Positions 1 to 64,000 of a stretch of DNA of 64,000 nucleotides are shown one piece after another; the stretch's first letter is position 1; the number at the start of each line of letters is the position of its first letter. The notes beneath the pieces are model-generated. The model searched no databases. It was not told where the DNA came from and worked only from the letters and a program-made list of their open reading frames with translations. The position numbers and the translations under genes were made by a program. The stretch is from Alphaproteobacteria bacterium UBA2903 (GTDB lineage: Bacteria > Pseudomonadota > Alphaproteobacteria > CAAGCB01 > CAG-977). The stretch covers positions 74,812-138,811 of the forward strand of contig DEDN01000035.1 in assembly GCA_002349565.1 (NCBI GenBank). The letters are read 5' to 3'.

Positions 1-441
1 CAGCGCACCTACAAAGGTTTGGAAACGGCGACGACCGCGTATACGATGGGGATTTACACAGATGAAACCTATCCCGGTTCCGGTTCAACAGGATCAAATG
101 CTTACGGCGGTTCGATTGTCATTACTGCGTTTCCCGCGGCTGCGCCTCACTATTTTGCGATTACCTACAACGGTCTGCCGCAGGATGCATGCACGCGTAT
201 GACGATGGCTGATTGGGGCGACGCTTCTTCCGGTTTGGTCGGATTGGTGGCTAAAGGAACGGCTCAAGCTGACGGTGTGTCGGCGGTTCCGGCTAATGCG
301 GCTGTTGCGGATGGCGCAGGGACGTTCCTGACATCCTCCAGAGAGGAAGCGACCGGTGTTCCTGTTCCGTTGTCTTCGGCAGTACAAGCGTGCAAAGGGG
401 ATACGGATAACATTTCGTCGATTTCGTGGATTTACCGTTAA
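1..441 (+). CDS. C-terminal part of a secreted or pilin-like protein, partial at window start
   Basis: The frame is open from base 1 with no start codon, so the ORF continues upstream of the window. The sequence is Gly/Ala/Thr-rich with two spaced Cys near the C-terminus (DACTRM ... QACKGD), which resembles the disulfide-bonded C-terminal region of pilin-like proteins. A hairpin terminator follows. Confidence 0.3.
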   Translation, partial: QRTYKGLETATTAYTMGIYTDETYPGSGSTGSNAYGGSIVITAFPAAAPHYFAITYNGLPQDACTRMTMADWGDASSGLVGLVAKGTAQADGVSAVPANAAVADGAGTFLTSSREEATGVPVPLSSAVQACKGDTDNISSISWIYR

Positions 442-461
442 TCGGCTGACGGATTTGGAAA

Positions 462-492
462 AAGGGGCGGGTTTGCCCCTTTTTCTGTTTTT
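462..492 (+). terminator. Rho-independent terminator
   Basis: A GC stem (aggggcgggtttgcccct) is followed by a T-run (ttttctgtttttt). Confidence 0.6.
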
Positions 493-582
493 TCCGTGCA
501 AGTATCGGCACAAGTGCCGACCAATCACGGGATTGCTTCACCCGCTTCGCGGGTTCGCAAGTTCGAGTTTGGGTTTTTCCTC

Positions 583-632
583 CTACGGGCAGTAGTCCCC
601 CTACGGGCAGTAGTCCCCCCTACGGGCAGTAG
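583..632. repeat. Three tandem copies of an 18-19 bp unit (CTACGGGCAGTAGTCCCC), upstream of the MATE gene
   Basis: ctacgggcagtag is read three times at about 583, 601 and 620. Each unit carries a small internal inverted repeat, CTAC...GTAG. Confidence 0.7.
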
Positions 633-739
633 GAAAAAACTTGACATCGTTTTTCAATCCTCATCGGAGGTTAAAGACCGGATAAGATGACTGGGTAAAA
701 CCAATCATTTTATCCGATTTTTTGTATATGGAGTGAAAA

Positions 740-2070
740 ATGGATTTCGGCAGCGACAAAATTTCGACTTTGTTCGGCAAACTGTTTTTTCCGACTCTGG
801 CTGGAATGCTGAGTTTATGCGCCGTAACGGCGGCGGACGGCATTTTTATCGGACACGGAATCGGCGGCGACGGCATCGCGGCGGTCAATATTTGCGTTCC
901 GCCGCTGATGTTTTTTACAGGCTTCGGTTTGATGGCGGGTATCGGCGGGTCTGTCATTGCGTCGATTGCTTTGTCCAAAGGAAAAATCAAGCGCGCCCGC
1001 TTTAATTTGACCCAATCCATGATTTTTGTTACCGCCGTTATGATGTTTTTTGTCGCGCTGATTATGCTTTTCCCTGAAAAAACGGCGCGGCTGTTAGGGG
1101 CTTCCGACCATCTGTTGAAAATGGTCGTTGACTATCTGCTGTGGTTTGTTCCGGGATTGATCTTTCAAATGTGGGGTGCAGTCGCGCTGTTTTACATCCG
1201 ATTGGACGGCGCGCCAAAATTGGCAATGTGGTGCAACGTCGTTCCCGCTGCGTTAAACGTGGCGTTGGATTGGCTGTTTATTTTCCCGTTCGGGTGGAGT
1301 GTCATGGGGGCGGCGTTTGCTTCGGCTTTGTCTATGGCTGCGGGCGGTGTGACGGCAGTAATTTATTTGCTGTTTTATGCCAAGACGCTGCGGTTTTATC
1401 CCGTTAAGATCGGGCTGCGCGGGTTTCATCTGTTTTGGGAAAACATTTTGACACAATGCCGCATCGGATCGTCCGCTTTGCTGGGGGAAAGCACGATGGC
1501 GATGCTGATGTTCGTCGGCAACCAAGTGTTTATGCGGTATTTGGGTGATGACGGCGTGGGCGCGTTCGGAATTTGCTGTTATTATATGCCGTTTGTGTTC
1601 ATGGTCGGAAACGCCATAGCCCAATCCGCTCAGCCGATTATCAGTTACAATTACGGATTGAGCGACAACGCCCGCGTCGCCCAAGCCGAACATGTTGCGT
1701 TGAAGACCGCTCTTTTGTGCGGCGCGGCATCAACGGCGGCGTTTGCCTTGTTTCCCCGTCAGGCGGTCGGTTTGTTCCTGAACCCTGCGGAAAACGCGGC
1801 AAAGTTGGCAATAGAGGGCTTTCCGTACTTTGCGGCGGGCTTTGTCTGTTTTGTGCTGAATTTGACGGGTATCGGTTATTTCCAAAGCGTGGAAAAGCTG
1901 CTTCCCGCAACCGCGTTCGCTTTGCTGCGCGGCGTTGTGTTTTTGACGGCGGCGTTTTACGTTTGCCGACGATGTGGGGAACAGCAGGCATCTGGCTTGC
2001 CATGCCCGTGTCCGAAACGCTGACTGCGGCGGCAATGGGGGTGTATTGGATAAAAAGAAAGCGGCGCTAA
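740..2070 (+). pseudogene. MATE family multidrug efflux transporter with an apparent frameshift near 1965-1975
   Basis: The ORF at 740..2023 is a 427-aa MATE-like polytopic membrane protein. The true C-terminus (LPTMWGTAGIWLAMPVSETLTAAAMGVYWIKRKRR) lies in another frame and ends at 2070. The two frames are joined by a 1-nt shift in a T-run after FYV. Confidence 0.6.
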
Positions 2071-2258
2071 GCGTCGCTTTTATCGTTTTCGTCGCGTTCA
2101 ATGCGGGGTGTTTCGGCGGCGGGGATTGCCCCCATTTCCAAACCGCACCACGCGCACCAGATTTCTTCGCGTTCATTAAACGCATCATTTTGCAAAGCAA
2201 TTACTTTGCTTTTTTTGCCGCAATGCGGACAAACAATTTCGTAGACAACCTCTTGCAT
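2067..2258 (-). CDS. Small zinc-ribbon protein (CPHC...CAWC)
   Basis: A 63-aa ORF has two CxxC pairs. Its start overlaps the stop of the upstream 750-aa gene. Confidence 0.5.
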   Translation of the reverse strand: MQEVVYEIVCPHCGKKSKVIALQNDAFNEREEIWCAWCGLEMGAIPAAETPRIERDENDKSDA

Positions 2259-4510
2259 TATCTGCCTCCAGTTTTTGCTTTCAGCAAAGTAACATTTTTC
2301 GCTTTGTTGCGTTCGGCGGCTTTGGTACGGACTTGCGCCATGATTTTAAACATGCCTTCGCGGTCTTTAATCATTTTAAGGAAGTCCTGCGGCGTTTTAA
2401 AGCCAGCCATCGGCAAACCGACCAGATTGATGTCGCGTCCCGTGGTGTCTTTGATAAACGAATCGCGCTTGCCCGAATTGTACACGGCGGGGTACTGCAT
2501 CACGGGAACGGGTTTGCCCGTCGATGTTTTGTCGCCCGGAATTTGTCCCGCGGGAATAATCGGATTTCCGTTTTTGTTCAAACGAATGTCATCGACGTTG
2601 ACGTCCATTTTCGCCCACGGATAATGCAGCTGTTGATAAAACGCGTCGCGAATGCCGAACGAAACCAGCTTGTGCGAACGGTTTTTGCGAATCAGCCAGC
2701 AAAGGGTATGTTCCTCCAAGCTGTGATTCTTCCCCGATTCGTCGACGATATACTTGCCGTCCGCCGTTTTTTCGGGATTGTACAGCTGATCCTTGCCGTC
2801 CTTTTGCCGCATTTGAACGGGCATCATGACTTGAACGTCCGCAGTGCGCAATTCGGTGTCGAAAACAGAGTAAAACTCGGCAATGTCTTTGTCGTGTTTT
2901 TCAATCCGTCCGCCGTGCAAAACACGGAGACTCATCGCCCGCAAAGAAGCGTCCATCTGTTTTTTCTGCCAAGTGTCAAACATAATTTGTTTGACCTGCG
3001 CGTGGTGGCGGCAATCCCCCATGCCCAAAGCGAAAATGGCGGAAATATTCGTTCTGGAATCAATGCCTTTATCCTTTTCGCCGATGACTTTTCCCGTCGC
3101 TTGCAATACGGATTTGACCGTTGTGTCATACAGCGATTCGCCTGTTTTCGGGTCTTTTTCAAACGCGTTGTTTTCCATGTGAAGACCGCTGTTTGCAAAG
3201 TTTTCCGTGGAAAACGTTTGGCGGATGAAACGGTCGGCGATTTTGATAAACGCTTCTGGATCGCGGATGTCGGTCAGCGGTTTGTTCATATCTACACCAT
3301 CAACGGGGGTGTCCAATTTAATTCCCAGTTCATTGGGGGACATGGAAATAAGCCCCTCGAACAAACGCAAGTCTTTGCGGGATAAGGCGTGATCGGGCAG
3401 CTGTCCGCCGAACGCCATATTGCCGCTGATGCGGTTCGCTCCGCGGAACGCCGATCCGCAGCCGCGGTAGCTGTAGCTTTTTTCAATGACGGCGCGCAAT
3501 TTCGGATCTTCGGTGAACGAACGTTTTTCCCGACCGGAGGAAATCTCCCAGCTGAAAGAAATGGAAGAATTGTCTGCAGTGCGGGCTTTCATCAAATCCA
3601 TGCTCAGAGTCGCTTTGCGGAGATCGCTTGCCTCTTCCAGCCGTTTTTGAGCAAAAACCAAAGCCTGCGACGGCATTTCTTCCCCGATTTTTTTCAAATC
3701 CCGCAGAATATCGGAAAATTCCCAAGGACGGGTAATGATGTTTTCCAACCGGTCGCACAGGAGTTCAACCTGTTTTTTGTTTGCCCCCGCAATGCAGGCG
3801 GCCTGCAAGGCGGCGGCCGTGCAGAAGTAATCATTGGATTCTTCCGCCCCGTCGCGCAAAGTCGCCAGATACACGACGTTCGCCAACTCGGCGGCTCTGT
3901 ATTTATTGCCCGCCAGTATATTGGCGTGAACGGCTTGGATGCCGACGGACGATTCCAATGTTTTTAAAAAACCTTCTTCTAATGCGAAGCGGGAATTGGC
4001 ATAATATTGTTCCGCCTGGAAGCCTGTCGACTTTTGAGCGATGTAACGGTTGATTCTGCCGATGTTTTCATAGCTGACGCCGTAGCCGTGCCCTTCGTCA
4101 ATCAGGTCTTGGGAGATTTTGATGGACGTTTTGTAGTCGAACATTTTATCGACCAGTTCGTTGCTGCCCCGCCAAACTTTACGGTAGGCGACGGCCAATT
4201 CCTCGCGCACCATGGGGGCGTCTTTGAAATCTTTGTTTTCGGCGGCTTTGTACAAGTCTATCATGCGGTCGAACGCGTGCAAATCCATATAAGCCGTATA
4301 CAGGCGCATCAATTTCGCCGATGACAAATCATCAAGTCCCTGCGCTGCAATGGCATCCAATTTTTCGATTTTTAAATTTTTGTCCTTTTTGCTTCCGTTC
4401 ATGGCGTTTTCCACCGCGGCGACAAAATCCCGACGTTTCAAAGTCCTGTTCCGGCTTTGATCAAACGAGTTCGGCAAATCGGAAAAGCTGAATAAATTAT
4501 CGTGTTCCAT
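2258..4510 (-). CDS. Large hypothetical protein (750 aa) with a possible transglutaminase-like Cys motif (GMGDCRHHA)
   Basis: A long uninterrupted ORF with codon usage consistent with the neighbouring genes. No family is recognised with confidence. The G-x-C-x-x-H-A motif at about residue 500, with downstream His and Asp, loosely matches a transglutaminase/papain-like core. Confidence 0.6.
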   Translation of the reverse strand: MEHDNLFSFSDLPNSFDQSRNRTLKRRDFVAAVENAMNGSKKDKNLKIEKLDAIAAQGLDDLSSAKLMRLYTAYMDLHAFDRMIDLYKAAENKDFKDAPMVREELAVAYRKVWRGSNELVDKMFDYKTSIKISQDLIDEGHGYGVSYENIGRINRYIAQKSTGFQAEQYYANSRFALEEGFLKTLESSVGIQAVHANILAGNKYRAAELANVVYLATLRDGAEESNDYFCTAAALQAACIAGANKKQVELLCDRLENIITRPWEFSDILRDLKKIGEEMPSQALVFAQKRLEEASDLRKATLSMDLMKARTADNSSISFSWEISSGREKRSFTEDPKLRAVIEKSYSYRGCGSAFRGANRISGNMAFGGQLPDHALSRKDLRLFEGLISMSPNELGIKLDTPVDGVDMNKPLTDIRDPEAFIKIADRFIRQTFSTENFANSGLHMENNAFEKDPKTGESLYDTTVKSVLQATGKVIGEKDKGIDSRTNISAIFALGMGDCRHHAQVKQIMFDTWQKKQMDASLRAMSLRVLHGGRIEKHDKDIAEFYSVFDTELRTADVQVMMPVQMRQKDGKDQLYNPEKTADGKYIVDESGKNHSLEEHTLCWLIRKNRSHKLVSFGIRDAFYQQLHYPWAKMDVNVDDIRLNKNGNPIIPAGQIPGDKTSTGKPVPVMQYPAVYNSGKRDSFIKDTTGRDINLVGLPMAGFKTPQDFLKMIKDREGMFKIMAQVRTKAAERNKAKNVTLLKAKTGGR

Positions 4511-4626
4511 GATGCAGAATCCTTTTTGACTTGATTATCATAAAATTTAGCAAAAACAGCCCCGCCATTCAAGTGTTTTTGGACAAAAAATAAATTTCCG
4601 AAAATGGCGGATTTCCAAAGAAAACC

Positions 4627-4655
4627 TTGACAGTACAAGGGAAAATGCTTATTAC
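4627..4655 (+). promoter_or_regulatory. Sigma70-like promoter (TTGACA-N17-TATTAC) for the P-type ATPase
   Basis: TTGACA lies at 4627-4632 and TATTAC at 4650-4655, with exactly 17 nt between them. This is about 50 nt upstream of the likely ATG at 4708. Confidence 0.5.
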
Positions 4656-4707
4656 TGATAAAAATTTTTTTGCGGTATTAGGGCCGCATCGTGAACGGGA
4701 GTGCCGA

Positions 4708-7365
4708 ATGGACGCCTATCTACAAACGAAAGAACAAGTTTTAAACAATCTGGAAGTATCCGAAAACAAAGGATTGTCCGAAGAACAGGCGGTCGATAAC
4801 GCCGTTCGTTTCGGGACGAATTCCTTGTCCAAACCGCCAAAGGAATCTTTGATGAAAAAAATCGTCGATTCCCTGTTGGAACCGATGGTGCTGATGCTGA
4901 TCGTCGCGGCGATGATTGCCGTCGGCGTCAACGTTATTCGCGATATAAACGGGGAACCGACCGAATACATAGAATGTGTCGGCATCGTTATCGCAATCGG
5001 ACTGTCCGTTGCCATCTCCTTAACCATGGAGGGAAAGTCCGCAAAGGCGTTCGAGGCTTTGAACAAAATCAAAGATGATGTGCCCGCAAAAGTTTTCCGC
5101 AACGGAAAAGTTCGTCTTATCAGCCAAAAAGATTTGGTCGTCGGCGATATCGTCTGCATCGAAACGGGTGCAAAAGTTCCCGCAGACGGCCGTTTAATCG
5201 AAAGTCGGGATTTGCAGGCGGAAGAAGCGTCCCTGACCGGAGAAAGCGAACCCGTCAAAAAAGATGCGGATTGGGTGGCAAAAGACATTGACACTCCGCT
5301 TGCCGAACGCAGAAACATGCTTTATTCGGGGACTTTCATCACGGCGGGGGCGGGACGCATGATTGTCACCGCCGTCGGCGACGAAACGGAATTCGGCGTG
5401 ATTGCTCGCGAATTGTCCGCAACGGAAAAAGCGTTGACGCCTTTGCAGGAAAAACTGGCTCATTTGGGAAAAGTCATTGCCGTGTGGGGTGTTTCCATGG
5501 CAGGGTTGGCGTTCATCATTCAGCTGTGTTATTTTTTGGCGCGCGGAACCGCCAGCGTTTCAACGGTTTCCGAGGCGTTCATTGCCAGCATCGTGCTGAT
5601 TGTCGCCGCCGTTCCCGAAGGATTGCCTACGACGGTTGCGATTTGCTTGGCAATCAATATTATCAAGATGTCCAAAGAAAACGCTTTGGTCAAAAAAATG
5701 GTCGCGTGCGAAACCATCGGCTGCATCAACGTGATTTGTTCGGATAAAACGGGGACGCTGACGGAAAACCGCATGACGGTCATCGAGGTCTGCGAAGACG
5801 GCAAAATCAAACAGCCTCAAGACGTTTCCAATGAAAACCTGCTGCTGAATTTTTGTTTGAATTCGACGGCGGATATCGGATTTGAAGAGAACAGTTACAC
5901 CTTTATCGGCAATCCGACCGAATGTGCTTTGCTGGTCGCGACGGACAAGGCCGGCAAGGATTATCAAGCTATCCGCCGCTCGCGTGCTTTGGCTCACACT
6001 TATCCGTTTTCGTCGGAAACGAAAAATATGACGACAATCGTCGAAGCCGGCGGTGTTGCGACGGCTTATACAAAAGGCAGTCCCGAAAAAATCCTGTCGA
6101 TGTGTCCGCTGTCGGATGCGGAGCTAAAACATTATGAAGAGATGATTCGGGCGTTTCAGGAAAAAGCGTACCGCGTTATCGGTTTTGCGCATAAAACGTT
6201 GGATCAAATTCCCGCCGACTTTGAGGCCGCACGCACTTCGGTTGAAAGCGGCATGATTTTCGACGGCTTTGCGGCGATTGCAGATCCGTTGCGCAAAGAA
6301 GTTTTTGAAGCCGTTCGCAACTGTCGCGACGCAGGTATCGATATTAAAATGCTGACGGGCGACAACATTGTTACCGCTTCTGCGATTGCCCGCGAACTGC
6401 AACTGCTTGGCGATGATCATATTGCGGTCGAGGCGCGCGACATCAACGATATTTCAGACAAGGAATTGGCGGCTATGTTGCCAAAAATCCGCGTCATCGC
6501 GCGCAGCACGCCCGTAATTAAAATGCGCGTCGTCAAATTGTTGAAAGAATTGGGTGCCGTCGTTGCCGTAACGGGCGATGGCATCAATGACGCTCCGGCG
6601 ATTAAAAACGCCGATATCGGGCTTGCCATGGGTATTTCGGGAACGGAAGTTTCCAAAGAAGCCAGCGACGTCGTTTTGCTGGACGATTCTTTTTCCACCA
6701 TTGTCAAAGCCATTCAATGGGGACGCGGTATTTATGAAAACTTCCAGCGGTTCATCCTGTTCCAGCTGACGGTCAATCTGTCGTCAGTCGTTGTTGTCTT
6801 GGCGTCGATTATCGCGGGATTTCCGACTCCGTTCACCGCGCTTGAACTGTTGTGGGTGAATTTGATTATGGACGGCCCCCCCGCTTTGACGCTGAGCTTG
6901 GAGCCGATTCGCAGTTCTTTGATGAAAAACAAGCCGACCCCGCGAAATGCAAGCATTGTATCGCGCGAAATGCTGGTTCGGATTATTTTTGGCGGATTGT
7001 TCATTTCGGCGCTGTTCATGCTTCAAACATTCCGCAACGTTCTGGGTGCGACGCCGGAACAGCAGGGGACGGTTTTGTTTACGCTGTTCGTGATGTTCCA
7101 GTTGGTCAACGCGTTCAACTGCCGCGAATTGACGCATGACAGTTTGTTTAGGCATTTCTTTGACAACAAATTGATGTTGGTTGCGTTTGCCTGCACATTC
7201 CTGCTTCAAGTCGCCATTACGCAGTACGGGACTGTCGTGTTCGGAACGGTTCCTTTGCCGTTGGCGATGTGGGTGAAAATAACGGCGTTGTCCGCAACCG
7301 TCATTTTTGTGTCCGAGGTGTTTAAAATCGCTAACAGACTTTATGCCAAATTCAAAGAAAACTAA
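4708..7365 (+). CDS. P-type cation-transporting ATPase (Ca2+/Mg2+ type, P2/P3 family)
   Basis: The DKTGTLT phosphorylation motif, TGDN and VTGDGINDAPAIKNADIGLAMG are present, with about 10 TM segments. The track ORF begins at 4627, but the conserved N-terminus starts at MDAYLQTKEQVL (ATG at 4708). Confidence 0.9.
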   Translation: MDAYLQTKEQVLNNLEVSENKGLSEEQAVDNAVRFGTNSLSKPPKESLMKKIVDSLLEPMVLMLIVAAMIAVGVNVIRDINGEPTEYIECVGIVIAIGLSVAISLTMEGKSAKAFEALNKIKDDVPAKVFRNGKVRLISQKDLVVGDIVCIETGAKVPADGRLIESRDLQAEEASLTGESEPVKKDADWVAKDIDTPLAERRNMLYSGTFITAGAGRMIVTAVGDETEFGVIARELSATEKALTPLQEKLAHLGKVIAVWGVSMAGLAFIIQLCYFLARGTASVSTVSEAFIASIVLIVAAVPEGLPTTVAICLAINIIKMSKENALVKKMVACETIGCINVICSDKTGTLTENRMTVIEVCEDGKIKQPQDVSNENLLLNFCLNSTADIGFEENSYTFIGNPTECALLVATDKAGKDYQAIRRSRALAHTYPFSSETKNMTTIVEAGGVATAYTKGSPEKILSMCPLSDAELKHYEEMIRAFQEKAYRVIGFAHKTLDQIPADFEAARTSVESGMIFDGFAAIADPLRKEVFEAVRNCRDAGIDIKMLTGDNIVTASAIARELQLLGDDHIAVEARDINDISDKELAAMLPKIRVIARSTPVIKMRVVKLLKELGAVVAVTGDGINDAPAIKNADIGLAMGISGTEVSKEASDVVLLDDSFSTIVKAIQWGRGIYENFQRFILFQLTVNLSSVVVVLASIIAGFPTPFTALELLWVNLIMDGPPALTLSLEPIRSSLMKNKPTPRNASIVSREMLVRIIFGGLFISALFMLQTFRNVLGATPEQQGTVLFTLFVMFQLVNAFNCRELTHDSLFRHFFDNKLMLVAFACTFLLQVAITQYGTVVFGTVPLPLAMWVKITALSATVIFVSEVFKIANRLYAKFKEN

Positions 7366-7400
7366 AAAAAGGGGGCTTGATAACTCAAGCCCCTTTTTCC
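7364..7400. terminator. Bidirectional rho-independent terminator between the ATPase and htpG
   Basis: An A-run is followed by the hairpin gggggcttga...tcaagcccc and then a T-run. It sits between two convergent genes. Confidence 0.7.
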
Positions 7401-7416
7401 GTAAGGGTTTTTCGGA

Positions 7417-9279
7417 TTATTTCACGGCTTGCAGCATAAAGTCCGTGACGCGCTGAGAAAACGCCGCGGGGTCGCCGATGGGTTCGCCTTCGATGATTTT
7501 GGCTTGGTCGAACAAAACCTGCACCATCGCGCGGTTCGCATCCGATTTGTCGCCCGCCGCGACCTTTTGCGCCAGCAGTTTAATCAGCGGGTGGCGCGGG
7601 TTCAAATCGAAATACCGCGTTGACGCGTACAGCGTCGGCTGATTGTGCTGTTTCATCAGGCGTTCCAAGTGAATGGACACTTCGCCGTCGCCCGCCGACA
7701 ACGCCACGGGGCTTTTGGTCAGACGTTCGGTCGAACGGACTTCCTTGACTTCATCGCCGACGACTTCCTTGGCGAAAGCTTTCAGCGCGTCCATGTCGGC
7801 ATCCGCCGCCTTTTCGTCCGCGTTGCCGTCGACAATCGGGAAGCTTTCCAAATCGACCGCCCCCATTTGCACGGATTTGATTGTCTTTTCCTTGTACTGC
7901 GTCAGCCCCTGCGGCCAAAATTCGTCAATCGGGTCGATCAGAAGCAGGACTTCCAATCCGCGCGCGGCAAAGCCCTCCAACTGCGGATTGTGGCGCAAAA
8001 CGCCCAAATTGTCGCCCGTGATGTAGTAAATGCTTTTCTGGTCGGGCTTCATGCGGGAAATGTAGGCATCAAGCGTGGTCAGCTCCTCGCCGTTTGTCGA
8101 GTAAAAGCGGCACAAATCTGCGATTTCTTCGCGGTTGGACTGGTCTTCGAACAATCCTTCTTTCAGCACCGCGCCGAAAGCGTCCCAGAATTTCAAATAA
8201 TCCTGTTCGTTTTCGGAACGTTTCTTCAGTTCGCCCAAAATGCGGCGCGTGACGCCCGTTTTGATTTTCGCCAGCACGGGCGTTTTTTGCAGCATTTCGC
8301 GGCTGACGTTCAGCGGCAGTTCTTTGGTGTCGATGATGCCCTGCACGAAACGCAGATAGTTCGGCAGAATGTCGGGCGTCTGATCGGTAATGAAAACGCG
8401 GTTGATGTACAGCTGGATTTGCGCGTTGCGGTTGGGCTGAAAGATGTCGAACGGCGTTTTCGTCGGAATGAACATCAAAGCCGTGTATTCAATCGTTCCT
8501 TCGGCGCGGTAATGCAAAGTGTCCCACGGATCGTCGAACGCTTTGGAAATATGGCGGTAAAAGTCGTTGTACTGTTTTTGCGTGATTTCGGCTTTGTTGC
8601 GCGTCCAAAGGGCGCTTGCCTGGTTGATTGTTTCCGTTTCACCCAAATAGTGCATGACGACGGGAAAAGAAATGTGGTCGGAAAACTGGCGTACAATCGT
8701 GCGGACGTCGCCCGCTTCGGAATAGTTATAATGGTCGGGCTTCAAGAACAGCTTGACTTGCGTTCCGCGGGGAACGTCCGGTTCTTCGGCGACGGTGAAA
8801 TCGCCGTGTCCCGTCGACGTCCACAGCCAGCCTTGTTCTTCGCCCGCCTTGCGGGAACGGACTTCGACTTTTTCCGCAACCATGAAAGCGGAATAAAAGC
8901 CCACGCCGAACTGTCCGATAATGGTCGCGTCCTTTTGGCGGTCGCCCGTCAGGTTGTTCAGAAATTCGGCGGAACCCGAACGTCCGATACTGCCCAAGTC
9001 TTTAATCAAGTCGTCGCGGTTCATGCCGATTCCGTTGTCGGCGATGGTCAAAGTATGCGCGTCTTTGTCGGGGGTAATGTCGATTTTGAATTCGCCGCCC
9101 TCTTTGGCGATGTCGGGGCGGGTAATCGCCGCATAGCGCAGTTTGTCGCACGCGTCGGACGCGTTGGACACCAGTTCGCGCAGAAAAATATCCGTATTGG
9201 AATACAAAGCGTTGACGACAATATCCAGAACTTTGCCGACTTCCGCTTGGAATTGCATTTTTTCTTCAGCCATAGACAT
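7417..9279 (-). CDS. htpG: Molecular chaperone HtpG (Hsp90)
   Basis: The N-terminal GHKL ATPase motifs (ELVSNASDA, IADNGIGM, GQFGVGFYS) are present. The length is about 620 aa with a C-terminal dimerisation region. Confidence 0.9.
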   Translation of the reverse strand: MSMAEEKMQFQAEVGKVLDIVVNALYSNTDIFLRELVSNASDACDKLRYAAITRPDIAKEGGEFKIDITPDKDAHTLTIADNGIGMNRDDLIKDLGSIGRSGSAEFLNNLTGDRQKDATIIGQFGVGFYSAFMVAEKVEVRSRKAGEEQGWLWTSTGHGDFTVAEEPDVPRGTQVKLFLKPDHYNYSEAGDVRTIVRQFSDHISFPVVMHYLGETETINQASALWTRNKAEITQKQYNDFYRHISKAFDDPWDTLHYRAEGTIEYTALMFIPTKTPFDIFQPNRNAQIQLYINRVFITDQTPDILPNYLRFVQGIIDTKELPLNVSREMLQKTPVLAKIKTGVTRRILGELKKRSENEQDYLKFWDAFGAVLKEGLFEDQSNREEIADLCRFYSTNGEELTTLDAYISRMKPDQKSIYYITGDNLGVLRHNPQLEGFAARGLEVLLLIDPIDEFWPQGLTQYKEKTIKSVQMGAVDLESFPIVDGNADEKAADADMDALKAFAKEVVGDEVKEVRSTERLTKSPVALSAGDGEVSIHLERLMKQHNQPTLYASTRYFDLNPRHPLIKLLAQKVAAGDKSDANRAMVQVLFDQAKIIEGEPIGDPAAFSQRVTDFMLQAVK

Positions 9280-9356
9280 AAACCTCCTTGTATCTGACCG
9301 CCCTTTTACTTATGTTTTAAGGACGGTTTTTTCAAGCCCCGCAAAGGAAAAAAACA

Positions 9357-11882
9357 ATGGCTTCGGTTTTAAGCGCGCTTTTGGGACCCACGAACACGGG
9401 TAAAACCTATCTGGCGGTCGATAAAATGCTGTCGCACAAAAGCGGTATGATAGGATTTCCGCTGCGCCTGCTCGCCCGCGAAAACTACGACAAAATCGTG
9501 CGCCGGAAAGGCGTCGAATCGGTTGCGCTGATTACGGGCGAAGAAAAGATTTTACCGAAAAATCCGTCTTATTTCGTCTGCACGGTCGAAGCGATGCCGC
9601 TGGAACGCCCCGTGTCGTTTCTGGCGGTGGACGAGATTCAAATGGCAGCGGATCCCGAACGCGGACATATCTTTACCGACCGACTGCTGCATGCGCGCGG
9701 CATTAACGAAACCATGTTTTTGGGCGCGGAAACAATCCGTCCTTTGCTGAACAAGCTGCTGCCCGACTGCGCGATTGAAACGCGCCCGCGGTTTTCCAAG
9801 CTGACCTATACGGGGGTCAAGAAAATCACCCGTCTGCCGCCGCGTTCGGCGATTATCGGCTTTTCTTTGCAAGACGTGTACGCTCTGGCGGAGCTGATTC
9901 GCCGTCAAAGGGGCGGCGCGGCGGTCGTAATGGGCGCGCTCAGCCCCCGCACGCGCAACGCGCAGGTCGAGATGTTCCAGTCGGGCGAAGTCGATTATCT
10001 GGTCGCGACGGACGCAATCGGCATGGGATTGAATTTACAGGTCGAACACGTCTGCTTTACGTCTTTGCGCAAATTCGACGGGCAAAGGATGCGGATGCTG
10101 ATTCCCGCCGAGCTGGCGCAAATCGCGGGACGGGCGGGACGCTACATGACCGACGGCACGTTCGGGGTCGCCGCCGAAGCGACCGCCATGACCCAAGACG
10201 TCATCGACCGAATCGAGGAACACCGCTTTGAATCTTTGGCGGGGTTGTATTGGCGCAATCACGACATCAAAACGACATCGACGGACGCTTTGCTGTACAG
10301 CTTGGGCAAACGCCCGACGCTTTCGGGGCTGATTGGCGCGCGCAAAGCCGACGACCAGTTGGTTTTGGAGGAGCTGCTGCGCGACGAATCGGTCAAAAAA
10401 CTGGCGGACACGCCCGCGGCGGTGGAACTGTTGTGGAACGTCTGCCAAATTCCCGATTTCGGAAAAGTGTCGCCGCAAGCGCATGCGCGCTTGTTATCGC
10501 AGATTTATCGGGCTATACTGACGGACGGTTGCCTGCCGCAAGACTGGTTCGCCAAGCAAGTGGCGCGGCTGGACAATACGAACGGCGACATCGATGTCGT
10601 TACGGGACGTATTGCGGGAATCAGAATTTGGACGTATATTGCTCAGCGCAAAGGATGGGTCGGGCAATCCGCGTTCTGGCAGGACAAAACCCGCGCCGTC
10701 GAGGACAGGCTTTCCGACGCTTTGCATCAAAAGCTGACTCAACGGTTCGTGGACAAGCGGACTTCTATTTTGGTAAAAGGCATGAAAACACAGGTTGAAT
10801 TGGTAACGGAAATCGACGAAAACGGAAACGTCGTTGTTGAAGGACAGGATATCGGAAAGCTGGAAGGATTGCGCTTTCAGCCGATTACGGGCGAAGGCAA
10901 ATACGCCGACCGCGTTTTGATGAACGCCGCGGAAAAAGCGCTGAGCGCGGAATTTCAATCGCGCGCCGCGGCAATATCCGCCGCCCCCGACGAAGAATTT
11001 GCGTTGGAAAACAACGCGGCAATCCTGTGGAAAGGGCAAATCATCGCCAAAGCCGTCAAAGGGCGCGATTCTCTGCATCCCTCTGTTGCCGTTTCGGCGC
11101 ACGAAACGCTGGATTCCGCGCTGATTGAACAGGTCAAATCCAAACTGACGGGCTGGCTGGAGGTATACCTTGCCAACAAAATTGCACCGTTGTTTACGGC
11201 TTTGCGCACGCTGGACGAAGAACACGCAACGGGCGCGGCGCGCGGTATTTTGTGGCAGGTCGCCGAAGCGTTCGGCACAATGCCCCGCGGCGCGGTCGCC
11301 GATTTGATTAAAAGCTTGAACGAAGCCGACAAAAAAGTGCTAGCGAAAGCGGGATTGCGCTTGGGACACGATTATTTGTTCTTCCCGCTGCTGCTCAAAC
11401 CCGCGGCTCAGCGCGTTTTGGCGATTTTGTGGAAGATTTGGAACGACAAAACGCAATACGCGAGGGGCTTTGCCACGGACGGCAAGATGTCGTTCGCCGT
11501 CGAACGCGGCGTTCCCCGCGCTTTGTATTTGGTGCAGGGCTATGCGACGACGGGCGCGCGCGCGATTCGCGTCGACGTAATGGAACGTTTTACCGCCAAA
11601 CTGCGCGAAGTCACGCGTCAGGACAAGGGCAAACCGCAAATTCTGCCGTTGGAACTGCTGTCTTTGGCGGGACTGAAGCGCGACGAAGCCGAAGAAGTGT
11701 TCGGCTATCTGGGATTCAAAGTCACCAAGGAAACGCAGACGACGACCGTCGGCGAAGAAACCAAAGAAACGGAAGTGCTGATGATTCAGCCGAAATTCCG
11801 CAAACCCAAAGCGCAAAAAGCGGACGAAAAGCCCGTCGATATGTCGTCGCCGTTCGCGGCATTGGCGGCGTTGCGCAAATAA
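9357..11882 (+). CDS. SUV3-like ATP-dependent helicase (helicase-related protein)
   Basis: A Walker A motif (GPTNTGKT) and a DEIQ box are present. The N-terminal region resembles SUPV3L1-type bacterial helicases, and there is a long C-terminal extension. Confidence 0.7.
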   Translation: MASVLSALLGPTNTGKTYLAVDKMLSHKSGMIGFPLRLLARENYDKIVRRKGVESVALITGEEKILPKNPSYFVCTVEAMPLERPVSFLAVDEIQMAADPERGHIFTDRLLHARGINETMFLGAETIRPLLNKLLPDCAIETRPRFSKLTYTGVKKITRLPPRSAIIGFSLQDVYALAELIRRQRGGAAVVMGALSPRTRNAQVEMFQSGEVDYLVATDAIGMGLNLQVEHVCFTSLRKFDGQRMRMLIPAELAQIAGRAGRYMTDGTFGVAAEATAMTQDVIDRIEEHRFESLAGLYWRNHDIKTTSTDALLYSLGKRPTLSGLIGARKADDQLVLEELLRDESVKKLADTPAAVELLWNVCQIPDFGKVSPQAHARLLSQIYRAILTDGCLPQDWFAKQVARLDNTNGDIDVVTGRIAGIRIWTYIAQRKGWVGQSAFWQDKTRAVEDRLSDALHQKLTQRFVDKRTSILVKGMKTQVELVTEIDENGNVVVEGQDIGKLEGLRFQPITGEGKYADRVLMNAAEKALSAEFQSRAAAISAAPDEEFALENNAAILWKGQIIAKAVKGRDSLHPSVAVSAHETLDSALIEQVKSKLTGWLEVYLANKIAPLFTALRTLDEEHATGAARGILWQVAEAFGTMPRGAVADLIKSLNEADKKVLAKAGLRLGHDYLFFPLLLKPAAQRVLAILWKIWNDKTQYARGFATDGKMSFAVERGVPRALYLVQGYATTGARAIRVDVMERFTAKLREVTRQDKGKPQILPLELLSLAGLKRDEAEEVFGYLGFKVTKETQTTTVGEETKETEVLMIQPKFRKPKAQKADEKPVDMSSPFAALAALRK

Positions 11883-12250
11883 TGGGCGTCCGCATCGACA
11901 AATGGCTGTATTGCGCGCGGTTTGCGAAAACCCGCACCGAAGCGCAACAGCTGTGCCATGCGGGACATGTCGCTTTAAACGGCGAAAAAGGATTTAAAAC
12001 CGCGCGGGATGTGCAGATCGGCGACGAACTGACCATTCTGCGCGGTTCGATTCGTTTTCATATCAAAGTAACGGGTTTTGCCGAAAAACGGGTCGGCGCG
12101 CCGATTGCCCGCACGCTGTACGAACAGCTGTCCGAACCCGAAAACCTGAAACCGCCGAAAACCATGGCGTTTGAACGCCGCGACGCGGGCGCGGGCAGAC
12201 CGACCAAACGCGACCGCCGCGCGCTGAACAGGCTGAAAGGCAAGTTTTAA
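11882..12250 (+). CDS. hslR: Ribosome-associated heat shock protein Hsp15 (S4 RNA-binding domain)
   Basis: The sequence MGVRIDKWLYCARFAKTRTEAQQLC... is typical of HslR. Its start overlaps the helicase stop (TAATG). Confidence 0.8.
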   Translation: MGVRIDKWLYCARFAKTRTEAQQLCHAGHVALNGEKGFKTARDVQIGDELTILRGSIRFHIKVTGFAEKRVGAPIARTLYEQLSEPENLKPPKTMAFERRDAGAGRPTKRDRRALNRLKGKF

Positions 12251-12336
12251 AATATTCGAACTTGCGCGGCGGGTAAAATCAGGCTGTGCGAACAAAAGGT
12301 CTACAAAAAAAGCCCCCTTACCGGGAGCTTTTTTTA

Positions 12337-12429
12337 TGGCGGATGGAGCGAGATTCGAACTCGCGAGGAGCTGTTAACCCCTACACACTTTCCAGGCGTG
12401 CGCCTTCAACCGCTCGGCCATCCATCCGC
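12337..12429 (-). tRNA. tRNA-Ser (anticodon GGA), 93 nt with long variable arm
   Basis: The reverse complement folds as a cloverleaf. The acceptor is GCGGATG/CATCCGC, the anticodon loop is CTGGAAA, a long variable arm is present, the T-loop is TTCGAAT, and the 3' CCA is encoded. Confidence 0.85.
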
Positions 12430-12599
12430 TTGTTGAGAACAGGGGCAAATTACAGCATTTGGGCGTCGTTGGCAAGCTTTTAATTTCATTTTTTTCATTT
12501 TTTTGTGTGCTGTTTTATTTTTTCCTTGAATTTTTCAATGTTTTTTAAAATATTATCCCTAAAATTTGCAAAGAACGGATTTTTAAGAAAGAGACGCCT

Positions 12600-12857
12600 A
12601 TGTTTGTCGGACGCTTGTTTGGATGGGTTTTCTTGATCACCGCTTTTGTAACGGCATCCGCCGAAGCGGTCGCCGCTTTGGGATCGGGGGAATATATCGG
12701 CATTGCCACCGCTGACGTTTTGACGATTATCACGGGTGTAACTTCCGATACGCCGTTGCTCCGCTGTCCCGCGTGGCTGACGATGGCGATAGTCGGCGCG
12801 GTTTTGATTTTCTGCTGCAGAAAAAAGAAATACAAAGTGTCCTTTGCATCAAAGTAA
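12600..12857 (+). CDS. Small membrane protein (85 aa, two TM segments)
   Basis: The hydrophobic ORF is followed by a strong terminator. The AT-rich upstream region is promoter-like. Confidence 0.4.
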   Translation: MFVGRLFGWVFLITAFVTASAEAVAALGSGEYIGIATADVLTIITGVTSDTPLLRCPAWLTMAIVGAVLIFCCRKKKYKVSFASK

Positions 12858-12859
12858 TG

Positions 12860-12888
12860 AAAAAGCCCCGATTTTTTGGGGCTTTTGC
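12860..12888. terminator. Rho-independent terminator (agcccc-gattttttg-gggct)
   Basis: A hairpin is flanked by an A-run and a T-run, between convergent genes. Confidence 0.65.
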
Positions 12889-12889
12889 T

Positions 12890-13690
12890 TTATTCGGCTT
12901 TTTTTTCCGTTTCATCTGTTGCGGGTTGTTCATAAACGCAAAAACAGGATTTTACACGATTGCACAGAGGGCAAGCGCCTTTTTTCCACCGTTTTTTATA
13001 CATCAGCCACCAAATCCCGAAACTGGCGACAATCAGCAACCCAACCAGCAAATATTGCACCGCGGTGTTGTCCGCATAATATACGGAAAACGGCTGAAGC
13101 ATAAACTGGACAACCAATACGCCCAGCAAAAACGCAAAGACTCTTAATCCGAAACGGTATTCGGACGAACGGTTCGACCGTCCGCCGAAAGCAACGCGGT
13201 AAAACAGAAAATACCACGGCAATTCCATAACGGCAAACGCCGCCAAAACCACCAAGACGATCAGCAGCATATCGGATTTTTCGGAAACAGCCGCCAAAAA
13301 GCCCATTGACATTGTTGCGATTGTCAAAAACAGGCGAATGGACAGGATGCGGCACACCGTTTCCAAAATGAACAGTCCGAAATACAGACCGATCCGCTTT
13401 AAATAAGCCCATGAAAACACTTTCAGCACGACTTGGGACGCGGAAACTTCGGTTTGTCCGTCGCGAATGATGGCTTTTAGCCGAGGTTTGGGCATGAAAA
13501 CCAGACATGCGGTTTCGCGCGCCAGAAACATCGTGAAAAAGAATGCGATCGGCGCAAAGAAAATAAACGGCAGGTACAAATACAGTTCGGCGAACAGGGG
13601 AACGAAAGGAGTCATTGCCGCCCACAACACGGTGCAAAGCGCAACGATGCCCAATCCAGCCCAACAGATTTTTTTGATGGTTCGACTCAT
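12890..13690 (-). CDS. Polytopic membrane protein of unknown function (266 aa)
   Basis: Multiple hydrophobic segments are present and the C-terminus carries a CPLC...C motif. Confidence 0.5.
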   Translation of the reverse strand: MSRTIKKICWAGLGIVALCTVLWAAMTPFVPLFAELYLYLPFIFFAPIAFFFTMFLARETACLVFMPKPRLKAIIRDGQTEVSASQVVLKVFSWAYLKRIGLYFGLFILETVCRILSIRLFLTIATMSMGFLAAVSEKSDMLLIVLVVLAAFAVMELPWYFLFYRVAFGGRSNRSSEYRFGLRVFAFLLGVLVVQFMLQPFSVYYADNTAVQYLLVGLLIVASFGIWWLMYKKRWKKGACPLCNRVKSCFCVYEQPATDETEKKAE

Positions 13691-13752
13691 TTGTTTTTCC
13701 TTAATTTAAAAAGCGGATGTTTTTGTTTTAACACAAAAACGTCCGCCGCGCT

Positions 13753-15393
13753 TTATAGCAAAGTTGTCTGATCCAAAGCCGCTTTGATAAACCCTTTGAA
13801 CAACGGATGGGCGTCAAAGGCGCGGGATTTGAATTCGGGGTGGAACTGAACCGCCAAATAGAACGGATGGTCTTTCAATTCGACGATTTCCGGCAACAGT
13901 CCGTCGGGGGAAACGCCCGAAATTTGCAGTCCTTTTTCTTCCAGCCGTTTGGCGATGTCCATGTTGACTTCGTAGCGGTGGCGGTGGCGTTCGCGAATCT
14001 CTGCGGCGTTGCCGTACAGTTTCGCCGCCAAAGATCCCGCTTTCAAACGGCAGGGATACGCCCCCAGACGCATCGTGCCGCCGACATCCGTTGCTTCGGA
14101 ACGGATTTGTTTTTTGCCGTCCTGTTCCCATTCGGTCATCAAAGCGACAACGGGCGTGCAGTCTTTGGTAAATTCGGTCGAGCTGGCGTTCGCAATGCCC
14201 AATAAATGGCGCGCCGCTTCGATAACGGCAGTCTGCATGCCCAAGCAAATGCCGAAGAACGGCAGTTTGTGTTCACGGGCGAACTGTTCGGCAAGCATTT
14301 TGCCTTCGACGCCGCGCGTGCCGAATCCGCCGGGGACAAGGATGCCCTGAACGTCGGCGAACGTTTCGGCGATTTGTTCGGGCGTTTTGCCTTCCAGCGT
14401 GTCGGATTCGATCCATTTGACGTTGACTTTCGTCTTGTGTGCGATGCCCGCATGGAAAATCGCTTCGTTCAAGGATTTGTACGCTTCAAGCAATCCGCAG
14501 TACTTGCCGACGACGGCGATGGAAACCGCGTGTTCCCAGTTGCCGATAACGTTGACGATGTTTTCCCAGCGCGACAAATCGGGCTTGTTCGCGTTGTCCA
14601 TTTTGAAATAATGCAGAATGCGGTCGTCCAATCCCGCTTCATGGTACTGCAGGGGAATCTTGTAAATGCTGTCGGCATCCAAAGCGGCGATCACGTCTTG
14701 CGGCGCGATGTTGCAGAACAAAGCGATTTTCGCCCGTTCGCTTTCGGACAGAGCGACGGCGGAACGGCACAGCAGGATGTTGGGCTGAATCCCCGTTTCC
14801 AACAGCTGTTTGACGGAATGCTGAGTCGGCTTTGTTTTCAATTCACCCGCCGCGGGAATATAGGGCAGCAGGGTCAAGTGCAAAAACAGGCAGTTTTCTT
14901 TGCCGACTTGGTTGGCGTACTGGCGAATCGCCTCCAAAAACAAAGTGCCTTCGATATCGCCGACCGTGCCGCCGATTTCGTACATCACGAAATCTTCATC
15001 GGTCAGGTCGGATTCGATGAAGTGCTTTATCTCGTCGGTGACGTGAGGGATGGCTTGCACCGTCGCGCCCAGATATTCGCCGCGGCGTTCTTTCATCAAA
15101 ACGTTGTAGTAAATGCGCCCGCCCGAAATCGAATCGGTTTTGTGGCACGGATTGCCGATAAAGCGTTCGTAATGCCCCAAGTCCAAATCCGTTTCCGCGC
15201 CGTCGTCGGTGACGAACACTTCGCCGTGCTGGAAAGGCGACATCGTGCCGGGATCGATGTTCAAATACGGATCCATTTTGCGCATGCGAACCTTGTATCC
15301 GCGTGCCTGCAGCAAAGCTCCGATGGCTGCGGAAGCCATGCCTTTTCCCAACGAAGAAACGACCCCGCCCGTGATAAAGATGTATTTTGTCAT
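13753..15393 (-). CDS. pyrG: CTP synthase
   Basis: The N-terminus is [18 protein letters not shown] and a C-terminal glutamine amidotransferase domain is present (GICLGMQ, HRHRYE). The track ORF is extended 27 codons upstream of this conserved start. Confidence 0.95.
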
Positions 15394-15516
15394 AGTCAGC
15401 CTTTCTGAATGGTTTTCGGGTATCATATCGGGGCGGGCGGCAAAGTAAAGCTTTTTTAAGGTGTTTTTAACCAACCTTGTGTAAAGTAAAGCAAATTATT
15501 CGGAATAAGGATTGCC

Positions 15517-15951
15517 GTGATGAAAAAAATTTTGCTGACTGTGCTGATGATCGCGATGGCGGGATGCGCCAACACCGAATCGATGGATAGAAACGCCGAC
15601 GACGCAAACGGTCTGTCGCCCAGCTTCGCGCAGTTCAACGACATTCCCATTCCCGAAAAAGCGACCATGGATCTGAAACAGACTTTGCTGTTGGGCGGAT
15701 CGTCGTCGTGGATCGGACGCTTGGTGTTTTCGACGCCGTATTCTTTGAACAGCATGTTCGATTTTTACATGTCCGAAATGCCCAAGTTCGGCTGGAAAGA
15801 AGTCACCGTCGTGCGTTCCAAAATCAGCGTGATGACCTTTACGAACAAAAGCCGAATCGCCACCATTCAGCTGGAGCAGGATCTGGTCAACGGTTCGGTC
15901 GTTTCCTTTACGGTTTCGCCCAAATCCGAAGCCAAAACGGGCGCGAAGTGA
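15517..15951 (+). CDS. Lipoprotein (lipobox MAGC)
   Basis: A signal peptide with an LxxC lipobox is present. The protein is 144 aa. Confidence 0.5.
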   Translation: MMKKILLTVLMIAMAGCANTESMDRNADDANGLSPSFAQFNDIPIPEKATMDLKQTLLLGGSSSWIGRLVFSTPYSLNSMFDFYMSEMPKFGWKEVTVVRSKISVMTFTNKSRIATIQLEQDLVNGSVVSFTVSPKSEAKTGAK

Positions 15952-15959
15952 TTCGGCAT

Positions 15960-16439
15960 TCAGACCAGAAACGTAAAGATATTCATAAACAGCAGAAAAC
16001 AGACCAATCCGATGTACGGCAGCATTAACACGGTTGCCGTCAGCGACATGGCTTTAAATTCCGAAAAAGCGAAGATCAGCGCGATGATTCCGATGAACAG
16101 ATCAAACAGCGCGGCGCCCGTCCAATGCAGTCCGAAAAACAATCCCAGCCACACAATCGTCAGGAAGAACTGACTCCAGAACAGCAAAACGGGGATTTCG
16201 TCATCTTCTTGACGCGCGATTTCCGAAATAATGCCGTATGCGGCGGCTTGGCATAAATACGAAACGGAACAGTAAATCAGCATCATCATGCCCGATGTCG
16301 GCATGACAAACGTGCCGTTCGTCTGTGCGATGACGTCGCCTTTGTTCGCATCAATGACCACGGCGAACAATACGGCGGCGCACAGACTGGCGATCCAAAA
16401 CCAAATCAAGTGGTATTTCAGCGACAGAATTTTAGCCAT
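15960..16439 (-). CDS. TspO/MBR-like tryptophan-rich membrane protein
   Basis: The protein is about 160 aa with five TM segments, is Trp-rich, and has a C-terminal LMLPYIGLVCF that resembles the TspO LLxPY motif. The start is taken at MAKILS (ATG 16439), not the extended track ORF. Confidence 0.5.
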   Translation of the reverse strand: MAKILSLKYHLIWFWIASLCAAVLFAVVIDANKGDVIAQTNGTFVMPTSGMMMLIYCSVSYLCQAAAYGIISEIARQEDDEIPVLLFWSQFFLTIVWLGLFFGLHWTGAALFDLFIGIIALIFAFSEFKAMSLTATVLMLPYIGLVCFLLFMNIFTFLV

Positions 16440-16567
16440 GGCGGTATCTCCTTTGCCTGTAACGATACGCCCGCGCGCCGAAAACAAAAAGATGGGCAAT
16501 GTGTCTATACAAACCCGTTTTATCGGAGTATAATCAACGCAAATATTATTCGGCAAAGGATTGTGCA

Positions 16568-17131
16568 ATGCGCTTTTTGACAGGATTGTTGATGCTTTCG
16601 GGCTTTTTAACCGCCGCCGTGCGGGATTGCGGGGCGGAGGAGCTTTCCGCCGCCGCGCGCCGTATTGCCGCCAACAAAGCCAAATTGGCGGAATTGGACA
16701 AGGAAGCTGTGAAAACGGGGCAAACCGTCGCCGATATCGGCAGTCTGTCGATTGACGATTTTTTGCAGCTGCAGGCTGTTCCCGACGGCTTGGATGCCGT
16801 GGGGGCGGATGCCTTGGCTCATGCCGATGAAAGCATGGATTTTATGACGGCCAACCAAGCCGTCGATGCCATCAAGGTAATGCGCCAAAACGGCATTGAA
16901 CTGCCGGACGGATTGGAGGACAAGGTTAAAAAAGACCCCGATAACGCTTCAAAGCTGATGATGGAGGCTTTTTCGACAATCGCTCCGTCAAACGCGTCCG
17001 CCGACGAAATCAAGGCGATGCGCCGCAAAGTGATGCGTCAATCCGAAAACGCGTTGGGTTTCAGCTTTAAATCCATCGTTGACAATCAAAGAAAAATGAT
17101 GACTTCCGTAAAGAACAAGAAAAAGAAATGA
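16568..17131 (+). CDS. Secreted/periplasmic protein of unknown function
   Basis: A signal peptide (MRFLTGLLMLSGFLTAA) is followed by an acidic helical protein with a lysine-rich C-terminus. Confidence 0.45.
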   Translation: MRFLTGLLMLSGFLTAAVRDCGAEELSAAARRIAANKAKLAELDKEAVKTGQTVADIGSLSIDDFLQLQAVPDGLDAVGADALAHADESMDFMTANQAVDAIKVMRQNGIELPDGLEDKVKKDPDNASKLMMEAFSTIAPSNASADEIKAMRRKVMRQSENALGFSFKSIVDNQRKMMTSVKNKKKK

Positions 17132-17841
17132 CTCCCGTTTTTATCCTTGTCCGTCCTCAGCTGGCGGAAAATGTCGGCACAGCGGCGCGCGCCATGATGA
17201 ATTGTGCCCTGGCTGAAATGCGTTTGGTCGATCCCGACGAAGATCCGCTGTGTTCGCGCGCGATTGCCGCGTCTTCGGGCGCGGATGAAATTTTAAGAAA
17301 CGCCAAAATCTTTAAAACGGTGGAAGAAGCCGTTGCCGATTTGCAGAAGGTCTATGCGACGACGGGGCGTCCGCGCGATATGATAAAGCCCGTCTTTACG
17401 GGGCAGGGCATGGCAAAGGATATTCAGGCGCGGCAAGCGCAGGGAATCAAATGCGGCGTGATGTTCGGTCCCGAACGCACGGGGCTGGAAAACGAAGACG
17501 TGGCGTATGCCGACGCGATTGTGAACATCCCGCTGAATCCGAAGCATTGTTCGCTGAATTTGGCGCAAGCCGTTTTGCTGACGGGGTATGAGATCTTTCG
17601 GCTGACCGATTCGACGGCGGAGGAATATCTGGCGACGCCGAACACGGTTCCCGCGGACAAAACCGAATTGGAACACTTGTTCACCCATTTGGAAGACGAG
17701 CTGGAGCAGGTCGGCTATTTCCGTTCGCCCGAAAAGAAACCGCGCATGATGCGCAATTTGCGCAGCATCTTTTTGCGAGCAGATTTGACGTCGCAGGATG
17801 TCAGAACGCTGCACGGCGTCATTACGGATTTAAGACGCTAA
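17128..17841 (+). CDS. trmJ: SpoU/TrmH-family tRNA 2'-O-methyltransferase (TrmJ-like)
   Basis: The sequence aligns with TrmJ (ENVGTAARAMMNCAL, LVDP, FGPERTGLENED, SLNLAQAV). Confidence 0.7.
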   Translation: MTPVFILVRPQLAENVGTAARAMMNCALAEMRLVDPDEDPLCSRAIAASSGADEILRNAKIFKTVEEAVADLQKVYATTGRPRDMIKPVFTGQGMAKDIQARQAQGIKCGVMFGPERTGLENEDVAYADAIVNIPLNPKHCSLNLAQAVLLTGYEIFRLTDSTAEEYLATPNTVPADKTELEHLFTHLEDELEQVGYFRSPEKKPRMMRNLRSIFLRADLTSQDVRTLHGVITDLRR

Positions 17842-18623
17842 CGCCGCTTTTTGCGTTTAACCGCTTTCTTTTTGCCCGTCGGTTTCACGGCGGGCTTTTT
17901 CTTTTCGGGTTTTGGCGCCATAGACGCGCAGACGGACTTTCCGTCGGGCAGGGACACCATTTCTTCGCCGTAAGGACAGGTAAAGCAGCCGCCTTGCTTG
18001 TTCTTGTACGGCGCGTTTTTCGGACAGGCGCGGCACGTCCAGCGGTTTTCCGCGTTTTTTTCGACATACGGGCATAAAAAGTCGTTTTGCTTTGCCAGCC
18101 GTTTGCAAATTTCAACCTCGCGTGCGGCTTTCGGATCGTCGGGATAGATCGACGGGCAGACGTTTTTCAAAGGCTCTTTGTTGCGGAAAGTTTTGGCGTC
18201 CGTGTTTTCTTTCGGCGGCAGCGTTGTTTTGTATGCCGCGCCCAAAGACAAAGCCATGCGCTCCAATTCGGAATCGGATACGGCGCGTCCGCCCGGTTTA
18301 ACCGCTTTGCCGTCAACAACGGGATACAGGCTTAAACACATGGGATAGCCGTCTTTTTTAGCCAAAAGTGTCCCCGTCGGGCAGCGAAAGCAAAAAGCTT
18401 TGTTTTTGGTGTCGTCAATCAGGTACACGCTGTTTTCGGGGCAGGACACGCACGCGCCGATCTGTTTCGGGTAAGCTTGTTTTTCGCCCGTTTGGCACTT
18501 TTCGCGCTTGCGGTATAAAAAATTGTAAATCACGGGGACGGATGTTTTCGGCACATAAGAATAGGTATACGCCGCGGCGGATTCGGAAAACAGCACAAAA
18601 AACAAAAGCAAAATCAATCTCAT
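17838..18623 (-). CDS. Secreted cysteine-rich repeat protein with polybasic C-terminal tail
   Basis: A signal peptide (MRLILLLFFVLFSESAAA) is followed by repeated C..CP motifs and a KPEKKKPAVKPTGKKKAVKRKKRR tail. The ATG overlaps the stop of the upstream Sel1 gene (ATGA). Confidence 0.55.
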   Translation of the reverse strand: MRLILLLFFVLFSESAAAYTYSYVPKTSVPVIYNFLYRKREKCQTGEKQAYPKQIGACVSCPENSVYLIDDTKNKAFCFRCPTGTLLAKKDGYPMCLSLYPVVDGKAVKPGGRAVSDSELERMALSLGAAYKTTLPPKENTDAKTFRNKEPLKNVCPSIYPDDPKAAREVEICKRLAKQNDFLCPYVEKNAENRWTCRACPKNAPYKNKQGGCFTCPYGEEMVSLPDGKSVCASMAPKPEKKKPAVKPTGKKKAVKRKKRR

Positions 18624-19714
18624 TGCGCGTTCTCCGATTCTTTCCACGGCAGGTTCAGCGCGCACACGCCGCGGATTTCGGCGCCCAGACACGCATTGGC
18701 ATAAACGCCGATTTTGATGATTGCCCCCTGTTTCAACGCTTTGTTGAACAGCCGCTTGTTTTCGATTGTGGTGTAGAACGTTGTGCCGCAGGCTTCGAAC
18801 ATTTGTTCTCCGCCGCCGATTTTTTCCATATAGCCATCGCGGACGTCGAAAGTCCTGTAATAGTCGGGATGAAAGATCTTGACTGCATACGTTTCGATTT
18901 TCGGGTTTTTGCGTCCCGTTCCGAATAATTCCTGTTTGAAGCAGTCTTCGGGAACGTTTTGATCGCGGACGGTTGTTTTGCCCACGGACGGCGTTCCCTG
19001 TCCCGTAAAGTCTTTCCAGTCGCCCAATGCCTCCGTCAATTTTGCTTGGGTCAAGATCTCTTTGGCTTTCGCGCGGTCTTTGGCGACGCCGTGTCCGTAA
19101 AAGGAACGCAAAGCCCTGATCAGCGGATTGTCGCATTTTTTCAGCCAGTAAGCGGTGTCTTTCGCGCTTGCCCGCATGCCGATTCCGTAGTACGACATTT
19201 CAACCAACAGGCATTGAGCGGCTTTGTTCGGCTTTTTGACGGAATGGGCTGCGCGGCGCAGCTGGCGCAAAGCTTTTTCGGCATCGGGGTGGATGCCTTT
19301 GCCGTCCAGAATCATTTTTCCGTAGCGGTATTGGGCTTCGGTGTTGCCTTTTTGCGCGCCTTTTTTGTAATATTCCAAAGCCTTGTCATAATCGCCGCGC
19401 AGGGAATAAAATCGCCCCAATTCGTTGTGGCAGAAAAAGTTTTTTTCCCGTTCGGCGCATTTTTCATACCATGAAACGCCTTCGGTTTCGTTCTTTTTCA
19501 GTCCGTAGCGTCCCGCATTGTACGCAAAGCCCAGCAGCGAACACGCCCGCAGGGTTCCCGCTTCGCACAGATTTGCGAGCTTCGGCACGGCGGCGGCTGT
19601 TTTTCGGGCGTACAGCAAGCTTTCCGCCGCCTGAAATTCGGTTTTTTCCGCGGCGGCGGGGAAAGTCAGAAATACAATCGCCAAACATAAAACGCCCAAA
19701 CGCATCCAAAGCAT
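18620..19714 (-). CDS. Sel1-repeat (TPR-like) secreted protein with uncharacterised C-terminal domain
   Basis: A signal peptide is followed by several Sel1-like repeats (LGFAYNAGRYGLKKNETEGVSWYEKCAE... YRYGKMILDGKG...) and then a C-terminal domain of about 130 aa with no recognised family. Confidence 0.6.
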   Translation of the reverse strand: MLWMRLGVLCLAIVFLTFPAAAEKTEFQAAESLLYARKTAAAVPKLANLCEAGTLRACSLLGFAYNAGRYGLKKNETEGVSWYEKCAEREKNFFCHNELGRFYSLRGDYDKALEYYKKGAQKGNTEAQYRYGKMILDGKGIHPDAEKALRQLRRAAHSVKKPNKAAQCLLVEMSYYGIGMRASAKDTAYWLKKCDNPLIRALRSFYGHGVAKDRAKAKEILTQAKLTEALGDWKDFTGQGTPSVGKTTVRDQNVPEDCFKQELFGTGRKNPKIETYAVKIFHPDYYRTFDVRDGYMEKIGGGEQMFEACGTTFYTTIENKRLFNKALKQGAIIKIGVYANACLGAEIRGVCALNLPWKESENAQ

Positions 19715-19836
19715 CCTTTTGCTGTTTGCGACAAATTATAACGGCAATCTTTATTTTAGGTAAATGCCGAATTGACAAAGAGCCGAAAAAAGTTTCTAAT
19801 ACTCTTAACGAAATTTTCGAAAGGGAGCTCTTTATT

Positions 19837-20370
19837 ATGAAAAAACTTCTGATTTCTTTGTTGGCGATAAGCTTGGTCGCGGCATGTTCCAAATCCGACG
19901 AACAGGATAAAACGGGATGCGCGAAAGTGGATTTGCTGCCGCGCAAGGTTGCGATTGATGCGGCGCAGTACAAACCTTATGAGGGCAAAGGCAAATCCGA
20001 ATTGCACGGAAAGCTGTGCGTTTCCGTCGGCGAGGGGCAGGAATGTCTGGCAAATCAGCTGATTGTGCTGAATCCCGTTACGGACTATTCGACCGAATGG
20101 TTTTCGCGCAACTGGACGAAAAATGAACCCTTGCAGGAAGCCGATCCGATCGCCAAAGAACACAACAAAACGACAAAAACGGCTCAGGACGGCAGTTTTT
20201 CGTTCACCGATTTGCGTCCCGGAACTTATTATGTCGGCGCGGTAGCCGATCCGTGCGAAGCGGGACGTCAAAAACAAAACGACAGCTTCAAATACCAGCG
20301 TTTGGGCAGTAAAGTTACCGCTATCGGAAAAACCGAAGTGACGCTTAGAAAAGTATACGAAGCGAACTGA
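19837..20370 (+). CDS. Lipoprotein with carboxypeptidase-regulatory-like beta-sandwich region
   Basis: An RBS (aagggag) precedes the ATG at 19837. A lipobox (LVAAC) is present, and DGSFSFTDLRPGTYYVGAV resembles the CarboxypepD_reg fold. Confidence 0.5.
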   Translation: MKKLLISLLAISLVAACSKSDEQDKTGCAKVDLLPRKVAIDAAQYKPYEGKGKSELHGKLCVSVGEGQECLANQLIVLNPVTDYSTEWFSRNWTKNEPLQEADPIAKEHNKTTKTAQDGSFSFTDLRPGTYYVGAVADPCEAGRQKQNDSFKYQRLGSKVTAIGKTEVTLRKVYEAN

Positions 20371-20384
20371 ATCGATTTTTAATG

Positions 20385-20413
20385 AAAAAACCCCTTCAAT
20401 CGAAGGGGTTTTT
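20385..20413 (+). terminator. Rho-independent terminator
   Basis: The hairpin aaaaaaccccttcaatcgaaggggttttt is flanked by A and T runs. Confidence 0.7.
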
Positions 20414-20431
20414 GCGTAAGGAACACAAAAA

Positions 20432-21682
20432 ATGCTTTGGATGAATACAGTACTTTTGGCGGTTGTTGCCGGATTGCTGCTGCTGCGCAAAAAACAGGCA
20501 CCTGAAACAGCGTTTTTGAACCGCCGTGTCGAGGAATTGACGGCTGAAAATCAACGCTTGACGGCGGAAAAGGAAACGCTGATTCGGGAAACGGCGGAAC
20601 TGAAATCGGATGCGGGGCATTTGAACGAACGTGTTGAGGAATTGCGCCAAATGCGCGAATCGCTGACCGTGCAGTTCAAAGCGGTGTCCGCCGACCTGTT
20701 GAAAACGCAAACCGAAAACCAGCAGCAGAGCATCGGACAGATTTTAACCCCGCTGAAAGACCAGCTGACCGCTTTTCAAAAAGGCATGGACGACTTTAAA
20801 CAGGTGCAGGCTACGGGGCGCGGACAGTTGGACGCTCAGCTGAAAAACCTGTTGGAAATGAACAGCCGTTTAAGCGACGAAGCCAAAAGTCTGGCGAACG
20901 CCTTGAAAGGCAACACCAAACATCAGGGCGACTGGGGTGAAACGCAGTTGGAACGCGTGTTCGAAGTCGCGGGATTTCAGCGCGGAATCGATTACTCGGT
21001 ACAGGAAAACGTAAAGGATGAAGACGGACATAACAGAAGACCCGACTATGTTGTGAATCTGCCGAACGAGCGCCGCTTGATCGTGGACTGCAAAGTGTCG
21101 CTGAACGCGTACACCCGTTATGTGAACGCAGACAATCCCGACGACAAAAAACGCTATCTGGCGGAGCATGTTCAGGCTTTGCGCACCCACATCAAAGGAT
21201 TGTCGGGCAAGGACTATCAATCCAAAGTCAAAGATTCGGGGCTGGACTACGTTTTTATGTTCATCCCCATCGAACACGCGTATTTGGCGGCTTTGCAAGC
21301 CGACCCCGACATTTACGAAGCGGCGTACAAAGCCAATATCGCGATTACGACGGCATCGTCTTTGCTGCCGATTTTGCGCACGGTCGAAAATATGTGGCGC
21401 ATCGAACGGCAGAACAGGAACGTTCAGCAAATCGCCGACATCGGCGGAAAACTGCACGACAAGCTGGTTGCGTTCGTCGAGGATATGCAGGATATCGACA
21501 AGGCATTGGGCAAGGCGAAAACCAGCTATGACAACGCGTTTAAAAAACTGTCCGAGGGCAAGGGGAACGCTATCGGTTGGGCGGCGAAGCTGAAACAGCA
21601 GGGGGCGAAAGCGTCCAAAGATTTCAATGTCGATTACGACGATGAAGACGTGCCTCTGATTGAAAACGGGCAGCCGCAATAA
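20432..21682 (+). CDS. rmuC: DNA recombination protein RmuC
   Basis: An N-terminal TM segment and coiled coil are followed by the conserved RmuC core (GDWGETQLERVFEVAGF, DYVFMFIP). Confidence 0.85.
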   Translation: MLWMNTVLLAVVAGLLLLRKKQAPETAFLNRRVEELTAENQRLTAEKETLIRETAELKSDAGHLNERVEELRQMRESLTVQFKAVSADLLKTQTENQQQSIGQILTPLKDQLTAFQKGMDDFKQVQATGRGQLDAQLKNLLEMNSRLSDEAKSLANALKGNTKHQGDWGETQLERVFEVAGFQRGIDYSVQENVKDEDGHNRRPDYVVNLPNERRLIVDCKVSLNAYTRYVNADNPDDKKRYLAEHVQALRTHIKGLSGKDYQSKVKDSGLDYVFMFIPIEHAYLAALQADPDIYEAAYKANIAITTASSLLPILRTVENMWRIERQNRNVQQIADIGGKLHDKLVAFVEDMQDIDKALGKAKTSYDNAFKKLSEGKGNAIGWAAKLKQQGAKASKDFNVDYDDEDVPLIENGQPQ

Positions 21683-22185
21683 TTTTGCGCGTACATGTGC
21701 GTTTCTTTGACCTGCCGTTGGCGTTCCTGTTCCAATCCGCCTTTGCGCCAGTTGGTTGAATCGTAAGGAATGCCCGTTTCGGCGGCGGCGGTTTCGGCGG
21801 CGGCGTTGACTTGATTTAAATCTTTGTACCGCGACACGCCAAGGACGGACGAAAACGCGTCAAAGCCGTTTTCCTTGGCATAAGCGGCGGCGCGGCGCAG
21901 GCGGAACAGAAAGCACACGGAACACCGTTTGCCGCGTTCGGGTTCGGCTTCCAATCCTTTGACCGCTTCCAGCCAATCGGCGGGATTGTAGGGCAGTTCG
22001 ACAAACGGAACGCCCAAGCTGTCGCAGAACCGCTTTTGTTCGTCGCGGCGTTTTTCGTATTCGGCGCGGGGCTGAATGTTCGGGTTGTAGAACAAAACCG
22101 TCATGTCCGCGTGTTCCCGCGCGGCTTTGGCAATCACGGCGCACGAACACGGTGCGCAACAGGACAAAAGCAGCAGTTTGGGCAT
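21634..22185 (-). CDS. queH: Epoxyqueuosine reductase QueH (DUF208)
   Basis: The N-terminus is MPKLLLLSCCAPCS with conserved Cys. The protein is about 184 aa and the 3' end converges on and overlaps rmuC. Confidence 0.7.
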   Translation of the reverse strand: MPKLLLLSCCAPCSCAVIAKAAREHADMTVLFYNPNIQPRAEYEKRRDEQKRFCDSLGVPFVELPYNPADWLEAVKGLEAEPERGKRCSVCFLFRLRRAAAYAKENGFDAFSSVLGVSRYKDLNQVNAAAETAAAETGIPYDSTNWRKGGLEQERQRQVKETHMYAQNYCGCPFSIRGTSSSS

Positions 22186-22541
22186 AAGGAAGTCCTTAAT
22201 ATAAAATCGAAAATAAAAAATCGAAATCACGAGGAGCAAAGCGACGTGGTGCTTCCGTATAAGCGCGCCTGCATCCTGAGATCGCCACAGCCCTGAAAGG
22301 CTTCGCGATTTCGGACGTTTTTTTCGTGCGGGATTGGTGTTTGTCAAACACGTCCCGAGATTGCTTCGCGTTGCTCGCAATTTCGAGTTGTTGTCGTCAT
22401 CGCAAGGAGGGCGGAAGTCCGGTGCGGCAATCCATTTGCGGGATGTTGCCGCAAATGATTGCTTCGTTCACTCGCAGTTAAGCCAAAGAAATACCGTCAT
22501 CACGGGCGCAATGACGGCTTTTCTTTTCGATTGCGGAAAGC

Positions 22542-22802
22542 TTACTTTTTCGCAGCGGCTTTTTTCGCCGGAGCTTTTTTCACCGCTTTTTCAGCCTTTT
22601 CGGCTTTGGGCGCAGCCGCTTTTTTGGCGGGTTTCTTTTCTTCGGCTTTCGCTTCCGTGCATTCGCAAACACATTCACAGCAGCATTCGCCGTCGGCGCA
22701 GGCTTCCGCTTCCAACCAGCATTCGACGTCCGCACCTTCGGGGCAACCGTTGTTCAGCCATACGAAGTAGGCGGCTTCGCGGATTTTATCTTCGTTACAC
22801 AT
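22542..22802 (-). CDS. DUF2934 domain protein with Cys-cluster and lysine-rich histone-like tail
   Basis: IREAAYFVWLNNGCPEGADVECWLEAE matches the DUF2934 pattern. This is followed by CADGECCCECVCEC and KAPAKK repeats. An RBS (ggagaa) precedes the ATG at 22802. Confidence 0.55.
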   Translation of the reverse strand: MCNEDKIREAAYFVWLNNGCPEGADVECWLEAEACADGECCCECVCECTEAKAEEKKPAKKAAAPKAEKAEKAVKKAPAKKAAAKK

Positions 22803-22900
22803 ACTTATTTCTCCCAAAACGAGTTATGATACAGCTTGATTTGACTTCACGCTTCTATAGTTGTACACGATTTGCCGCGAAAACTCAATACAAAAAGGAA

Positions 22901-23515
22901 TTAAACGAATTTGAACGCTTTGACGTTCCATTCCGAACACGTCCAGCCGCTGCCGTCGTTTTCAAAAACGCATACGCCGCCCGTCGCGACTTTGATGTCG
23001 TGCGTTTGGCAAAAAGCGTCGTAGTCGCCCGTCAAATGCGGCGCAAAACGGATGATGCCGTTGGAGGATACCAGCAAAACCGTTTCGCCGTCGGCAACGG
23101 AATCCGCAAACGATTTCCAAGCGGCGACGATTTTGTCGGGGTCGACTTTCCAGCCCTGCGGCACAACGGCTTTGGCGTTCCACAAATCAATCGCGTCCTG
23201 TCCGATGCGGGCGACGACTTCGTCCTCGGTTTTGTTTTCGTCGGGACCGTAGTCGACTTCCGTAAAGTCGGCATTCGGGACGACGGGCAAATCAAGCCCC
23301 AATTCCTCGACCGCCAAAGACGCCGTTTTCATCGTTCTTTGCAAAGGCGCGGCAAAGACTTTCGTCGGAATTAGCCCTTTGGCTTTCAAGTATTTGCCGA
23401 TGCCGCGGGCGCGTTCTTCCTCGACCAAGGGTAAATCGGTTCCCGCGCCGACGCGGGTCGGGGTTTCGTCTTTGCGAAAAGTGTTGCCGTGACGGGCGAT
23501 AATCAGTCGTTTCAT
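22901..23515 (-). CDS. Histidine phosphatase family protein (phosphoglycerate mutase-like)
   Basis: The RHGNT catalytic motif is present at the N-terminus (MKRLIIARHGNT) and the protein is about 204 aa. It overlaps the upstream kinase gene. Confidence 0.65.
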   Translation of the reverse strand: MKRLIIARHGNTFRKDETPTRVGAGTDLPLVEEERARGIGKYLKAKGLIPTKVFAAPLQRTMKTASLAVEELGLDLPVVPNADFTEVDYGPDENKTEDEVVARIGQDAIDLWNAKAVVPQGWKVDPDKIVAAWKSFADSVADGETVLLVSSNGIIRFAPHLTGDYDAFCQTHDIKVATGGVCVFENDGSGWTCSEWNVKAFKFV

Positions 23516-24147
23516 TGTTCTTTCCATGCTTTCAAAAAGGTGAATTTGTCCGATGTTTTTTGCAGTTCGGGCAGTAAAGTTTGCAGCGTTTCCCACCGTT
23601 TCATCACATTTTGCGGTGAAAAATAACGGTCGCGACGGGCAAGCCGCGGCAAAACCAAAGGCGGTTCGGCGGAAATAAAACGGATTTCCACCGTGTACCC
23701 CAGTTTTTTGATTTCTTCGTACAGTTCCAAGTGCAAAGGGCTGGCGTTCGAGTGTTCAAACACAATCGGCAGGCGGGCTTTGACGGCTTTTTTCAAAACG
23801 TGATAGCCGATAAAGCGCGCGGGCAGTTCCCAGCGTTCAAACGCCCGCTGTTTGTCGGTTTTGACTTCGGCTTGATAGGGGGGCAACTGCTCCATAATCG
23901 CGTCAAAGCTTAAATACAAAAAGTGCGGGTTTTCGGCTTTGAACGCCGTTGCCAAAACGGATTTTCCCGACGCGGGCAGTCCCGAAATGTTAATCAAAAC
24001 GGGGGAAGCGACGGGAAAAACACCCGCCAGATGCCGCGTCAAAACCGCCCGTATGTCGGATTTCAGCGAAAACGGCGTAAAACCGTCGGGCAAAGTTGCT
24101 GACAGAGACCGCGTTCCCAAAATCCGATTGATGACGTCCTGCAGCAC
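23512..24147 (-). CDS. P-loop kinase (zeta-toxin/AAA_33-like)
   Basis: A Walker A motif (ISGLPASGKS) is present. The protein is about 211 aa and its start/stop codons overlap both kdsB and the phosphatase. Confidence 0.5.
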   Translation of the reverse strand: MLQDVINRILGTRSLSATLPDGFTPFSLKSDIRAVLTRHLAGVFPVASPVLINISGLPASGKSVLATAFKAENPHFLYLSFDAIMEQLPPYQAEVKTDKQRAFERWELPARFIGYHVLKKAVKARLPIVFEHSNASPLHLELYEEIKKLGYTVEIRFISAEPPLVLPRLARRDRYFSPQNVMKRWETLQTLLPELQKTSDKFTFLKAWKEQ

Positions 24148-24969
24148 TTAGACGAGTTCCCCGTATTCGGCGATAATCGCTTCGACGCGGGCGACGTCTT
24201 CGGGGGAATCGACGCCGCTGGTCGTTTTGCGTCCGCGGTAGTCGACTTCGACCATTTTGACTTTTTTGCCGTTATAAAGGAATCTCATCTGTTCCAAGCC
24301 TTCGATTTGATCGGCTTCATACGGCGACGGGGGCAGGGTGAAGTAATCTTTCAGCGCGTCGAACGTGTAAGCGTACAGTCCGACGTGACGGCGGACGGGG
24401 CTTTTTTCGGACAGCTCGCGCGCTTTTTCGGGTTTGCGCACGGCGGGAATCACGTTTTTGGAAAACGCCATCGCGTAACCCGCTTTGTTGACCAGAACGG
24501 TCGTACCCGAATAAGGAGTCGTTTTTTTGGATTCCAGCAGACGGTCGTATTCCTCCCAATCCAAATGGACGCACGGCGTAAACACGTCGGCGGGGCAGGC
24601 TTTCCACGCGTCAATCAATTCTTGCAGCAAGTGCGGCGGGCAAAGCGGGTTGTCGCCTTGCAGATTGATGACGAAAGCGGGACGGACGGATTCTTTTTGC
24701 ACGGCGTCCCAGCAGCGTTCCGTTCCCGATTTGCAATCCGCGCGGGTCATGGTGAAAGGAATGGCAGCAGCTTTGCAGAAATCGGCGATTCTGTCGTCGT
24801 CCGTCGCCACGGCATAAGCGCAGTTTTCGTTGTGTTTGCAAACAAAATCGGCAATCATCGCCACGCGTTTTATCATTTCGACGCCCGCGATTTTGACCAG
24901 CGGTTTGCCGGGCAGACGGGACGACTGATAACGGGCGGGAATGATGATGAGAATCTTGTCGGATGTCAT
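24148..24969 (-). CDS. kdsB: 3-deoxy-manno-octulosonate cytidylyltransferase-like (CMP-Kdo synthetase family)
   Basis: IPARYQSSRLPGKPL, GTER and LQGDNP are motifs of the KdsB family. Confidence 0.7.
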   Translation of the reverse strand: MTSDKILIIIPARYQSSRLPGKPLVKIAGVEMIKRVAMIADFVCKHNENCAYAVATDDDRIADFCKAAAIPFTMTRADCKSGTERCWDAVQKESVRPAFVINLQGDNPLCPPHLLQELIDAWKACPADVFTPCVHLDWEEYDRLLESKKTTPYSGTTVLVNKAGYAMAFSKNVIPAVRKPEKARELSEKSPVRRHVGLYAYTFDALKDYFTLPPSPYEADQIEGLEQMRFLYNGKKVKMVEVDYRGRKTTSGVDSPEDVARVEAIIAEYGELV

Positions 24970-25121
24970 AAGAAAGCCTCCTGAAAATATGGTTGTTTCA
25001 GTCTAAGCGTCAAAAGGGGCAAGTCAAGCGTTTTTACATCGTTTATTTACTGGAAAAAAATCTTTCGGTTGTGTATCTTAGAAGCTACATTTTGATTTTT
25101 AACCGCTGAAAGAGTTTTCCC

Positions 25122-27233
25122 ATGGGACGCGAAAGAAAATTTAAACCCAAAGCAACCCCCGTTTTGACGGGTTCCGATGTCGGCACAGTCAGCAAACGCG
25201 GCTGGATTATCAAGGAAAAACATAACCATTTGATGGATTATGCCGCCAGTTCGCCGATTACCATCGAACACGTCAGTCCGCAAATCGACGCGGGACGCTA
25301 TGCCGTCAAACGCGAAGTCGGCGATACAATGGACGTTACGTGCAGTATCTTTAAAGACGGGCATGACTTGATTAAAGCCGTCATTCTGTGCCGTTTGGCG
25401 GATTCGGACGAATGGTGGGAAACACCGATGACAGAGGTCAACCACGGGCTTGCCCAATGGTACGGTCAGCTGTGGTTCGGCACGAACGCCCGCTATATCT
25501 ATACGATTGAAGCTTGGGTTGACGAATACGGCACTTGGCTGGACGGCACGACCAAAAAGCTGGAAGCGGGACAGGACATTTCCCTTGAATTGGTCGAAGG
25601 CGCGGATATGGTGCGCAAAACCGTCGAACGCTTGAAAACCATCAAGGACGTTCGCGACGAAGACGCGCGCAAAGCCGATTTGGCTTTGCTGCAGGACGCT
25701 TTGAAGCGTTTTGACGAAAACGAAGACATGTACCAATGCGCCAACATTCTGATGGGCAATGACGTTTCCGAGGCGATGGACCGCTGGCCCGATCGCGAAA
25801 AGGCGACGCGCTATGACCGCGAGCTGGAAGTTTACGTCGACCGCGAACGCGCCCGATTCGGCGCATGGTACGAAATGGACGTCCGTTCGCAAGGCTCCGT
25901 CCCCGGCGTTCACGGCACGTTCAAAGACGCGGAAGCCCGTTTGCCCGATATTCAAGCCATGGGATTCGACGTGGTTTACATGCTGCCGATTCATCCTATC
26001 GGCTACGCGCACCGCAAGGGCAAAAACAATTCGCTGGTGTGCGAACCGGACGATGTCGGGTCGCCTTACGCCATCGGTTCGGCGGAGGGCGGACACCGCT
26101 CGATTCATCCTCAGCTGGGGACGATGGACGACTTCCGCTCCTTTGTTGCCAAAACGCACGAATTGGGCATGGAAGTCGCCATGGACTTTGCGATTCAATG
26201 CTCGCCCGACCACCCGTGGATAAAGGAACATCCCGAATGGTTCACTTTCCGTCCCGACGGCACGATTAAATACGCCGAAAATCCGCCCAAGAAATATCAG
26301 GACATCGTGAACGTGAATTTCTACGGCGAACATTCCGAGTCGCTGTGGCTGGAACTGCGCGACACGTTTTTGTTCTGGGCGAACGAGGGCGTGCGCATTT
26401 TCCGCGTCGACAATCCGCATACGAAATCCGTTCCGTTCTGGGAATGGGTGATTCGCGAAGTGCAGAACGTTTATCCCGACACTTTGTTTTTGGCGGAAGC
26501 GTTCACCCGTCCGCCCATGATGCAGATGTTGGCGAAAGTCGGCTTTACGCAGTCGTATTCGTACTTTGCATGGCGCGAAAGCAAAAAGGACTTGGAGGAA
26601 TACTTTACGGAACTGACGCAGACGGACGAAAAAGAGTTCATGCGTCCGAACCTGTTCCCGACGACCCCCGACATTATGCCGATGTATTTGCATGACGCGC
26701 CGCGTTCGGCGTTCATTATCCGCTTTATTCTGGCGGCGACGCTCAGCCCGTCTTACGGTATGCTGAACGGCTACGAACTGTGCGAAAACGACGGTATTCC
26801 GGGGCGCGAGGAGTTCAATAACTCGGAAAAATACGAAATCCGCACGCGCGACTGGAACGCCGAGGGCAACATCAAGGACGTTGTCGCGGCAATCAACTGG
26901 ATTCGCGGTGAAAACTACGCTTTGCAGGAGTACGAAAACCTGCGGTTCTACACGTCGGAAAACGACAATATCATTTTCTACGGCAAAATGACCGAAGACA
27001 GAAGCAATATGATTTTTGTCGCGCTCAGCCTTGACCCGTATCACGGACAGGCGGGGCGGATTTGGTTTCCGACAGAGGAAATGAACGTTGCGTTCGGCGG
27101 ACGCTTCCATGTCGAAGAACTGCTGAGCGGACGCGAATTCGACGTGCGGGGCAATGAATTGTGGATCAACCTGTATCCTGCGGGAAATCAGGCGGAAATC
27201 TATCGCGTGACGACGATTGACCGCGCGTGGTAA
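25122..27233 (+). CDS. glgE: Alpha-1,4-glucan:maltose-1-phosphate maltosyltransferase GlgE
   Basis: The protein is about 700 aa with a GH13 catalytic domain and a GlgE-type N-terminal region. It is followed by maltokinase and glgB in the same orientation. Confidence 0.75.
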   Translation: MGRERKFKPKATPVLTGSDVGTVSKRGWIIKEKHNHLMDYAASSPITIEHVSPQIDAGRYAVKREVGDTMDVTCSIFKDGHDLIKAVILCRLADSDEWWETPMTEVNHGLAQWYGQLWFGTNARYIYTIEAWVDEYGTWLDGTTKKLEAGQDISLELVEGADMVRKTVERLKTIKDVRDEDARKADLALLQDALKRFDENEDMYQCANILMGNDVSEAMDRWPDREKATRYDRELEVYVDRERARFGAWYEMDVRSQGSVPGVHGTFKDAEARLPDIQAMGFDVVYMLPIHPIGYAHRKGKNNSLVCEPDDVGSPYAIGSAEGGHRSIHPQLGTMDDFRSFVAKTHELGMEVAMDFAIQCSPDHPWIKEHPEWFTFRPDGTIKYAENPPKKYQDIVNVNFYGEHSESLWLELRDTFLFWANEGVRIFRVDNPHTKSVPFWEWVIREVQNVYPDTLFLAEAFTRPPMMQMLAKVGFTQSYSYFAWRESKKDLEEYFTELTQTDEKEFMRPNLFPTTPDIMPMYLHDAPRSAFIIRFILAATLSPSYGMLNGYELCENDGIPGREEFNNSEKYEIRTRDWNAEGNIKDVVAAINWIRGENYALQEYENLRFYTSENDNIIFYGKMTEDRSNMIFVALSLDPYHGQAGRIWFPTEEMNVAFGGRFHVEELLSGREFDVRGNELWINLYPAGNQAEIYRVTTIDRAW

Positions 27234-28771
27234 AAACAGGGAGGAAGACTTTGGAAAATAAAACGGAAGTGTCCGCTTGGTTGGCGGATAAAGCTTTCAA
27301 ACAGACGTTTTGCGGGGCTTTGGAAAGCTTTTTGCCGACCAAACGCTGGTACAGTGCAAAAGACAACACGATTAAAGCCGTTGATGTCGAAGCCGTCGCG
27401 CCGATTGACGCGAAAACGACTTTTGCGGTTGTCAGGGTTGAATTGAACGGCGGGGACGCGCCGATGTTCATCATTCCTTTGCGCGCCGCATTCGGTGAAC
27501 AGGCAAAAGCGGTCAATCCGGACGCCGTCATTTGTTCCGTTGAAGACGGTGTGGTCTTTGATGCCGCGGGCGAAAGCGATTTTTCCGCGGGCGTGCTGGG
27601 TTTGATGGCGAAAGACGCGATGCTTGCCGTCGGAAACGGCTTGACTTTCAAAGCGTCCGCCACGGCAAAAGGCAAGGCTTTGATTGAAGCCGTCGCGGGA
27701 CTGCCGCAAAAGATGATGGGTGTCGAACAAAGCAACACGTCCTTGATCGTCGGCAAAAAGATTATGCTGAAAGTCTACCGCCGCGTCGCTTACGGCGAAA
27801 ATCCCGAAATCGTTACGTCCGCATTTTTGACGGAAACGGCGAAGTTCGAAAACACGCCCGCTTATTTGGGCAAAGCCGAGCTGGTGAGCGCCGACGGCAA
27901 AATCTTGGGTGTCGGCATTTTGCAGGCTTTTGTCGCAAACGACGGTGACGGCTGGGGCTTTACGATGAACTATCTGCAATCCGTTTTCGCCAAAGTGAAA
28001 AACGGCGAAGCGATTGACCACGCCGACTATCTGAAAACGGCGGCTTTGCTGGGCAAGCGCACCGCGGAAATGCACAAGGCGTTTGCCAAAGGCACGGACA
28101 AGGTGTTCGCGCCCGCGCCCGTGTCGCCCGCCGATTTGACGGATTGGACGGCGCAGGTTGTCGCGCAGGCGGACAGAACGATTGCGGTGGCGAAAGCCAA
28201 CGTCGCGCCTTTGACGGGCGAAATGCGCCGCAAAGTCGAAAACCTGATTGCCCGCCGCGATGCGATTGTCGAACGAATTAAAGCCTTGGTTCCCGCAAAC
28301 GTCAAATGCATGAAAACGCGTTTCCACGGGGATTACCATTTGGGACAGGTGGTTGTCGCGAACGGCGACTTTTTCCTGCTGGATTTCGAGGGCGAACCTT
28401 TGCGTCCGATTACGGAACGTCAAATCAAGCATTGCGTTTTGAAAGACGTTGCGGGTATGGTGCGGTCGTTCGACTATGCCGCGTTCGGTTCGGTGCTGAT
28501 GTTCGTCGCCGAAGCCGACAGACCGCAAATGCTGCCCGTCGCCGCCGAATGGCAAAAACAGGCGACAGAAGCGTTTTTAAACGGCTATTTCCAAAATATG
28601 GCGGGCTGCGCGTCTTTGCCCGACAAGGCGGCGGACACGCAAAAGCTGCTTGACCTGTTTATTTTGGAAAAAGCGCTGTACGAAGTGATTTACGAAGTCG
28701 CGAACCGTCCGGACTGGCTTGCCATTCCGATGAACGGTTTGTCGCGGCTGATTGACCTTGACGGAGAATAA
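27227..28771 (+). CDS. mak: Maltokinase (Mak/Pep2)
   Basis: HGDYHLGQVVV and DFEGEP are motifs of the aminoglycoside-phosphotransferase-like maltokinase. An alternative TTG start at 27251 has a better RBS (GGAGG). Confidence 0.65.
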   Translation: MVKTGRKTLENKTEVSAWLADKAFKQTFCGALESFLPTKRWYSAKDNTIKAVDVEAVAPIDAKTTFAVVRVELNGGDAPMFIIPLRAAFGEQAKAVNPDAVICSVEDGVVFDAAGESDFSAGVLGLMAKDAMLAVGNGLTFKASATAKGKALIEAVAGLPQKMMGVEQSNTSLIVGKKIMLKVYRRVAYGENPEIVTSAFLTETAKFENTPAYLGKAELVSADGKILGVGILQAFVANDGDGWGFTMNYLQSVFAKVKNGEAIDHADYLKTAALLGKRTAEMHKAFAKGTDKVFAPAPVSPADLTDWTAQVVAQADRTIAVAKANVAPLTGEMRRKVENLIARRDAIVERIKALVPANVKCMKTRFHGDYHLGQVVVANGDFFLLDFEGEPLRPITERQIKHCVLKDVAGMVRSFDYAAFGSVLMFVAEADRPQMLPVAAEWQKQATEAFLNGYFQNMAGCASLPDKAADTQKLLDLFILEKALYEVIYEVANRPDWLAIPMNGLSRLIDLDGE

Positions 28772-28773
28772 GC

Positions 28774-30981
28774 ATGAAAAATTATTTAGATGAAAGTATC
28801 GTAGAAGCCTTGGTTACTTCGGGATATGGGGATCCGTTCTCCGTCTTGGGGATTCATCGTGAAGGCGCGGACGGCGATTTGGTTGTCCGCACGTTCCAGC
28901 CGCAGGCGCAAAACGTTTACGTTCTGGAATACGAAACGGGCAAAGTGATGGCGCAAATGGAACGCGTCCACAGCTCGGGGCTGTTCCAATACGAATTCCC
29001 CGCCGACTGGGATTACTTCAAATACCGTCTGCGCATCGATTTGTGGCAGGGCGAATCCTATGACACCGAAGACGCTTACCGCTTTCCGCCCGTGCTGGGG
29101 GATATGGACATTTATTATATGTCCGAAGGTTCCCATTTGGACGAATACGACCGCTTGGGCGCGCATCCGATAAAGCTGGACGGCGTTGACGGCGTTGCGT
29201 TTGCCGTGTGGGCGCCGAACGCCCGCCGCGTGTCCGTCGTCGGCACGTTCAACGAATGGGACGGCCGCCGCCACATGATGCGTCCGCGCGGTTCGTCGGG
29301 TATTTGGGAAATCTTTGTTCCCCATATCGGCGAAGGCGCTTTGTACAAATACGAACTTATCGGACCCGAAGGCAATATCCTGCCGCTGAAAGCCGACCCT
29401 GTCGCTTTTTATGCGGAAAAACGCCCGTCGACCGCGTCGGTTGTTTACAACCTTGACCGCTATGAATGGAAAACCAAAGGTTGGGGCAAAAAACGCGAAG
29501 CCGCCAATGCGATGGATGCGCCGATTTCGATTTACGAAGTCCACTTGGGGTCTTGGCGCAGAAACAGCGACGAAGGCATGCGCTATCTGACGTACCGCGA
29601 AATGGCGGACGAACTGGTTCCTTATGTCAAGGATATGGGCTATACGCACGTTGAACTGCTGCCCGTCAACGAACATCCGTTCGACGGATCGTGGGGGTAT
29701 CAGGCGACGGGGCTGTACGCGCCGACCAGCCGTTTCGGCACGCCCGACGAATTCCGCGAACTGATTGACGCGTTCCACAAAGCGGGGATTGCCGTCATCA
29801 TGGACTGGGTTCCCGGACATTTCCCCAAGGATTCGTTCGGTTTGGCGAACTTTGACGGCACGGCTTTGTACGAACACGCCGATCCGCGCCGCGGCGAACA
29901 CAAGGATTGGGGAACCAAAATTTACAACTACGGCCGCCGCGAAGTGAACAACTTCCTGACATCGAACGCGATGTTCTGGAACAAGAAATATCAAGTCGAC
30001 GGTTTGCGCGTCGATGCGGTGGCGTCCATGCTGTATTTGGACTACAGCCGCAAAGCGGGCGAATGGATTCCCAACAAATTCGGCGGACACGAAGATTTGG
30101 AAGCCGTCGAGTTCTTGAAGCGCACCAACGAATTGATGTACGAAAATTGTCCGGGGACGGCGACGTTCGCGGAAGAATCGACCGCATGGCCGATGGTGTC
30201 CCGTCCGACGTACATGGGCGGCTTGGGCTTCGGCTACAAATGGAATATGGGCTGGATGCACGACACGCTGGACTATATGGCTTTGGATCCGATTTACCGC
30301 CGCTACAACCACAACAAAATGACGTTCGGCATGCTGTATGCTTATAACGAAAACTTCGTGCTGCCCCTCAGCCACGACGAAGTCGTTCACGGCAAAGGTT
30401 CTTTGTTGGCGAAAATGTCGGGCGACCGTTGGCAGAAATTTGCGAACTTGCGCGCGTACTACGGCTTTATGTACGGCTTCCCCGGCAAAAAGCTGCTGTT
30501 CATGGGCAGCGAATTCGCTCAAGACCGCGAATGGGACTACAACGGTTCTTTGAGCTGGCATTTGCTGAACGACCCGATGCACCGCGGCGTGCAGAGCGTT
30601 GTGCGCGATTTGAACAAAATCTATCGCGAAATGCCCGCTTTGTTTGAACAGGACTACGATCCGCAGGGCTTTGAATGGATTGATCCGAACAACGCCGACG
30701 AAAGCGTGTTCAGCTTTATCCGCTACGGCAAAGACAGAAAGGATATGGCGGTTGTCGTGTCCAACTTTACGCCCGTGCCGCGCGAAAACTTCAAGCTTGG
30801 CGTCCCCAAAGGCGGCAAGTATATCGAAGTTTTTAACTCCGACGCCGAAATTTACGGGGGCAGCGGAATGGGCAATATGGGCGCGGTCGAAGCGACGGAC
30901 GAAGGATGGAACAACCGCGAACATTCGGTTTCCGTCACGCTGCCGCCTTTGTCGACGCTGATTTTCGTCCCCCAAGGTTAA
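28774..30981 (+). CDS. glgB: 1,4-alpha-glucan branching enzyme
   Basis: The protein is about 735 aa with a GH13 branching-enzyme architecture (CBM48 and catalytic domains; motifs DWVPGHF, GLRVDAVASMLY). Confidence 0.9.
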   Translation: MKNYLDESIVEALVTSGYGDPFSVLGIHREGADGDLVVRTFQPQAQNVYVLEYETGKVMAQMERVHSSGLFQYEFPADWDYFKYRLRIDLWQGESYDTEDAYRFPPVLGDMDIYYMSEGSHLDEYDRLGAHPIKLDGVDGVAFAVWAPNARRVSVVGTFNEWDGRRHMMRPRGSSGIWEIFVPHIGEGALYKYELIGPEGNILPLKADPVAFYAEKRPSTASVVYNLDRYEWKTKGWGKKREAANAMDAPISIYEVHLGSWRRNSDEGMRYLTYREMADELVPYVKDMGYTHVELLPVNEHPFDGSWGYQATGLYAPTSRFGTPDEFRELIDAFHKAGIAVIMDWVPGHFPKDSFGLANFDGTALYEHADPRRGEHKDWGTKIYNYGRREVNNFLTSNAMFWNKKYQVDGLRVDAVASMLYLDYSRKAGEWIPNKFGGHEDLEAVEFLKRTNELMYENCPGTATFAEESTAWPMVSRPTYMGGLGFGYKWNMGWMHDTLDYMALDPIYRRYNHNKMTFGMLYAYNENFVLPLSHDEVVHGKGSLLAKMSGDRWQKFANLRAYYGFMYGFPGKKLLFMGSEFAQDREWDYNGSLSWHLLNDPMHRGVQSVVRDLNKIYREMPALFEQDYDPQGFEWIDPNNADESVFSFIRYGKDRKDMAVVVSNFTPVPRENFKLGVPKGGKYIEVFNSDAEIYGGSGMGNMGAVEATDEGWNNREHSVSVTLPPLSTLIFVPQG

Positions 30982-30997
30982 AGGAGACTGACGTTCC

Positions 30998-33337
30998 ATG
31001 CCGCAAGGGATTCGCGTTTTTCCCGGTCGCCCCTATCCGTTGGGGGCGACTTGGGACGGTCACGGGGTCAACTTCGCGCTGTTTTCCGCCAATGCGGAAA
31101 AAGTGCTTTTGTGCTTGTTCGATGAAACGGGAACCAAGGAGATTCAGCGAATCGCCATGCCCGAACGCACCGACGAAGTGTGGCACGTTTATTTGCCGAA
31201 CATTCAGCCGGGGCAGCTGTACGGCTATCGCGTTTTCGGACCGTACGATCCCGAACGCGGTCATCGATTCAATCACAACAAACTGCTGATTGATCCGTAT
31301 GCCAAATCTTTGACGGCAAACCCCGTGTTTCACGAAACGATGCAAGGCTATCGCGCGGGCAGTCCGAAAGCCGATATGTCTTTCGATCGCCGCGACAGTG
31401 CGCCTTTCGCGCCGAAATGCCGCGTCGTTGACGATGCGTTTGCGTGGAACGGCGACAAAAAGCCCGAAACCGCGTGGACGGAAACAATCATTTACGAAAC
31501 GCACCTGAAAGGTTTTACGTTCAAAAATCCCGAAATCGACGAACATATCCGCGGGACTTTTTCGGCGATGGCGGCGCCCGAAGCAGTCGCTTATTTGAAA
31601 AGCTTGGGCATTACGTCGGTCGAATTTTTGCCGATTCAGTCGTTCTTTACGCCGAAACACCTGTTGGATCACAAGCTGGTCAATTATTGGGGCTACGACC
31701 CGATTGCGTACTTCGCGCCGCACCCGTCCTATATGGCGGGAACGGATTTGGCGGAAGTCAAATCCATGGTGCGCGCTTTCCACGAAGCGGGAATCGAGGT
31801 CGTCATGGACGTTGTCTACAACCATACGGGCGAGGGCAACCAGATGGGTGTGACGCTTTGTTTCCGCGGGATTGACAATGCGGTTTACTACCGCTTGAAC
31901 CCGACAAACAAACGGTATTACGAAGACACGACGGGCTGTGGCGCGTCGTTTAACGTCGAACATCCGCGCGTGCTGCAGCTGGTCATGGATTCCTTGCGCT
32001 ATTGGGTGGAAAACGTCCATGTCGACGGCTTTCGTTTCGATTTGGCGCCGACTTTGGCGCGCACGGCAAACGGCTTTAACCAAAACGCGGGCTTTTTATC
32101 CGCCGTTCAGCAAGACCCCGTTTTACAGCGCGTCAAGATGATTGCCGAACCCTGGGATGTCGGTATGGGCGGCTATCAGGTCGGGGCTTTCCCGCCGGGG
32201 TGGTCGGAATGGAACGACCGTTTCCGCGATACGACGCGCTTGTTTTGGAAAGGCGACAAGGGGCAAATCGGAAACCTCGCGTCCCGATTGACGGGGTCGA
32301 GCGAAACGTTCGGCTACCGCGGGCGGCATCCGTGGACCAGCGTCAACTTTATCACGGCGCACGACGGATTCACTTTGCAGGACGTTGTCAGCTATAACGA
32401 CAAGCACAATCAAGCCAACGGCGAAGACAACCGCGACGGGGCGAACGACAACAAGTCGTGGAACTCCGGCGTCGAAGGCGAAACAAGCGATCCCGCCGTG
32501 CTGGATTTAAGACTGCGCCGCAAACGCGCGATGATGGCGACGCTGATGCTGTCGCTGGGCGTGCCGATGATGACGGCGGGCGATGAATTTTGCCGCACGC
32601 AAAGGGGCAACAACAACGCTTATTGTCAGGACAGCCCGATAAGCTGGCTGAACTGGGAAAGCATATCCCAAGACGACGCGGCGTTTACGGACTTTGTGCG
32701 GTATCTGATTCAAATCCGCTTGGCGCACCGCGTTTTCCGTCGCAAGCGTTACTATACGGGCAAAAAAATCGGCGATTCCAAAGTCAAAGACATTACTTGG
32801 ATGACGCCCGAGGGCTTGGAAATGAGCGACGCCGACTGGGGCAAACCGTATGCGCAAAGCTTGTCCGCGCTGATTTGCGGGTCGCTGAGCGTCGCTTTTT
32901 GCAACGACGAGGGGCGGTTCACGTCGGACAATCATTTCTTTTTGGTCATGAACGCCAGCGGCGAAAGCATCGAATGGCTGTTGCCCGAAGTGCAAAAGGA
33001 AACGCAATGGTCGCTGGTTTTGGACACGACGCGCCCGCATCCGAAAGTCGAAAACGAACCGCACAAATCAGGCGAGCTTTATAACGTTCCCGCGTGGTCG
33101 GTGCTGTTGTTCGAAGCGCCCATTCCCGATGAAGATAAGGCTGAATTGCTGGCGCGCGAAGGGACGACGGGCATTTTGGGCGGCGTGTATCAAGCCGTTC
33201 AGAAAAGCCGTCTGGTCGCGACGACGGATGATTTGGACAGACTGGACTTTATGACTTACGGTCCGATGGGACCGGTTGCGACATCTGCCGATTTGACCGA
33301 ACCGGAAGAATACGACGGTTTTACAAAGCTGATTTAG
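30998..33337 (+). CDS. glgX: Glycogen debranching enzyme GlgX/TreX-type with C-terminal extension
   Basis: The N-terminus is PLGATWDGHGVNFALFS and a GH13 catalytic core follows (GFRFDLA, EPWD). There is an extra C-terminal region of about 100 aa. Confidence 0.85.
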   Translation: MPQGIRVFPGRPYPLGATWDGHGVNFALFSANAEKVLLCLFDETGTKEIQRIAMPERTDEVWHVYLPNIQPGQLYGYRVFGPYDPERGHRFNHNKLLIDPYAKSLTANPVFHETMQGYRAGSPKADMSFDRRDSAPFAPKCRVVDDAFAWNGDKKPETAWTETIIYETHLKGFTFKNPEIDEHIRGTFSAMAAPEAVAYLKSLGITSVEFLPIQSFFTPKHLLDHKLVNYWGYDPIAYFAPHPSYMAGTDLAEVKSMVRAFHEAGIEVVMDVVYNHTGEGNQMGVTLCFRGIDNAVYYRLNPTNKRYYEDTTGCGASFNVEHPRVLQLVMDSLRYWVENVHVDGFRFDLAPTLARTANGFNQNAGFLSAVQQDPVLQRVKMIAEPWDVGMGGYQVGAFPPGWSEWNDRFRDTTRLFWKGDKGQIGNLASRLTGSSETFGYRGRHPWTSVNFITAHDGFTLQDVVSYNDKHNQANGEDNRDGANDNKSWNSGVEGETSDPAVLDLRLRRKRAMMATLMLSLGVPMMTAGDEFCRTQRGNNNAYCQDSPISWLNWESISQDDAAFTDFVRYLIQIRLAHRVFRRKRYYTGKKIGDSKVKDITWMTPEGLEMSDADWGKPYAQSLSALICGSLSVAFCNDEGRFTSDNHFFLVMNASGESIEWLLPEVQKETQWSLVLDTTRPHPKVENEPHKSGELYNVPAWSVLLFEAPIPDEDKAELLAREGTTGILGGVYQAVQKSRLVATTDDLDRLDFMTYGPMGPVATSADLTEPEEYDGFTKLI

Positions 33338-33353
33338 CGAAAGGATATTTAAC

Positions 33354-35504
33354 GTGACAAACCATATCGAAACGGTCAATCTGTTAGCTGAAAAGGCGGG
33401 GATTTTGCCCGAGTTTTCGGCGGAAGGCAGAATTTACAAAACATCCTTTGAAACGCAAATCGCGGTGCTGAAAGGGTTGGGCATTGACGCGTCCGTTCCC
33501 GAAAAGGCTGAACAAGCTTTGCAAGCCGAGCTGGAAAAACCGTTCAAGCGCGCTTTGCCGCCCGTTGTCGTCGCCCGTATTGAAAAAGGCGTTGCCGAAA
33601 TCCCCGTAACCGTTCACGCCAAAGGCAAACATTCCCGGATTGACTATGTGCTGACGCTGGAATCGGGCGAACAGACGTTCGGGCATGCCGTTCCCGCGAT
33701 GTTGGAAAAAATCGACGCCAACGGCGAATACGAACGTGTAAAGCTGGTTTTGGATTTGCCCGATGTCATGGGGTATCATTCCTTGACGGTCGAAAGTCCC
33801 GATTTGCCCGAAACGGGACGGATGATGACTTTGATTGTCGCGCCGACAAAGTGCTATCAGCCCGATATGATGCGCGAAGGCGGAAAGCCGTGGGGGTATC
33901 CTTTGCAGCTGTACGCTTTGAGGTCGGCTGAAAACTGGGGTATCGGCGATTTTACGGACTTGGGAAAAATGGCGGGCGTGGCGCAGCGGTTCGGCGCGGA
34001 TATTCTGGGCATCAACCCGATTAACGTCGCGTTTATGGCGAACGTCGAAACGGCAAGCCCGTATTATTCTTCGTCGCGGTTGTTCTTAAATCCGCTTTAC
34101 ATTGATGTCATGGCGGTCAACGGCGCGCAAAAATCCAAAAAACTTCAGGCTTTGCTGGCGGACAAGGATTTTCAGGCGAAATTGCAAAAAGCCCGCGCGT
34201 CCCGCATTGTCGAGTATGCTTTGGTCGGCGAACTGAAAGGCAAAGCGTTCGAGGCTTTGTACGCCGACTTTAACGGTTCCGATGCTTTCGACGCTTTTTG
34301 CGAAAAGGGCGGCGAGGCATTGGACAATGCCGCTTTGTATCAGGTGCTGGCGGAAAACTTCGTGCTGAAGAAAAAGGGTGTCGGCTTTAAATCGTGGGGC
34401 AAGGCGTATGTTTCGCCCGATACGGCTCAATCCAAAAAATTCGCCAAAGAACACGCCGACAGAATCCGCTATTTCAAGTACTTGTTCTGGCTGGCGGACG
34501 TGCAGTTCAAAGCGGCGTCCGAAGCGTGCGGTCGGGCGAATCTGGGCGTCGGGCTGTATCAGGATTTGGCGGTCGGCGTCGCGGCGGAAAGTGCCGAAAC
34601 ATGGGGCGCGCAAGAGCTGTTCGCCGTGGATTTAAGCATCGGTTCGCCCCCCGATATGTTCAATGCGGACGGTCAGCGTTGGGGCGTCGCGCCCATGCGT
34701 CCCGCCCGTATGCGTGAAGAAGCGTATGCTTCTTACCGTCGTATTTTAAGCGCGAATATGAAGCGCGCGGGCGCGGTGCGTATCGACCACGTCATGGGTT
34801 TGGCGCGTCTGTTCTGTATTCCCGACGGCGTGGCCGGCGCATACGTGCAGTATCCGTTCGCCGATATGGTCGGTATTGTCGCTTTAGAAAGTCATCGCAA
34901 CAAATGCCTTGTCGTCGGCGAAGACTTGGGCGTTGTCCCCGGCTTTTTCCGTGAAGCGTTGGCGGAAGCGGGGATTTTGTCGTTCCGCGTGTGCCGCTAT
35001 GAACGCACGCCCGACGGTCGCTACATTCCGCCCGCAAGCTATCCCGAATCGGCTTTGGTCGCGGCGGGAACGCACGATATGCCGACTTTGCCGGGCTGGT
35101 GGACGGGCGGCGATATTGATGCCGCGTGCAAAATCGGAATGATGGACGGACAAAAGGAACAAATCGCCCGCGCCGATCGTCGTGCCGACCGTTTCGCTTT
35201 GGTCGAAGCGATGTCCCGCGTCGGATTGTGGTTTGTGGAATCGGAAAACTTTGAATCCCAAATCAACGGCGCTTTGCCGCCCAAGATGATTGAAAAGATT
35301 TACACTTATCTGGCGCAGGCTCCGTGTCAGGTGTTTTTGGTGCAGCTGGAGGATGTCTTGCGTCAAGCCGAGCAGATGAATATGCCGGGGACGTGCGACG
35401 AATATCCGAACTGGCGTTTCAAGCTGCCGAAAACAATCGAAGAACTGGATTCCGACGGCGATATGGAAAAAATCGCCAACATTTTGAAAGCGGCGCGATC
35501 GTAA
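33354..35504 (+). CDS. malQ: 4-alpha-glucanotransferase (amylomaltase, GH77) with N-terminal extension
   Basis: The GH77 motifs YYSSSRLFLNPLYID, RIDHVMGL and GEDLGVVP are present. The protein is 716 aa. Confidence 0.85.
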   Translation: MTNHIETVNLLAEKAGILPEFSAEGRIYKTSFETQIAVLKGLGIDASVPEKAEQALQAELEKPFKRALPPVVVARIEKGVAEIPVTVHAKGKHSRIDYVLTLESGEQTFGHAVPAMLEKIDANGEYERVKLVLDLPDVMGYHSLTVESPDLPETGRMMTLIVAPTKCYQPDMMREGGKPWGYPLQLYALRSAENWGIGDFTDLGKMAGVAQRFGADILGINPINVAFMANVETASPYYSSSRLFLNPLYIDVMAVNGAQKSKKLQALLADKDFQAKLQKARASRIVEYALVGELKGKAFEALYADFNGSDAFDAFCEKGGEALDNAALYQVLAENFVLKKKGVGFKSWGKAYVSPDTAQSKKFAKEHADRIRYFKYLFWLADVQFKAASEACGRANLGVGLYQDLAVGVAAESAETWGAQELFAVDLSIGSPPDMFNADGQRWGVAPMRPARMREEAYASYRRILSANMKRAGAVRIDHVMGLARLFCIPDGVAGAYVQYPFADMVGIVALESHRNKCLVVGEDLGVVPGFFREALAEAGILSFRVCRYERTPDGRYIPPASYPESALVAAGTHDMPTLPGWWTGGDIDAACKIGMMDGQKEQIARADRRADRFALVEAMSRVGLWFVESENFESQINGALPPKMIEKIYTYLAQAPCQVFLVQLEDVLRQAEQMNMPGTCDEYPNWRFKLPKTIEELDSDGDMEKIANILKAARS

Positions 35505-35505
35505 G

Positions 35506-36654
35506 ATGTTTTTGATACTTTCCTTTATTTTGGCGCTGTCGTGTTCGATGATTACAATTCGGGTGCTGGTGTGCTACAACCCCGAAATCATGGCAAGCGT
35601 CAAATGGGGAATCGGCGCGGTCGTTGTTGCGGCGTGGTATGCGCCCGTGATTATCGGATTGGCGCGCAAAGCGGGCGTGACAGGCGTGCCTTATGTGCTG
35701 TTGTCGCAGGTTTTGTACTTTATGTTCGGAACGGCGTTTATCCTGTTTTGCTTGATTATGCTGCGGGATATTTTCTGGATTTGGGGATACAAAGCGGCAG
35801 GCTGGCTGGGCAAAACGTCCGCGGCGTGCGACCCGATGAACGCGGCTTTGCTGAAAAAGGCGAACATTGCGACGTGCCTGCTGGCGGCGGCGGTTTCGCT
35901 TTATTCGCTGTACCAAGGCGTGAAATTTCCCGCCGTCAAAGCCGTTCAAATCGCATCCGAAAAAATCGACTATCCGTTCAAAATCGTCCTTGTCAGCGAT
36001 TTGCACATCAATCCCGCCATGCCCGTCAAACGGGTTAAGAAAATCGTCGAAACGGTCAATGCTTTAAAGCCCGACGTTATCGTCCTGCCGGGGGATATTG
36101 TGGATGCGAAGCCCGATGAAATCGCCGAGCAAACGGCTGAACTGGCAAAGCTGAACGCCAAATACGGCGCGTTTGTGACGTTGGGTAATCACGAATTTTA
36201 CGTCGGGGCAAGCGCGTGGGAAAACAGATTCCGCGACTTGCGTCTGTTTTATTTGCGAAACGAAGGCTTGATGCTGAACGGCGCAAATGTATATGTCGCG
36301 GGAATACCCGATCCGCACGCTTTGCGGATAACGCCCGCTTTGATGGAAAAAATCGGGGAGCTTTTGGCAAAAAAATCCCCCCAAGCGTTTACTTTACTGA
36401 TGTCCCATTCGCCCGCGATTGCCAACAAACTGTCCAAAGAACAGGTTGATTTGCAGGTGTCGGGACATACTCACGGCGGGCAGATTTTCCCGTTCCATTT
36501 CTTGGTCAAAAAAGCAAACGGCTTTTTGTCTGGGCTGTACGATGTCAACGGGTTTAAACTGTATATTTCAAACGGAGCAGGGGGCTGGGGACCGCCCATG
36601 CGGTTGTTCGCTCCGTCCGAAATCTCGGAAATCACGCTGGTTCCCTCAAAGTGA
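35506..36654 (+). CDS. Membrane-anchored calcineurin-like metallophosphoesterase (YkuE-like)
   Basis: Several N-terminal TM segments are followed by the metallophosphatase motifs DLHIN, GDIVD, GNHE and GHTHGGQ. Confidence 0.8.
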   Translation: MFLILSFILALSCSMITIRVLVCYNPEIMASVKWGIGAVVVAAWYAPVIIGLARKAGVTGVPYVLLSQVLYFMFGTAFILFCLIMLRDIFWIWGYKAAGWLGKTSAACDPMNAALLKKANIATCLLAAAVSLYSLYQGVKFPAVKAVQIASEKIDYPFKIVLVSDLHINPAMPVKRVKKIVETVNALKPDVIVLPGDIVDAKPDEIAEQTAELAKLNAKYGAFVTLGNHEFYVGASAWENRFRDLRLFYLRNEGLMLNGANVYVAGIPDPHALRITPALMEKIGELLAKKSPQAFTLLMSHSPAIANKLSKEQVDLQVSGHTHGGQIFPFHFLVKKANGFLSGLYDVNGFKLYISNGAGGWGPPMRLFAPSEISEITLVPSK

Positions 36655-36964
36655 AACGAATCGCGGTTGACAGCGATTTCGCCGCAGATGCGGTCAGTAC
36701 CGTTTTGAGCGCGCAAAAATAAAAACTTCTTGCCAATTCAATCAATGGGATTGTATCCTTGATATCAAGCGCGGGGGCAACCGTCCGCGCGCCAAGTGCC
36801 TGAAAAAGAGGCGCGGAGCCGTCGAAAGCTCTCTATGAGGAGGCGAAAATCACGCCTTTAAACCGTGTTGCGTTCTGTAAAACGGATTCTTTCCCCGATT
36901 TCCTTTAATGGAGCGGGGAGTTCTTGAAAAGAAAATATTTCTTGTTTTTATTTGTTTTCTCCCG

Positions 36965-36986
36965 TGTTGGAAAGTATTTTCCAACA
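36965..36986. promoter_or_regulatory. Perfect 9-bp inverted repeat TGTTGGAAA-gtat-TTTCCAACA upstream of the integrase
   Basis: A palindrome is read in the AT-rich island boundary region about 130 bp upstream of the integrase start. It looks like an operator. Confidence 0.4.
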
Positions 36987-37113
36987 TATTGATTTTATTA
37001 GAATATCTTGTTTTCATTTCCTTTGAAGGCGTGTTCGGGAAAAGGCTGTTTCATTCAGTCGATTTCTTCACAAAGTTACCGTGGCGTTACCGCGGTATGA
37101 AAGGTAATGAGCT

Positions 37114-38292
37114 ATGAATTTGAACAAGACTTTTATCAATTCCCTGACGTTTGACGGCGTGGAAAAGACTTATTTTGACGACGTTTTAAAAGGTTTCGGA
37201 GTGCGGGTGGGCAAAACGTCCGCAAGCTATATCGTTATGTATCGAAACGTTTACGGCAAGCAAAAGAAAATCACGATTGCCAAGACGACGCAGATCGCTC
37301 CGGCGCAAGCCCGCGACGAAGCCAAGAAAATACTGGCTCTGGTCGTTCAGGGCAAAGATCCCGCTTCCGACAAAATCGAAAAGCGCAAAGAAATGACGGT
37401 CGCCGATCTTGCCGACAAGTTTCTGACCGACCGGAAGCCGCGCATCAAAGCTTCTTCTTTTGCCGTGTATTCGGCTTCCGTCAGAAGTTAGATTTTACCG
37501 GCTTTCGGGAACCGTTTTATCAAGGAGTTGCGCCGCGCCGACGTTCAGAAGTTTTACAACGATATGGTGGGCGGAGCTTATATGGACAGGCGGGGTTATC
37601 CGGCGGATCACAAGTTTGTCGCGGCGGCAAATCACGCGAGAAAGACACTTTGCTCGATGTATGAGTTCGCCATTCGCAACGATTGGGCGGATATGAATCC
37701 GGCAATCAGACTGGACACGCTTTCGACGGCGAAAAGAATGGTCTTCCTTGACGAAAAAGGGTTTGTGAAGTTCGGGAACATTCTTCAAATCAAGCACGAA
37801 CGGGAAGAAACGGTCAGGAGCATTTTTATTTTGTTGGCGTTGACGGGATGTCGCAGAAGCGAGATCACGACGTTGAAGTGGGAATATGTCGATTTTGACA
37901 ATCAGGCGTTTCGCTTTCCGGACACAAAGACGGGAGCGCAAAACCGCCCGTTCGGAAGCGCGGCGAAAAGGTATCTGTTGGCGTTGAAAGAGAAAAGCGG
38001 CGATCCGACGGAAGGATTTCTTTTCAAACCGGCCGTAACGGCGAAGATGCCGGCGTATTTTGCGACGCACGTCAAGCCGGAAATCGGGATAACGGGCTTT
38101 TGCCTGCACGCTTTAAGGCACAGCTTCGCGTCAATGGCGGCGGCGTTGGGATATTCGGACAACATCATCGCGGGATTGTTGGGGCATCACATCAACACGA
38201 TCACGAACCGATACACGCACCTGACGGAAAAGGTCGTCGTTGACGCCGCCAACGTCGTCAGCGAAAAAATCGCGGAATTGATCGGAGTATGA
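37114..38292 (+). pseudogene. int: P4-type tyrosine integrase interrupted by an in-frame TAG at 37489-37491
   Basis: An N-terminal arm-type DNA-binding domain (37114-37488) and a C-terminal catalytic domain (R...HALRHSFAS...Y) lie in the same frame. A single amber codon separates them, between ...SVRS and ILPAFG.... Confidence 0.75.
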
Positions 38293-38304
38293 AAAAAGAA
38301 AAAT

Positions 38305-38326
38305 GGGGCAGAATAAATTCTGCCCC
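38305..38326. terminator. Bidirectional hairpin terminator (ggggcagaataaattctgcccc)
   Basis: A perfect hairpin lies between convergent genes. Confidence 0.65.
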
Positions 38327-38350
38327 TCTAAATGAAATAGTAAGATTAAC

Positions 38351-39409
38351 TCATAATGAAATTATACATTCACCCGTTGTGTTATGTTTTTGAATATTTT
38401 TTTTGACGGTTTCCCTGCTTACATTAGCATAGCAATATACGCATAAATGATTGCAGGTATTATACATTCCAATATCTTTGCTGATTATACATCCGCAAGC
38501 GGAACGCTGTCCTTTATCTTTTAAATCTTTATATTCTTTCGGTCTCGAAAATCCCGAAGAAAACAGTGTCGGCTGGGTATCGGGAAGTTTTCCTGTATGC
38601 AGATAATAGATCAATTCTTTGTCTTCCGGGAAAAGCCGTTCCAACAACATACCGTCTATACAACGATTTTTTTCAATTCCGTATTTCATTAAATCAATGT
38701 TTTCAGCACAGGTAGCAAGAGATATTTTCCAACCTTTCTCTTCCCAGGCATCTCTTATTTTTACAAGTCCTTCAACGATTTCTTTGCGTTGAGCTTCCGT
38801 CAATTCGGCCGAACAAACATTTTCCCTTGTAAACATCCCTGTTTCATTGATCATGTTGTTTTGAACTTTACGATAAGCGGCAACATCGGCGAAGCTGAAA
38901 ACAAGTTTATCCGTATATCCTTTTAAGCGATTGCCGATATGCCAGATTTTTTTTAACAAATCGCGGGGCGTCAGTCGAGGCGTAACGATCAAAGGATCAA
39001 AACGCCAGATAACCCGTTCTTTCCCGATCATTTCGGATAATGTCTTAAACGTCTCGATTCTGTCTTCAACGGGTGGAACGTGAGGTTCAAAACCTTCTGA
39101 AACGTAATCATTCAGAGTAACCTGAAAATAGTAGTGGATTCCTCTTTTATCCAATTCCTGCAAATAGGGAATAACCGGCTTAGGATTCTTTGTCCAGAAA
39201 ACGACGGCTTTGCATTTTTTAAACGAAACGTAAGAGGGCTGACGATTGAAAGGATTATACCAAACACAATATCCCTTTTCCAAACGATTGAAAAACCAGG
39301 GCGCATAAAAAGCTGGTATATCTGTGGAACGGCTTGCCGATATGATTACCGGGCACACCGCTTCTTTTTTTTCGCCGGAATCCGTGATAATAAAATCTTT
39401 TTCAATCAT
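38351..39409 (-). CDS. DUF1848-like protein with C-terminal CxxxCxxC (radical-SAM-like) cysteine cluster
   Basis: The AT-rich ORF has the C-terminus SACGCIISKDIGMYNTCNHLCVYCYAN, which contains CNHLCVYC (CxxxCxxC). The start is taken at MIEKDFIITD (ATG 39409), not the track ORF start at 39535. This is the last gene of the five-gene operon. Confidence 0.55.
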   Translation of the reverse strand: MIEKDFIITDSGEKKEAVCPVIISASRSTDIPAFYAPWFFNRLEKGYCVWYNPFNRQPSYVSFKKCKAVVFWTKNPKPVIPYLQELDKRGIHYYFQVTLNDYVSEGFEPHVPPVEDRIETFKTLSEMIGKERVIWRFDPLIVTPRLTPRDLLKKIWHIGNRLKGYTDKLVFSFADVAAYRKVQNNMINETGMFTRENVCSAELTEAQRKEIVEGLVKIRDAWEEKGWKISLATCAENIDLMKYGIEKNRCIDGMLLERLFPEDKELIYYLHTGKLPDTQPTLFSSGFSRPKEYKDLKDKGQRSACGCIISKDIGMYNTCNHLCVYCYANVSRETVKKNIQKHNTTGECIISL

Positions 39410-39431
39410 GATATTTCGATGACAACTCCTC

Positions 39432-40514
39432 TTAAAGTTTTTCCATAAAAGTAAGCTGTTCATTATTATTAGATTTCTTTTCGGTTGATTTTCTTTTTTT
39501 TGTTGAATTCTTTTTTTTCTTCTCTGAATTTTCATTTTCTTTTGATATAGGAGCTGCTATATCTTTTCCAAACAACTGACCGTAGAATTCAGCATAAACG
39601 TCTTTAATGTAATCAAATTGTTCATTCAGAAGAATATCCGTAAAATCCCGTGTCAGATTTGCAAAGCCGGTCAAAAGACCGAACAACGAAAAAGCAATAC
39701 GATAATCTGACATTTTTTGACTTTGCATAAAGTGGAGCAATTTTTCCCAATCGTCTCCCTTTATCAAGACGGCCGCAACTGAAGACAAAAGACCGTTATC
39801 CCATTTCTGGTTGAATTCATCACCTCTGAGATGTCTGCGGAGGCTATTTAAAAACTCACGCGCGTGGGAATTTTCCCATTCTTCGTTGTAAACTTGTTTT
39901 GCCTCTTTTGTTATATCATCGGCCAGATCCGTTTTCTTTTCGTTGATTTTAAAAAACGGTTCGGATTTGCTTAAAATCAGCTGATAAACAGACTTATATA
40001 GTTGCTTTTCTTTTTCAGTTTCAAAAAGTTTTTCTTCTGTCTTTTCAAGTTTATCGTTTATAAAGACAATCTCGCTATCACGCGTATTTAAGAGTTTACG
40101 TTCTGATGAAATTTTATCATTAACGGATTTTATTTCGTTCTGAACCCACCGAAGTGCAGAACAATCATAAGAAACGCCCGATTGAATTTCAGAAAGCACA
40201 TCGTCCAAAAGAACAATGTTTTTTAGCTTATTATGCTTTCTAAGTCCTTTGATTATCTTTTCAATTTGATCATCGTTAAATTCGCCCGATAATTCGGAAT
40301 ACCACGGCTCCATTTGCCGTAAAGAAATGAAGGATGTTTTTAAGTCAGATAATTGAGTCCCCGTTATATTTCTATCGGGCGTTGATACTATGGAAGAAAA
40401 TATATTGTAAATATTTTCTAACAAAGATTTTTTTGGGACGTTTCCAACGATGTTGAAAGTATGGCTCCTATATAATAACCGTAAAGCATTCCTTTTATTT
40501 TGTTTATCCGACAA
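39432..40514 (-). CDS. Hypothetical protein (360 aa), operon member
   Basis: The AT-rich ORF has no recognised domain. Its N-terminus overlaps the upstream ORF by 97 nt in another frame. Confidence 0.5.
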   Translation of the reverse strand: MSDKQNKRNALRLLYRSHTFNIVGNVPKKSLLENIYNIFSSIVSTPDRNITGTQLSDLKTSFISLRQMEPWYSELSGEFNDDQIEKIIKGLRKHNKLKNIVLLDDVLSEIQSGVSYDCSALRWVQNEIKSVNDKISSERKLLNTRDSEIVFINDKLEKTEEKLFETEKEKQLYKSVYQLILSKSEPFFKINEKKTDLADDITKEAKQVYNEEWENSHAREFLNSLRRHLRGDEFNQKWDNGLLSSVAAVLIKGDDWEKLLHFMQSQKMSDYRIAFSLFGLLTGFANLTRDFTDILLNEQFDYIKDVYAEFYGQLFGKDIAAPISKENENSEKKKKNSTKKRKSTEKKSNNNEQLTFMEKL

Positions 40515-41059
40515 TCTTTTGAAACGTCCTCCTCCGAAAGGTTTTTATTCGGATCTTTTTGTAAAGGTTTGTATGTATTTTCCTTATATGTTTCGACCAC
40601 CAGATTCTCCTGATATAGTCGCAACATTTTTGTTTCCAAGCTGGAATCCGAAAGAGATAAGGTTGTTCGTTTGTCTTCTTCCGAGAAAAAAATAAACCGT
40701 GTATTTTCAGGGGTGAGATAGATAGTTTTTTTTGAAATATAGACTCCTTTTTTAACCTTTTGAAAATTTTCATCAGAACAAATTTCAATAAGGAGCGGAT
40801 GATCCTCAACCTCATCATTGTTACGCGTAAAAGAAAAAGGCCCCTCATACAAAACGATGGAATTCTCCAAGGCGTTTTCATTTGTTTTCTGCCATCTGGA
40901 ATATCCGTATCCTCTTTTCTGATAAAACATATAAGGGGAAACAGACTCGGTTGATAAGATATTGTTAAAATTGAGTGTTGATGTCGGAATGTAATAATTT
41001 TTCATCTTATAAATCCTCAATTTCTTCAACTTCGGTTGTTGTATATAGGGTTCTGTCAA
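40418..41059 (-). CDS. Hypothetical protein (about 195-213 aa), operon member
   Basis: The AT-rich ORF has no recognised domain. It overlaps the helicase by 53 nt and the downstream ORF by 97 nt. Confidence 0.45.
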   Translation of the reverse strand: MTEPYIQQPKLKKLRIYKMKNYYIPTSTLNFNNILSTESVSPYMFYQKRGYGYSRWQKTNENALENSIVLYEGPFSFTRNNDEVEDHPLLIEICSDENFQKVKKGVYISKKTIYLTPENTRFIFFSEEDKRTTLSLSDSSLETKMLRLYQENLVVETYKENTYKPLQKDPNKNLSEEDVSKDCRINKIKGMLYGYYIGAILSTSLETSQKNLC

Positions 41060-42068
41060 GTTCCGAAAACAGTTGCGGAAGATTCCCGCTATACATCATA
41101 TATAAATCCCGATAAGTTCTTGTCATCGCAACATACAGAGCCTTCCGTTGAGACATATCCGCACTTTCCAAAAAAGGAATAAAGACCGTTTCAAACTGAA
41201 GACCTTTTGCACTATGGTATGTAAGAAGCTTCGGGTTTGTTGAATTGAAGTTAAGATTATCTGCGCTATTTCTATCAACTTTATAACGCGCCTCATAGTT
41301 TCCGCCCTTTTCTTTCAGTTTTTCGTAAACCAATTTAACATCCGTATTTCGAGGAAGTAAGATGGCAACATCATTTAAATTTCTGTTTTTTATAATCCTA
41401 TGTATCGCATCAATTTGCTCGTCTTTATTTTCGTATTGAATAATACGGGGAAGTTCTTTTTCCGAGCTTTTATAAACGGCATCATCATAAGATGTATCAA
41501 TTCCTATTTGGCACGCTATTTTCGCAACCGGACTTGGCAATCTGTAATTATTATATAAAGGGAAAGGCTTAGGCCTGATTTTTTCCGAAATAAAAGACGG
41601 GATATTTTCTACCGGAACCATTTTTCTGTTTTCCATTCCGTCATAAATTGATTGAGCCGTATCTCCGAAAAAGAAAAAATTTTTCTTTGACGAATTTATA
41701 AATCTTTTAATTTCATCTTCAGTAAAATCCTGAATTTCATCAACAATGATATAATCTGCCGAAGCGCAGTTTTCTTTGTTTTCCCATTCCCAATAATATG
41801 AAAACTCATTTTTTAAGCCAAGAGCTTCGCGACCGGCATTCATATAGCTGCATAATGCCTTTGTAAAAACAATCACTTTGTAATTATTTCCACGTTCTTT
41901 CTGAATTCGTTGAGCTTTAATCAGGGCAAGAACGGATTTTCCGCTTCCGGCACACCCTTGGACAATGCATGATTTATCCAAAGTCGCCGTTAAAACTCTA
42001 ATCTGAGCATCATCAAGTTCAGATTCTTTAATCATCCAGTCTTTTTTCATCGTTTGAAAATCCTCCAA
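41007..42068 (-). CDS. Compact SF1 UvrD-like helicase (AAA_19 + UvrD_C_2 type)
   Basis: A Walker A motif (GCAGSGKS), a Walker B/DExx motif (IIVDEIQD) and a C-terminal motif (TYHSAKGLQFETVFIP) are present. The protein is only 353 aa. Confidence 0.7.
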   Translation of the reverse strand: MEDFQTMKKDWMIKESELDDAQIRVLTATLDKSCIVQGCAGSGKSVLALIKAQRIQKERGNNYKVIVFTKALCSYMNAGREALGLKNEFSYYWEWENKENCASADYIIVDEIQDFTEDEIKRFINSSKKNFFFFGDTAQSIYDGMENRKMVPVENIPSFISEKIRPKPFPLYNNYRLPSPVAKIACQIGIDTSYDDAVYKSSEKELPRIIQYENKDEQIDAIHRIIKNRNLNDVAILLPRNTDVKLVYEKLKEKGGNYEARYKVDRNSADNLNFNSTNPKLLTYHSAKGLQFETVFIPFLESADMSQRKALYVAMTRTYRDLYMMYSGNLPQLFSELDRTLYTTTEVEEIEDL

Positions 42069-42916
42069 GCCACTTTGCTACAATCTTTTTCCTTTTGTGA
42101 ATGTGATACGCAAATAGTTTCACGTCTGTCGCTGTTTCTCCCCATAAGTTCTAAAGACACATGATCGTTAATGTCATCCATCATGGCGTAAATCCATTTA
42201 TCAGAAACGGTATTATGCGATGTAATATCTTCAACGCATATTATTCCTTTGTCGTCAATTTTTGAGGAGAAGCTATTTATAAAGAAAACATATGGATTAT
42301 CACTTCCGAATTGTTTTTTTGTAACGAATTCATTTAACGACTTAAAAGAAACAAAAATGTCAAAAAATTGTTTTATTTCTGACGACATTATATTCATATC
42401 GTATAAATCACTTATTTCGTAAAAGAACGGTTTTAATTCTATGTTTAACAAGCACGTTATTTTAAATTGTGTTATTGTTTTTTCTAAAATCCTGAGAGCA
42501 TTTGCATTCCCATCTAAAGCTAGAATTTTTATTTTGTTCACGGAGGGGAGATTATCCATAACAGCCTGCAATAATCCGAAAACTTCCCCACCAGTTCCGC
42601 ATCCGAAGTCAAAAACAGATAATTTGTTTCTGCCCTCGTATATATGTTTGTTTGATTGAAAAAAGAGATTGAATATACGATAGGCTTCCGCATAACTCCG
42701 TGGAAAATATGTTCCCAGATATTTCAATAACTGGGATTCGTCATAATCCAATGCAACAAGGGGCTTGTATTCCGGGCAATAGGAAGCTTGCAGAGTTTTG
42801 AAAATATATTCATCCAGCCATTCCGGGAGTTTAACAATATTTACCATTTTTTTTTGCTTCCCTGATTGCCATGCTCCAACTATCGATTTTTGATTAGGAT
42901 TGATAATGCTTCCCAA
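42047..42916 (-). CDS. Class I SAM-dependent methyltransferase
   Basis: Motif I is VFDFGCGTGGEV. No clear DPPY/NPPY or C5-MTase motifs are seen, so the substrate is uncertain. This is the first gene of the operon and it overlaps the helicase by 22 nt. Confidence 0.6.
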   Translation of the reverse strand: MGSIINPNQKSIVGAWQSGKQKKMVNIVKLPEWLDEYIFKTLQASYCPEYKPLVALDYDESQLLKYLGTYFPRSYAEAYRIFNLFFQSNKHIYEGRNKLSVFDFGCGTGGEVFGLLQAVMDNLPSVNKIKILALDGNANALRILEKTITQFKITCLLNIELKPFFYEISDLYDMNIMSSEIKQFFDIFVSFKSLNEFVTKKQFGSDNPYVFFINSFSSKIDDKGIICVEDITSHNTVSDKWIYAMMDDINDHVSLELMGRNSDRRETICVSHSQKEKDCSKVAWRIFKR

Positions 42917-43034
42917 TCTAACCTTCGTTAGGTCAGGAAAAATCCAATCCGCAGAAATCGGCGGAATATTTAAAAGGTTGATATTGCCGGAAACGTTTAG
43001 TAAACTTCAGCCTAACGAACGTCAGATTGGGAAA
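42908..43034. repeat. Imperfect 26-bp inverted repeat pair (cttcccaatctaaccttcgttagg / rc ctttcccaatctgacgttcgttagg) flanking a ~66 bp spacer
   Basis: The repeat is read on both strands. One arm overlaps the MTase start codon and the other overlaps the stop codon of the serine recombinase. About 22 of 26 positions match. Confidence 0.6.
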
Positions 43035-43614
43035 GAAACCTGTAAACTGTGCTTTTGCCGACGCCGTGTTTTCTCGCCGTTTGAACGACCGAAAGCCCGT
43101 TTGACAAATCCCTTAGAATCCAGTCTTCTTTCCCGTCAAGAATGTGCTTTTTGTTGCGGCTTCCAGTCGATCGTCCGAGATGTTTTCCCTCGGCTTTCAA
43201 GCGACTCAACGCTTCTTTCATCCTTTGGGAAATCAGCGTCCGTTCGACTTGAGCGACCATAGAAAAAACAAACGCCAATAACTGCGATTGAATATCCTCT
43301 CCCAAGCGGTAGTTTTCTTTGACCGTCCAGACTTGCACCTGTTTCGTCATACAGACGTTCAAAATCGTCATCACGTCCAGAATGTTTCGCCCCAGCCGCG
43401 ACAGTTCCGAACAAACCACGATGTCGCCTTTTTTCAGCTTTTTAAGCGTCCGCCCGATTTTTCTTTTCGCGAAAACGACCGTTCCGCTGATCGTTTCGTT
43501 GATCCATACGTCAACGGGAAAATCCTTGCGCTCAAGGAAACGCTCTATTTCAAATCGCTGATTTTCCGTTGTCTGTTTGTCCGTGCTGACTCTGATATAT
43601 CCGTAAACCGTCAT
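43012..43614 (-). CDS. Serine recombinase (resolvase/invertase family)
   Basis: The N-terminus YGYIRVSTDKQ contains the catalytic Ser. A C-terminal HTH is present and the protein is 200 aa. Confidence 0.85.
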   Translation of the reverse strand: MTVYGYIRVSTDKQTTENQRFEIERFLERKDFPVDVWINETISGTVVFAKRKIGRTLKKLKKGDIVVCSELSRLGRNILDVMTILNVCMTKQVQVWTVKENYRLGEDIQSQLLAFVFSMVAQVERTLISQRMKEALSRLKAEGKHLGRSTGSRNKKHILDGKEDWILRDLSNGLSVVQTARKHGVGKSTVYRFLSQSDVR

Positions 43615-44354
43615 CGTTCGATACCTCTTTCTTTTGAATGTTCTGCGGGCTTGGGACGGTCGGCGGCGGCGCGGGATCGTTTCAGCTGTTCAAGCGTTTT
43701 GTGTTTGCGGGGAATGACGACTTGCGTCAAGGAAAAGTCCCTGTCCCGGAACCGCGTCGCCTGCAATTCAACGCCGAACCGTCTGGCGATTTCGGACTGG
43801 CGCAAGCGCATTTGCTCGATTTCCCGCCGGTTGAACTCCAACCGTTTCAAGCCGTTGTTCAGTTTCAAAATAAAGTGGATGTGTTTGTGCCGTTGATGAC
43901 GGTGCGCGGCGAACACATACGAATATCCGTTTTCGGCGAACGGTCGCATATATTCGGTCGCGAACGCTTCCAAATCCTCCGACGCCATACCGCACCCGTT
44001 CGGGAAAGACACGATAAAATGAATGGCGCACCGCCCGTTCTTGCGTCCGCTTTCCGGTTCTTCGGTCAGCCGTTCTTTGAACTCCTGCGCCGTCAGATGT
44101 GTTTCAGTTTCGTCCGTCAACGTCAGCTTTTCTTCCAAGCCTTTCGACTTTTCCGCGACGTATTCCGCCATAGCGCAAACCGTGCCGATGCTTTTGGCGT
44201 AACCGACTATCTTGAACACCGCTTCAAACGGACGGGAACGGGACAGGCTGATAAAGTGCTTTTGTAAAGGCTCGTAATGAAAGGGCAGTCCCGGACGCTC
44301 CCGCCGGATGCCGCGGATATGCTCGTCAAGCCAATCGTGTTTGCGTTTAACCAT
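43611..44354 (-). CDS. Mobilisation relaxase (MobA/VirD2-like relaxase domain)
   Basis: A histidine triad (AAHRHQRHKHIHFIL) is typical of the relaxase HxDxxHxHxH motif. The gene overlaps mobC and the resolvase. Confidence 0.6.
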   Translation of the reverse strand: MVKRKHDWLDEHIRGIRRERPGLPFHYEPLQKHFISLSRSRPFEAVFKIVGYAKSIGTVCAMAEYVAEKSKGLEEKLTLTDETETHLTAQEFKERLTEEPESGRKNGRCAIHFIVSFPNGCGMASEDLEAFATEYMRPFAENGYSYVFAAHRHQRHKHIHFILKLNNGLKRLEFNRREIEQMRLRQSEIARRFGVELQATRFRDRDFSLTQVVIPRKHKTLEQLKRSRAAADRPKPAEHSKERGIER

Positions 44355-44658
44355 AGTAATACCTCAACAGCCGGACAATCTTTTCCCGCAAAAGCGCAAG
44401 ACGTTCCAAGTGTTCTTTGATGTTTTCCGCTTCCGCTCCGCCGTTCAACGCGCGGGCGATCTGGTTCAGATTGACGCCGATCCGGCGCAGTTCCTCGCGG
44501 ATTTCCGTCAGCTTTTCGATTTCTTTCGTCCCCGGAGCGTTCGCTTTCGCCAATCCCGCCGCGATGAATCTGCGGGCGACGCCCGACGGGTTGTCAAACC
44601 TGTCGAGCATCGCTTTGTGTTCGGGTGGCAATCGTAAAGCGATCTTCACTTTCGCCAT
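44347..44658 (-). CDS. mobC: Mobilisation protein MobC (relaxosome accessory, RHH)
   Basis: The sequence MAKVKIALRLPPEHKAMLDRF...IGVNLNQIARALN is characteristic of MobC. The start is taken at ATG 44658 and the protein is 103 aa. Confidence 0.75.
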   Translation of the reverse strand: MAKVKIALRLPPEHKAMLDRFDNPSGVARRFIAAGLAKANAPGTKEIEKLTEIREELRRIGVNLNQIARALNGGAEAENIKEHLERLALLREKIVRLLRYYYG

Positions 44659-44663
44659 ACCGC

Positions 44664-44882
44664 TCACCCCCGTTCCGAAGTCGAATGAACGGGCGCGGAA
44701 AGCAGCTCCGCCACCCAAGCGTCCAAGTCCGCGACATCGTAAACGACTTGCGTTTTGCCGAACTTGCGGAACTTCGGACCGCCGCCGATCGTCGCGTATT
44801 TCGCCAACGTCGCCGACGTCCGGTTCAATCCCTTTTCCATCAGGTAAGAGGAAGCTTCCTTGCGTGTTAAATACGTTTTCAT
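44664..44882 (-). CDS. AlpA/Xis-family helix-turn-helix DNA-binding protein
   Basis: The 72-aa protein MKTYLTRKEASSYL...VVYDVADLDAWV has paralogs at 48709-48933 and 55968-56210. Confidence 0.6.
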   Translation of the reverse strand: MKTYLTRKEASSYLMEKGLNRTSATLAKYATIGGGPKFRKFGKTQVVYDVADLDAWVAELLSAPVHSTSERG

Positions 44883-45322
44883 AGTTTGGTGTCCTTTCGT
44901 AAAAATGACCGCCTTTTGACGGAACACTTCCAGAAAAGACCGATGCCGACCGCTTGGCAATTTTGCAAACGTGCAATTTCCGCCGTAAAAGCGCGAAAAC
45001 GGATTATATCTTATTGAAAATAAACGGGTTTAATTTGCAGGTTATCGGATTGAAAGGGACGGACTTTACCGGGTCGGGATAAAACCGGCAGGGCAAAGAG
45101 GCGTAAGGCGGGATTCCACGTGCGATTTTGTCCGACAAATCGCGTATACTGCAAAGGAAAGCCCCTCTGAAATATCAAAGACTTCCCCGCCGCCTAAATG
45201 TTTGAAAAACAGATATCCGACTTTTTTTGCAGGATAGCCTTTTTGTGGCACAAAAACGGCAAAAAAATTTCTTGTTTGAGAATGGCGGCGTTATCTTTTA
45301 TAAATAGGAAAAGGGGTGCTTT

Positions 45323-46259
45323 ATGGTTGAAAACGAACGCACGGAATACAAAGAAAAACTGACTGCCGCTTTGGAAAAGGAAGCGGTGGCGTTTCTGAAC
45401 GCGCACGGCGGAACGATCTATATCGGCATTGACAAGAACGGGAATCCCGTCGGCGTTGACAAGTGCGACGCGCTTCAACTGGAAATCAAAGACCGCCTGA
45501 TAACGGGGATTCGTCCGTCCGTTATGGGCTTGTTTGACATTGCCGGCGAACGTCTGAACGGATCGGGACGTTTTGACGGAAAATAAGAACTTCGGATATT
45601 GCTCTTTAATCAAGGCGACCGAACAGGTCTTGGACAAGTTTTTCGTTGAAAACAGGATTTACGCTCGCGTAACGGCAACCAAGCGCGAAGAACGCCCGAT
45701 GGTCGATCCGCAAGCATTAAGAGAAGCGGTCATTAACGCGATACTGCATAACGATTATTCATACAACAATCCGCCGAAGTTCGAAATGTTTTCGGACAGA
45801 ATAGAGATCACGTCAACGGGCGGCTTGCCGTGGGGAATGACGAAAGAAGACTTTTTCAACGGCAAGTCGTGTCCGCGCAATCCCGAATTGATGAGAATTT
45901 TTCAGGATATGGAACTGGTCGAGCGTCTTGGGTCGGGCGTGCGGCGGATTTTGAACGCTTACGCGCCGGACGTGTTCGAGATTTCGGACACTTTCTTCCG
46001 CGTAACGTTCCGCTATAACAAGCCGTTTGCCGAAGCGGACGATAAAGCCGGAGAGAAAAACAGGGAAAAAACTACCCAAAAAACTACCCAAAAAATCTTG
46101 GACGCAATCAGGAAGAATCCGCAGATCAGCCGTCAGGAACTGGCGGAAATCGTCGGTATTTCCGAAAGCGGCATTAAATGGCAGCTGAAAAAGATGAAAG
46201 ACGAAGGCATCATTGAGCGCGTCGGTTCTCTCAAAGGCGGCAAGTGGGTGGTAAAGTAA
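45323..46259 (+). pseudogene. AlbA_2 + HATPase_c_4 + HTH regulator, split by frameshift/deletion
   Basis: An N-terminal AlbA_2 (divergent AAA) fragment (45323-45586; FLNAHGGTIYIGIDKNG) is followed in another frame by the HATPase_c_4 and winged-HTH part (45573-46259). The full-length family is usually a single protein of about 400-480 aa. Confidence 0.6.
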
Positions 46260-46725
46260 GATTTCTATTCTTCCAGCTGAGTCAGTGCAATCCGTTTCAT
46301 TTCGTTTTTTTACAGTTTTCTTTTTTTCAACCAGATAAAGTGAATATCCGATAGCTTTCCAGTGTTTTCGACAATGGTTTCGATGCTGAACGAACGGCGA
46401 AAGGAGGAATAAAAGGCATTATTTTCGTTGCAACCTTAGATAAATCGGATAGGATAATTAATGGGATTCCTGAGCGATAAAAGGCCAACGGAATGAATTT
46501 GAGACTTTTTTTCTTTCACGGATTGATAAAAGAATTTCATCTGTCAAAAATACGGCGGATATTGGAAAGAACGGACATTGGTGATGAAGCGAAAATGCTG
46601 TTGGTCACAAACTCTTTGAATCGGTTGAAAGAAATTGATGAAGCCTACAATTTTGCTGATACTTTGGATAAATTGAATACGTTAATTAATGGACAAAATA
46701 AGCAATAATTTTTAGGGATTCCAAA

Positions 46726-47286
46726 ATGTTTTCTTATCCGATTATAATAGAACAACCAAAAGATTGGATTGATTATTTATCCGCTTTTGGCCCTATGATT
46801 GCCGCCTTTATTGCAATCGGTATAGCTGTTTGGCAGGGAATAATTCAAAATCGTCAGCATAATTTGGCTTTGTTCGAAAAAAGGTGGGCTTTTTGGGAAG
46901 AAACAAAAAAGCTTGGCTATAAAACACAAACATTTAAACATACTCCTGCTGACGAAATGGGCGATGGTTCAGATCCTGAAAAGAATTTTTGGATTGTTGG
47001 TCAGGAAATACAAAATCTGGCTAAAAAAGGCTGTGTTCTGTTTGGAAAAAAAATTGAAACGGAAATCAATGAAATTGCAGAAACTTTTAAAAAAAATCAT
47101 TTGCTTCAAGAAAGAATATTAGAAAAACTGAAATATAAAGATGACTATGAACGTGCAGGGAAATCTATAAGAGAAGAGCTTTCTATGGATTTTGATAATA
47201 AAAGGAAACTTGACTTACAGCACTCGCAAAAATGGAACGAATTAGCCCAGCATATTTTTGATAAGATACGGGAATTGGAAGTATGA
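46726..47286 (+). CDS. Hypothetical protein with one N-terminal TM segment (AT-rich)
   Basis: The 186-aa ORF has a hydrophobic stretch, PMIAAFIAIGIAVW, followed by a charged helical region. Confidence 0.4.
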   Translation: MFSYPIIIEQPKDWIDYLSAFGPMIAAFIAIGIAVWQGIIQNRQHNLALFEKRWAFWEETKKLGYKTQTFKHTPADEMGDGSDPEKNFWIVGQEIQNLAKKGCVLFGKKIETEINEIAETFKKNHLLQERILEKLKYKDDYERAGKSIREELSMDFDNKRKLDLQHSQKWNELAQHIFDKIRELEV

Positions 47287-47475
47287 TTCATTTCTGGTAT
47301 TGTTTTTTGAGAAACTGGAAGATTTTTTTGATGCTCTCTCTGCTCTGGTTGTTGCGGGATGGGCTGTTTTGCATACTTGGGGGAAAGAAAGGGAAGCCTT
47401 TCCATTATTTAGGAGTGCTACGGAGTTTTTTATAAGGGGTTTCAACGGGAAAAAGAGAAAAGGAGGCTGTTAAAA

Positions 47476-48564
47476 ATGTCGATAAAAGATCGTATGGTTG
47501 AACGGATGATGAAAAACTATCCTATCTTAAATAGAAAATATAGAGAGCTTCATTACGTCAACTTTTTGAAATATTTGGAAGATTTTTCAAAAAAAGAATT
47601 TAGTGAAAGTGGAAGAGAATATTATGCGAAATCTTTTCTATTTGATTGCTATATAGAGGCGGAAAAACGGTCTATACGTATAGAATCAGAAAACCGTAAA
47701 GAAGAAAAACGTAGAGAAGAAGAAATACGTAAAAAAGAAGCTGACGAGTTTGAAAAATATGTAATTTCTGAAATGGTAAAACATTATGCTGTTTTGAGAA
47801 CAAAGTTCAGTAGAGCGAAAGTGGTTGATGAATATGGAATTGAAACTTTTAATGAAGAACAGTTTGATGAAGATTTAAAGTATTTTGTTAGAAACGTTTT
47901 GAAAGAAAATAAAAATATGCCACAAGCGTTTTTCTTTCATTGCTTTGAACAAGCAAAAGAAGTTGCAGAAAAGGAATTTGATGAGTTCGAAAAATATGTA
48001 ATTTCTGAAATGGTAAAACATTATGCTGTTTTGAAAACGAAGTTTAATAGAGCAAATGTTGTTGATGAATATGGAATTGAAACTTTCAACGAAGAACAGT
48101 TTGATGAAGATTTAAAGTATTTTGTTAGAAAAGTTTTGAGAGAAAATAAGAATATGCCGCAAGAGTTTTTCTTCCGTTGCTTTGAAAAAGCAAAAGAAGT
48201 TGCGGAAATTGATTTTAATGTATCGAATATTCAAACAGGCGAAGATTATGAACGGTTTGTTCGTGAACTTTGCGTATCAGCCGGTTTTGAATGTGGAATG
48301 ACACCGAAAACGGGTGATCAGGGTGTTGATTTAATTGTCAGAAAAGACCGGACTCATATCGCGATACAGTGTAAATTCTATTCAAGTCTTATCGGAAATG
48401 CCGCAGTTCAGGAAGTCATCGCGGGACAGAAATTTTATAATTGCGATTATGCGTGCGTCGTTTCCAATCAAGATTATACCGATTCCGCGAGAAAACTGGC
48501 AAATGCGGCTGATGTTAAATTGTTATCACACGAAACATTGATTCCGTATCTGCAAAAACTGTGA
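47476..48564 (+). CDS. Mrr-like restriction endonuclease (C-terminal Mrr_cat domain) with duplicated N-terminal module
   Basis: The C-terminus, GDQGVDLIV...IAIQCKFYS...VGNAAVQEV, matches the Mrr catalytic D...QxK pattern. The N-terminal half contains two copies of an 80-aa unit. Confidence 0.6.
   Translation: MSIKDRMVERMMKNYPILNRKYRELHYVNFLKYLEDFSKKEFSESGREYYAKSFLFDCYIEAEKRSIRIESENRKEEKRREEEIRKKEADEFEKYVISEMVKHYAVLRTKFSRAKVVDEYGIETFNEEQFDEDLKYFVRNVLKENKNMPQAFFFHCFEQAKEVAEKEFDEFEKYVISEMVKHYAVLKTKFNRANVVDEYGIETFNEEQFDEDLKYFVRKVLRENKNMPQEFFFRCFEKAKEVAEIDFNVSNIQTGEDYERFVRELCVSAGFECGMTPKTGDQGVDLIVRKDRTHIAIQCKFYSSLIGNAAVQEVIAGQKFYNCDYACVVSNQDYTDSARKLANAADVKLLSHETLIPYLQKL
47746..48219 (+). repeat. 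Direct tandem duplication, 2 x 237 bp (~90% identical), inside the Mrr-like gene
   Basis: The unit EFEKYVISEMVKHYAVL(R/K)TKF...KEVAE is seen twice in both the DNA and the protein. Confidence 0.8.
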
Positions 48565-48708
48565 TTCTGCAAAAATATTTATGAATGGGGACTTAACTCA
48601 AATACTCTCCTGATTGGCGGATAAACCGTCATTCTGCCTATGCCTGTTATACTCCCCTGCCATATCGTCGTTTGATTGAAAAATAAAAAATTACTAAAAC
48701 AGGGCGGA

Positions 48709-48933
48709 TTACTCCGCCCTGTCTGTTGATACGTTTTTGTTGATCCATTCGTCCAAATCGGCTTTGCGGTATCGGACGACTTTTCCCAATTTGACAAACG
48801 GCAAGCCGTATTTGTTCGTCATACGCCAGACGGCAAGCGTGTTGATTTTCACGCCGATATAAACGGCGGCGTCCCTCGGTGTCATCAATCCGGCGGGGGA
48901 TATGTTGCAGGCTTCTTTACAGGTTCGTTCCAT
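48709..48933 (-). CDS. AlpA/Xis-family HTH DNA-binding protein
   Basis: The sequence MERTCKEACNISPAGLMTPRDAAVYIGVKINTLAVWR...VVRYRKADLDEWI carries an HTH_17-type signature. Confidence 0.55.
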   Translation of the reverse strand: MERTCKEACNISPAGLMTPRDAAVYIGVKINTLAVWRMTNKYGLPFVKLGKVVRYRKADLDEWINKNVSTDRAE

Positions 48934-49284
48934 GTGTTCCTCCTTTCTTTGACGAAGGCTTGAACACACAGAAACACCGGCGCACACGTCCTTCATCAAA
49001 TAAATGATGTCGGTTTCGATTGAATTGTGTGCAGGCTCGGTAAATACCGGTCTGTGCTAAAAAGCTGTTATCAATCTAAGCATATCAACGCCTTGTTTGC
49101 AATATCCCCCGTGTATGATTGTGATTGATTATCATTACCGGACGGAAAAAAAAGAAAATACGGATTGCGTTTTTTACGCTTTTGACTGATGATGAATGAG
49201 GAAGATTGATGACATTTGAACGGTGTCGGGGTTGACCGTCGGTCGACCGGAGTTTTCCCGAAGGCTTTGTAAATTGTCTGCCGG

Positions 49285-49313
49285 AAAACAAAAAATCCCT
49301 TGAAAATCAAGGG
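49285..49313 (-). terminator. Hairpin terminator downstream of tRNA-Gln
   Basis: The hairpin cccttgaaaatcaaggg is followed by a T-run on the minus strand. Confidence 0.5.
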
Positions 49314-49321
49314 CTTGTGAT

Positions 49322-49396
49322 TGGCTGGGGAACCTGGACTCGAACCAAGACTAACTGAGTCAAAGTCCGTTGCCTTACCGCTTGGCTACGTCCCAA
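49322..49396 (-). tRNA. tRNA-Gln (anticodon TTG)-like, with imperfect acceptor and anticodon stems; island boundary
   Basis: The reverse complement reads TTGGGACGTAGCCAAGCGGTAAGGCAACGGACTTTGACTCAGTTAGTCTTGGTTCGAGTCCAGGTTCCCCAGCCA. The D-arm, the anticodon loop CTTTGAC, the T-arm and the CCA end are canonical. The 5' acceptor strand mismatches the 3' strand at two or more positions, and the anticodon stem has one mismatch. Confidence 0.55.
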
Positions 49397-49505
49397 CGAC
49401 AATAAGATAAGTAATCTGTTTTTAAGGGCTTAGTCAAGTAATTTATGCACGCTTTAAATTTTAATTGTTTTTTTTATCAAATCGGGTATTGTGTGCTTTA
49501 CAGAC

Positions 49506-49582
49506 GCGCCCGTAGCTCAGCTGGATAGAGTATCGGCCTCCGAAGCCGAGGGTCGTGGTTTCGAATCCCGCCGGGCGCACCA
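49506..49582 (+). tRNA. tRNA-Arg (anticodon CCG)
   Basis: The sequence GCGCCCGTAGCTCAGCTGGATAGAG...CCTCCGAAGCC...TTCGAATCC...CGGGCGCACCA has a 7-bp acceptor, an anticodon loop CTCCGAA, and is 77 nt long, like E. coli argX. Confidence 0.85.
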
Positions 49583-49637
49583 TTCTTTAAAAAAAAACGG
49601 CCGTCGCGGTCGTTTTTTGCATTTACGGGGCGGAAAA

Positions 49638-50570
49638 ATGAAAATCGCCGTTTTAAGAGATGACCTGATAAACCCGTCTTCACCGGACGCTATGGATACG
49701 TTGACGGAGGCCGGATTTATCGAAAGCGTTTTATTCGACGGAAACGAAGTCCGGCAAATCCCGTTTTACGCCGATTTGGAAAAGACGATCGGCACGCTTC
49801 AACGGTATGCCCCCGATGTCGTTTTCAACCTGACGGAATCCGTTTGTTCTCAGGGCGGATTGGCGGTTTTCGCGCCGCAGCTGTTGGACATATTGCGTCT
49901 GCCGTATACGGGAAACAGGACGTTCGCGCATCTGGTCAGCGCGGACAAGGATTTGGCAAAGCGGCTGTTTTTGCAAAACGGATTGCCCGCGCCGTCTTCG
50001 GTTTATCGGGCGGGGGCAAGCTATTTGCTGAAAGCAAAAACGGAACACGCTTCCGCGCATTTGGACGATACCTGTGTCGTTTCTCCGGCGTCCGAAGACG
50101 AATTGCGGAGTGCGTTGAAACAAAAAGAGCGGGAAACCGGTCTGGCGTGGATCGCCGAAGAATATATCGACGGGCGGGAATTTAACGTCGCTTTGTTGGG
50201 CGATGAGATTCTGCCGCCGGCGGAGATGTGCTTTTCCCCCGATTTCAAAGGGCATAAGATTCTGACGTATGAAGCGAAATGGAACGAGGACTGCGACGCT
50301 TATCAACTCAGCCGCCGGTCGTTTGACGTCGAAAACGAAGTCAGGGAAAGGCTTTCCGCCGTCGCTTTGAAATGCAAAGACGTTCTGGATTTGCGCGGCT
50401 ACACGCGGATCGATTTCAGGATGAACGCCAAAGGGGTACTGTTCATCATTGATTTGAACACGAATCCCTGTATCGCGCCGGATTCCGGTTTTATCGCGAT
50501 GGCGCACGAAGCCGGATTGAGCGATAAAGAAGTCATTGAAAGGATCGTCGCCAATGCTTTTTCGAAATGA
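49638..50570 (+). CDS. ATP-grasp enzyme of the D-alanine--D-alanine ligase family (paralog)
   Basis: An RBS precedes ATG 49638. The protein is about 310 aa with an ATP-grasp C-terminal region (FIIDLNTNPCIAP). Confidence 0.6.
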   Translation: MKIAVLRDDLINPSSPDAMDTLTEAGFIESVLFDGNEVRQIPFYADLEKTIGTLQRYAPDVVFNLTESVCSQGGLAVFAPQLLDILRLPYTGNRTFAHLVSADKDLAKRLFLQNGLPAPSSVYRAGASYLLKAKTEHASAHLDDTCVVSPASEDELRSALKQKERETGLAWIAEEYIDGREFNVALLGDEILPPAEMCFSPDFKGHKILTYEAKWNEDCDAYQLSRRSFDVENEVRERLSAVALKCKDVLDLRGYTRIDFRMNAKGVLFIIDLNTNPCIAPDSGFIAMAHEAGLSDKEVIERIVANAFSK

Positions 50571-51036
50571 GATTTTTCCGCGGGATGTGGACGCTGTTCG
50601 CGAAATTCTTTCTTCGACGGGATTTTTTGAGGAAGCGCCGGATGAAATCGACGTCGCGATCGAATTGGCCGAAAAAGCGTTGGCGGACGACAATTCACCG
50701 GAAAACTACGACTTTGTTTTCTTGGATGACGGGGACAAAACGCTTGGCTACGCCTGTTTCGCGCGCGTGCCCTGCACGGTGTCAAGCTTTGAAATTTACT
50801 GGATTGCCGTGCATAACAACTGCCGCGGACAAGGGCTTGGCAAACAGCTGATGAAGGAGGTCGTCCGTCTGGTGAAAGGTTTCGGGGCGACAAAGCTTGT
50901 TTTACAGACGGCCGGACGGGAACAGTATCTGCCGACGCAAAAATTTTATCAATCGTGCGGTTTTAAGGAAGAAGCGCGCCTGAAAAACTACTATGCGGCA
51001 GGGGACGATTGCCTGATTTACACGATGGATTTCTAA
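50554..51036 (+). CDS. GNAT family N-acetyltransferase
   Basis: The acetyl-CoA binding motif (IAVHNNCRGQGLGKQLM) is present and the gene overlaps the upstream ATP-grasp gene. Confidence 0.65.
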   Translation: MLFRNEIFPRDVDAVREILSSTGFFEEAPDEIDVAIELAEKALADDNSPENYDFVFLDDGDKTLGYACFARVPCTVSSFEIYWIAVHNNCRGQGLGKQLMKEVVRLVKGFGATKLVLQTAGREQYLPTQKFYQSCGFKEEARLKNYYAAGDDCLIYTMDF

Positions 51037-52004
51037 CTGTTTTTGACTCTGTGAATCGCGGATTTCAGAATTTCCCCGATCAACGTCTGGTAATCCATTC
51101 CTGCCATTTTACATAAAATCGGCAAATCGGAATAAGTCGGATTCAATCCCGCCAAAGGATTGACTTCGATAAAGCGCGGCGTGCCCTGTGCGTCCAGCCG
51201 GACGTCGATGCGTCCCGCATCCAGACAGTCCAAAGCTTCCCACGCTTTCAACGCCGTTTCGGCGACTTTCGGTTCGTCAACCAGAACGTATCTGACGCGG
51301 TCTTCGTATTTCTGTTTGTTTTCGTAGGTGTACGCTTCCTGTTCCGCTTTTTCGCCCAGAACGATTTCCGCAACACCGATGACGCGGGCGTTCTTGCCGC
51401 TGCCGATCAGGCCGACGGTGAATTCCCGTCCGGACAGATATGTTTCGACCAGAACGGGTTCGTGAAAACGTTCCAACAAATCGGTGCAGACGTCTTTTAA
51501 TTCGGCTTTGTTATGGACGCAGGATTTCGCCGAAATGCCTTTGCTGGTTCCTTCGGCGACGGGTTTGGCAAACACGGGATAGGACAGCGGCATATCATCG
51601 ATATCCGCCGCTTCTTTGACCAAGAAGAATTCGCACGCCGGCACGCCGTAAGACCGAACGACCGCGTCGGTCATCGCCTTGTTCAGCGTCAGAGCCATCA
51701 GATCCGCCCCCGAAAAAGTGGAGGGAATGTGATACGCTTCCAATAAAGCGGGGACTTCCGCCTCGCGTCCCATACCGTCGACGCCTTCCGCGATGTTAAA
51801 GACCAAATCCCAGCGGTCGCCGGCGGCCAGGCGCTTCACCAGCGCTTTGACGTTGCCGATTTTGTCGGGCGTGTGGCCTTCGTTTCTGATGGCGTTTTCG
51901 ATCGCGTCGATCGTTTCCTCGCAGTCGAATTCGGCGACTTGTTCCGTTGAAAAGCCTTCCTTTAAATAATCGCTTTTCAGGTCGTAAGTGATTCCTATGC
52001 GCAT
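51033..52004 (-). CDS. ATP-grasp enzyme of the D-alanine--D-alanine ligase family (second paralog)
   Basis: MRIGITYDL... and FIEVNPLAGLNP are Ddl-like. The start is taken at ATG 52004 and the gene is immediately downstream of kamA. Confidence 0.6.
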   Translation of the reverse strand: MRIGITYDLKSDYLKEGFSTEQVAEFDCEETIDAIENAIRNEGHTPDKIGNVKALVKRLAAGDRWDLVFNIAEGVDGMGREAEVPALLEAYHIPSTFSGADLMALTLNKAMTDAVVRSYGVPACEFFLVKEAADIDDMPLSYPVFAKPVAEGTSKGISAKSCVHNKAELKDVCTDLLERFHEPVLVETYLSGREFTVGLIGSGKNARVIGVAEIVLGEKAEQEAYTYENKQKYEDRVRYVLVDEPKVAETALKAWEALDCLDAGRIDVRLDAQGTPRFIEVNPLAGLNPTYSDLPILCKMAGMDYQTLIGEILKSAIHRVKNS

Positions 52005-52005
52005 T

Positions 52006-53247
52006 TTAAACCCCTTCGCGGAAAACATCCGGATAAACGTAAGACTTGTCTGCGTAATTGTGCAGACGCAGATTTTCGCCGTCGATGCCGTCAACGTAGT
52101 TTGGCAGCAACGGTACTTTGCCGCCGCCGTTCGGAGCGTCGATCACATAGTGCGGCACAGCGTATCCGGAAATGAAGCCGCGCAGATGCTTGATGATGTC
52201 CAGTCCCGTCTGAACGGGCGTTCTGAAATGACGGGATCCGGGGACGGGGTCGCATTGATAAATGTAATACGGTTTGACGCGGAAAGAGAGCAAGCCCATC
52301 ATCAGCTTGCGCATCGTTTCCGGATCGTCGTTGACGCCTTTGAGCAAAACGGTCTGGGAGCCGATCGGCATACCGGCATCGGCCAGCCGTTCGCAAGCGG
52401 CTTTCATCTCCGGCGTCAGTTCGTCGGGATGGGTCGCGTGGATACTGACAAAGACGGGATGATACTTGGCGACCATATGGACCAGACGCGTCGTGATGCG
52501 CTGGGGCAGAACGGCTGTCGTCTTCGTCCCGAGCCGGATGATCGAAACGTGCGGGATCGCGCGCAGACGGGCTAACAGTTTTTCAAGCGTTTCCGTCGGC
52601 AAAGTCAGCGGATCGCCGCCCGATACGACGACGTCCTGCACTTCCTCGTGTTCGGCGATGTATTGGATTGCCTGCTCCCAGTAATCGTGTTTGCATTCGT
52701 GATGCGTCGCGCCGATCAGACGGGAACGGGTGCAATAACGGCACGCCGTACTGCAAAAATCGGTCGACAGGAACAAGATGCGGTTCGGATAGCGGTGAAC
52801 CAATCCTTTGACGGGACTGTCGCGGTCTTCGCTCAGCGGATCGACTTTTTCTTCGGGCGAGATATCGTATTCGTCGGAAACGGGAATGACGCAACGGCGC
52901 AACGGCTGTGTCGGATCGTCGGGATCAAGCAAACTCATATAGTAGGGCGTGATCGCGACGGGAAAGCCTTTCTTTCCGTGTTCAAGCGCGCGGGCTTCGC
53001 TGTCGGTCAGATGCAGGACCCGTTCGATGTCGGCTTTTTTGCGGAATCTGTTGCGGATCTGCCAACGCCAGTCGTTCCATTGGGCTTCGGTGGTCTGCGG
53101 AAAATAAGTGTGCAGAAAACGGCGGGATCTGTCGGAGATAACGTGTTCCGAATGGTTGTGGGGAAGAGGGGAAGACGGAGGTTCTTCGGAAGATTCTTGC
53201 GTTTCTTCCGTCATCGGCTGTTCGGGAGCCGGAAAAGTCGTGTCCAT
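52006..53247 (-). CDS. kamA: Lysine 2,3-aminomutase (radical SAM, KamA family)
   Basis: The radical SAM motif CSTACRYC is present. The length (413 aa) and conserved regions (PVKGLVHRYPNRILFL, VSGGDPL) match KamA, and there is an acidic/Pro-rich N-terminal extension. Confidence 0.8.
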   Translation of the reverse strand: MDTTFPAPEQPMTEETQESSEEPPSSPLPHNHSEHVISDRSRRFLHTYFPQTTEAQWNDWRWQIRNRFRKKADIERVLHLTDSEARALEHGKKGFPVAITPYYMSLLDPDDPTQPLRRCVIPVSDEYDISPEEKVDPLSEDRDSPVKGLVHRYPNRILFLSTDFCSTACRYCTRSRLIGATHHECKHDYWEQAIQYIAEHEEVQDVVVSGGDPLTLPTETLEKLLARLRAIPHVSIIRLGTKTTAVLPQRITTRLVHMVAKYHPVFVSIHATHPDELTPEMKAACERLADAGMPIGSQTVLLKGVNDDPETMRKLMMGLLSFRVKPYYIYQCDPVPGSRHFRTPVQTGLDIIKHLRGFISGYAVPHYVIDAPNGGGKVPLLPNYVDGIDGENLRLHNYADKSYVYPDVFREGV

Positions 53248-53356
53248 AAAAATGCCTTTTCAAAAAGACGATAACGGCGTTATATTTTACTCTGTTTAAA
53301 AAGGACTTCAAGACTTATTTGAAGAATTTAATTAAAAAAATAGCGAAAGGGATGAT

Positions 53357-54028
53357 ATGCGGGAAGCAGTCGATAAAACACAAGATGATTTGCCTTTTTT
53401 GTTTTTGCGGAAAAGCTATGCCGATTATGAAAAGGCGGTCGTAAAATGTGATGATTTGCTGGCGAAAAATCCGTCGGACGCGACCGCTTATTATATCCGT
53501 TCGATGGCGCGGTTCGGTATGGCGTCATTGGTTCCGACGAAATTCATCGGTGATGAAACCGTTTCGGAAAAGCGGATCGATGCCGTTTGCCGTGAAAACG
53601 CGGACACTTTTCAAAAAATCAGAAAGCGGCTTTCGGCGGAAGCGCAAAAAGACCCGAATAATAAAGATCATCTCATTTCGGAACTGACTTTCGGATTTTG
53701 GGCTTATCTTTTTTCCTCCGCCTACAAGAAAGCGTTATGGAGCAAGCATCCGACCTTGTTGAAGGAAATCTTCGACTGCACGAAGGAAACGCTTGTTTCG
53801 GGGCGCGTTTACGAACGTGTCAACAGAATACGTATGTATAGGAACAAGGTGTTTCATTACGGTTCTTTGATAACGGTAACGGATGCTTTGAACGAACCGG
53901 CGAGAATCCACAATATGATTTACAAGCTGATTCGCGATATGAACGCTAACTCGGTTCTGAAACAAATAAAGGAAATCGACCGCTTTAACGAGGAATACAC
54001 CAAAGGACGCCGGTTGGGATTTTTGTAA
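53357..54028 (+). CDS. Abi_2/HEPN-like abortive-infection family protein
   Basis: ELTFGFWAYLF resembles the Abi_2 LSFGEL motif. An Rx4H HEPN motif (RNKVFH) is present. The protein is 223 aa. Confidence 0.45.
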   Translation: MREAVDKTQDDLPFLFLRKSYADYEKAVVKCDDLLAKNPSDATAYYIRSMARFGMASLVPTKFIGDETVSEKRIDAVCRENADTFQKIRKRLSAEAQKDPNNKDHLISELTFGFWAYLFSSAYKKALWSKHPTLLKEIFDCTKETLVSGRVYERVNRIRMYRNKVFHYGSLITVTDALNEPARIHNMIYKLIRDMNANSVLKQIKEIDRFNEEYTKGRRLGFL

Positions 54029-54150
54029 AGGCAACAGAAAAGAGGCGTCAACTACAATCAGACCGAAATCCTGCTTAAAAAAGCTTAATGTAGTATATAG
54101 CCTCTCTATCTGAAAGAAAATATAAGGTTATCCCAGCCGTTTGTCAAGCG

Positions 54151-55155
54151 TTATCGTTTGGCGGGTCTGCCTTTGCCGCGCCGTCCGACCGTTTGAAGCC
54201 CCCATCCGTTCGCCAGTCGCGCCGCTTCCTGTATCTGATTTTCGGAAGCGAACTCAAATCCTTTTTCTTTCGCTTTTTGAATCAAAGCCCGTTCGACGAC
54301 TTTGTTTTCCGGAATGTTGTCGGCGGTGTAGCCGTTTTCCTCTATCACTTCGGCGACAAGGGCAAGCAACGGCGGCAAGGAGGATCTTTTTCTCACCGGT
54401 TTTGCCTCCTCGTATTTGAACAAAGGCGGATTCACGGGCGGACAAACGCGCATCAGCTCTTTCGTATCGACCTCTATTTCCGCAAAGCCCCGTAAAAAGC
54501 GCGATACTCTGTTGCGCTTCAAATCCAGCTTGAAATCGGCGATCGCGCCCATCGTTCCGTAAGTGATGACCGGATAACGCGCGTCTTCGACGGAAGTTTC
54601 CTTGCCGAACAGTTTGCGGTATCGCTTTAATCGCAAAGTTTGCCAATCGGGAACCGGAATATCGCCTTCCTCAAACTCGGCGTCGGGATCGAAACACTCG
54701 AAATCGAAACGTCCCGCTTTGTGGCAATACCGCGCTTTGAAGTGATACACTTTCCGGCAGACGCCGTTGAAATGAAACGCCTGAAGATTTTCTAACCATT
54801 CGTAATACAAAAATCTGACCGGAAGCTTCGTTCTCGGGTGAAGCAACCGCGTCAAGCCGATCAGGAAGCAGAGCAACACCATCAAACAGCGCGTGAAAAG
54901 CCACATCGTCAGCGTGTCCGCTCCGAAAAAGAAAGCGTAACGCCCGGTTATGGCGACTTTTTGCGTTTTAATCAGCACTTTTAATTTGTCTTTCGCCGCC
55001 CGTAAAAGCTTTTTTTGATACGGATAGGCGTCGCGGTAAACGTTCTTGAATTCCTCATCGGTCGGCGGATAACCGAACGCCACCCATTCGCACGCTTCCA
55101 GCAAAGTGCAGGTCGGCTTTATCGGTATTTCTATTTCTTCAAATCCTGTCGCCAT
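54151..55155 (-). CDS. Hypothetical protein (334 aa)
   Basis: A strong RBS (aagggggaaacgATG) is present. There is one hydrophobic segment and no recognised domain. Confidence 0.5.
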   Translation of the reverse strand: MATGFEEIEIPIKPTCTLLEACEWVAFGYPPTDEEFKNVYRDAYPYQKKLLRAAKDKLKVLIKTQKVAITGRYAFFFGADTLTMWLFTRCLMVLLCFLIGLTRLLHPRTKLPVRFLYYEWLENLQAFHFNGVCRKVYHFKARYCHKAGRFDFECFDPDAEFEEGDIPVPDWQTLRLKRYRKLFGKETSVEDARYPVITYGTMGAIADFKLDLKRNRVSRFLRGFAEIEVDTKELMRVCPPVNPPLFKYEEAKPVRKRSSLPPLLALVAEVIEENGYTADNIPENKVVERALIQKAKEKGFEFASENQIQEAARLANGWGLQTVGRRGKGRPAKR

Positions 55156-55967
55156 CGTTTCCCCCTTATTCTTTCTCAAGAAAGGATAAGAAGGCCGTTG
55201 AAGGAAATCAACTTGTTGATTTTTATCGGTTTTTTGATTTTGATTGATTTTAATTGATGCCGGTCGAAAACGATTAAAAACGGGATAAAGTTTTTCTCAA
55301 ATTGCTTTTTGCGCTAGAAAGACGTATCATCTTTAACGAAGCGGGAACTGGAAAAGGTTTTCGTTTTTCAGAGGTTGCTTTCAAAGGATAAAACACGCTT
55401 CGGGATTGTTACTGGGACGTTACCTTGAAAACGGTTTCTAAAAAGTCAAAAAAACAAATAAGACAGGATTTTTTATTTAAGTTCAAACGGTTATCAAAAC
55501 ACATTCCCCGAAAAAAATTGATTTTTCAAAATCGGGGAGGTTTTGACGTATGTTCAGATTCCACCCCTTCCGGTCGGAATTAAAGGTCTTAACGATCATT
55601 CCACATAGTGATTTTCGAACTCCCCGCTATGACTTTAAAGTATTGCCGCTTTTTTGTCGGAAAGTTTTAACCGTTTGAATTTAAAACGGATTTCAGCGTT
55701 TTTTCTGCTTCGATTTTAGCAAGCCCTATTTTCAAGGTAACAGCACGGTAACAAAAATTCCATATTTGCCCGCCTTGGAAAGCAACCTCAATTTGTCGCC
55801 GTTGATTGCTCTATGACGCCATCAATCAAGGTACGTCTTTTTTCCGATTCCGTCAAGCCGCATGCAAAAGACTCAAAAAGCTCCCAAAAGCACCATTTTG
55901 AACGGTTCCTCTTTGATTTGTTTCATGCCACCGTAAAGGCGTTTGAAATCAATCAAAGGAGTTCGTT

Positions 55968-56210
55968 ATGGAAATCAGGAAAGAATATTTAACGCGCGGA
56001 CAAGCGGCTGAATACTGCATCAAACAGGGCTTGCCCGTCAGCCAGAAAACTTTGGCGAAATACGCGTGCGTCGGCGGCGGACCGAAGTTCCGCAAGTTCG
56101 GGACAATGCGCGTCGTCTATAAAATCACCGACTTGGACGAATGGATTGAGCAGCGCTTGTCCGACACTTTTGCGGCGACGGGAATCCCTTGCGGCGGAGA
56201 TGACGCATGA
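55968..56210 (+). CDS. AlpA/Xis-family HTH DNA-binding protein (third paralog)
   Basis: The sequence MEIRKEYLTRGQAAEYCIKQGLPVSQKTLAKYACVGGGPKFRKFGTMRVVYKITDLDEWI is collinear with the proteins at 44664-44882 and 48709-48933. Confidence 0.6.
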   Translation: MEIRKEYLTRGQAAEYCIKQGLPVSQKTLAKYACVGGGPKFRKFGTMRVVYKITDLDEWIEQRLSDTFAATGIPCGGDDA

Positions 56211-56415
56211 CGGACTTTGCGGACTTGTTTTTCCGTTCGTCGAAAACACCGAAAGAAGCGAGTGCAGGATACTCGTAATACGCTCCGGCTCTGCGAGGCA
56301 CAATCAGAAGTGCGTTTTTTATGGAAAGCGTAATTTCCGGAAGTTGTTTTTTTACGGCTTGTTTTTGCGGCGGTGAACTTTTAGAATAGCGTATTCTTTC
56401 GGTTGAATCGTAGGG

Positions 56416-57894
56416 GTGAAAATGATAACGGGTGTCATAAAAAACAAAATCGACAATATTTGGACGATCATCTGGGCGGGCGGAATAACCAATCCGATTA
56501 CAGTGATTGAACAGCTGACTTATTTGATGTTTATTCACGATTTGGACGTCAAAGAGCTTGAAACGGAGCGGTTGGAAAACCTGACGCATACGAAAATGGA
56601 AAGGATTTTTCCGCAAACACCTGCGGGACAGGCGTTAAGGTGGCACAATTTCAAAGACAAGAACGCCGCCGAGATTTTTGCGACTTTAAAAGACCGCGTT
56701 TTCCCGTTTATCAAAAACGAGTTGGGTAAAGACGAGCAGTCCGCTTTTTCCCGTTACATGAGCGACGCTCTGTTTTTGTTTCCCACGCCGCAGATTGTTG
56801 AAAGAGTCGTTACGGGATTGGACGATTTGTATCAACACGACCTTTCGGGGTTGGACGTTCAGGGCGACTTGTACGAATATATGCTGGATAAATTGGCGAC
56901 TTCCGGAAAAAACGGGCAATTCAGAACACCGGCGCAAATCCGCAACATGATGGTTCGCCTGATCGAACCGACGCCGGATTCAAAGATTTGCGATCCGGCG
57001 TGCGGCACGGCGGGCTTTTTGATTTCAAGCGCGGAGTTTATTCGTTCCAAATATGAAAACGTGATGACTTCGGAACAATGGGATCACTTTGCGGGCGATA
57101 TGTTCAGCGGGTTCGATATGGACAAGACGATGTTGCGAATTTCCGCAATGAACCTGATGCTTCATTCAATCACAACGCCGACGATCGAATATCGGGACAG
57201 CGTTTCCAAAACGAACGACATCGCCGAAGAATACGACATCGTACTGGCAAACCCGCCGTTTGCGGGAACGATCGACAAAGAAGGCGTCAGCGACGATTTG
57301 AAACGCGTCTGCAATACGACGAAAACGGAACTGCTGTTTATCGCTTTGTTTTTAAGAATGTTGAAAAAGGGCGGTCGTTGCGCCTGCATCGTCCCCGACG
57401 GCGTTTTGTTCGGCACGACCAAAGCCCACCAATCCCTGCGCAAGGAACTGATTGAAAACCATAAATTGCAAGCCGTGATTTCCATGCCGTCGGGGGTGTT
57501 CAAACCCTATTCCGGCGTTTCGACAGCCGTTCTGGTCTTTACCAAGACGGGCGCGGGCGGCACGGACAAGGTTTGGTTTTACGATATGAACGCCGACGGG
57601 TTCAGTCTGGACGACAAGCGCAATCCCGTTGAGGAAAACGACATTCCGGACATTCTGGCGCGGTTTCATAATTTGGCGGGCGAAACGTCGCGCGCCCGCA
57701 CGGAACAAAGCTTCTTCGTCCCTAAATCCGAAATTGAACAAAACAATTACGATTTGTCGATCAACCGGTATAAAGAAGTCGTCCACGAAAAAATCGAATA
57801 CGACAAACCCGACGTTATCTTGACCCGCATCGACACCCTCATCGCCGACATCGCGGCGCAAACGAAAAAAGTCAGAGAAATGCTCAATGGATGA
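56416..57894 (+). CDS. hsdM: Type I restriction-modification system methyltransferase subunit HsdM
   Basis: An HsdM N-domain and an N6-adenine MTase core (DPACGTAGFL, LANPPFAG) are present. Confidence 0.9.
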   Translation: MKMITGVIKNKIDNIWTIIWAGGITNPITVIEQLTYLMFIHDLDVKELETERLENLTHTKMERIFPQTPAGQALRWHNFKDKNAAEIFATLKDRVFPFIKNELGKDEQSAFSRYMSDALFLFPTPQIVERVVTGLDDLYQHDLSGLDVQGDLYEYMLDKLATSGKNGQFRTPAQIRNMMVRLIEPTPDSKICDPACGTAGFLISSAEFIRSKYENVMTSEQWDHFAGDMFSGFDMDKTMLRISAMNLMLHSITTPTIEYRDSVSKTNDIAEEYDIVLANPPFAGTIDKEGVSDDLKRVCNTTKTELLFIALFLRMLKKGGRCACIVPDGVLFGTTKAHQSLRKELIENHKLQAVISMPSGVFKPYSGVSTAVLVFTKTGAGGTDKVWFYDMNADGFSLDDKRNPVEENDIPDILARFHNLAGETSRARTEQSFFVPKSEIEQNNYDLSINRYKEVVHEKIEYDKPDVILTRIDTLIADIAAQTKKVREMLNG

Positions 57895-58471
57895 TACTGT
57901 TTTAATAAACAGCCTGAAAAATGCTGTTGAACAGCTTTATGAAAAAGATGCGTATTTGTTGCACAGCAACCACGAATTGCACGAGCAAACCGTTTCGCAT
58001 AGATTGGCGGTGTATTTGGAAAACAATTTAAGAAAATTCTCTATATTCCGAGAAAACGACTTTTCTGTTGATTGCGAATATAACAAAAACGGAAAGAAGT
58101 TAAAAATAGTTTCTTGTTATAGCTGCCCTAATAGAGATTGCGTTTTATTAGAAAACAGATCTTTTGAAAAAATAAACTGTGTTCGTCCGGACATTATCGT
58201 TCATAAAAGAGGGAATAATTTTCCGACAAATTTATTGATAGTTGAATTAAAAAAGAAAACAAACAAAAATTTTAATGAAAAATATAAAGATAAAATGAAA
58301 TTATCCGCTTTCACTTGTCAAAGACAGGAAGACGAAAAACATCATTACCAATACCAACTTGGCTTTTTTATTGAATATAGTGGTAAAGCGATGGCTTTAC
58401 AGGAATTTAAAAACGGAAAAGAAACAGCTGTTTATAGCTTTGATGCCGAAACAAAAAAATGGACAGATTGA
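57887..58471 (+). CDS. Restriction-linked ORF: small PD-(D/E)xK nuclease-fold protein inserted between hsdM and hsdS
   Basis: The AT-rich ORF overlaps the hsdM stop by 8 nt (ATGGATGA). The motif ...CVRPDIIVHK...LLIVELKKK fits PD...(D/E)xK. Confidence 0.55.
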   Translation: MDDTVLINSLKNAVEQLYEKDAYLLHSNHELHEQTVSHRLAVYLENNLRKFSIFRENDFSVDCEYNKNGKKLKIVSCYSCPNRDCVLLENRSFEKINCVRPDIIVHKRGNNFPTNLLIVELKKKTNKNFNEKYKDKMKLSAFTCQRQEDEKHHYQYQLGFFIEYSGKAMALQEFKNGKETAVYSFDAETKKWTD

Positions 58472-58472
58472 T

Positions 58473-59561
58473 ATGAACAAATGGAAAAAAGTTAAATTAG
58501 GAAAGCAATTAAAACGCATTAGAACAGGAAAACTTGATGCAAATGCATCAAGTGAAAATGGGATATATCCTTTCTTTACTTGCTCTGTATTTCCACTAAA
58601 AATAGGGACGTACAGCTATGATTGTGAATGTGTACTTGTTGCAGGGAATGGAGATTTAAATGTAAAATATTACAATGGAAAATTCGATGCTTATCAAAGG
58701 ACGTACATACTTGAAGTTTTAGATAAAAATATTTTAAATACACGATATTTTTATTATTTTATGAAAGATTACATTGATATTTTAAGAACCAAAACAAAAG
58801 GAGGGGTTATTAAATATATTCGCCTTAATGATATAGCAGATGCGGAAATCCCTCTGCCGGCGATGGAGGAGCAGAAGAAAATCGCGGCGCGGTTGGACGC
58901 CGTTTCCGATTTGCTGGCAAAACAAAAACAACTGCTGTCCGAACAAGACAACCTGATCCAATCCCTCTTTTACGATATGTTTTTAAAACAAAATTTCTCT
59001 AAACGAAAAATCGTAGATTTTGTTGAAACCGATGTGAAAAATGCAAAAAAAATATTTAATAAAAATAACTTTATTAAATATATTGATATTTCGTCAATAG
59101 ATAATAATTCAAATATCATAACAGGTTATACACATATCGAGTTTTGTGATGCTCCATCCAGAGCGCAACAAGTCGTCAAAAAAAATGATATCCTTGTTTC
59201 AACAGTAAGACCTAATCTGAAAAATATTGCTTTAATAAAGTTTAACGATAATAATCTTGTTGCCTCTTCTGGTTTTTGCGTATTACGAGCTAAAAATATA
59301 GAACCTGTTTTTTTGCTATACAATGTTCTTTCTCAGGATTTTACAGAAAAAATGGTAAGTGCTGTAACGGGAGCGAACTATCCTGCTATTAAAAATTCAG
59401 ATATTTTAAATTATAAGATTCCTGTTCCTCCTCTTGAATTACAGGAAAAATTTGCGGCGATCGTCGAACAAATCGAATCCGAAAAATCGAAAATCAAATC
59501 CGCCATCGCCGAAACCCAAACCCTTTTCAACGCCCTAATGTCTGAATATTTTGAGGATTAA
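58473..59561 (+). CDS. hsdS: Type I R-M specificity subunit HsdS
   Basis: Two target-recognition regions are separated by conserved HsdS coiled-coil repeats (LPLPAMEEQKKIAARLDAVSDLL; LPVPPLELQEKFAAIVEQIE). Confidence 0.85.
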   Translation: MNKWKKVKLGKQLKRIRTGKLDANASSENGIYPFFTCSVFPLKIGTYSYDCECVLVAGNGDLNVKYYNGKFDAYQRTYILEVLDKNILNTRYFYYFMKDYIDILRTKTKGGVIKYIRLNDIADAEIPLPAMEEQKKIAARLDAVSDLLAKQKQLLSEQDNLIQSLFYDMFLKQNFSKRKIVDFVETDVKNAKKIFNKNNFIKYIDISSIDNNSNIITGYTHIEFCDAPSRAQQVVKKNDILVSTVRPNLKNIALIKFNDNNLVASSGFCVLRAKNIEPVFLLYNVLSQDFTEKMVSAVTGANYPAIKNSDILNYKIPVPPLELQEKFAAIVEQIESEKSKIKSAIAETQTLFNALMSEYFED

Positions 59562-59562
59562 A

Positions 59563-61353
59563 ATGGATATAGAAAGTAAAGCCGTCTCAGCGATAAATGA
59601 TAAAATTGCAGATATTAACAGACTGAAATCTTTTATAACGCAAAATGACAAGACGCCCGCTTATGATGGCTCTATAGCAATTTATAAAAATGATAGCACT
59701 AAAAATGAAAACATGGATTCTTCCGTTCGCGTTCAAGTAAAAGGACGTGAAACAGATGATTTGTCTTTAAAAAATATTGAATATCCAGTTGATATATCTA
59801 ATTTAAAAATATACCTAAATGACGGTGGCGTTTTATTTTTTGTTGTCCTTATTCACAAGGAAACAAAAGAAACAAAAATATATTACAACTCTCTGCTTCC
59901 GTTTAAAATCAATTTTCTACTTAAAAATTTAAGAAAATCACAAAAAACAAAAAGCATTACCTTAAAAAGGTTTCCACAAAGTGAAAATGACATCATTGAG
60001 TTGCTTGTGAATTTTTCAAGAGATTCAAGCAAACAATGTAATGTGTGCAATATAGGCGTTTTATCATTAGAAGAATTAAAAAATAGAAACGAGCCAATTT
60101 GTAACTTACAAAGTTTTTATTATGCAACAAAAGGGAATACCTCTTCTGCGCCAGATCGTATTTTTGAAAAAGAGATATACCAATATGCTGTCAGCGCGAC
60201 AGGTGTTTTTTATCCGATAGCTCAATTTTCTCTTTCAGAAATATTACAAGATGTAACTGCTAATGTAATTTGCAAAAACAAAAAAGTATTCGAAAAATTT
60301 GTCATAAAACGAACGAACAATAGTATTTATATTATTATCGGAGAGAGCATAACACTTAATTTAGAAAAAGATGCGCTAACAAATGGAGGGACTGCAATTA
60401 TTACATTTTCTCCTCATGGTAGCATTTCAAATAGAATTAAAGCGTCAAATCTCATGCTTGATATTCTTAATGAAAACGAAGTTCAAATTGGAGACGCAAA
60501 AATATTAAACATCTCAAAAGAAAATCCGTCCCCAATTGATGAAAATGAGATTAAGAAAAATATATCTTTCTTAGAAAATGTTCAAAAAGCTTGTGTTAAA
60601 GCTGGTATAGACGCTGAAAATATTTCAGAAGAAATTGTTTTCGATGTGCAAACTCTTCAATTTTTAATAGATGTTTTTATAAAAAATGAGCCTAAATCCT
60701 TAGAAACAAATGTTTCTGAAAAAGAAAGTTTTGGCTTACTATCAATAGGTCAGAAAAATATGAAGCTTTTGATTTTCGCAAAAAACATTCATGATAAAAT
60801 ATATAAAATAAGCAATTATTTTTATGCAGATTTCTCCTCTGTAATGAAAAATGACAATGGTTTAGAATACGCAGTAAGCAGATATGTCCCATTAAAAAAG
60901 GAACATTTTGCAAAAGCATTAAATATTCAATACGATGAAATTGCTGAAGATGTTTTTAAATATAAGCATACTGAACAATATCATTACAATGTGACGCTAA
61001 TGTTACTTGAAATGATTAAAGCGTTTGATGAAACAGGTACTACCGCATTATATAAAGCAATAATAGATGTTGCGGAATGGTTACAAAAATTTAATGGGAC
61101 GGAAAAAGAGAAAGATTTAAGCGACATCAATTATATTCAGTGCAAAAAACGGAAAGAACCTATCAATGATACGGATAAATTGACGTTATATAGAATATGT
61201 GAGAAAAACGTAGAAGAAGACATCAAGCTTGCATGTTACATTCTTCTTGATATGAAAGAAAAAGCAAAAGAGGTTTTTGACAATCTCGATTCGAAAACAA
61301 AAGAAATTTTCGAAAAATTCCCCATTTATACGCTTTATAAAAAAATGTTTTAA
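59563..61353 (+). CDS. Restriction-linked ORF: 596-aa AT-rich protein, possible Mrr/DUF4365-like N-terminal nuclease domain
   Basis: The start is immediately after the hsdS stop, with a GAGGA RBS. The N-terminus has YDGSIAIY...VRVQVKGRE (a D...QxK pattern). The remainder is unrecognised. Confidence 0.5.
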   Translation: MDIESKAVSAINDKIADINRLKSFITQNDKTPAYDGSIAIYKNDSTKNENMDSSVRVQVKGRETDDLSLKNIEYPVDISNLKIYLNDGGVLFFVVLIHKETKETKIYYNSLLPFKINFLLKNLRKSQKTKSITLKRFPQSENDIIELLVNFSRDSSKQCNVCNIGVLSLEELKNRNEPICNLQSFYYATKGNTSSAPDRIFEKEIYQYAVSATGVFYPIAQFSLSEILQDVTANVICKNKKVFEKFVIKRTNNSIYIIIGESITLNLEKDALTNGGTAIITFSPHGSISNRIKASNLMLDILNENEVQIGDAKILNISKENPSPIDENEIKKNISFLENVQKACVKAGIDAENISEEIVFDVQTLQFLIDVFIKNEPKSLETNVSEKESFGLLSIGQKNMKLLIFAKNIHDKIYKISNYFYADFSSVMKNDNGLEYAVSRYVPLKKEHFAKALNIQYDEIAEDVFKYKHTEQYHYNVTLMLLEMIKAFDETGTTALYKAIIDVAEWLQKFNGTEKEKDLSDINYIQCKKRKEPINDTDKLTLYRICEKNVEEDIKLACYILLDMKEKAKEVFDNLDSKTKEIFEKFPIYTLYKKMF

Positions 61354-61781
61354 AACACTTCAAAAAACTTTCTGAAAATCGGCGGCAATTCTTTTGACGT
61401 TTTCGCGCCGTTCTGGATGCGCCGCAAAATTTCGTCCGAAACGGTGCATTTATAACGGAAGCTTTGCGCCAGCTGTTTTTTGACGACGTCACTTTGCTTT
61501 ACCGCCTTTGCCCATTCGTATCGCGCGAACGACGGTTTAATGATAACGCCCCGCCCGTCGTCCGCCGTGATTTCGCCGATATCGAAAGTACAAGCGTCGT
61601 CGTAGTATTTGCATGCCTGCCCGTTATAAGAATAACGCCCGTTTTCTTGGAATTTAATAGAAGAAATCGGAATGACCAGCATTTCATCGTCCGCGTTTAT
61701 ATCGGACGCGATAACGATATAATGCGGCGCTTCGGCATTTGGAACGTCCGCGAAAAAGCAAACGCCCTTACAATGCATCAT
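61350..61781 (-). CDS. Putative toxin partner of the Panacea-domain antitoxin (unknown family)
   Basis: The 143-aa ORF overlaps the upstream Panacea gene by 14 nt. No known domain is recognised. Confidence 0.4.
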   Translation of the reverse strand: MMHCKGVCFFADVPNAEAPHYIVIASDINADDEMLVIPISSIKFQENGRYSYNGQACKYYDDACTFDIGEITADDGRGVIIKPSFARYEWAKAVKQSDVVKKQLAQSFRYKCTVSDEILRRIQNGAKTSKELPPIFRKFFEVF

Positions 61782-62304
61782 TCAAGCCGCAAACAAATTC
61801 ATATTCTTCTTTGGCTTCGCGGATTTCCGCGTCACTGCGTCCCAAAGCGCGCATAATGTCGCAATAGCGGATTTTTTTGCTGCTGTTTTGCGGATCATGC
61901 CATTCGGGCAGATTTTTATGCGTATAATCTTCCAACTGAAAGGAAGTGTAATGTCTGAACCGTTCGGAAACGGTCGAGATATATTCCTTGTCCTTTTCGC
62001 TGAGCAGGGCAAGCTCTGTTTCCTTTTTGACGGCGATGTCGTTGTAGTATTTGGCGGGCAGGCTTTCCAGCCATTCGCCCCACTCCGAACCGTTTAAATC
62101 GTTCAGCATATTCAGCGTCAAGCTCAAAACGGGACCGTGTTTCATGCTGAAAAAAATGTCGCCCGAAACCGACGTGTCGCGTTCCGCAATGGCTTCGCGG
62201 TCAATCAGATACAATTCTTTCATCAGTTTCAGCAAATTCATTTTGCCGCCGTTCAAACCCAGCAGATAAACGATTTCCTGCAAAACCTTGTCAGATGAAA
62301 ACAT
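61768..62304 (-). CDS. Panacea (DUF4065/SocA-like) domain antitoxin-like protein
   Basis: IVYLLGLNGGKMNLLKLMKELYLIDREAIAERDTSVSGDIFFSMKHGPVLS matches the Panacea/SocA pattern. The start is taken at ATG 62304. Confidence 0.6.
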   Translation of the reverse strand: MFSSDKVLQEIVYLLGLNGGKMNLLKLMKELYLIDREAIAERDTSVSGDIFFSMKHGPVLSLTLNMLNDLNGSEWGEWLESLPAKYYNDIAVKKETELALLSEKDKEYISTVSERFRHYTSFQLEDYTHKNLPEWHDPQNSSKKIRYCDIMRALGRSDAEIREAKEEYEFVCGLNDAL

Positions 62305-62445
62305 AATGCGCGCCTTCCATTCGATTAAGCAACATAACATATATAAGCTTGCTTTACAAAAAAAAATCGAAAAAATCAAAAAACATTTGCCAAAGGTTCA
62401 AACGCAGTTTTACACTTGTAACACTTTGATTGAACGGGGGAAAGC

Positions 62446-64000
62446 ATGGCGAATTTTTCGTTTTTGACAGTGCGAAAGGAATACGTTTTATTCGCCCCCG
62501 CTTGTTTGGAAGCCGAAAAGGTTTTCAAAACCTCCCCCGTTTTGTGCGCTATCGGTTGCCGCAAGGCTTTGGAATTGGCGGTCAAGTGGGTGTACACAGC
62601 CGACAAATCCCTTACCCCGCCTTATAAAGACAACCTTTCCGCTTTGATTTACGAAGACTGTTTCCGTCAAGCCGTTGACGAAGCGACGTGGAAAAAGCTG
62701 AACTATGTCGTCAAGCTGGGAAACCTTGCCGTTCATACGAATAAAACCATTGATGTCGGCGAAGCGTATCAGGCTTTGACGACTTTGTTCGAGTTCGTTC
62801 AATGGCTGGATTACAGCTACGGGCGCGAATACCGGCGCAGAACGTTTGACGCGGCGCAAATTCCCGCCTTGTCTGTCGTTGTTGATGTCGAAAAAGTCAA
62901 AAAACAGGAAGCCCTGCTGGTTCAAAAACAGGCGGAGATCGAACGCTGTCAGGCGGAAATCGCCGCCCAAGCCGAAGAACTTTCCGCCCTGAAAACCGAA
63001 AACCGGAAAAAGCGCGTGTTCGTTCCGACCGATATTTCCGAATGGGAAACGCGCAAACGCTACATCGACCTTGATTTAAAGCTGATGGATTGGGATTTCG
63101 ATCACTTTGTCGGGCAGGAAATCGAAGTCGATAACATGGCGGGCGTCTCCGGTCAGAAGGGATATGTCGATTATGTCCTGTTCGGACAGGACGGCGCGCC
63201 TTTGGCGGTCGTTGAAGCCAAACGGACAAGCAAGGATCCGAATGTCGGAAAACAGCAGGCGAAACTGTACGCCGACGCGTTGGAAAAGCAATACGGCGTC
63301 CGCCCGATGATATTCACGACGAACGGATTTGAAACGTATTTCTGGGACGACTTAGCCGCGCCTCAACGTCCCGTTTTTTCCGTATTCAGTCAGGACGATC
63401 TGGCTCGTCGTATGGCGCGCAGAAATTCCGACATCCGCTTGAAAGGCGTTAAAATCGATACGGCCATCACGAACAGGCCTTATCAGTTGCAGGCGATCGC
63501 CGCCGTCTGCGACCGTTTCGAAAAAGGATTCCGCCGCGCTTTGCTGGTAATGGCGACCGGAACGGGAAAAACGCGCACGGTCATCAGTCTGGTCGATGTG
63601 CTGATGCGCGGGAATTACGTTAAAAACGTCCTGTTTCTGGCGGATCGCCGCGCTTTGGTCGGACAGGCGAAGGAAAATTTTCAGGCTTTCCTGCCGGACG
63701 CTTCCCTGTGCGACCTGTTGTCCGCCAAAGACAATAAAAACGCCCGCATCGTTTTTTCGACTTACCCGACCATATTGAACGCCATTGACGACGTGAAGAA
63801 CGACAAAAACGAACGGTTGTTCACACCGGCGCATTTCGATTTGATCATCGTGGACGAAGCGCACCGCAGCATTTTTAAAAAATACAAGGTCATTTTCGAT
63901 TATTTCGACGCGCCGATCGTCGGGTTGACCGCTACGCCGAAAACGGAAGTCGACCGGAACACTTACGATTTTTTTGAAGTGCCGCACGACAATCCGACTT
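62446..64000 (+). CDS. hsdR: Type I restriction enzyme R subunit HsdR, N-terminal part (runs off window end)
   Basis: ATG 62446 follows a GGGGGAAAG RBS. An N-terminal DUF4145-like region (ALELAVKWVY) is followed by SF2 helicase motifs (LVMATGTGKT, IIVDEAHRS). The frame is open to position 64000, which is why it is absent from the ORF track. Confidence 0.85.
   Translation, partial: MANFSFLTVRKEYVLFAPACLEAEKVFKTSPVLCAIGCRKALELAVKWVYTADKSLTPPYKDNLSALIYEDCFRQAVDEATWKKLNYVVKLGNLAVHTNKTIDVGEAYQALTTLFEFVQWLDYSYGREYRRRTFDAAQIPALSVVVDVEKVKKQEALLVQKQAEIERCQAEIAAQAEELSALKTENRKKRVFVPTDISEWETRKRYIDLDLKLMDWDFDHFVGQEIEVDNMAGVSGQKGYVDYVLFGQDGAPLAVVEAKRTSKDPNVGKQQAKLYADALEKQYGVRPMIFTTNGFETYFWDDLAAPQRPVFSVFSQDDLARRMARRNSDIRLKGVKIDTAITNRPYQLQAIAAVCDRFEKGFRRALLVMATGTGKTRTVISLVDVLMRGNYVKNVLFLADRRALVGQAKENFQAFLPDASLCDLLSAKDNKNARIVFSTYPTILNAIDDVKNDKNERLFTPAHFDLIIVDEAHRSIFKKYKVIFDYFDAPIVGLTATPKTEVDRNTYDFFEVPHDNPT

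What the first reader, a model, noticed from the sequence alone, without database searches (positions are those of the whole stretch)
36700..49400. Mosaic ~12.6 kb integrative mobilisable element bounded by an amber-interrupted integrase and a tRNA-Gln-like gene
GC content drops sharply after the phosphoesterase gene. The interval holds a P4-type integrase, a defence-like operon, a serine recombinase, a relaxase with MobC and Xis (a complete mobilisation module without conjugation genes, i.e. an IME), a regulator pseudogene, an Mrr-like nuclease, and then the 3' end of a tRNA-Gln-like gene facing the island.

Blocks of about 33% GC and 55% GC alternate, so the element looks like a composite of at least three modules. 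The integrase lies at the end far from the tRNA. No direct repeat of the tRNA 3' end was found at the left boundary. Only a 9-mer, ggctgggga, recurs, and it lies inside the phosphoesterase CDS.
Basis: partly seen in the sequence, partly recalled or inferred. Interest (0 to 1): 0.6.

Follow-up and report, generated by a model that had tools for sequence, protein, structure and literature searches.

The report
Disabled mobilisable island carrying swappable defence genes
This is a 12.4-kb mobilisable island in an uncultured gut alphaproteobacterium, stranded by one stop codon in its integrase; it carries swappable anti-phage-like genes behind a likely flip-switch, and its integrase end sits at an undescribed small-RNA locus rather than at a copy of the tRNA.

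Summary
Window ~36,913-49,321 is an integrative mobilisable element (IME). It has a P4-type integrase killed by one CAG->TAG change, a MobC/relaxase module and no conjugation genes. The GC mosaic matches two low-GC cargo slots that other strains fill with different genes on the same backbone.

The tRNA-Gln interpretation is only partly right. In this integrase family the intact target normally lies far from int, with a displaced target fragment about 200 nt upstream of int. Here that position holds an 11-nt core, GCGGGGAGTTC. It matches the 3' end of an unannotated ~100-nt structured RNA gene (intact copy at 55,529-55,629), not tRNA-Gln. The hairpin-rich flank next to it covaries. No right-hand repeat was found.

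Two further features emerged:
- A serine recombinase scoring just above NCBIfam's Mpi-invertase cut-off sits beside a 23-nt inverted repeat around a 78-nt segment, directly upstream of the cargo operon. This looks like an ON/OFF switch, but only one orientation was seen.
- The cargo (methyltransferase-like, SF1 helicase, unknown protein, DUF1848) recurs in other metagenome contigs (one from a Prevotella MAG), in one case beside a type IV restriction gene. It matches no complete PADLOC system.

Verdict: a new variant of a known kind; moderate interest.

The parts
36810..36923 (+). R1: four-hairpin region (P1-P4) just outside the IME's integrase end. In intact loci elsewhere it directly precedes the R2 RNA gene.
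   Evidence: Covariance model R1 scores 93.9 bits here. Ten copies: 90% of cells paired against 41-50% in slid controls, 15 pairs changed on both sides, 0/500 shuffles reach this. No Rfam match.
36913..36923 (+). attL core, GCGGGGAGTTC (TCGGGGAGTTC in other strains), 201 nt upstream of int; left end of the IME.
   Evidence: Same position (-201/-202) and sequence in 19 loci with unrelated left flanks. Identity to other strains is 96-99% to its right and collapses to its left. It is the reverse complement of the R2 RNA 3' end.
37114..38292 (+). P4-type tyrosine integrase pseudogene; TAG at 37489-37491.
   Evidence: Pfam Arm-DNA-bind_3 and Phage_integrase. One CAG->TAG change against intact 392-aa copies in L011 and L014. 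The same split into a 125-aa ORF is called in three other assemblies.
38351..39409 (-). Cargo slot 1: DUF1848 protein with a C-terminal CX3CX2C cysteine cluster.
   Evidence: Pfam DUF1848, 1.4e-92. PADLOC RTasDUF1848, 4.9e-39. 67-69% identical to the cassette copies in L107-L109.
39432..41005 (-). Cargo slot 1: two ORFs of unknown function (293 aa at 39432-40313; 195 aa at 40418-41005). Homologues have them as one gene or fused to the helicase.
   Evidence: No Pfam or PADLOC family. tblastn shows a frame change at ~40424-40448 relative to P0124, and no match to the C-terminal ~130-210 aa of homologues.
41007..42050 (-). Cargo slot 1: small SF1 (UvrD-like) helicase.
   Evidence: Pfam Viral_helicase1 and UvrD_C_2. 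PADLOC GajB and RTasHel models. 60-63% identical to L107 and L108.
42047..42847 (-). Cargo slot 1: SAM-methyltransferase-like protein, first gene of the operon.
   Evidence: Weak Pfam CheR and Methyltransf_31 hits below their cut-offs. 38-45% identical to the first gene of the L107 and L108 cassettes.
42910..43033 (.). Candidate invertible switch: 23-nt inverted repeats (42910-42932 and 43011-43033) around a 78-nt segment.
   Evidence: Repeat pair with 2 mismatches, unique in the window, 0 expected by chance. The segment holds TTGATA-N17-TAAACT on the + strand and a terminator-like hairpin on the - strand. Two contigs end exactly at the inner edge of one arm, and L014 shares the switch with different cargo beyond 42910.
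43012..43614 (-). Small serine recombinase of the Mpi invertase family, overlapping the relaxase stop.
   Evidence: Pfam Resolvase, 1.4e-32. NCBIfam NF009949 'master DNA invertase Mpi family', 278.4 bits against a cut-off of 272.
43611..44882 (-). Mobilisation module: 72-aa HTH protein (44664-44882), MobC (44347-44658) and a 247-aa relaxase (43611-44354).
   Evidence: Pfam Relaxase, 5.4e-13, and MobC, 2.4e-9. NCBIfam MobP1, 1.3e-10, below its cut-off. Gene starts taken from the L001 calls. No plasmid relative at E<=1e-5.
44883..45322 (.). Divergent intergenic region; probable oriT. Contains the inverted repeat GCGATTTgtccgacAAATCGC at 45122-45143.
   Evidence: Read from the sequence. Position upstream of mobC is inferred; no nic site was identified.
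45323..46259 (+). Backbone regulator split into two ORFs: SLFN_AlbA_2 (87 aa) and HATPase_c_4 + HTH_24 (228 aa).
   Evidence: Pfam. The same split is called in all IME copies.
46265..48702 (+). Cargo slot 2: 71-aa and 186-aa ORFs and a 362-aa Mrr_cat nuclease with an internal 237-nt tandem duplication (47715-48188).
   Evidence: Pfam Mrr_cat, 7.8e-23. PADLOC ZorD Mrr-like and PDC-S02 models. Duplication. L011 carries other genes here, and L012 and L014 have a 263-aa Mrr.
48709..49321 (-). Right terminal region: HTH_17 (AlpA/Xis-like) gene at 48709-48933, then 320 nt of non-coding DNA ending in the tRNA-Gln terminator hairpin (49296-49316). A core-like GTCGGGG lies at about 49225-49231.
   Evidence: Pfam HTH_17, 9.2e-10. 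Sequence. The L010 prophage contig becomes homologous to the window only from 49321. No R2 remnant by covariance model or nhmmer.
49322..49395 (-). tRNA-Gln(UUG) abutting the island. Mismatches A5.C68 and C6.U67 in the acceptor stem and G29.A41 in the anticodon stem.
   Evidence: ARAGORN. Rfam tRNA, 44.1 bits, with non-canonical pairs flagged. The mismatches are in all nine other contigs compared, except that L012 has G5.
55529..55629 (+). R2: intact copy of the small structured RNA gene whose 3' end (GAACTCCCCGC, 55617-55627) is the reverse complement of the IME's attL core. It marks a second island hot spot.
   Evidence: Covariance model R2, 102 bits. Ten copies: 94.7% of cells paired against 37-58% slid, 12 pairs changed on both sides. 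Followed by rho-independent terminators in L011-L014 and L038. No Rfam match.

Best explanation
Window ~36,913 to at most 49,321 is one member of a family of integrative mobilisable elements in an uncultured human-gut alphaproteobacterium.

Backbone. It comprises a P4-type integrase, a 72-aa HTH protein, MobC, a small relaxase, a split AlbA_2/HTH regulator and an AlpA-like HTH_17 gene. With a helper conjugative system this backbone could excise, transfer as single-stranded DNA from an oriT upstream of mobC, and re-integrate. In this copy a single CAG->TAG change truncates the integrase. The element is therefore stranded and now behaves as a fixed chromosomal defence island.

Cargo. Two low-GC slots hold exchangeable cargo. 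Here they hold a methyltransferase-like / SF1 helicase / unknown / DUF1848 cassette and an Mrr-type nuclease.

Switch. Slot 1 lies directly downstream of an Mpi-family serine invertase and a 124-bp unit of two inverted repeats around a 78-nt segment. I infer that this is an ON/OFF switch. In the orientation seen, a terminator-like hairpin faces the read-through from the mob operon and the only promoter-like site points away from the cargo, so the state would be OFF.

Integration. I infer that it follows the family rule: the displaced 3' end of the target lies ~200 nt upstream of int and the intact target lies at the far end. In this subfamily the target is the 3' end (or the palindromic closing stem) of an unannotated structured RNA locus (R1/R2), not a tRNA.

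Shown: gene content, the nonsense mutation, slot boundaries, alternative occupants of the site, the attL core and its identity with the R2 3' end, covariation in R1 and R2, the inverted repeats, and recurrence of the cassette elsewhere.

Inferred: transfer, oriT, inversion, defence function, and that R1/R2 are transcribed.
For: IME content and absence of conjugation genes.

Nonsense mutation against intact copies. The same split integrase occurs in three other assemblies.

Backbone and slots: L011-L015 and L020 share 37078-38294, 43591-46264 and 48703-55627 at 94-99% identity but carry different genes in between. These include PIF1/TOTE proteins, unknown proteins, and a HARE-HTH protein.

Site turnover: a prophage (L010) and a DUF1156/DUF499/SNF2 island (L016) lie against the same right flank.

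Family architecture: integrases 33-38% identical have a 24-53-nt repeat of the tRNA-Val 3' half at -186 to -221 from int, and the intact tRNA-Val at the far end.

Core: TCGG(G/A)GAGTTC sits at -201/-202 in 19 loci. In close relatives it is preceded by the reverse complement of CCGCC-loop-GGCGG-T(n) terminators. The same terminators follow the R2 gene in L011-L014 and L038. Integrases 58-61% identical carry type I R-M cargo directly after int.

RNA evidence: with invariant G-U pairs fixing the strand.

Switch.

Cassette recurrence: L107-L109, and a NERD-containing variant next to a GmrSD gene in L114.
Against: - No right-hand att repeat was found. A covariance model and nhmmer find no R2 copy or remnant between 48,900 and 49,420. 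Only a 7-nt GTCGGGG at about 49225 and a weak resemblance to the tRNA-Gln 3' end exist.
- No empty site was recovered among 10 contexts.
- Only one orientation of the switch was seen in four contigs. The promoter-like match is no better than shuffled sequence gives.
- The cargo cassette matches no complete PADLOC system. This copy has a frame change and lacks a domain present in homologues, so it may be inactive.
- The relaxase is short and has no plasmid relative at E<=1e-5. oriT is not identified.
- Left flanks differ between strains that share the right flank. This needs rearrangement or assembly error to explain.
- The RNA evidence rests on only 10 copies, in alignments fitted to the models.
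Confidence: 0.6

Rival explanations
1. A classical tRNA-Gln island. The element integrated into the 3' end of tRNA-Gln, and the distal repeat has decayed beyond recognition.
For: The element ends against the tRNA-Gln 3' end, and another element (the L010 prophage) abuts exactly the same base. Relatives of the integrase do target tRNA 3' halves. The attL region (TGGGTCGGGGAG in other strains) loosely resembles TGGCTGGGGAA. The tRNA has acceptor-stem mismatches, as a hybrid gene might.
Against: No repeat at up to 3 mismatches in 25 nt. The 11-nt core is identical to the R2 3' end, is shared with relatives whose flanks are R2-type terminators, and is conserved although the integrase is intact and 96-99% identical in other strains. 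The tRNA mismatches are also present where a different element abuts the tRNA (L010).
Confidence: 0.2
2. Two unrelated elements in tandem: an int / cargo / mob element (36.9-45 kb) plus an older tRNA-Gln-linked remnant (AlbA_2 regulator, Mrr, HTH_17).
For: There are two Xis-like HTH genes (44664-44882 and 48709-48933). GC is mosaic. Slot 2 varies independently of slot 1. L014 shows tandem accretion on the left side, with a MobC gene of another element.
Against: All six variants keep the same backbone order. Only two copies of the core occur in the window, and neither is internal to the element. No internal att-like repeat was found.
Confidence: 0.12
3. A chromosomal defence island that is no longer mobile in any strain. 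Variation arises only by homologous recombination across conserved backbone genes. The hairpins at the left end are DNA-level features, such as recombination scars or protein-binding sites, and not an RNA.
For: No attR and no empty site were found. Slot boundaries coincide with the ends of conserved genes. Single-sequence folding is not exceptional, with z-scores of -1.4 and -1.7.
Against: Intact integrases exist, and the same integrase lies next to different flanks with a sharp identity break at the core. Compensatory changes with invariant G-U pairs favour a single-stranded function on one strand. Terminators follow R2.
Confidence: 0.15

Closest known systems
Integrative mobilisable elements such as NBU1 of Bacteroides and SGI1 of Salmonella (from my own knowledge of the literature)
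   Same: A tyrosine integrase, small DNA-binding helper proteins, MobC or a relaxase with its own oriT, no mating-pore genes, a size of 10-40 kb, insertion at the 3' end of a conserved gene, and accessory cargo.
   Different: The relaxase has no detectable plasmid relative. The integrase is of the P4 type. The cargo is defence-like rather than resistance genes. The integrase is inactivated in this copy. The target appears to be an unannotated RNA locus.
tRNA-Val-targeting relatives of the same integrase family, found here (L052, L053, L055, L059, L060)
   Same: The same layout: the displaced target 3' fragment ~200 nt upstream of int, and the intact target on the opposite strand at the far end.
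   Different: Those have a 24-53-nt tRNA repeat. The window's subfamily has only an 11-nt core matching a non-tRNA RNA gene, and no far-end copy is detectable.
P4 satellite and P4-like islands with anti-phage hot spots; SXT ICE hotspot 5 (from my own knowledge)
   Same: A conserved mobile backbone with a fixed slot that carries different defence systems in different strains.
   Different: This is a mobilisable element rather than a phage satellite or an ICE. It has two slots, one of them behind an invertase switch.
Bacteroides invertible promoters controlled by the Mpi serine invertase (PMC4747536) and phase-variable R-M in B. fragilis (PMC7641763)
   Same: A small serine invertase that reaches the Mpi-family cut-off, with short inverted repeats around a short segment directly upstream of an operon. 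The repeat contains ACGTTCGT, which I recall as resembling the Mpi site consensus. That is a lead from memory and was not verified.
   Different: The host is an alphaproteobacterium. The switch is carried on an IME and gates defence-like cargo. Inversion was not observed.
DUF1848 and helicase partners of UG25/UG35 defence reverse transcriptases (PMC9226505)
   Same: DUF1848, a UvrD-like helicase and a methyltransferase domain co-occur in defence contexts.
   Different: There is no reverse transcriptase here. The proteins form a separate cassette with an extra unknown protein.
Small-RNA genes used as attachment sites: ssrA for CP4-57, cyaR/ryeE for P2-like phages (from my own knowledge)
   Same: Integration at the 3' end of a structured RNA gene followed by its terminator.
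   Different: R1/R2 match none of the 4227 Rfam families.

Membership tests
Integrative mobilisable element (IME) | Encodes its own site-specific recombinase for integration and excision | tested here: inconclusive
   A P4-type integrase is present but truncated at codon 126 by TAG. Intact 392-aa copies exist in other strains.
Integrative mobilisable element (IME) | Encodes a relaxase (with or without an accessory protein) and carries an oriT | tested here: inconclusive
   Relaxase and MobC pass the Pfam thresholds. oriT is only inferred from position.
Integrative mobilisable element (IME) | Lacks type IV secretion and coupling-protein genes | tested here: met
   No such domains in any ORF between 36.9 and 49.3 kb.
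Integrative mobilisable element (IME) | Bounded by att repeats, with the site empty or differently occupied in related genomes | tested here: inconclusive
   The attL core is defined. No attR was found. The site is differently occupied in L010 and L016, but no empty site was seen.
Integrative mobilisable element (IME) | Excision and mobilisation by a helper element | not testable with these tools
   Needs sequencing reads or experiments.
tRNA-integrating P4-type genomic island | Direct repeat of the tRNA 3' end at the boundary far from the tRNA | tested here: not met
   No match at up to 3 mismatches in 25 nt. Positive controls in relatives show 24-53-nt repeats.
tRNA-integrating P4-type genomic island | Integrase with the P4-type arm-binding N-terminal domain | tested here: met
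   Arm-DNA-bind_3, 1.3e-13, and Phage_integrase, 9.2e-16.
Invertible promoter (inverton) with an Mpi-family invertase | Serine invertase of the family encoded next to the switch | tested here: met
   NF009949, 278.4 bits against a cut-off of 272. One repeat arm overlaps the gene's stop codon.
Invertible promoter (inverton) with an Mpi-family invertase | Inverted repeats flanking a short segment that contains a promoter | tested here: inconclusive
   The 23-nt repeats are unique and significant. The promoter match (9 of 12) is at the level of shuffled sequence.
Invertible promoter (inverton) with an Mpi-family invertase | Both orientations present in populations | tested here: not met
   Four contigs all show the same orientation. 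Two contigs break exactly at the repeat edge, which is only suggestive.
Known anti-phage systems (PADLOC: DRT, Gabija) | All core components of one system present (reverse transcriptase for DRT; GajA for Gabija) | tested here: not met
   Only accessory-type models hit: RTasDUF1848 and GajB/RTasHel. There is no RT and no GajA.
Any curated Rfam RNA family (for R1/R2) | Score at or near a family's gathering threshold | tested here: not met
   No hit with E<0.1 over R1 or R2 in the window, L010 or L038. ARAGORN finds no tRNA or tmRNA there.

The most novel reading that the evidence does not exclude
R1-R2 is a previously undescribed structured RNA locus of roughly 200 nt or more in gut Alphaproteobacteria: four hairpins, then a three-way-junction RNA closed by a tRNA-like 7-8-bp stem, then a terminator. 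A subfamily of P4-type integrases has adopted it as its attachment site in place of tRNA genes. Because the closing stem is an inverted copy of the recombination core, integrase action there drives both island turnover and chromosomal rearrangement. The elements that land there deliver defence cassettes, including a new helicase/DUF1848 system whose expression is gated by an on-board invertase switch.
Probability: 0.3. Interest if true: 0.7.

Novelty: new variant of a known kind. Interest (0 to 1): 0.5.

Why it matters
IMEs with defence cargo are a known theme, so the core of the finding is ordinary. Three things would add value if confirmed.

1. It would show how an integrase family that normally uses tRNA genes has shifted to another structured RNA. 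This reveals a candidate new RNA class, and it explains why tRNA-based island finders miss the boundary.
2. A mobile element would carry its own invertase switch in front of interchangeable defence operons. Phase-variable immunity would then itself be transferable.
3. There would be a recurrent helicase/DUF1848 cassette, seen on several metagenome contigs (one from a Prevotella MAG), that current defence catalogues do not recognise.

All of this lies in an uncultured gut lineage known only from metagenomes, and all of it can be tested with existing read data.

Tried and rejected
- Direct-repeat searches between the two ends: k-mers of 8-12 nt and a 25-nt tRNA probe with 3 mismatches. Only low-complexity 11-mers came up.
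- Empty-site search through the left flank. GTDB relatives lose synteny exactly at the phosphoesterase stop codon and continue into different core genes, so they give no empty site.
- Empty-site search through the right flank. Ten contexts were recovered and none was empty.
- Reading the core as a tRNA-Pro 3' end. The only tRNA-Pro seen (L012) ends CGCTCCGACCA, which does not match.
- A degenerate R2 copy at 49,010-49,262, which I saw by eye. Neither the covariance model (best 3.2 bits, E=1.1) nor nhmmer supports it.
- Explaining the layout by inversion of the 18.7-kb segment between the two inverted cores. This does not restore a canonical target at the far end, so I set it aside.
- Literature check of the Mpi repeat consensus. 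It was not found, and the original paper is not held.
- Relaxase against PLSDB plasmids: no match.
- R2 pattern against IMG/VR viral contigs: no match.

Full report
**Organism and setting.** The 13 kb to the left of the feature is 98% identical to MAGs labelled 'Alphaproteobacteria bacterium' from human gut. Identical proteins occur on many human-gut metagenome contigs. The window therefore comes from an uncultured gut alphaproteobacterium with about 52-56% GC.

**Checking the observation.** ORF listing and Pfam, NCBIfam and PADLOC scans confirm the gene list.
- Metallophosphoesterase, 35506-36654.
- A P4-type integrase in two pieces, 37114-37491 and 37528-38292.
- A minus-strand operon: DUF1848 (38351-39409), two unknown ORFs (39432-40313 and 40418-41005), an SF1 helicase (41007-42050) and a methyltransferase-like protein (42047-42847).
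- A 200-aa serine recombinase (43012-43614), a 247-aa relaxase (43611-44354), MobC (44347-44658) and a 72-aa HTH protein (44664-44882).
- A split AlbA_2/HATPase_c_4/HTH regulator (45323-46259), two small ORFs, an Mrr_cat nuclease (47476-48564) and an HTH_17 gene (48709-48933).
- tRNA-Gln(UUG) on the minus strand (49322-49395) and tRNA-Arg(CCG) (49506-49582).

The GC profile shows the alternation described. The sharp fall, however, comes after int at 38.3 kb, not right after the phosphoesterase gene. No repeat of the tRNA-Gln 3' end exists.

**The integrase mutation.** Intact 392-aa integrases occur in other strains (L011 and L014; protein P0001). The window copy differs from them at six codons, and one of these is CAG->TAG at codon 126. 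The same split integrase, with a 125-aa first ORF, is called in three further assemblies. A lineage with a stranded element is therefore circulating. The adjacent tRNA-Gln has anticodon UUG, so it is not an amber suppressor.

**A family with a conserved backbone and two cargo slots.** I looked up the exact Ddl-like protein to the right of the tRNAs. This returned ten contexts, which I aligned to the window.
- Six contexts carry the same backbone at 94-99% identity: int, relaxase/MobC/HTH, the split regulator and HTH_17.
- They differ in two intervals, 38295-43590 (or -42909) and 46265-48702.
- These two intervals are precisely the low-GC blocks.
- Slot 1 holds PIF1/TOTE-domain proteins in L012, unknown proteins in L011, L013 and L015, and a 324-aa protein plus a HARE-HTH protein in L014.
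- Integrases 58-61% identical carry type I R-M systems, RhuM and ImmA-like genes directly after int.
- At the same right flank, L010 has a prophage whose large serine recombinase gene overlaps the tRNA-Gln 3' end. L016 has a DUF1156/DUF499/SNF2 island.

The mosaic and the mobility are real. No empty site was recovered.

**Where the element ends on the left.** Other strains are 96-99% identical to the window from about 36,880-36,914 rightwards and unrelated or strongly diverged to the left. The left neighbours differ: phosphoesterase here, an Fe-hydrogenase/PTS region in L020, a LysM peptidase region in L021, and a MobC gene of another element in L014. GTDB relatives with 98% identical left flanks lose synteny at the phosphoesterase stop codon and continue into different core genes.

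**The family rule for att sites.** A metagenome scan with an integrase profile gave 79 loci. In relatives with 33-38% identical integrases, a 24-53-nt direct repeat of the tRNA-Val 3' half starts 186-221 nt upstream of int. The intact tRNA-Val lies on the opposite strand at the far end. Int lying far from the tRNA is therefore the norm in this family.

In closer relatives and in all window-type copies, exactly that position (-201/-202) holds TCGG(G/A)GAGTTC. The window has GCGGGGAGTTC at 36913-36923. In the closer relatives the core is preceded by the reverse complement of a rho-independent terminator (A-run, then CCGCC-loop-GGCGG).

**The core belongs to another RNA gene.** The only other copy of the core in the window is on the opposite strand at 55617-55627. 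All strains diverge from one another at that point. Aligning the strains there shows a conserved ~100-nt unit:
- It runs 5'-TCGGGGAG...CTCCCCG(A/C)-3'.
- It has a variable, covarying internal hairpin.
- In L011-L014 it is followed by CCGCC-loop-GGCGG-T(n) terminators.
- Beyond that come either core genes (L011 and L017, an empty second hot spot) or different islands.

The left junctions of the close relatives are thus the reverse complement of 'R2 3' end plus its terminator'. This is what the family rule predicts for integration into the 3' end of this gene.

RNAalifold gives a closing stem, an inner stem carrying a variable hairpin, and a 3' hairpin. A covariance model (R2) finds further copies in L038, L016 and L052. 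On ten copies, 94.7% of cells pair against 37-58% in slid controls. Twelve pairs change on both sides, and no shuffle out of 500 reaches this.

**The hairpin region next to the IME.** The 110 nt left of the window's core fold into four hairpins (P1-P4). They are only 60-70% identical between strains, yet they keep their pairing. Model R1 also hits L038, L016, L052 and L010. On ten copies, 90% of cells pair against 41-50% slid, and 15 pairs change on both sides, again 0/500. Invariant G-U pairs fix the strand.

In L038, L016 and L052, R1 directly precedes R2 on the same strand and shares TCGGGGAG with it. In L010, L018 and L019, the reverse complement of R1 follows the R2 3' end. R1 and R2 are therefore parts of one locus. 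The palindromic closing stem of R2 presents the core in both orientations. Rfam has no family for either part. These alignments are small and were fitted to the models, so the RNA claim is provisional.

**The right end is unresolved.** By the family rule an R2 copy should sit at the far end. Neither the covariance model nor nhmmer finds one between 48,900 and 49,420. There are two candidates for the crossover: a 7-nt GTCGGGG at about 49225-49231, and the tRNA-Gln 3' end, where the L010 prophage also abuts. The tRNA-Gln has mismatches in its acceptor and anticodon stems in nearly all strains. I could not decide whether it is a hybrid or natively imperfect. In L052, a distant genome, a tRNA-Gln is followed by a duplicated tRNA 3' end and then by an R1-R2 unit. 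The tRNA and this locus may therefore be old neighbours.

**A likely switch in front of the cargo.** The serine recombinase reaches the NCBIfam cut-off for the Mpi master-invertase family, 278.4 bits against 272. Its last codons overlap one arm of a 23-nt inverted repeat (42910-42932 and 43011-43033). The pair has 2 mismatches, is unique in the window, and none is expected by chance. The 78 nt between the arms lie directly upstream of the cargo operon. They contain TTGATA-N17-TAAACT pointing away from the cargo, and a terminator-like hairpin on the cargo strand.

L014 shares the invertase and switch up to the outer edge of the repeat and has different cargo beyond it. Two short contigs end exactly at the inner edge of an arm, as an assembly would if both orientations were present. 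All four contigs that cross the segment show the same orientation, so inversion is inferred and not shown.

**The cargo.**
- PADLOC recognises only accessory-type models: RTasDUF1848 and GajB/RTasHel. There is no reverse transcriptase or GajA.
- DUF1848 is reported as a partner of UG25 defence reverse transcriptases.
- Homologues of the unknown protein lie in the same cassette (methyltransferase-like, helicase, unknown, DUF1848) on other metagenome contigs. One is from a Prevotella MAG. The cassettes have 34-38% GC.
- A variant with a NERD protein in place of the methyltransferase-like gene sits next to a GmrSD gene and transposase fragments.
- DUF1848 relatives about 70% identical are numerous: 7958 clusters at E<=1e-10.
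- The window copy has a frame change between the two unknown ORFs and lacks a C-terminal domain of homologues, so it may be impaired.
- Structure prediction gave no functional lead. The C-terminal CX3CX2C motif of DUF1848, read from the sequence, suggests an iron-sulfur, possibly radical-SAM, enzyme. That is inference.

**Verdict.** The finding is real and is an IME, but a stranded one. The tRNA-Gln boundary model is not supported at the integrase end. The element is best filed as a new variant of a known kind. Three leads deserve follow-up: the RNA locus used as attachment site, the invertase switch, and the DUF1848 cassette.

Noticed in passing
window 55628-64000: A second island starts exactly at the R2 3' end. 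It has an 80-aa HTH protein (55968-56210) related to the IME's 72-aa HTH, hsdM (56416-57894), a 194-aa ORF, hsdS (58359-59561), a 600-aa ORF and others, and it runs off the window. Other strains have different content here, or none (L011 and L017).
   Followed up: partly
window 49322-49395: tRNA-Gln(UUG) has two adjacent acceptor-stem mismatches and one anticodon-stem mismatch. Its Rfam score is 44 bits, against 62 for the neighbouring tRNA-Arg. L012 has G5, which restores one pair. Whether the tRNA is functional is unknown.
   Followed up: partly
window 47715-48188: A 237-nt tandem duplication (87% identical) inside the Mrr gene gives two 79-aa N-terminal repeats. L012 and L014 carry a 263-aa version, about one repeat unit shorter.
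   Followed up: partly
window 36648-36760; L004, L005, L006, L008: Relatives with 88-98% identical left flanks lose synteny at the phosphoesterase stop codon and continue into different core genes: tRNA-Thr/murA/his/atp in L008, and HAD/CorC/xth/argS in L004 and L006. This is either a rearrangement hot spot or MAG mis-joins.
   Followed up: partly
L010 8099-9759: A prophage occupies the tRNA-Gln site. Its 539-aa large serine recombinase ORF runs 33 nt into the tRNA-Gln 3' end.
   Followed up: no
L052 5599-6172: In a distant metagenome contig, tRNA-Gln is followed ~130 nt later by a second copy of its last 18 nt, a scar of an earlier insertion. An R1-R2 unit follows on the same strand.
   Followed up: no
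L016 7173-9941: One strain lacks tRNA-Gln and most of tRNA-Arg. A small resolvase gene and an R1-R2 unit lie upstream of a DUF1156/DUF499/SNF2 operon.
   Followed up: no
L015 1-360 and 14729-14850: This IME variant shows no integrase within the contig (its left end is a contig edge). Its left end is the reverse complement of the start of the window's second island. At hot spot 2 the R2 gene is cut right after its 5' TCGGGGAG and joined to an MmeI-like gene. Both look like recombination at the core.
   Followed up: no
window 49638-54000: The block between the two hot spots encodes two Ddl-like ATP-grasp proteins, an acetyltransferase and a lysine-2,3-aminomutase-like radical SAM protein. Its function was not examined.
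   Followed up: no
window 45323-46259: The AlbA_2/HATPase_c_4/HTH regulator is split at the same place in every copy seen. L015 has a further 219-nt deletion (45724-45942). L107 has an intact 562-aa version next to the DUF1848 cassette.
   Followed up: partly

Follow-up and report, generated by a model that had tools for sequence, protein, structure and literature searches.

The question raised by this locus is whether the five co-directional open reading frames (ORFs) on the minus strand at 38351-42916 of the window (the whole 64,000-nt stretch of DNA analysed) form an undescribed defence or DNA-modification system, as the initial annotation had proposed. All five ORFs are present, although the true gene count is four, since homologues (524-770 amino acids in length) span both middle ORFs (C, 40418-41059, and D, 39432-40514), which are the halves of a single gene. 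At this locus lies one copy of a four-gene cassette, conserved and horizontally mobile, that encodes a class I methyltransferase (MTase), an SF1 helicase, a fusion of DarT-like and ARH-like domains and a DUF1848 protein (Table 1). Compared with PADLOC 2.0, Pfam and NCBIfam, the cassette corresponded to no defence or housekeeping system named there, in agreement with the original claim of novelty, and it is not described in the literature searched; by these searches it is hitherto undescribed.

Table 1. Coordinates of the cassette genes and of neighbouring features in the window.
Feature	Position	Strand	Evidence or remark
Tyrosine integrase of the island, pseudogene	37114..38292	+	In-frame TAG at codon 126 (37489-37491)
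Gene 4: DUF1848 protein, radical-SAM-like, 352 aa	38351..39409	-	C-terminal Cys cluster, fold search
Gene 3, disrupted: N-terminal DarT-like ADP-ribosyltransferase-fold domain, helical linker, ARH-like domain	39432..41005	-	Fold-level matches
Frameshift site in gene 3	40441..40443	-	A-run AAA here, AAAA in intact allele
Gene 2: compact SF1 (UvrD-like) helicase, 347 aa	41007..42050	-	Pfam domains
Gene 1: class I SAM-dependent methyltransferase, 266 aa	42047..42847	-	Weak Pfam matches, invariant motifs
Candidate invertible promoter switch	42910..43033		Inverted repeats, promoter-like site, adjacent invertase
Serine recombinase (resolvase/invertase family), 200 aa	43012..43614	-	Pfam Resolvase 1.4e-32 and HTH
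Short MobA/VirD2 relaxase, 247 aa	43611-44354	-	Pfam; gene calls on identical contig L066
MobC	44347-44658	-	Pfam; gene calls on identical contig L066
Mrr_cat restriction-endonuclease-domain protein	47476..48564	+	Pfam Mrr_cat 7.8e-23; PADLOC ZorD Mrr-like nuclease region

Gene junctions and the frameshift

The GC content of the operon is 35.8% (34-39% for individual genes) compared with 52.8% in the left flank (window 1-36500) and 48.8% in the whole window, so that the earlier figures of 33% within 55% were roughly right. With junctions defined by the start codons used in relatives in place of longest-ORF starts, the MTase and helicase genes overlap by 4 nt (ATGA), the helicase and fusion genes are separated by 1 nt, and a 22-nt gap containing a GAGGAG ribosome-binding site precedes the DUF1848 gene. 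The overlaps of 22, 53 and 97 nt previously taken as translational coupling are artefacts of longest-ORF calling. That of 97 nt is nothing other than the frameshift, and at that junction we therefore find what the initial annotation had named as evidence against its own proposal, i.e. a frameshift that disrupts the gene.

In a BLAST alignment, contig L001 (96.5% identical) reads GGAAAACG where the window has GGAAACG, a 1-nt deletion in the A-run after which the upstream frame stops at 40418-40420. The intact gene encodes 524 amino acids in L001 and 627-770 in most relatives, while the window allele is split into products of 195 and 293 amino acids. This frameshift is recent; the split allele was found in at least nine contigs from at least five metagenome samples among those shown, and the fusion gene has been disrupted repeatedly (the window, L051, L052, L054 and L055).

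The encoded proteins

The MTase (412 homologues, 262-302 amino acids in length) starts at the ATG at 42847, in agreement with the 266-amino-acid genes called in L003 and L061-L063. Its Pfam matches to CheR and Methyltransf_31 were weak and all under the cut-offs, and an alignment of 32 family members displays the motifs YLGTYFPRSYAE, FDFGCGTGGE, ALDGN, IDDFYD and SFKAICEF. No DPPY/NPPY, PC or other D/N/S-PP-Y/F/W motif IV was found in this alignment, the motif IV region being SFKAICEF, and a profile search of the PDB returned nothing significant. The sole PADLOC match was mad2 (E 0.0021 over 64 residues); PADLOC and the motif IV comparison gave no membership of PglX, DrmMI/II or Mad, and none of the PADLOC reverse transcriptase (RT) models matched. 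Since the catalytic motif of DNA MTases is absent, self-marking of DNA by this enzyme is speculative.

The helicase was matched by Viral_helicase1 (7e-15), UvrD_C_2, UvrD_C and AAA_19, each above the Pfam cut-off, and carries the SF1 Walker A (GCAGSGKS), DExx (VDEIQD) and UvrD_C (YHSAKGLQFE) motifs. Together with VFDFGCGTGG in the MTase and CNHLCVYC in the DUF1848 protein, these three had been listed initially and all five are present. PADLOC matches of the helicase were generic (GajB, AbiO and Nhi helicase models, 1e-13 to 1e-17) and limited to the SF1 core, the protein being much shorter (347 amino acids) than those of Gabija, Nhi and AbiO (about 470-650). Both Gabija and Nhi were considered and rejected as assignments: GajB gave partial matches only and no GajA/OLD nuclease was detected in the cassette by Pfam or PADLOC, nor does the cassette contain an Nhi nuclease domain.

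The DUF1848 protein surpasses all other components in conservation by a wide margin (~70% identity across phyla) and matched the RT-associated DUF1848 model of PADLOC at 4.9e-39. Residues C319-x3-C323-x2-C326 and C305-G-C307 are invariant in 27 homologues and include a CxxxCxxC [4Fe-4S] motif in an atypical, C-terminal placement; Pfam returned no match to PF04055. The radical-SAM-like reading given initially is consistent with our fold search, and the protein looks like a circularly permuted, spore-photoproduct-lyase-like putative radical-SAM enzyme, the cluster motif being N-terminal in the spore photoproduct lyase/PA0069 family (COG1533 'DNA repair photolyase') but C-terminal here, an apparent circular permutation.

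The middle proteins, formerly considered to have no recognisable domains, together form a protein that is DarT-like and ARH-like at the fold level, with the ART-ARH toxin-immunity pairs 8za7 and 6dre among its structural matches. No DarT (DUF4433) sequence match was obtained in Pfam or PADLOC, and the protein does not belong to the DarT sequence family as defined with its catalytic ARTT glutamate. Of the H-Y-E triad that we take to be characteristic of DarT, the beta-1 histidine appears to be Ile in the fusion-protein family of the cassette. The C-terminal domain has the all-alpha ARH fold with no PF03747 match in Pfam and no GGDxDT di-metal motif; the GGDTDT of a genuine ARH aligns to QKMSDY, so that a single Asp is retained, and comparison with the genuine neighbouring ARHs by hhalign was not significant (E 0.24). 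This is also the fastest-evolving component (35-48% identity).

With a DarT-like/ARH-like core, the likely chemistry moves from 'methylation plus Fe-S' to ADP-ribosylation. Modification-dependent immunity that combines helicase, MTase and radical SAM is possible, though not the best-supported version. The full initial proposal, a translationally coupled five-gene operon with two domain-less middle proteins and methylation/Fe-S modification-dependent immunity, is extremely unlikely: the ORFs, motifs and low GC on which it was built do exist, but its middle ORFs are one frameshifted gene with DarT-like/ARH-like folds and its overlaps are artefacts.

Distribution, mobile context and a candidate promoter switch

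A scan of GTDB species genomes seeded with the fusion gene (CD) retrieved 57 loci, mostly in gut, rumen and oral Bacteroidales, and look-ups seeded with DUF1848 reached the same cassette. Among these 57 species-level genomes, essentially all loci with sufficient flanking sequence had the order MTase-helicase-fusion-DUF1848 on one strand; isolates that carry the cassette include Prevotella jejuni DSM 26989 and Parabacteroides acidifaciens 426-9. Co-occurrence across genomes, which the initial annotation had named as a check on its five genes, is very strong for four, whereas the five-gene count fails, and no conserved fifth gene was detected in the flanks of the loci surveyed. All four genes are under purifying selection (dN/dS 0.08-0.24).

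The distribution of the cassette is patchy across phyla and its flanks vary between loci, often containing mobile-element or candidate-defence genes (raw occurrence), with many housekeeping genes among them. Integrases or relaxases are adjacent in the window, L001, L074, L025, L011 and L022; defence-type neighbours across loci comprise PDC-S02, PDC-M01 (PtuA-like ATPase plus HNH) and Mrr. In some loci the MTase is fused to, or lies beside, a NERD domain and a HEPN-like domain (the latter a weak match below threshold), and variable genes were found inserted within the cassette. Genuine PF03747 ARH genes adjoin the cassette or a solo CD homologue in L024, L049, L056, L007 and L070, and macrodomain and NADAR domains were absent from the cassette and from the 25 most frequent Pfam families of 147 flanking genes.

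The association with integrases and relaxases would suit selfish, toxin-antitoxin-like addiction or counter-defence cargo of integrative mobilisable elements, an ART toxin being checked in cis by the ARH-like domain and either stabilising the element or disarming the host. The structural matches to ART-ARH toxin-immunity pairs, the solo CD homologue of L049 directly downstream of a genuine ARH and the possible phase variation of the cassette (see below) also favour this explanation. However, a simple toxin-antitoxin system needs no strictly co-conserved helicase, MTase and radical-SAM enzyme, many loci have no recognisable mobile-element gene within 8 kb, and plasmids and phages hardly ever carry the cassette, so that we regard this role as quite improbable.

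In the window, the recombinase, relaxase and Mrr-like nuclease reported initially as neighbours were recovered as a tyrosine integrase, a serine recombinase, a MobA/VirD2 relaxase fragment, MobC and an Mrr_cat protein. The integrase is intact in L001 (Gln at codon 126), and in L067 a relaxase of 375 amino acids lies beside the same serine recombinase. The island has a second AT-rich block of cargo genes (46.5-48.6 kb, 34% GC), and the Mrr_cat gene lies there, as a neighbour outside the cassette. With its fusion gene frameshifted and the island integrase carrying an in-frame stop, the window copy is disrupted and, judging from its sequence, probably non-functional as a whole.

The arms of the candidate switch are 23-nt inverted repeats (42910-42932 and 43011-43033; 91% complementary, 78 nt between them) enclosing a sigma-70-like promoter on the + strand (42978-43006, TTGATA-17-TAAACT) that points away from the operon and a terminator-like hairpin on the - strand (42965-42948), an arrangement that we read as OFF. 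Directly upstream lies the serine recombinase, whose 90% cluster includes a member named 'master DNA invertase Mpi family serine-type recombinase' and which is the probable switch invertase. An adjacent serine invertase and inverted repeats around a promoter-bearing segment are as in Mpi/Hin-type switches, and the L003 lineage (80% identical) keeps the arms, the 78-nt spacing and the outward-facing promoter-like site. All full-length contigs display one and the same orientation, and neither orientation was found in the one collection of JGI metagenomes scanned; the ends of contigs L068 and L069 coincide exactly with the inner edge of a repeat arm, as an assembly-graph branch would produce. Expression of the cassette in the window lineage is probably phase-variable via an Mpi-type invertible promoter assembled OFF. 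Mpi-controlled promoters of Bacteroides fragilis similarly have an Mpi-family serine invertase beside a short promoter-bearing segment with ~23-nt inverted repeats, but the present segment, with 78 nt between its arms, is unusually short, the host is apparently a gut lineage of the Alphaproteobacteria, not Bacteroides, and the cargo is a candidate defence cassette in place of a polysaccharide locus.

Proposed mechanism and comparison with known systems

We propose, with a probability of about one half, that the cassette is a mobile conflict (anti-phage or anti-MGE) module built on helicase-coupled nucleic-acid ADP-ribosylation. The effector chemistry would be NAD+-dependent ADP-ribosylation of nucleic acid: the helicase would load on target DNA and expose single strands, on which the DarT-like domain would modify bases and so block replication. 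Given its degenerate metal site, the fused ARH-like domain probably binds ADP-ribose or restrains the transferase, with little hydrolysis, and in some loci a separate, genuine ARH may remove the modification from self DNA. A SAM-dependent arm, made up of the MTase and the DUF1848 protein, would either label self nucleic acid or process the adduct, and the role of this arm is the least certain part of the mechanism. The ADP-ribose theme is supported by the genuine PF03747 ARH genes that adjoin the cassette or a solo CD homologue. Hallmarks of conflict systems are seen in the mobile-gene and defence neighbours, NERD/HEPN-like domains, insertions, patchy distribution, repeated disruption of a core gene and the partners shared with UG25/UG35. 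The presumed Ile at the beta-1 histidine, the lack of GGDxDT, the hhalign E of 0.24 for the ARH-like domain and the housekeeping flanks point away from this proposal.

A more specific version, which we put forward tentatively, is a widespread, hitherto unrecognised immune system of human and animal gut Bacteroidales in which the helicase would feed invader ssDNA to the DarT-like transferase, and DUF1848, as a circularly permuted, photoproduct-lyase-like radical-SAM enzyme, and the non-canonical MTase would perform novel chemistry on nucleic acid that is ADP-ribosylated or marked in another way. If true, self and non-self would be told apart by an enzymatic logic that is new, and the large DUF1848 family would gain a first function.

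The same folds could instead serve a DNA hypermodification pathway, in which transferase, trimming hydrolase, radical-SAM enzyme and MTase build a complex base on element or host DNA, the helicase giving access and restriction protection being the gain. Four chemistries in one operon with no nuclease resemble multi-step base-modification pathways, the ~70% identity of DUF1848 across phyla is as expected of a biosynthetic enzyme, and mobilisable elements do carry the cassette; nevertheless we find this pathway unlikely, because the fusion protein evolves fastest and is most often disrupted, as would be expected of a component that is toxic or sets specificity, because its ARH-like active site is degenerate, and because the accessory NERD/HEPN-like domains and neighbouring defence candidates indicate conflict. 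A module for the modification or repair of RNA is unlikely as well; here a Tpt1/KptA-like phosphotransferase domain, joined to an ARH-like domain that would process ADP-ribose products, would act on tRNA or rRNA together with a helicase, a methyltransferase and a modifying radical-SAM enzyme that are all specific to RNA, e.g. against ribotoxins.

Among known systems, the accessory partners of the class 1 UG/Abi reverse-transcriptase systems UG25 and UG35 (both MTase-RT fusions) are a DUF1848 protein and a UvrD-like helicase respectively (Mestre et al., 2022; PMC9226505), both of which are common to the cassette. Unlike these systems, the cassette has no RT in or near it (RT domains in 0/4 proteins by Pfam and PADLOC), and a DarT-like/ARH-like protein is not reported for UG25 or UG35. 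DarTG consists of two genes, DarT (an ssDNA ADP-ribosyltransferase) and a separate DarG macrodomain or NADAR antitoxin, whereas the four-gene cassette obligately includes the helicase, MTase and DUF1848, and its putative reversing module is an ARH fold, fused and with a degenerate metal site. Tre1-Tri1 of Serratia (6dre), the Listeria Lmo0067 pair (8za7) and DraT/DraG are protein-targeting, secreted effector/immunity or regulatory pairs; the cassette, in contrast, has both folds in one polypeptide, and its DarT-type (nucleic-acid) transferase fold is linked with helicase, MTase and radical-SAM-like partners.

A conserved four-gene cassette and its broken copy in the window

The five co-directional minus-strand ORFs that the initial annotation had described as an AT-rich operon (38351–42916) are all present, with a GC content of 35.8% overall and 34–39% per gene as against 52.8% for window positions 1–36500 and 48.8% for the window as a whole, and every motif quoted from them was found in the window sequence. 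The finding is a real one, but several of its particulars were wrong and the copy is damaged. Homologues of ORF D (524–770 amino acids in length) also cover ORF C, so that the cassette has four genes and not five, i.e. a methyltransferase, an SF1 helicase, a fusion protein and a DUF1848 protein. The close relative L001 (96.5% DNA identity to the window) encodes a single fusion protein of 524 amino acids, and the 97-nt overlap, previously taken as a sign of translational coupling, is a frameshift that splits this gene through a 1-nt deletion in an A-run at 40441–40443 (GGAAAACG in L001 vs GGAAACG in the window). The other two overlaps (22 and 53 nt) are gone with the start codons used in relatives. 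The longest-ORF product of the DUF1848 gene has a wrong start codon. The junctions consist of an ATGA overlap of 4 nt (methyltransferase/helicase), a gap of 1 nt (helicase/fusion gene) and a gap of 22 nt with GAGGAG inside (fusion gene/DUF1848).

An assembly error does not explain the frameshift, because gene calls on at least nine contigs give the identical split allele (195 + 293 amino acids), and the matches listed span at least five samples. Two of the genes originally counted are, therefore, one broken gene. Restoring the missing base yields a 524-codon frame without interruption and a dN/dS of 0.19 against L001, indicating that the lesion is recent. Just downstream of it, window positions 40431–40437 lie in a tract reading C+A7 where the intact L001 allele has an A8 homopolymer; a tract of A8 length could itself slip, and frame switching might recur there. 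The fusion gene is also disrupted in loci L051, L052, L054 and L055, and the window/L001 lineage lacks a C-terminal domain of ~95 amino acids that is present in most family members.

A profile of the fusion protein, run against a single genome for each GTDB species, detected 57 loci, most of them in gut, rumen and oral Bacteroidales (Segatella, Prevotella, Bacteroides, Phocaeicola, Parabacteroides, Muribaculaceae and Paludibacteraceae), with others in one Desulfovibrio, one member of Kiritimatiellia, a Clostridium MAG, one Chryseobacterium and an alphaproteobacterial MAG. The co-occurrence of the genes across genomes was borne out, as practically all loci with enough flanking sequence carry the four together on one strand in the order methyltransferase–helicase–fusion protein–DUF1848 (phmmer), and a search seeded with two DUF1848 homologues arrived at the identical cassette. 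No fifth conserved gene was found: after clustering of 479 flanking genes, no family exceeded six loci. Purifying selection acts on all four genes of the cassette (dN/dS 0.08–0.24). The best-conserved component is DUF1848, in which the window copy and Bacteroidales share ~70% identity, and the least conserved is the fusion protein (35–48% identity), whose family comprises 583 clusters at 50% identity with a typical length of 700–770 amino acids.

No homologue of the fusion protein was detected in the plasmid collection, and the cassette is almost absent from the phage collections (one locus in IMG/VR). The sole phage match, L074 (MT835661.1, 'UNVERIFIED Bacteriophage sp.', a faecal scaffold; region 4790–18741), combines the complete cassette with an integrase, a PDC-M01 pair (PtuA-like ATPase and HNH) and an AlbA_2-like gene, and none of ten ORFs tested encodes a phage structural protein; we reject it as a phage, as its content resembles that of an integrative defence island bearing an integrase.

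The encoded proteins and a possible ADP-ribosylation module

Gene 1 encodes a class I SAM methyltransferase with family-specific signatures (YLGTYFPRSYAE, FDFGCGTGGE, ALDGN, IDDFYD and SFKAICEF); the catalytic motif of DNA amino- or C5-methyltransferases is absent, and the family profile had no significant match in the PDB. Gene 2 is a minimal SF1 UvrD-like helicase. Neither half of the middle gene matched anything meaningful in Pfam, PADLOC or NCBIfam. In a Foldseek comparison of the fusion protein with the PDB, ARH and DraG ranked first, with weak E-values, and DarT was not among the matches. The N-terminal 135 residues of the fusion protein are strongly conserved (YIPTSTLNFNNILSSESISP ... 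EDHP ... TIYL ... LS.S.SS.ETK) and were assigned as the β/α domain behind the DarT-like match; conserved positions in this domain include T7, N11, R30, E66/H68 and E123 (P0005 numbering). The ARH-like part is a helical region from residues ~160 to 480 that starts with KG.LYGYYIGA and includes NGLLSSIAAV..KGDDWE...DYR...GFANLTRDFTD. Profile–profile alignment (hhalign) of the fusion-protein family with genuine neighbouring ARHs was not significant (E 0.24); in this non-significant alignment the GGDTDT metal motif of ARHs falls opposite QKMSDY, so that the hydrolase site looks degenerate. DUF1848 displays five invariant cysteines near its C-terminus (CGC ... CxxxCxxC) and several of its close homologues carry the JGI name 'DNA repair photolyase'. 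A sequence search of the PDB with DUF1848 gave no match. Our reading is that DUF1848 is probably a radical-SAM enzyme of photoproduct-lyase type that has been circularly permuted, and its family is very large (> 7900 close homologues in one search).

What the data show is the four-gene architecture with its conservation and mobility, the folds at the strength given above, and the damage to the window copy; the mechanism that follows is inferred. We put at roughly one in two the probability that the cassette is a conflict module with NAD+-dependent ADP-ribosylation of nucleic acid as its effector step, each specific role proposed here being clearly less probable than the overall statement. The substrate of DarT enzymes is single-stranded DNA (PMC11543638), which would make the obligately coupled SF1 helicase a natural supplier of that substrate on invading DNA. 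Given its apparently degenerate site, the fused ARH-like domain would be more likely to bind ADP-ribose or to gate the transferase than to hydrolyse efficiently, and true reversal would be performed by the stand-alone ARHs present at some loci. Genuine PF03747 ARH genes adjoin the cassette in L024, L056, L007 and L070, and a solo fusion-protein homologue in L049. We estimate that five ARH-adjacent cases in ~60 loci are far above chance, as we judge this family to have only a few copies per genome, and this adjacency lends independent support to the ADP-ribose theme. The methyltransferase and DUF1848 may form a SAM-dependent arm, with self-marking, adduct maturation or repair as options. UG25 and UG35 are fusions of methyltransferases with reverse transcriptases whose partners are DUF1848 and a UvrD-like helicase, respectively (PMC9226505); this shared pairing logic suggests that the arm could be a reusable module marking or processing nucleic acid. 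The cassette itself has no reverse transcriptase and hence is not a UG25/UG35 system.

DarTG is the known system closest in proposed workings, but the cassette falls outside it, with no sequence match to DUF4433, no macrodomain or NADAR, and four genes vs two in DarTG. That the genes do not correspond to BREX, DISARM, Dnd, Ssp, Dpd, Gabija or Hachiman, as initially proposed, was upheld, any PADLOC match being limited to the generic helicase core. Gene content (PADLOC) ruled out Gabija, Nhi, AbiO, BREX, DISARM, MADS, Dnd, Ssp and Dpd as the identity of the cassette, and the ARG-centred systems of Iyer et al. 2022 (PMC9503650) differ from it in architecture. We rate the cassette as akin to defence-type cassettes that rely on DarT-like chemistry and SF1 helicases. 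The literature searched on DUF1848/PF08902 and on combinations of DarT, ARH, radical SAM, helicase and methyltransferase does not describe this architecture; many subscription papers lay beyond that search and a prior description is possible. There is a reasonable chance that the mechanism is new, and its putative ADP-ribosylation core makes the finding more interesting in kind than the initial annotation had recognized.

The surrounding island and a candidate promoter switch

The genes flanking the operon agree with the neighbours listed earlier (recombinase, relaxase, Mrr-like nuclease and mobile element), and a MobC gene is also present.

Features of the cassette and its island in the window
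Feature	Position	Remarks
Tyrosine integrase	37114–38292	in-frame TAG at codon 126 (37489–37491); Gln in L001 (96.5% identical)
ORF D (fusion gene)	39432–40514	minus strand
ORF C (fusion gene)	40418–41059	minus strand
Inverted-repeat arms	42910–42932 and 43011–43033	23 nt, 91% complementary, around a 78-nt segment
Serine recombinase	43012–43614	neighbour of the cassette
MobA/VirD2-type relaxase fragment	43611–44354	247 aa, as in L066
Schlafen-AlbA_2/HATPase_c_4/HTH gene	45323–46259	split into 87-aa and 228-aa ORFs; intact relatives ~510–560 aa
Mrr_cat protein gene		362 aa; second AT-rich cargo block of the island, 34% GC
Tandem 237-nt duplication	47715–48188	N-terminal part of Mrr_cat gene; copies 87% identical
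tRNA-Gln(ttg) and tRNA-Arg(ccg)	49322–49582	divergent; right-hand edge of low-GC island region

The integrase, recombinase and relaxase have a host-like GC content (47–54%), so that the cassette looks like low-GC cargo within a host-adapted mobilisable island. The relaxase is probably truncated, because L067, a locus with an identical recombinase, has a relaxase of 375 amino acids at the equivalent position. Together with the stop codon in the integrase and the split AlbA_2/HATPase_c_4 gene, this short relaxase marks the island as a decaying remnant, probably immobilised. No att-type direct repeats were found between the integrase end and tRNA-Gln. The AlbA_2/HATPase_c_4 gene matches pAgo-associated PADLOC models, and its family also adjoins the cassette in L008, L011, L012, L015, L017, L022 and L074.

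The segment enclosed by the inverted-repeat arms is situated between the stop of the recombinase gene and the start of the methyltransferase gene. It contains the region's only sigma-70-like promoter match (TTGATA-17-TAAACT), which is on the plus strand and faces outward from the operon; the operon strand of the segment has a terminator-like hairpin. The L003 lineage (80% identical) retains both arms and the 78-nt spacing around a diverged interior, and a promoter-like site (TTGCCA-17-TATGTT, extended −10 TG) occupies the equivalent place and direction. The cluster of the adjacent recombinase is named 'master DNA invertase Mpi family' by NCBI. Two independent contigs (L068 and L069) break off precisely at the arm's inner edge, as expected of an assembler where reads continue two ways. 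All complete contigs display a single orientation of the segment, which we read as OFF; 42910–43033 and the recombinase are probably an invertible promoter switch, assembled OFF. JGI metagenome contigs gave no match to either the inverted or the native junction, the locus being absent from that collection. The Mpi repeat core, which we take to be ARACGTWCGT, resembles GACGTTCGT in the window arm but plays no part in this argument. The Bacteroidales loci L020, L023, L029 and L033 also have inverted repeats ahead of the cassette, but these are unrelated in sequence to the window switch.

Relevance and variant loci

Should the cassette prove to be a functioning immune module, gut-bacterial defence would gain a system based on ADP-ribosylation, with an architecture unlike that of DarTG and with a bearing on phage therapy and on microbiome phage–host dynamics in Bacteroidales. 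A first function would then also be suggested for DUF1848, to which the sources searched assign none and whose family also occurs beside defence-type reverse transcriptases. The cassette is directly testable, since gut and oral isolates in culture carry it, for example Segatella copri, Prevotella jejuni DSM 26989 (L011), Parabacteroides acidifaciens (strain 426-9, L023), Phocaeicola coprophilus and Mediterranea massiliensis; in Segatella copri F3-48 (L008) the methyltransferase is missing. The lesson from the window is more modest: its copy is decaying on a probably immobilised island, and two of the genes originally counted are a single broken one.

Recurring neighbours of the cassette include YhcG/DUF1016 nucleases (PADLOC PDC-S02), AlbA_2/HATPase_c_4 proteins, relaxases and integrases, and many other flanking genes are ordinary housekeeping genes. 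With these housekeeping neighbours, and the cassette absent from plasmids and almost absent from phages, the defence-island signal, though present, appears moderate.

Between the fusion gene and DUF1848, several loci have variable additional genes. L058 (5128–6130) has a NERD nuclease-related domain (1e-7) and L012 (2108–2900) a weak Swt1-type HEPN match (1.4e-3, below the Pfam cut-off), each either in frame with the methyltransferase or just upstream of it; both are variant cassettes with possible additional nuclease domains. Desulfovibrio sp. ZJ369 (L018, 4155–10220) carries a partial second DUF1848 ORF between the methyltransferase and the helicase, in addition to a full DUF1848 at the cassette end. 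L049 (7126–9818) encodes a solo fusion-protein homologue of 606 amino acids directly downstream of a genuine ADP-ribosylglycohydrolase, with no methyltransferase, helicase or DUF1848 at this locus and with three co-directional genes without known function upstream; it may represent a different system built on a homologue of the fusion protein.

Follow-up and report, generated by a model that had tools for sequence, protein, structure and literature searches.

A KamA-family aminomutase stands beside an acetyltransferase in the AblA/AblB system of methanogens and some bacteria and in yodP-kamA of Bacillus. Small N-acetylated di- or tripeptides are made with a GNAT and ATP-grasp ligases: the osmolyte N-acetylglutaminylglutamine amide (NAGGN; Ngg/AsnO) is made by the bifunctional Ngg, which is a GNAT and an ATP-grasp enzyme in one protein, and N-acetylaspartylglutamate (NAAG) by NAT8L and RIMKLA/B. 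In E. coli the modifier of EF-P is beta-lysine from a KamA paralogue (the EpmB/EpmA system), and epmB adjoins efp. In pyrrolysine synthesis (PylB/PylC) a radical-SAM rearrangement of lysine is followed by amide coupling by a Ddl-like ATP-grasp enzyme.

Here we analyse four genes, KamA, GraspB, GraspA and GNAT, in a 64,000-nt stretch of DNA from Alphaproteobacteria bacterium UBA2903 (the window). The cassette shares its aminomutase-acetyltransferase pairing and the conserved lysine-binding residues of KamA with AblA/AblB, whereas its GNAT is a 160-aa RimI-like protein and not a two-domain AblB, and two ATP-grasp ligases are an integral and conserved part of it. By analogy with NAGGN and NAAG, its GNAT and ligases may yield a small N-acetylated di- or tripeptide, and the GraspA-GNAT fusions of its relatives parallel the fused domains of Ngg; yet the ligases are Ddl-type and not RimK-type, the fusions run ATP-grasp then GNAT, and the cassette has a radical-SAM supply of beta-amino acid and lacks an amidotransferase. 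As in the EpmB/EpmA system a KamA-family enzyme would provide beta-lysine for amide conjugation, but EpmA (a LysRS paralogue) and a nearby efp are missing and the conjugating enzymes are ATP-grasp rather than aaRS-like. The order of chemistry resembles that of PylB/PylC; however, PylB does not belong to the PLP-dependent KamA family, the cassette has no PylD, and GraspA matches the PylC model weakly (22.8 bits, far under the cut-off of 248).

Results

The four genes are intact and adjacent at 49638-53247 (Table 1). This is the arrangement that an earlier note on this DNA had described, with kamA followed on the same strand by a Ddl-family ATP-grasp gene that faces a second ATP-grasp gene overlapping a GNAT gene. 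The GraspB ATG lies 1 nt past the kamA stop, a placement consistent with translational coupling, and GNAT shares its first 17 nt (ATG start) or 35 nt (TTG start) with the end of GraspA. Since the stop codons of GNAT (TAA, 51034-51036) and GraspB (TAG, 51035-51033) overlap on opposite strands, the GraspA-GNAT and GraspB-KamA pairs converge without a spacer. A mechanically called ORF at 49491-50570, a longer version of GraspA, was rejected as spurious because it spans a tRNA-Arg(CCG) at 49506-49582. The promoter candidate upstream of KamA has 9 of 12 matches to the consensus in a consensus scan, which is weak evidence, and a search for a salt- or stress-responsive regulator or riboswitch for the cassette found none. 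The GC content of the cassette (0.538) is like that of the first 37 kb (0.527) and unlike that of the flanking islands (0.41 and 0.40), and in a relative with 78% identity the cassette is convergent too and lies among lptD/F, rpmB and RND genes. Both observations bear out the proposal that the cassette is native and not island cargo.

Table 1. Positions of the cassette genes and associated features in the window
Feature	Position	Strand	Details
KamA	53247..52006	-	413 aa; motif FCSTACRYCTRSR; matches Radical_SAM and LAM_C
GraspB	52004..51033	-	323 aa; Dala_Dala_lig_C 1.2e-30
GraspA	49638..50570	+	310 aa; Dala_Dala_lig_C 2.9e-20
GNAT	50554 (ATG) or 50536 (TTG)..51036	+	160/166 aa; Acetyltransf_1 3.9e-15
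Acidic-Pro-Pro motif (S-E-E-P-P-S region)	53173..53187	-	residues ~21-25, N-terminal extension of KamA
Sigma-70-like promoter candidate TTGAAG-16-TAAAAT	53284..53311	-	~40 nt upstream of KamA ATG

From its conserved residues and model matches KamA is a predicted L-lysine 2,3-aminomutase (radical SAM / PLP), producing beta-lysine. The only model whose cut-off it passed was the subfamily model TIGR00238 (333.6 bits, cut-off 199). AblA was the best curated family match at 426.6 bits, below its cut-off of 525.4 (best E 4.7e-152 for this model against 18 members of the KamA clade), and the scores also stayed under the cut-offs of the models for glutamate 2,3-aminomutase (394.9, cut-off 650) and arginine 2,3-aminomutase (357, cut-off 600). 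The nearest solved structure is the clostridial KamA 2A5H (E 9e-119), with a gap-free alignment at an offset of +40. Invariant in the 18-member alignment are C165/C169/C172, R174 (=R134), D333 (=D293), D370 (=D330) and K377 (=K337), which correspond to the Fe-S cysteines, the carboxylate-binding Arg, both epsilon-ammonium-binding Asp and the PLP Lys of Clostridium LAM; KamA has neither the Zn-binding Cys268 nor the C-terminal cluster of cysteines found in the clostridial enzyme. KamA also has an N-terminal extension of about 45 aa that the Clostridium enzyme lacks. Here 45 of the 79 clade members carry the motif [DE][DE..]PP[SG..], where shuffled extensions would give 2.0, and its P23 is invariant in the 18-member alignment. 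KamA shares 33% identity with E. coli EpmB and scores 253 bits with the EpmB model TIGR03821 (cut-off 369), and a search of the window and of 86 related loci with flanks of 8-10 kb found no homologue of EF-P or EpmA. An EpmB-type assignment, which the earlier note had named as grounds for abandoning its interpretation, is thus rejected.

Both ligases have the three-domain ATP-grasp fold of Ddl and VanA and retain all of the ATP, Mg and acyl-phosphate catalytic residues in the alignment; K97, K144, E180, E187, K215, R255, D257, E270 and N272 (DdlB numbering) are invariant in the two. The top fold matches of the AF2 models are Ddl (GraspB, pLDDT 91.5, TM about 0.77; GraspA, pLDDT 92.2, TM about 0.79), with TM values of 0.74-0.80 to P. 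aeruginosa DdlA/B, and the compact fold seen in these models is typical of small-molecule ligases. Their identity to Ddl/VanA is only 23-27%, however, and they lie under the cut-offs of every Ddl/Van model (Ddl subfamily model: GraspB 140 bits, GraspA 102 bits, cut-off 243). They are 25% identical to each other, GraspA being the more divergent of the two. The pocket comparison that the earlier note had proposed showed that the Ddl triad E15/S150/Y216 is replaced: it reads D, A or G, and W in GraspA and E, T, and E or Q in GraspB. H63 is Glu in both families. GraspB has an invariant Asp at position L282, whereas GraspA has Gly there and Cys at G276. A bona fide Ddl identity, the other ground that the earlier note had named against its interpretation, is ruled out by the sub-cut-off scores, the replaced triad and the lack of mur/fts genes adjacent to the cassette. 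Both pockets contain additional invariant acidic residues which suggest cationic (diamino) substrates, and the product may therefore hold more than one (beta-)lysine-type unit.

For GNAT the top NCBIfam match was RimI, at 66 bits and short of the cut-off of 86. An AblB identity was rejected (19.7 bits, cut-off 205; a single 160-aa domain against a 266-position model), and the streptothricin acetyltransferase Sat4 scored 22.8 bits, far under its cut-off of 380. The protein aligns along its whole length with an orthologue in the PDB, 2R7H (E 6e-35, residues 2-159 against 21-175), a structural genomics entry entitled 'Putative D-alanine N-acetyltransferase of GNAT family'. The entry is a structure only, with a name derived from context, and we found no functional characterisation of it.

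In most of the 80 loci compared, which come from unrelated phyla, KamA homologues have the other cassette genes as neighbours, so the arrangement is not due to chance. Carriers belong to the Bacteroidota, Desulfobacterota, Planctomycetota, Alpha- and Gammaproteobacteria, Spirochaetota, Fusobacteriota and Lentisphaerota, and the commonest order in relatives is a collinear KamA-GraspB-GraspA-GNAT. Cultured candidates among the carriers are Prolixibacter denitrificans DSM 27267, Maridesulfovibrio ferrireducens and Salidesulfovibrio onnuriiensis. Partners were counted in the 61 GTDB loci in which 4 kb or more of downstream sequence follows the KamA homologue: GraspB, the tightest-linked partner, is present in 56, GraspA in 50, GNAT in 46 and the full set of three in 45. 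Some lineages retain KamA-GraspB alone, so GraspA and GNAT may be additions that the pathway does not require. GraspA is fused to GNAT in six loci, GraspB to GraspA in 14 of the best 150 cluster representatives (three more have the reverse order), and tandem GraspB-GraspB proteins are common. The one KamA-GraspB fusion, a single metagenomic representative, may have arisen through misassembly or faulty gene calling. About one in six loci (10 of 61) encodes a further GNAT fused to a deacetylase of the acetylpolyamine-amidohydrolase type, an accessory protein whose domains suggest reversible acetylation of an aliphatic amine. No other conserved neighbour family, including transporter, efp and mur genes, was found around the cassette loci; the cassette is a self-contained module with flanks that are not conserved. 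Co-conservation and gene fusions together indicate that the four genes work together.

Discussion

We think it somewhat probable that the four genes form one module for the ATP-dependent assembly of a small cytoplasmic N-acetylated beta-lysine di- or tripeptide. KamA would turn free L-lysine into beta-lysine (3,6-diaminohexanoate), as its conserved residues suggest, and GraspB would link this through an ATP-made acyl-phosphate and an amide bond to a second building block, an amino acid or amine. GraspB is placed at this step because of the gene order, its start 1 nt after the kamA stop, its near-universal linkage to KamA and the one KamA-GraspB fusion. GraspA might then attach a further residue to the GraspB intermediate, a step suggested by the frequent GraspB-GraspA fusions, and GNAT could acetylate a leftover free amine, which the GraspA-GNAT fusions point to; this acetylation would serve charge neutralisation or chain capping. 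The order of acetylation and ligation given here is a guess.

The same genes could instead carry out the non-ribosomal synthesis of a beta-lysine oligomer or polymer, or of a bioactive beta-lysine peptide that is secreted, akin to the beta-lysine chain of streptothricins or a cyanophycin-like storage polyamide, with GNAT for self-protection or capping and the deacetylase for activation or mobilisation. Two distinct ligase modules that are often fused, the GraspB tandems, the acidic pockets suited to cationic diamino substrates, the deacetylase-GNAT fusions and the weak likeness of GNAT to Sat4 would all fit such a product. We nevertheless consider it unlikely, as no conserved exporter, immunity gene or peptidase lies beside the cassette, its surroundings are housekeeping genes, the Sat4 score is far too low and the lid-looped compact Ddl fold of the models is typical of dipeptide ligases over processive polymerases. 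Attachment of beta-lysine or a beta-lysyl peptide to a protein, either EF-P in phyla without EpmA and EarP or a ribosomal protein in the manner of RimK and RimI, is improbable even though E. coli EF-P is a precedent for such a use of beta-lysine and RimI is the top curated match of GNAT. RimK-like ATP-grasp enzymes do modify proteins, and XPPX motifs like the one in most clade KamA proteins are EF-P-dependent stalling contexts. However, neither efp or epmA nor a conserved candidate target occurs within 8-10 kb in the 86 loci, KamA is nearer to AblA/KamA than to EpmB, the ligases are Ddl-type and not RimK/TTL-type, and the distribution of carriers looks patchy rather than lineage-wide. The motif also has non-PP variants (VPL, EEPG), which favour a docking motif over a stalling signal. 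The beta-lysine peptide model, for its part, leaves this conserved acidic-PP motif unexplained.

Plain N-epsilon-acetyl-beta-lysine of the AblA/AblB type, with the Ddl-like genes as unrelated neighbours or as D-Ala-D-Ala or D-Ala-D-X ligases, would follow the known two-gene logic of KamA and GNAT, and both the AblA match of KamA and the public annotation of the ligases as 'D-alanine--D-alanine ligase' would agree with it. The ligases are, however, more strongly linked to KamA than GNAT is, they are fused to KamA, to GNAT and to each other, GNAT is not of the AblB type, and neither the scores, the triad nor the gene context is that of a Ddl, which makes this quite improbable. That KamA opens a lysine fermentation to acetate, butyrate and ammonia appears highly improbable. 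Its nearest solved structure is clostridial and many carriers are anaerobic, but the clostridial Zn-binding Cys268 and C-terminal Cys cluster are missing, the conserved partners are ligases and GNAT only, and no lysine 5,6-aminomutase, 3,5-diaminohexanoate dehydrogenase, 3-keto-5-aminohexanoate cleavage enzyme or CoA-transferase is conserved nearby.

Taken together, co-conservation, fusions and a GNAT that is not AblB support the interpretation of the earlier note, a beta-lysine conjugate more elaborate than N-epsilon-acetyl-beta-lysine, while we infer the product itself and its physiological role, as an osmolyte or otherwise. Our guess is that the product would be a compatible solute or a stress metabolite, the most economical option. 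We found no description of the cassette in the literature or in curated models, and it is routinely mislabelled as a cell-wall D-alanine ligase. The locus represents an uncharacterised ligase-aminomutase-GNAT cassette that recurs across many bacterial phyla.

Organization of the cassette

The four genes that the earlier note had pointed out are all present and intact in the window: KamA, a lysine 2,3-aminomutase-type radical SAM enzyme, GraspB and GraspA, two Ddl-fold ATP-grasp ligases, and a GNAT acetyltransferase. The 3' end of GraspA overlaps GNAT by 17 nt from the ATG of the latter or by 35 nt from its TTG, and the TAA stop of GNAT shares 2 nt with the TAG stop of GraspB on the opposite strand (51033-51036), so that the two gene pairs converge without a spacer. 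No space is left for a terminator between the GNAT and GraspB transcription units, and this convergent layout is also kept in a relative, L084, whose KamA is 78% identical. The GraspA ATG lies 56 nt past the end of tRNA-Arg, which is followed by a hairpin and a T-run. A mechanical ORF starting at 49491 includes tRNA-Arg(CCG) and was therefore discarded as an artefact; automatic gene callers stretch GraspA across the same tRNA, giving a protein of 359 aa on contig L001. We found no riboswitch or leader RNA around the cassette. GraspB residue numbers used here refer to the 326-aa translation of 51033-52013 in the window, from which 3 must be subtracted for the real 323-aa protein.

Features of the cassette and of the two flanking low-GC stretches
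Feature	Position	Strand	Remarks
DUF1848 protein	38351-39535		upstream island
SF1/UvrD-like helicase	41007-42068		upstream island
CheR-like methyltransferase	42047-42916		upstream island; fragment match
Resolvase	43012-43614		upstream island
Relaxase	43611-44354		upstream island
MobC			upstream island
Schlafen/AlbA_2-HATPase_c_4 pair	45323-46259		upstream island
Mrr-type nuclease	47476-48564		upstream island
HTH_17/AlpA-like protein	48709-48999		upstream island
tRNA-Gln(TTG)	49322-49395	minus	divergent from tRNA-Arg
tRNA-Arg(CCG)	49506-49582	plus	divergent from tRNA-Gln
GraspA	49638..50570	plus	310 aa
GNAT	50554 (ATG) or 50536 (TTG)..51036	plus	160/166 aa
GraspB	52004..51033	minus	323 aa; ATG 1 nt past kamA stop
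KamA	53247..52006	minus	413 aa; motif FCSTACRYCTRSR; Radical_SAM and LAM_C domains
Acidic-Pro-Pro motif, SEEPPS	53173-53187	minus	KamA residues about 21-25
PD-T4-5-like protein	53357-54028		downstream stretch; E 1e-6
342-aa ORF	54151-55179		downstream stretch
AlpA-like 80-aa ORF	55968-56210		downstream stretch; second AlpA-like gene
Type I R-M methylase	56416-57894		downstream stretch; NPPF motif
PD-Lambda-3_A-like gene	57887-58471		E 4e-12; between hsdM and hsdS
HsdS	58359-59561		downstream stretch; type I R-M
600-aa ORF	59551-61353		precedes hsdR
HsdR	62446 onward		type I R-M; continues past window end

Genomic setting

At 53.8%, the GC content of the cassette is close to the 52.7% of the window's first 37 kb, and the two stretches on either side of the cassette have 41% and 40%. 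The upstream one (about 37500-49300, GC 41%) is a mobile or defence island ending at the tRNA-Gln/tRNA-Arg pair that separates it from GraspA, and its resolvase, relaxase, MobC, SF1 helicase, DUF1848, Mrr-type nuclease and HTH_17 genes are annotated on L001, an identical metagenomic contig. The N-terminal half of its Mrr-domain gene contains a tandem duplication of 237 nt (79 aa) at 47715-48188 with 87% identity. The downstream stretch (53357-64000, GC 40%) carries the type I restriction-modification genes. The cassette itself is native chromosomal DNA that the islands merely flank in this window, because relatives carry cassette genes among housekeeping genes: L084 has the same four convergent genes among lptD, lptF/G, rpmB, a MiaB-like gene and an RND pump, and L085 has KamA and GraspB only, with a flavin reductase gene on one side and polA/pheST on the other. 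Together with the core-like GC, the housekeeping context in L084 bears out the earlier suggestion of native metabolism rather than island cargo. No convincing att-type direct repeats flank the cassette or the islands, PADLOC matched none of the four cassette proteins to a defence family, and a tblastn search of GraspB against the plasmid database PLSDB (E <= 1e-30) returned zero matches.

Conservation of the gene set

Scanning one genome per GTDB species gave more than 600 KamA-like stretches, from which we took the best 80 (50-61% identity). These come from Lentisphaeria, Bacteroidales, Prolixibacteraceae, Rikenellaceae, Desulfobacterota and Planctomycetota as well as Alpha- and Gammaproteobacteria, Spirochaetota, Ilyobacter and Vampirovibrio. 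Partners were counted at the 61 loci where at least 4 kb of sequence follow KamA: GraspB is present in 56, GraspA in 50, GNAT in 46 and all three in 45. The order KamA-GraspB-GraspA-GNAT is collinear in nearly all loci, the sole difference in the window and its close relatives being the inversion of the GraspA-GNAT pair. Clustering of the flanking ORFs of the 80 loci revealed no further family (transporter, regulator or target protein) common across phyla; what recurs is limited to single groups, namely a sigma-54-type regulator and a small protein in some Desulfobacterota, a small membrane protein in a few Bacteroidales and a CxxCxxCC protein in some Planctomycetota. Neither the window nor the 8-10 kb flanks of 86 related loci contain EF-P or EpmA homologues, and no additional Ddl homologue was found among the flanking ORFs.

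The partners are also found joined. GraspA-GNAT fusions occur at six loci, and an exhaustive GraspB search (E <= 1e-30) yielded 632 cluster representatives at 50% identity, the best 150 of which we inspected for fusions. Among these 150 there are 14 GraspB-GraspA fusions, three in the reverse order GraspA-GraspB, one KamA-GraspB fusion (P0373, 746 aa) and about 15 tandem GraspB-GraspB proteins, which form a related subfamily. The GraspB-GraspA two-module ligases (in the set P0361-P0374) are 640-730 aa long and fall in many 50%-identity clusters. KamA, GraspB, GraspA and GNAT, in this order, are passed on as a single unit, with fusions in some cases.

KamA is predicted to act on free L-lysine

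KamA clears only the broad subfamily model of its family, TIGR00238 (333.6 bits, cut-off 199.2), and fails all equivalog models: AblA/KamA (TIGR03820, 426.6 against 525.4 bits), glutamate 2,3-aminomutase (TIGR04368, 394.9 against 650), arginine aminomutase (357 against 600), AblA-like-2 (310 against 396) and EpmB (TIGR03821, 253.1 against 369.3). This ranking is unchanged across 18 diverse members of the clade, the best match to the AblA model having an E-value of 4.7e-152, and identity to E. coli EpmB is 33%. The alignment with the lysine 2,3-aminomutase of Clostridium subterminale (PDB 2A5H) is gap-free with an offset of +40 (E 9e-119). Invariant throughout the clade are the CxxxCxxC cluster C165/C169/C172, K377 (K337 of 2A5H), R174 (R134), D333 (D293) and D370 (D330). 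In the literature on 2A5H, Arg134 binds the lysine carboxylate, Asp293 and Asp330 hold the epsilon-ammonium and K337 is the PLP lysine. The invariance of the lysine-binding residues supports free L-lysine as the predicted substrate and beta-lysine as the product. In the C. difficile glutamate 2,3-aminomutase the two lysine-binding Asp are replaced by Lys and Asn; KamA scores under the cut-off of that model and keeps both Asp invariant, which speaks against a glutamate-type enzyme. Of the Zn site of the clostridial tetramer, Cys268 corresponds to D308, and KamA ends before the C-terminal Cys cluster (Cys375/377/380 of the clostridial enzyme), which is missing.

Members of the KamA clade carry a clade-specific N-terminal extension of 40-130 residues. 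The motif [DE][DE..]PP[SG..] lies in this extension in 45 of 79 members, where shuffling would give 2.0; the homologues concerned belong to loci L004-L083, and some Bacteroidales have VPL or EEPG versions of the motif. It could serve to dock the ligases or to stall translation in an EF-P-sensitive manner.

The D-alanine specificity triad of Ddl is replaced in both ligases

GraspA and GraspB, which are 25% identical to each other, both match Pfam Dala_Dala_lig_C and are modelled by AF2 with pLDDT values of 92.2 and 91.5. The top Foldseek matches of both are P. aeruginosa DdlA/B (TM 0.74-0.80, 23-27% identity). Only Ddl and Van structures lead the Foldseek matches, and nothing nearer from outside Ddl, for instance PylC or an L-amino-acid ligase, came up. 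Both fall far short of the Ddl models NF002378 and TIGR01205 (cut-offs 243 and 245.65), GraspB with 140.0 and 120.3 bits and GraspA with 102.2 and 97.1 bits.

An alignment was made of E. coli DdlB with 71 sequences of GraspB and 50 of GraspA, and the DdlB numbering is used for the aligned residues. K97, K144, E180, E187, K215, R255, D257, E270 and N272 are kept in both ligases; E270 is Asp in 7 of the 50 GraspA, and the ATP, Mg and acyl-phosphate residues are otherwise invariant across the whole set. Because these residues are conserved, GraspA and GraspB are both predicted to be active ligases. The earlier note had proposed a comparison of their pockets with Ddl, and here the D-alanine specificity triad E15/S150/Y216 proved to be replaced in both, reading D/A(G)/W in GraspA and E/T/(E,Q,K,A) in GraspB. 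The position of DdlB L282 is occupied by Gly in GraspA and invariantly by Asp in GraspB, and G276 is Cys in GraspA. In place of the H63 region of Ddl both ligase families have an FN(I/L)xE motif with an invariant Glu, and the acidic residues that never vary also include E28, D30 and E84 of the 326-aa GraspB translation and, in GraspA, D17, D20 and D282. This surplus of negative charge hints at cationic (diamino) substrates.

The acetyltransferase and an accessory deacetylase

The GNAT protein passes PF00583 (56.6 bits, cut-off 20.7) and is RimI-like with 66 bits, under the cut-off of 86. Its match to the AblB model TIGR03827 is local, covering positions 50-76 of 266, and reaches 19.7 of the 205.1 bits demanded. 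A full-length orthologue (E 6e-35) has been solved yet left uncharacterised as the structural-genomics entry PDB 2R7H, "Putative D-alanine N-acetyltransferase of GNAT family", a name that probably derives from adjacent mis-annotated "Ddl" genes. Our guess that 2R7H is Dde_3044 was dropped; Dde_3047 is a phosphatase.

An extra protein of 580-790 aa, found in 10 of the 61 loci, joins a further, N-terminal GNAT-like domain to a deacetylase closest to acetylpolyamine amidohydrolases (PF00850; 6PHR, E 1.8e-75). In L020, L042, L058 and L069 the cassette GNAT is part of the same polypeptide, and in L043, L049, L052, L059, L064, L070 and L079 the extra protein has a gene of its own. An acetyltransferase and a deacetylase within one polypeptide are an unusual combination.

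Proposed pathway and alternatives

We propose that KamA would convert L-lysine to beta-lysine, that GraspB would form a first amide bond involving beta-lysine, that GraspA would form a second one and that GNAT would acetylate a free amine. GraspB is given the first bond because it starts 1 nt past the kamA stop and is the most tightly linked partner. We lean towards a small N-acetylated beta-lysine di- or tripeptide as the product, for which the most economical role would be that of a cytoplasmic solute or stress metabolite given the lack of an exporter and the housekeeping contexts. The lineages with KamA and GraspB only suggest that the ancestral or minimal product was a simpler dipeptide.

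The cassette may instead be an ATP-grasp-based system for beta-lysine conjugation or polymerisation and not a small-solute pathway, which we regard as unlikely, if far from negligible. In its polymer version the two fused Ddl-type ligase modules would make an acetyl-capped, non-ribosomal beta-lysine polyamide resembling cyanophycin or streptothricin. A beta-lysine oligomer, polymer or bioactive peptide, capped by acetylation and activated by the deacetylase, would make sense of the tandem ligases, the acidic ligase pockets and the APAH-type deacetylases; the absence of an exporter and the closed Ddl-type fold speak against it, and we find it rather unlikely. In the conjugation version the cassette would provide a new route to beta-lysylation of macromolecules, for instance of EF-P in the many phyla without EpmA and EarP, with the conserved [DE]EPP[SG] at the KamA N-terminus serving as a translational sensor that responds to EF-P. 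A role in modifying proteins, for example in the beta-lysylation of EF-P, accords with this PP motif and with the RimI-like GNAT, but there is no target gene, the aminomutase is not of the EpmB type, the ligases are Ddl-type and not RimK-type, and some motif variants lack PP, which makes it quite improbable. Gene linkage and fusions, a GNAT that is not AblB and pockets that are not those of Ddl likewise contradict a pathway to plain N-epsilon-acetyl-beta-lysine next to unrelated Ddl genes, and this reading is very improbable. Lysine fermentation is hardly credible, zero downstream catabolic genes being present.

Relation to known systems and significance

The cassette falls outside the AblAB, EpmAB, Ddl/Van and glutamate or arginine aminomutase systems, a defining feature of each having been looked for and not found. 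It resembles the NAGGN (Ngg) and NAAG pathways in logic only and differs from them by adding a radical-SAM supply of a beta-amino acid. Ngg is the bifunctional GNAT/ATP-grasp dipeptide synthase for NAGGN; the Ngg pathway has an AsnO-type amidotransferase partner, whereas none is seen among the conserved neighbours of the cassette. The pairing of an aminomutase with a ligase also echoes PylB/PylC. By analogy, the cassette may work like a beta-lysine osmolyte pathway crossed with the GNAT and ATP-grasp peptide-solute pathways. Specific models for the four proteins are absent from NCBIfam release 20, and public records label them "KamA family radical SAM protein", "D-alanine--D-alanine ligase" or "ATP-grasp domain-containing protein". 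Full-text literature searches turned up no description of the cassette, although the amidoligase survey of Iyer et al. 2009, cited in PMC12632600, may contain a mention; a paper on the Klebsiella ATP-grasp protein CfmP and a note on Pelobacter ablAB proved unrelated.

The cassette is widespread and systematically misannotated. If our reading is correct, genes named "D-alanine--D-alanine ligase" and "lysine 2,3-aminomutase" in Bacteroidota, Desulfobacterota, Planctomycetota, Proteobacteria, Spirochaetota and gut Lentisphaerota would belong to an undescribed beta-amino-acid peptide pathway, and recognizing it would fix a misannotation able to distort counts of cell-wall and vancomycin-resistance genes in metagenomes. 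It would also provide two new Ddl-fold ligases of altered specificity for beta-peptide biocatalysis. Since cultured carriers exist, among them Prolixibacter denitrificans DSM 27267 (L075), Maridesulfovibrio ferrireducens, Salidesulfovibrio onnuriiensis and Desulfacinum infernum, the hypothesis is directly testable. For the organisms themselves it would mean a new class of beta-lysine metabolites, with a possible role in tolerance of osmotic, ammonia or other stress in anaerobes.
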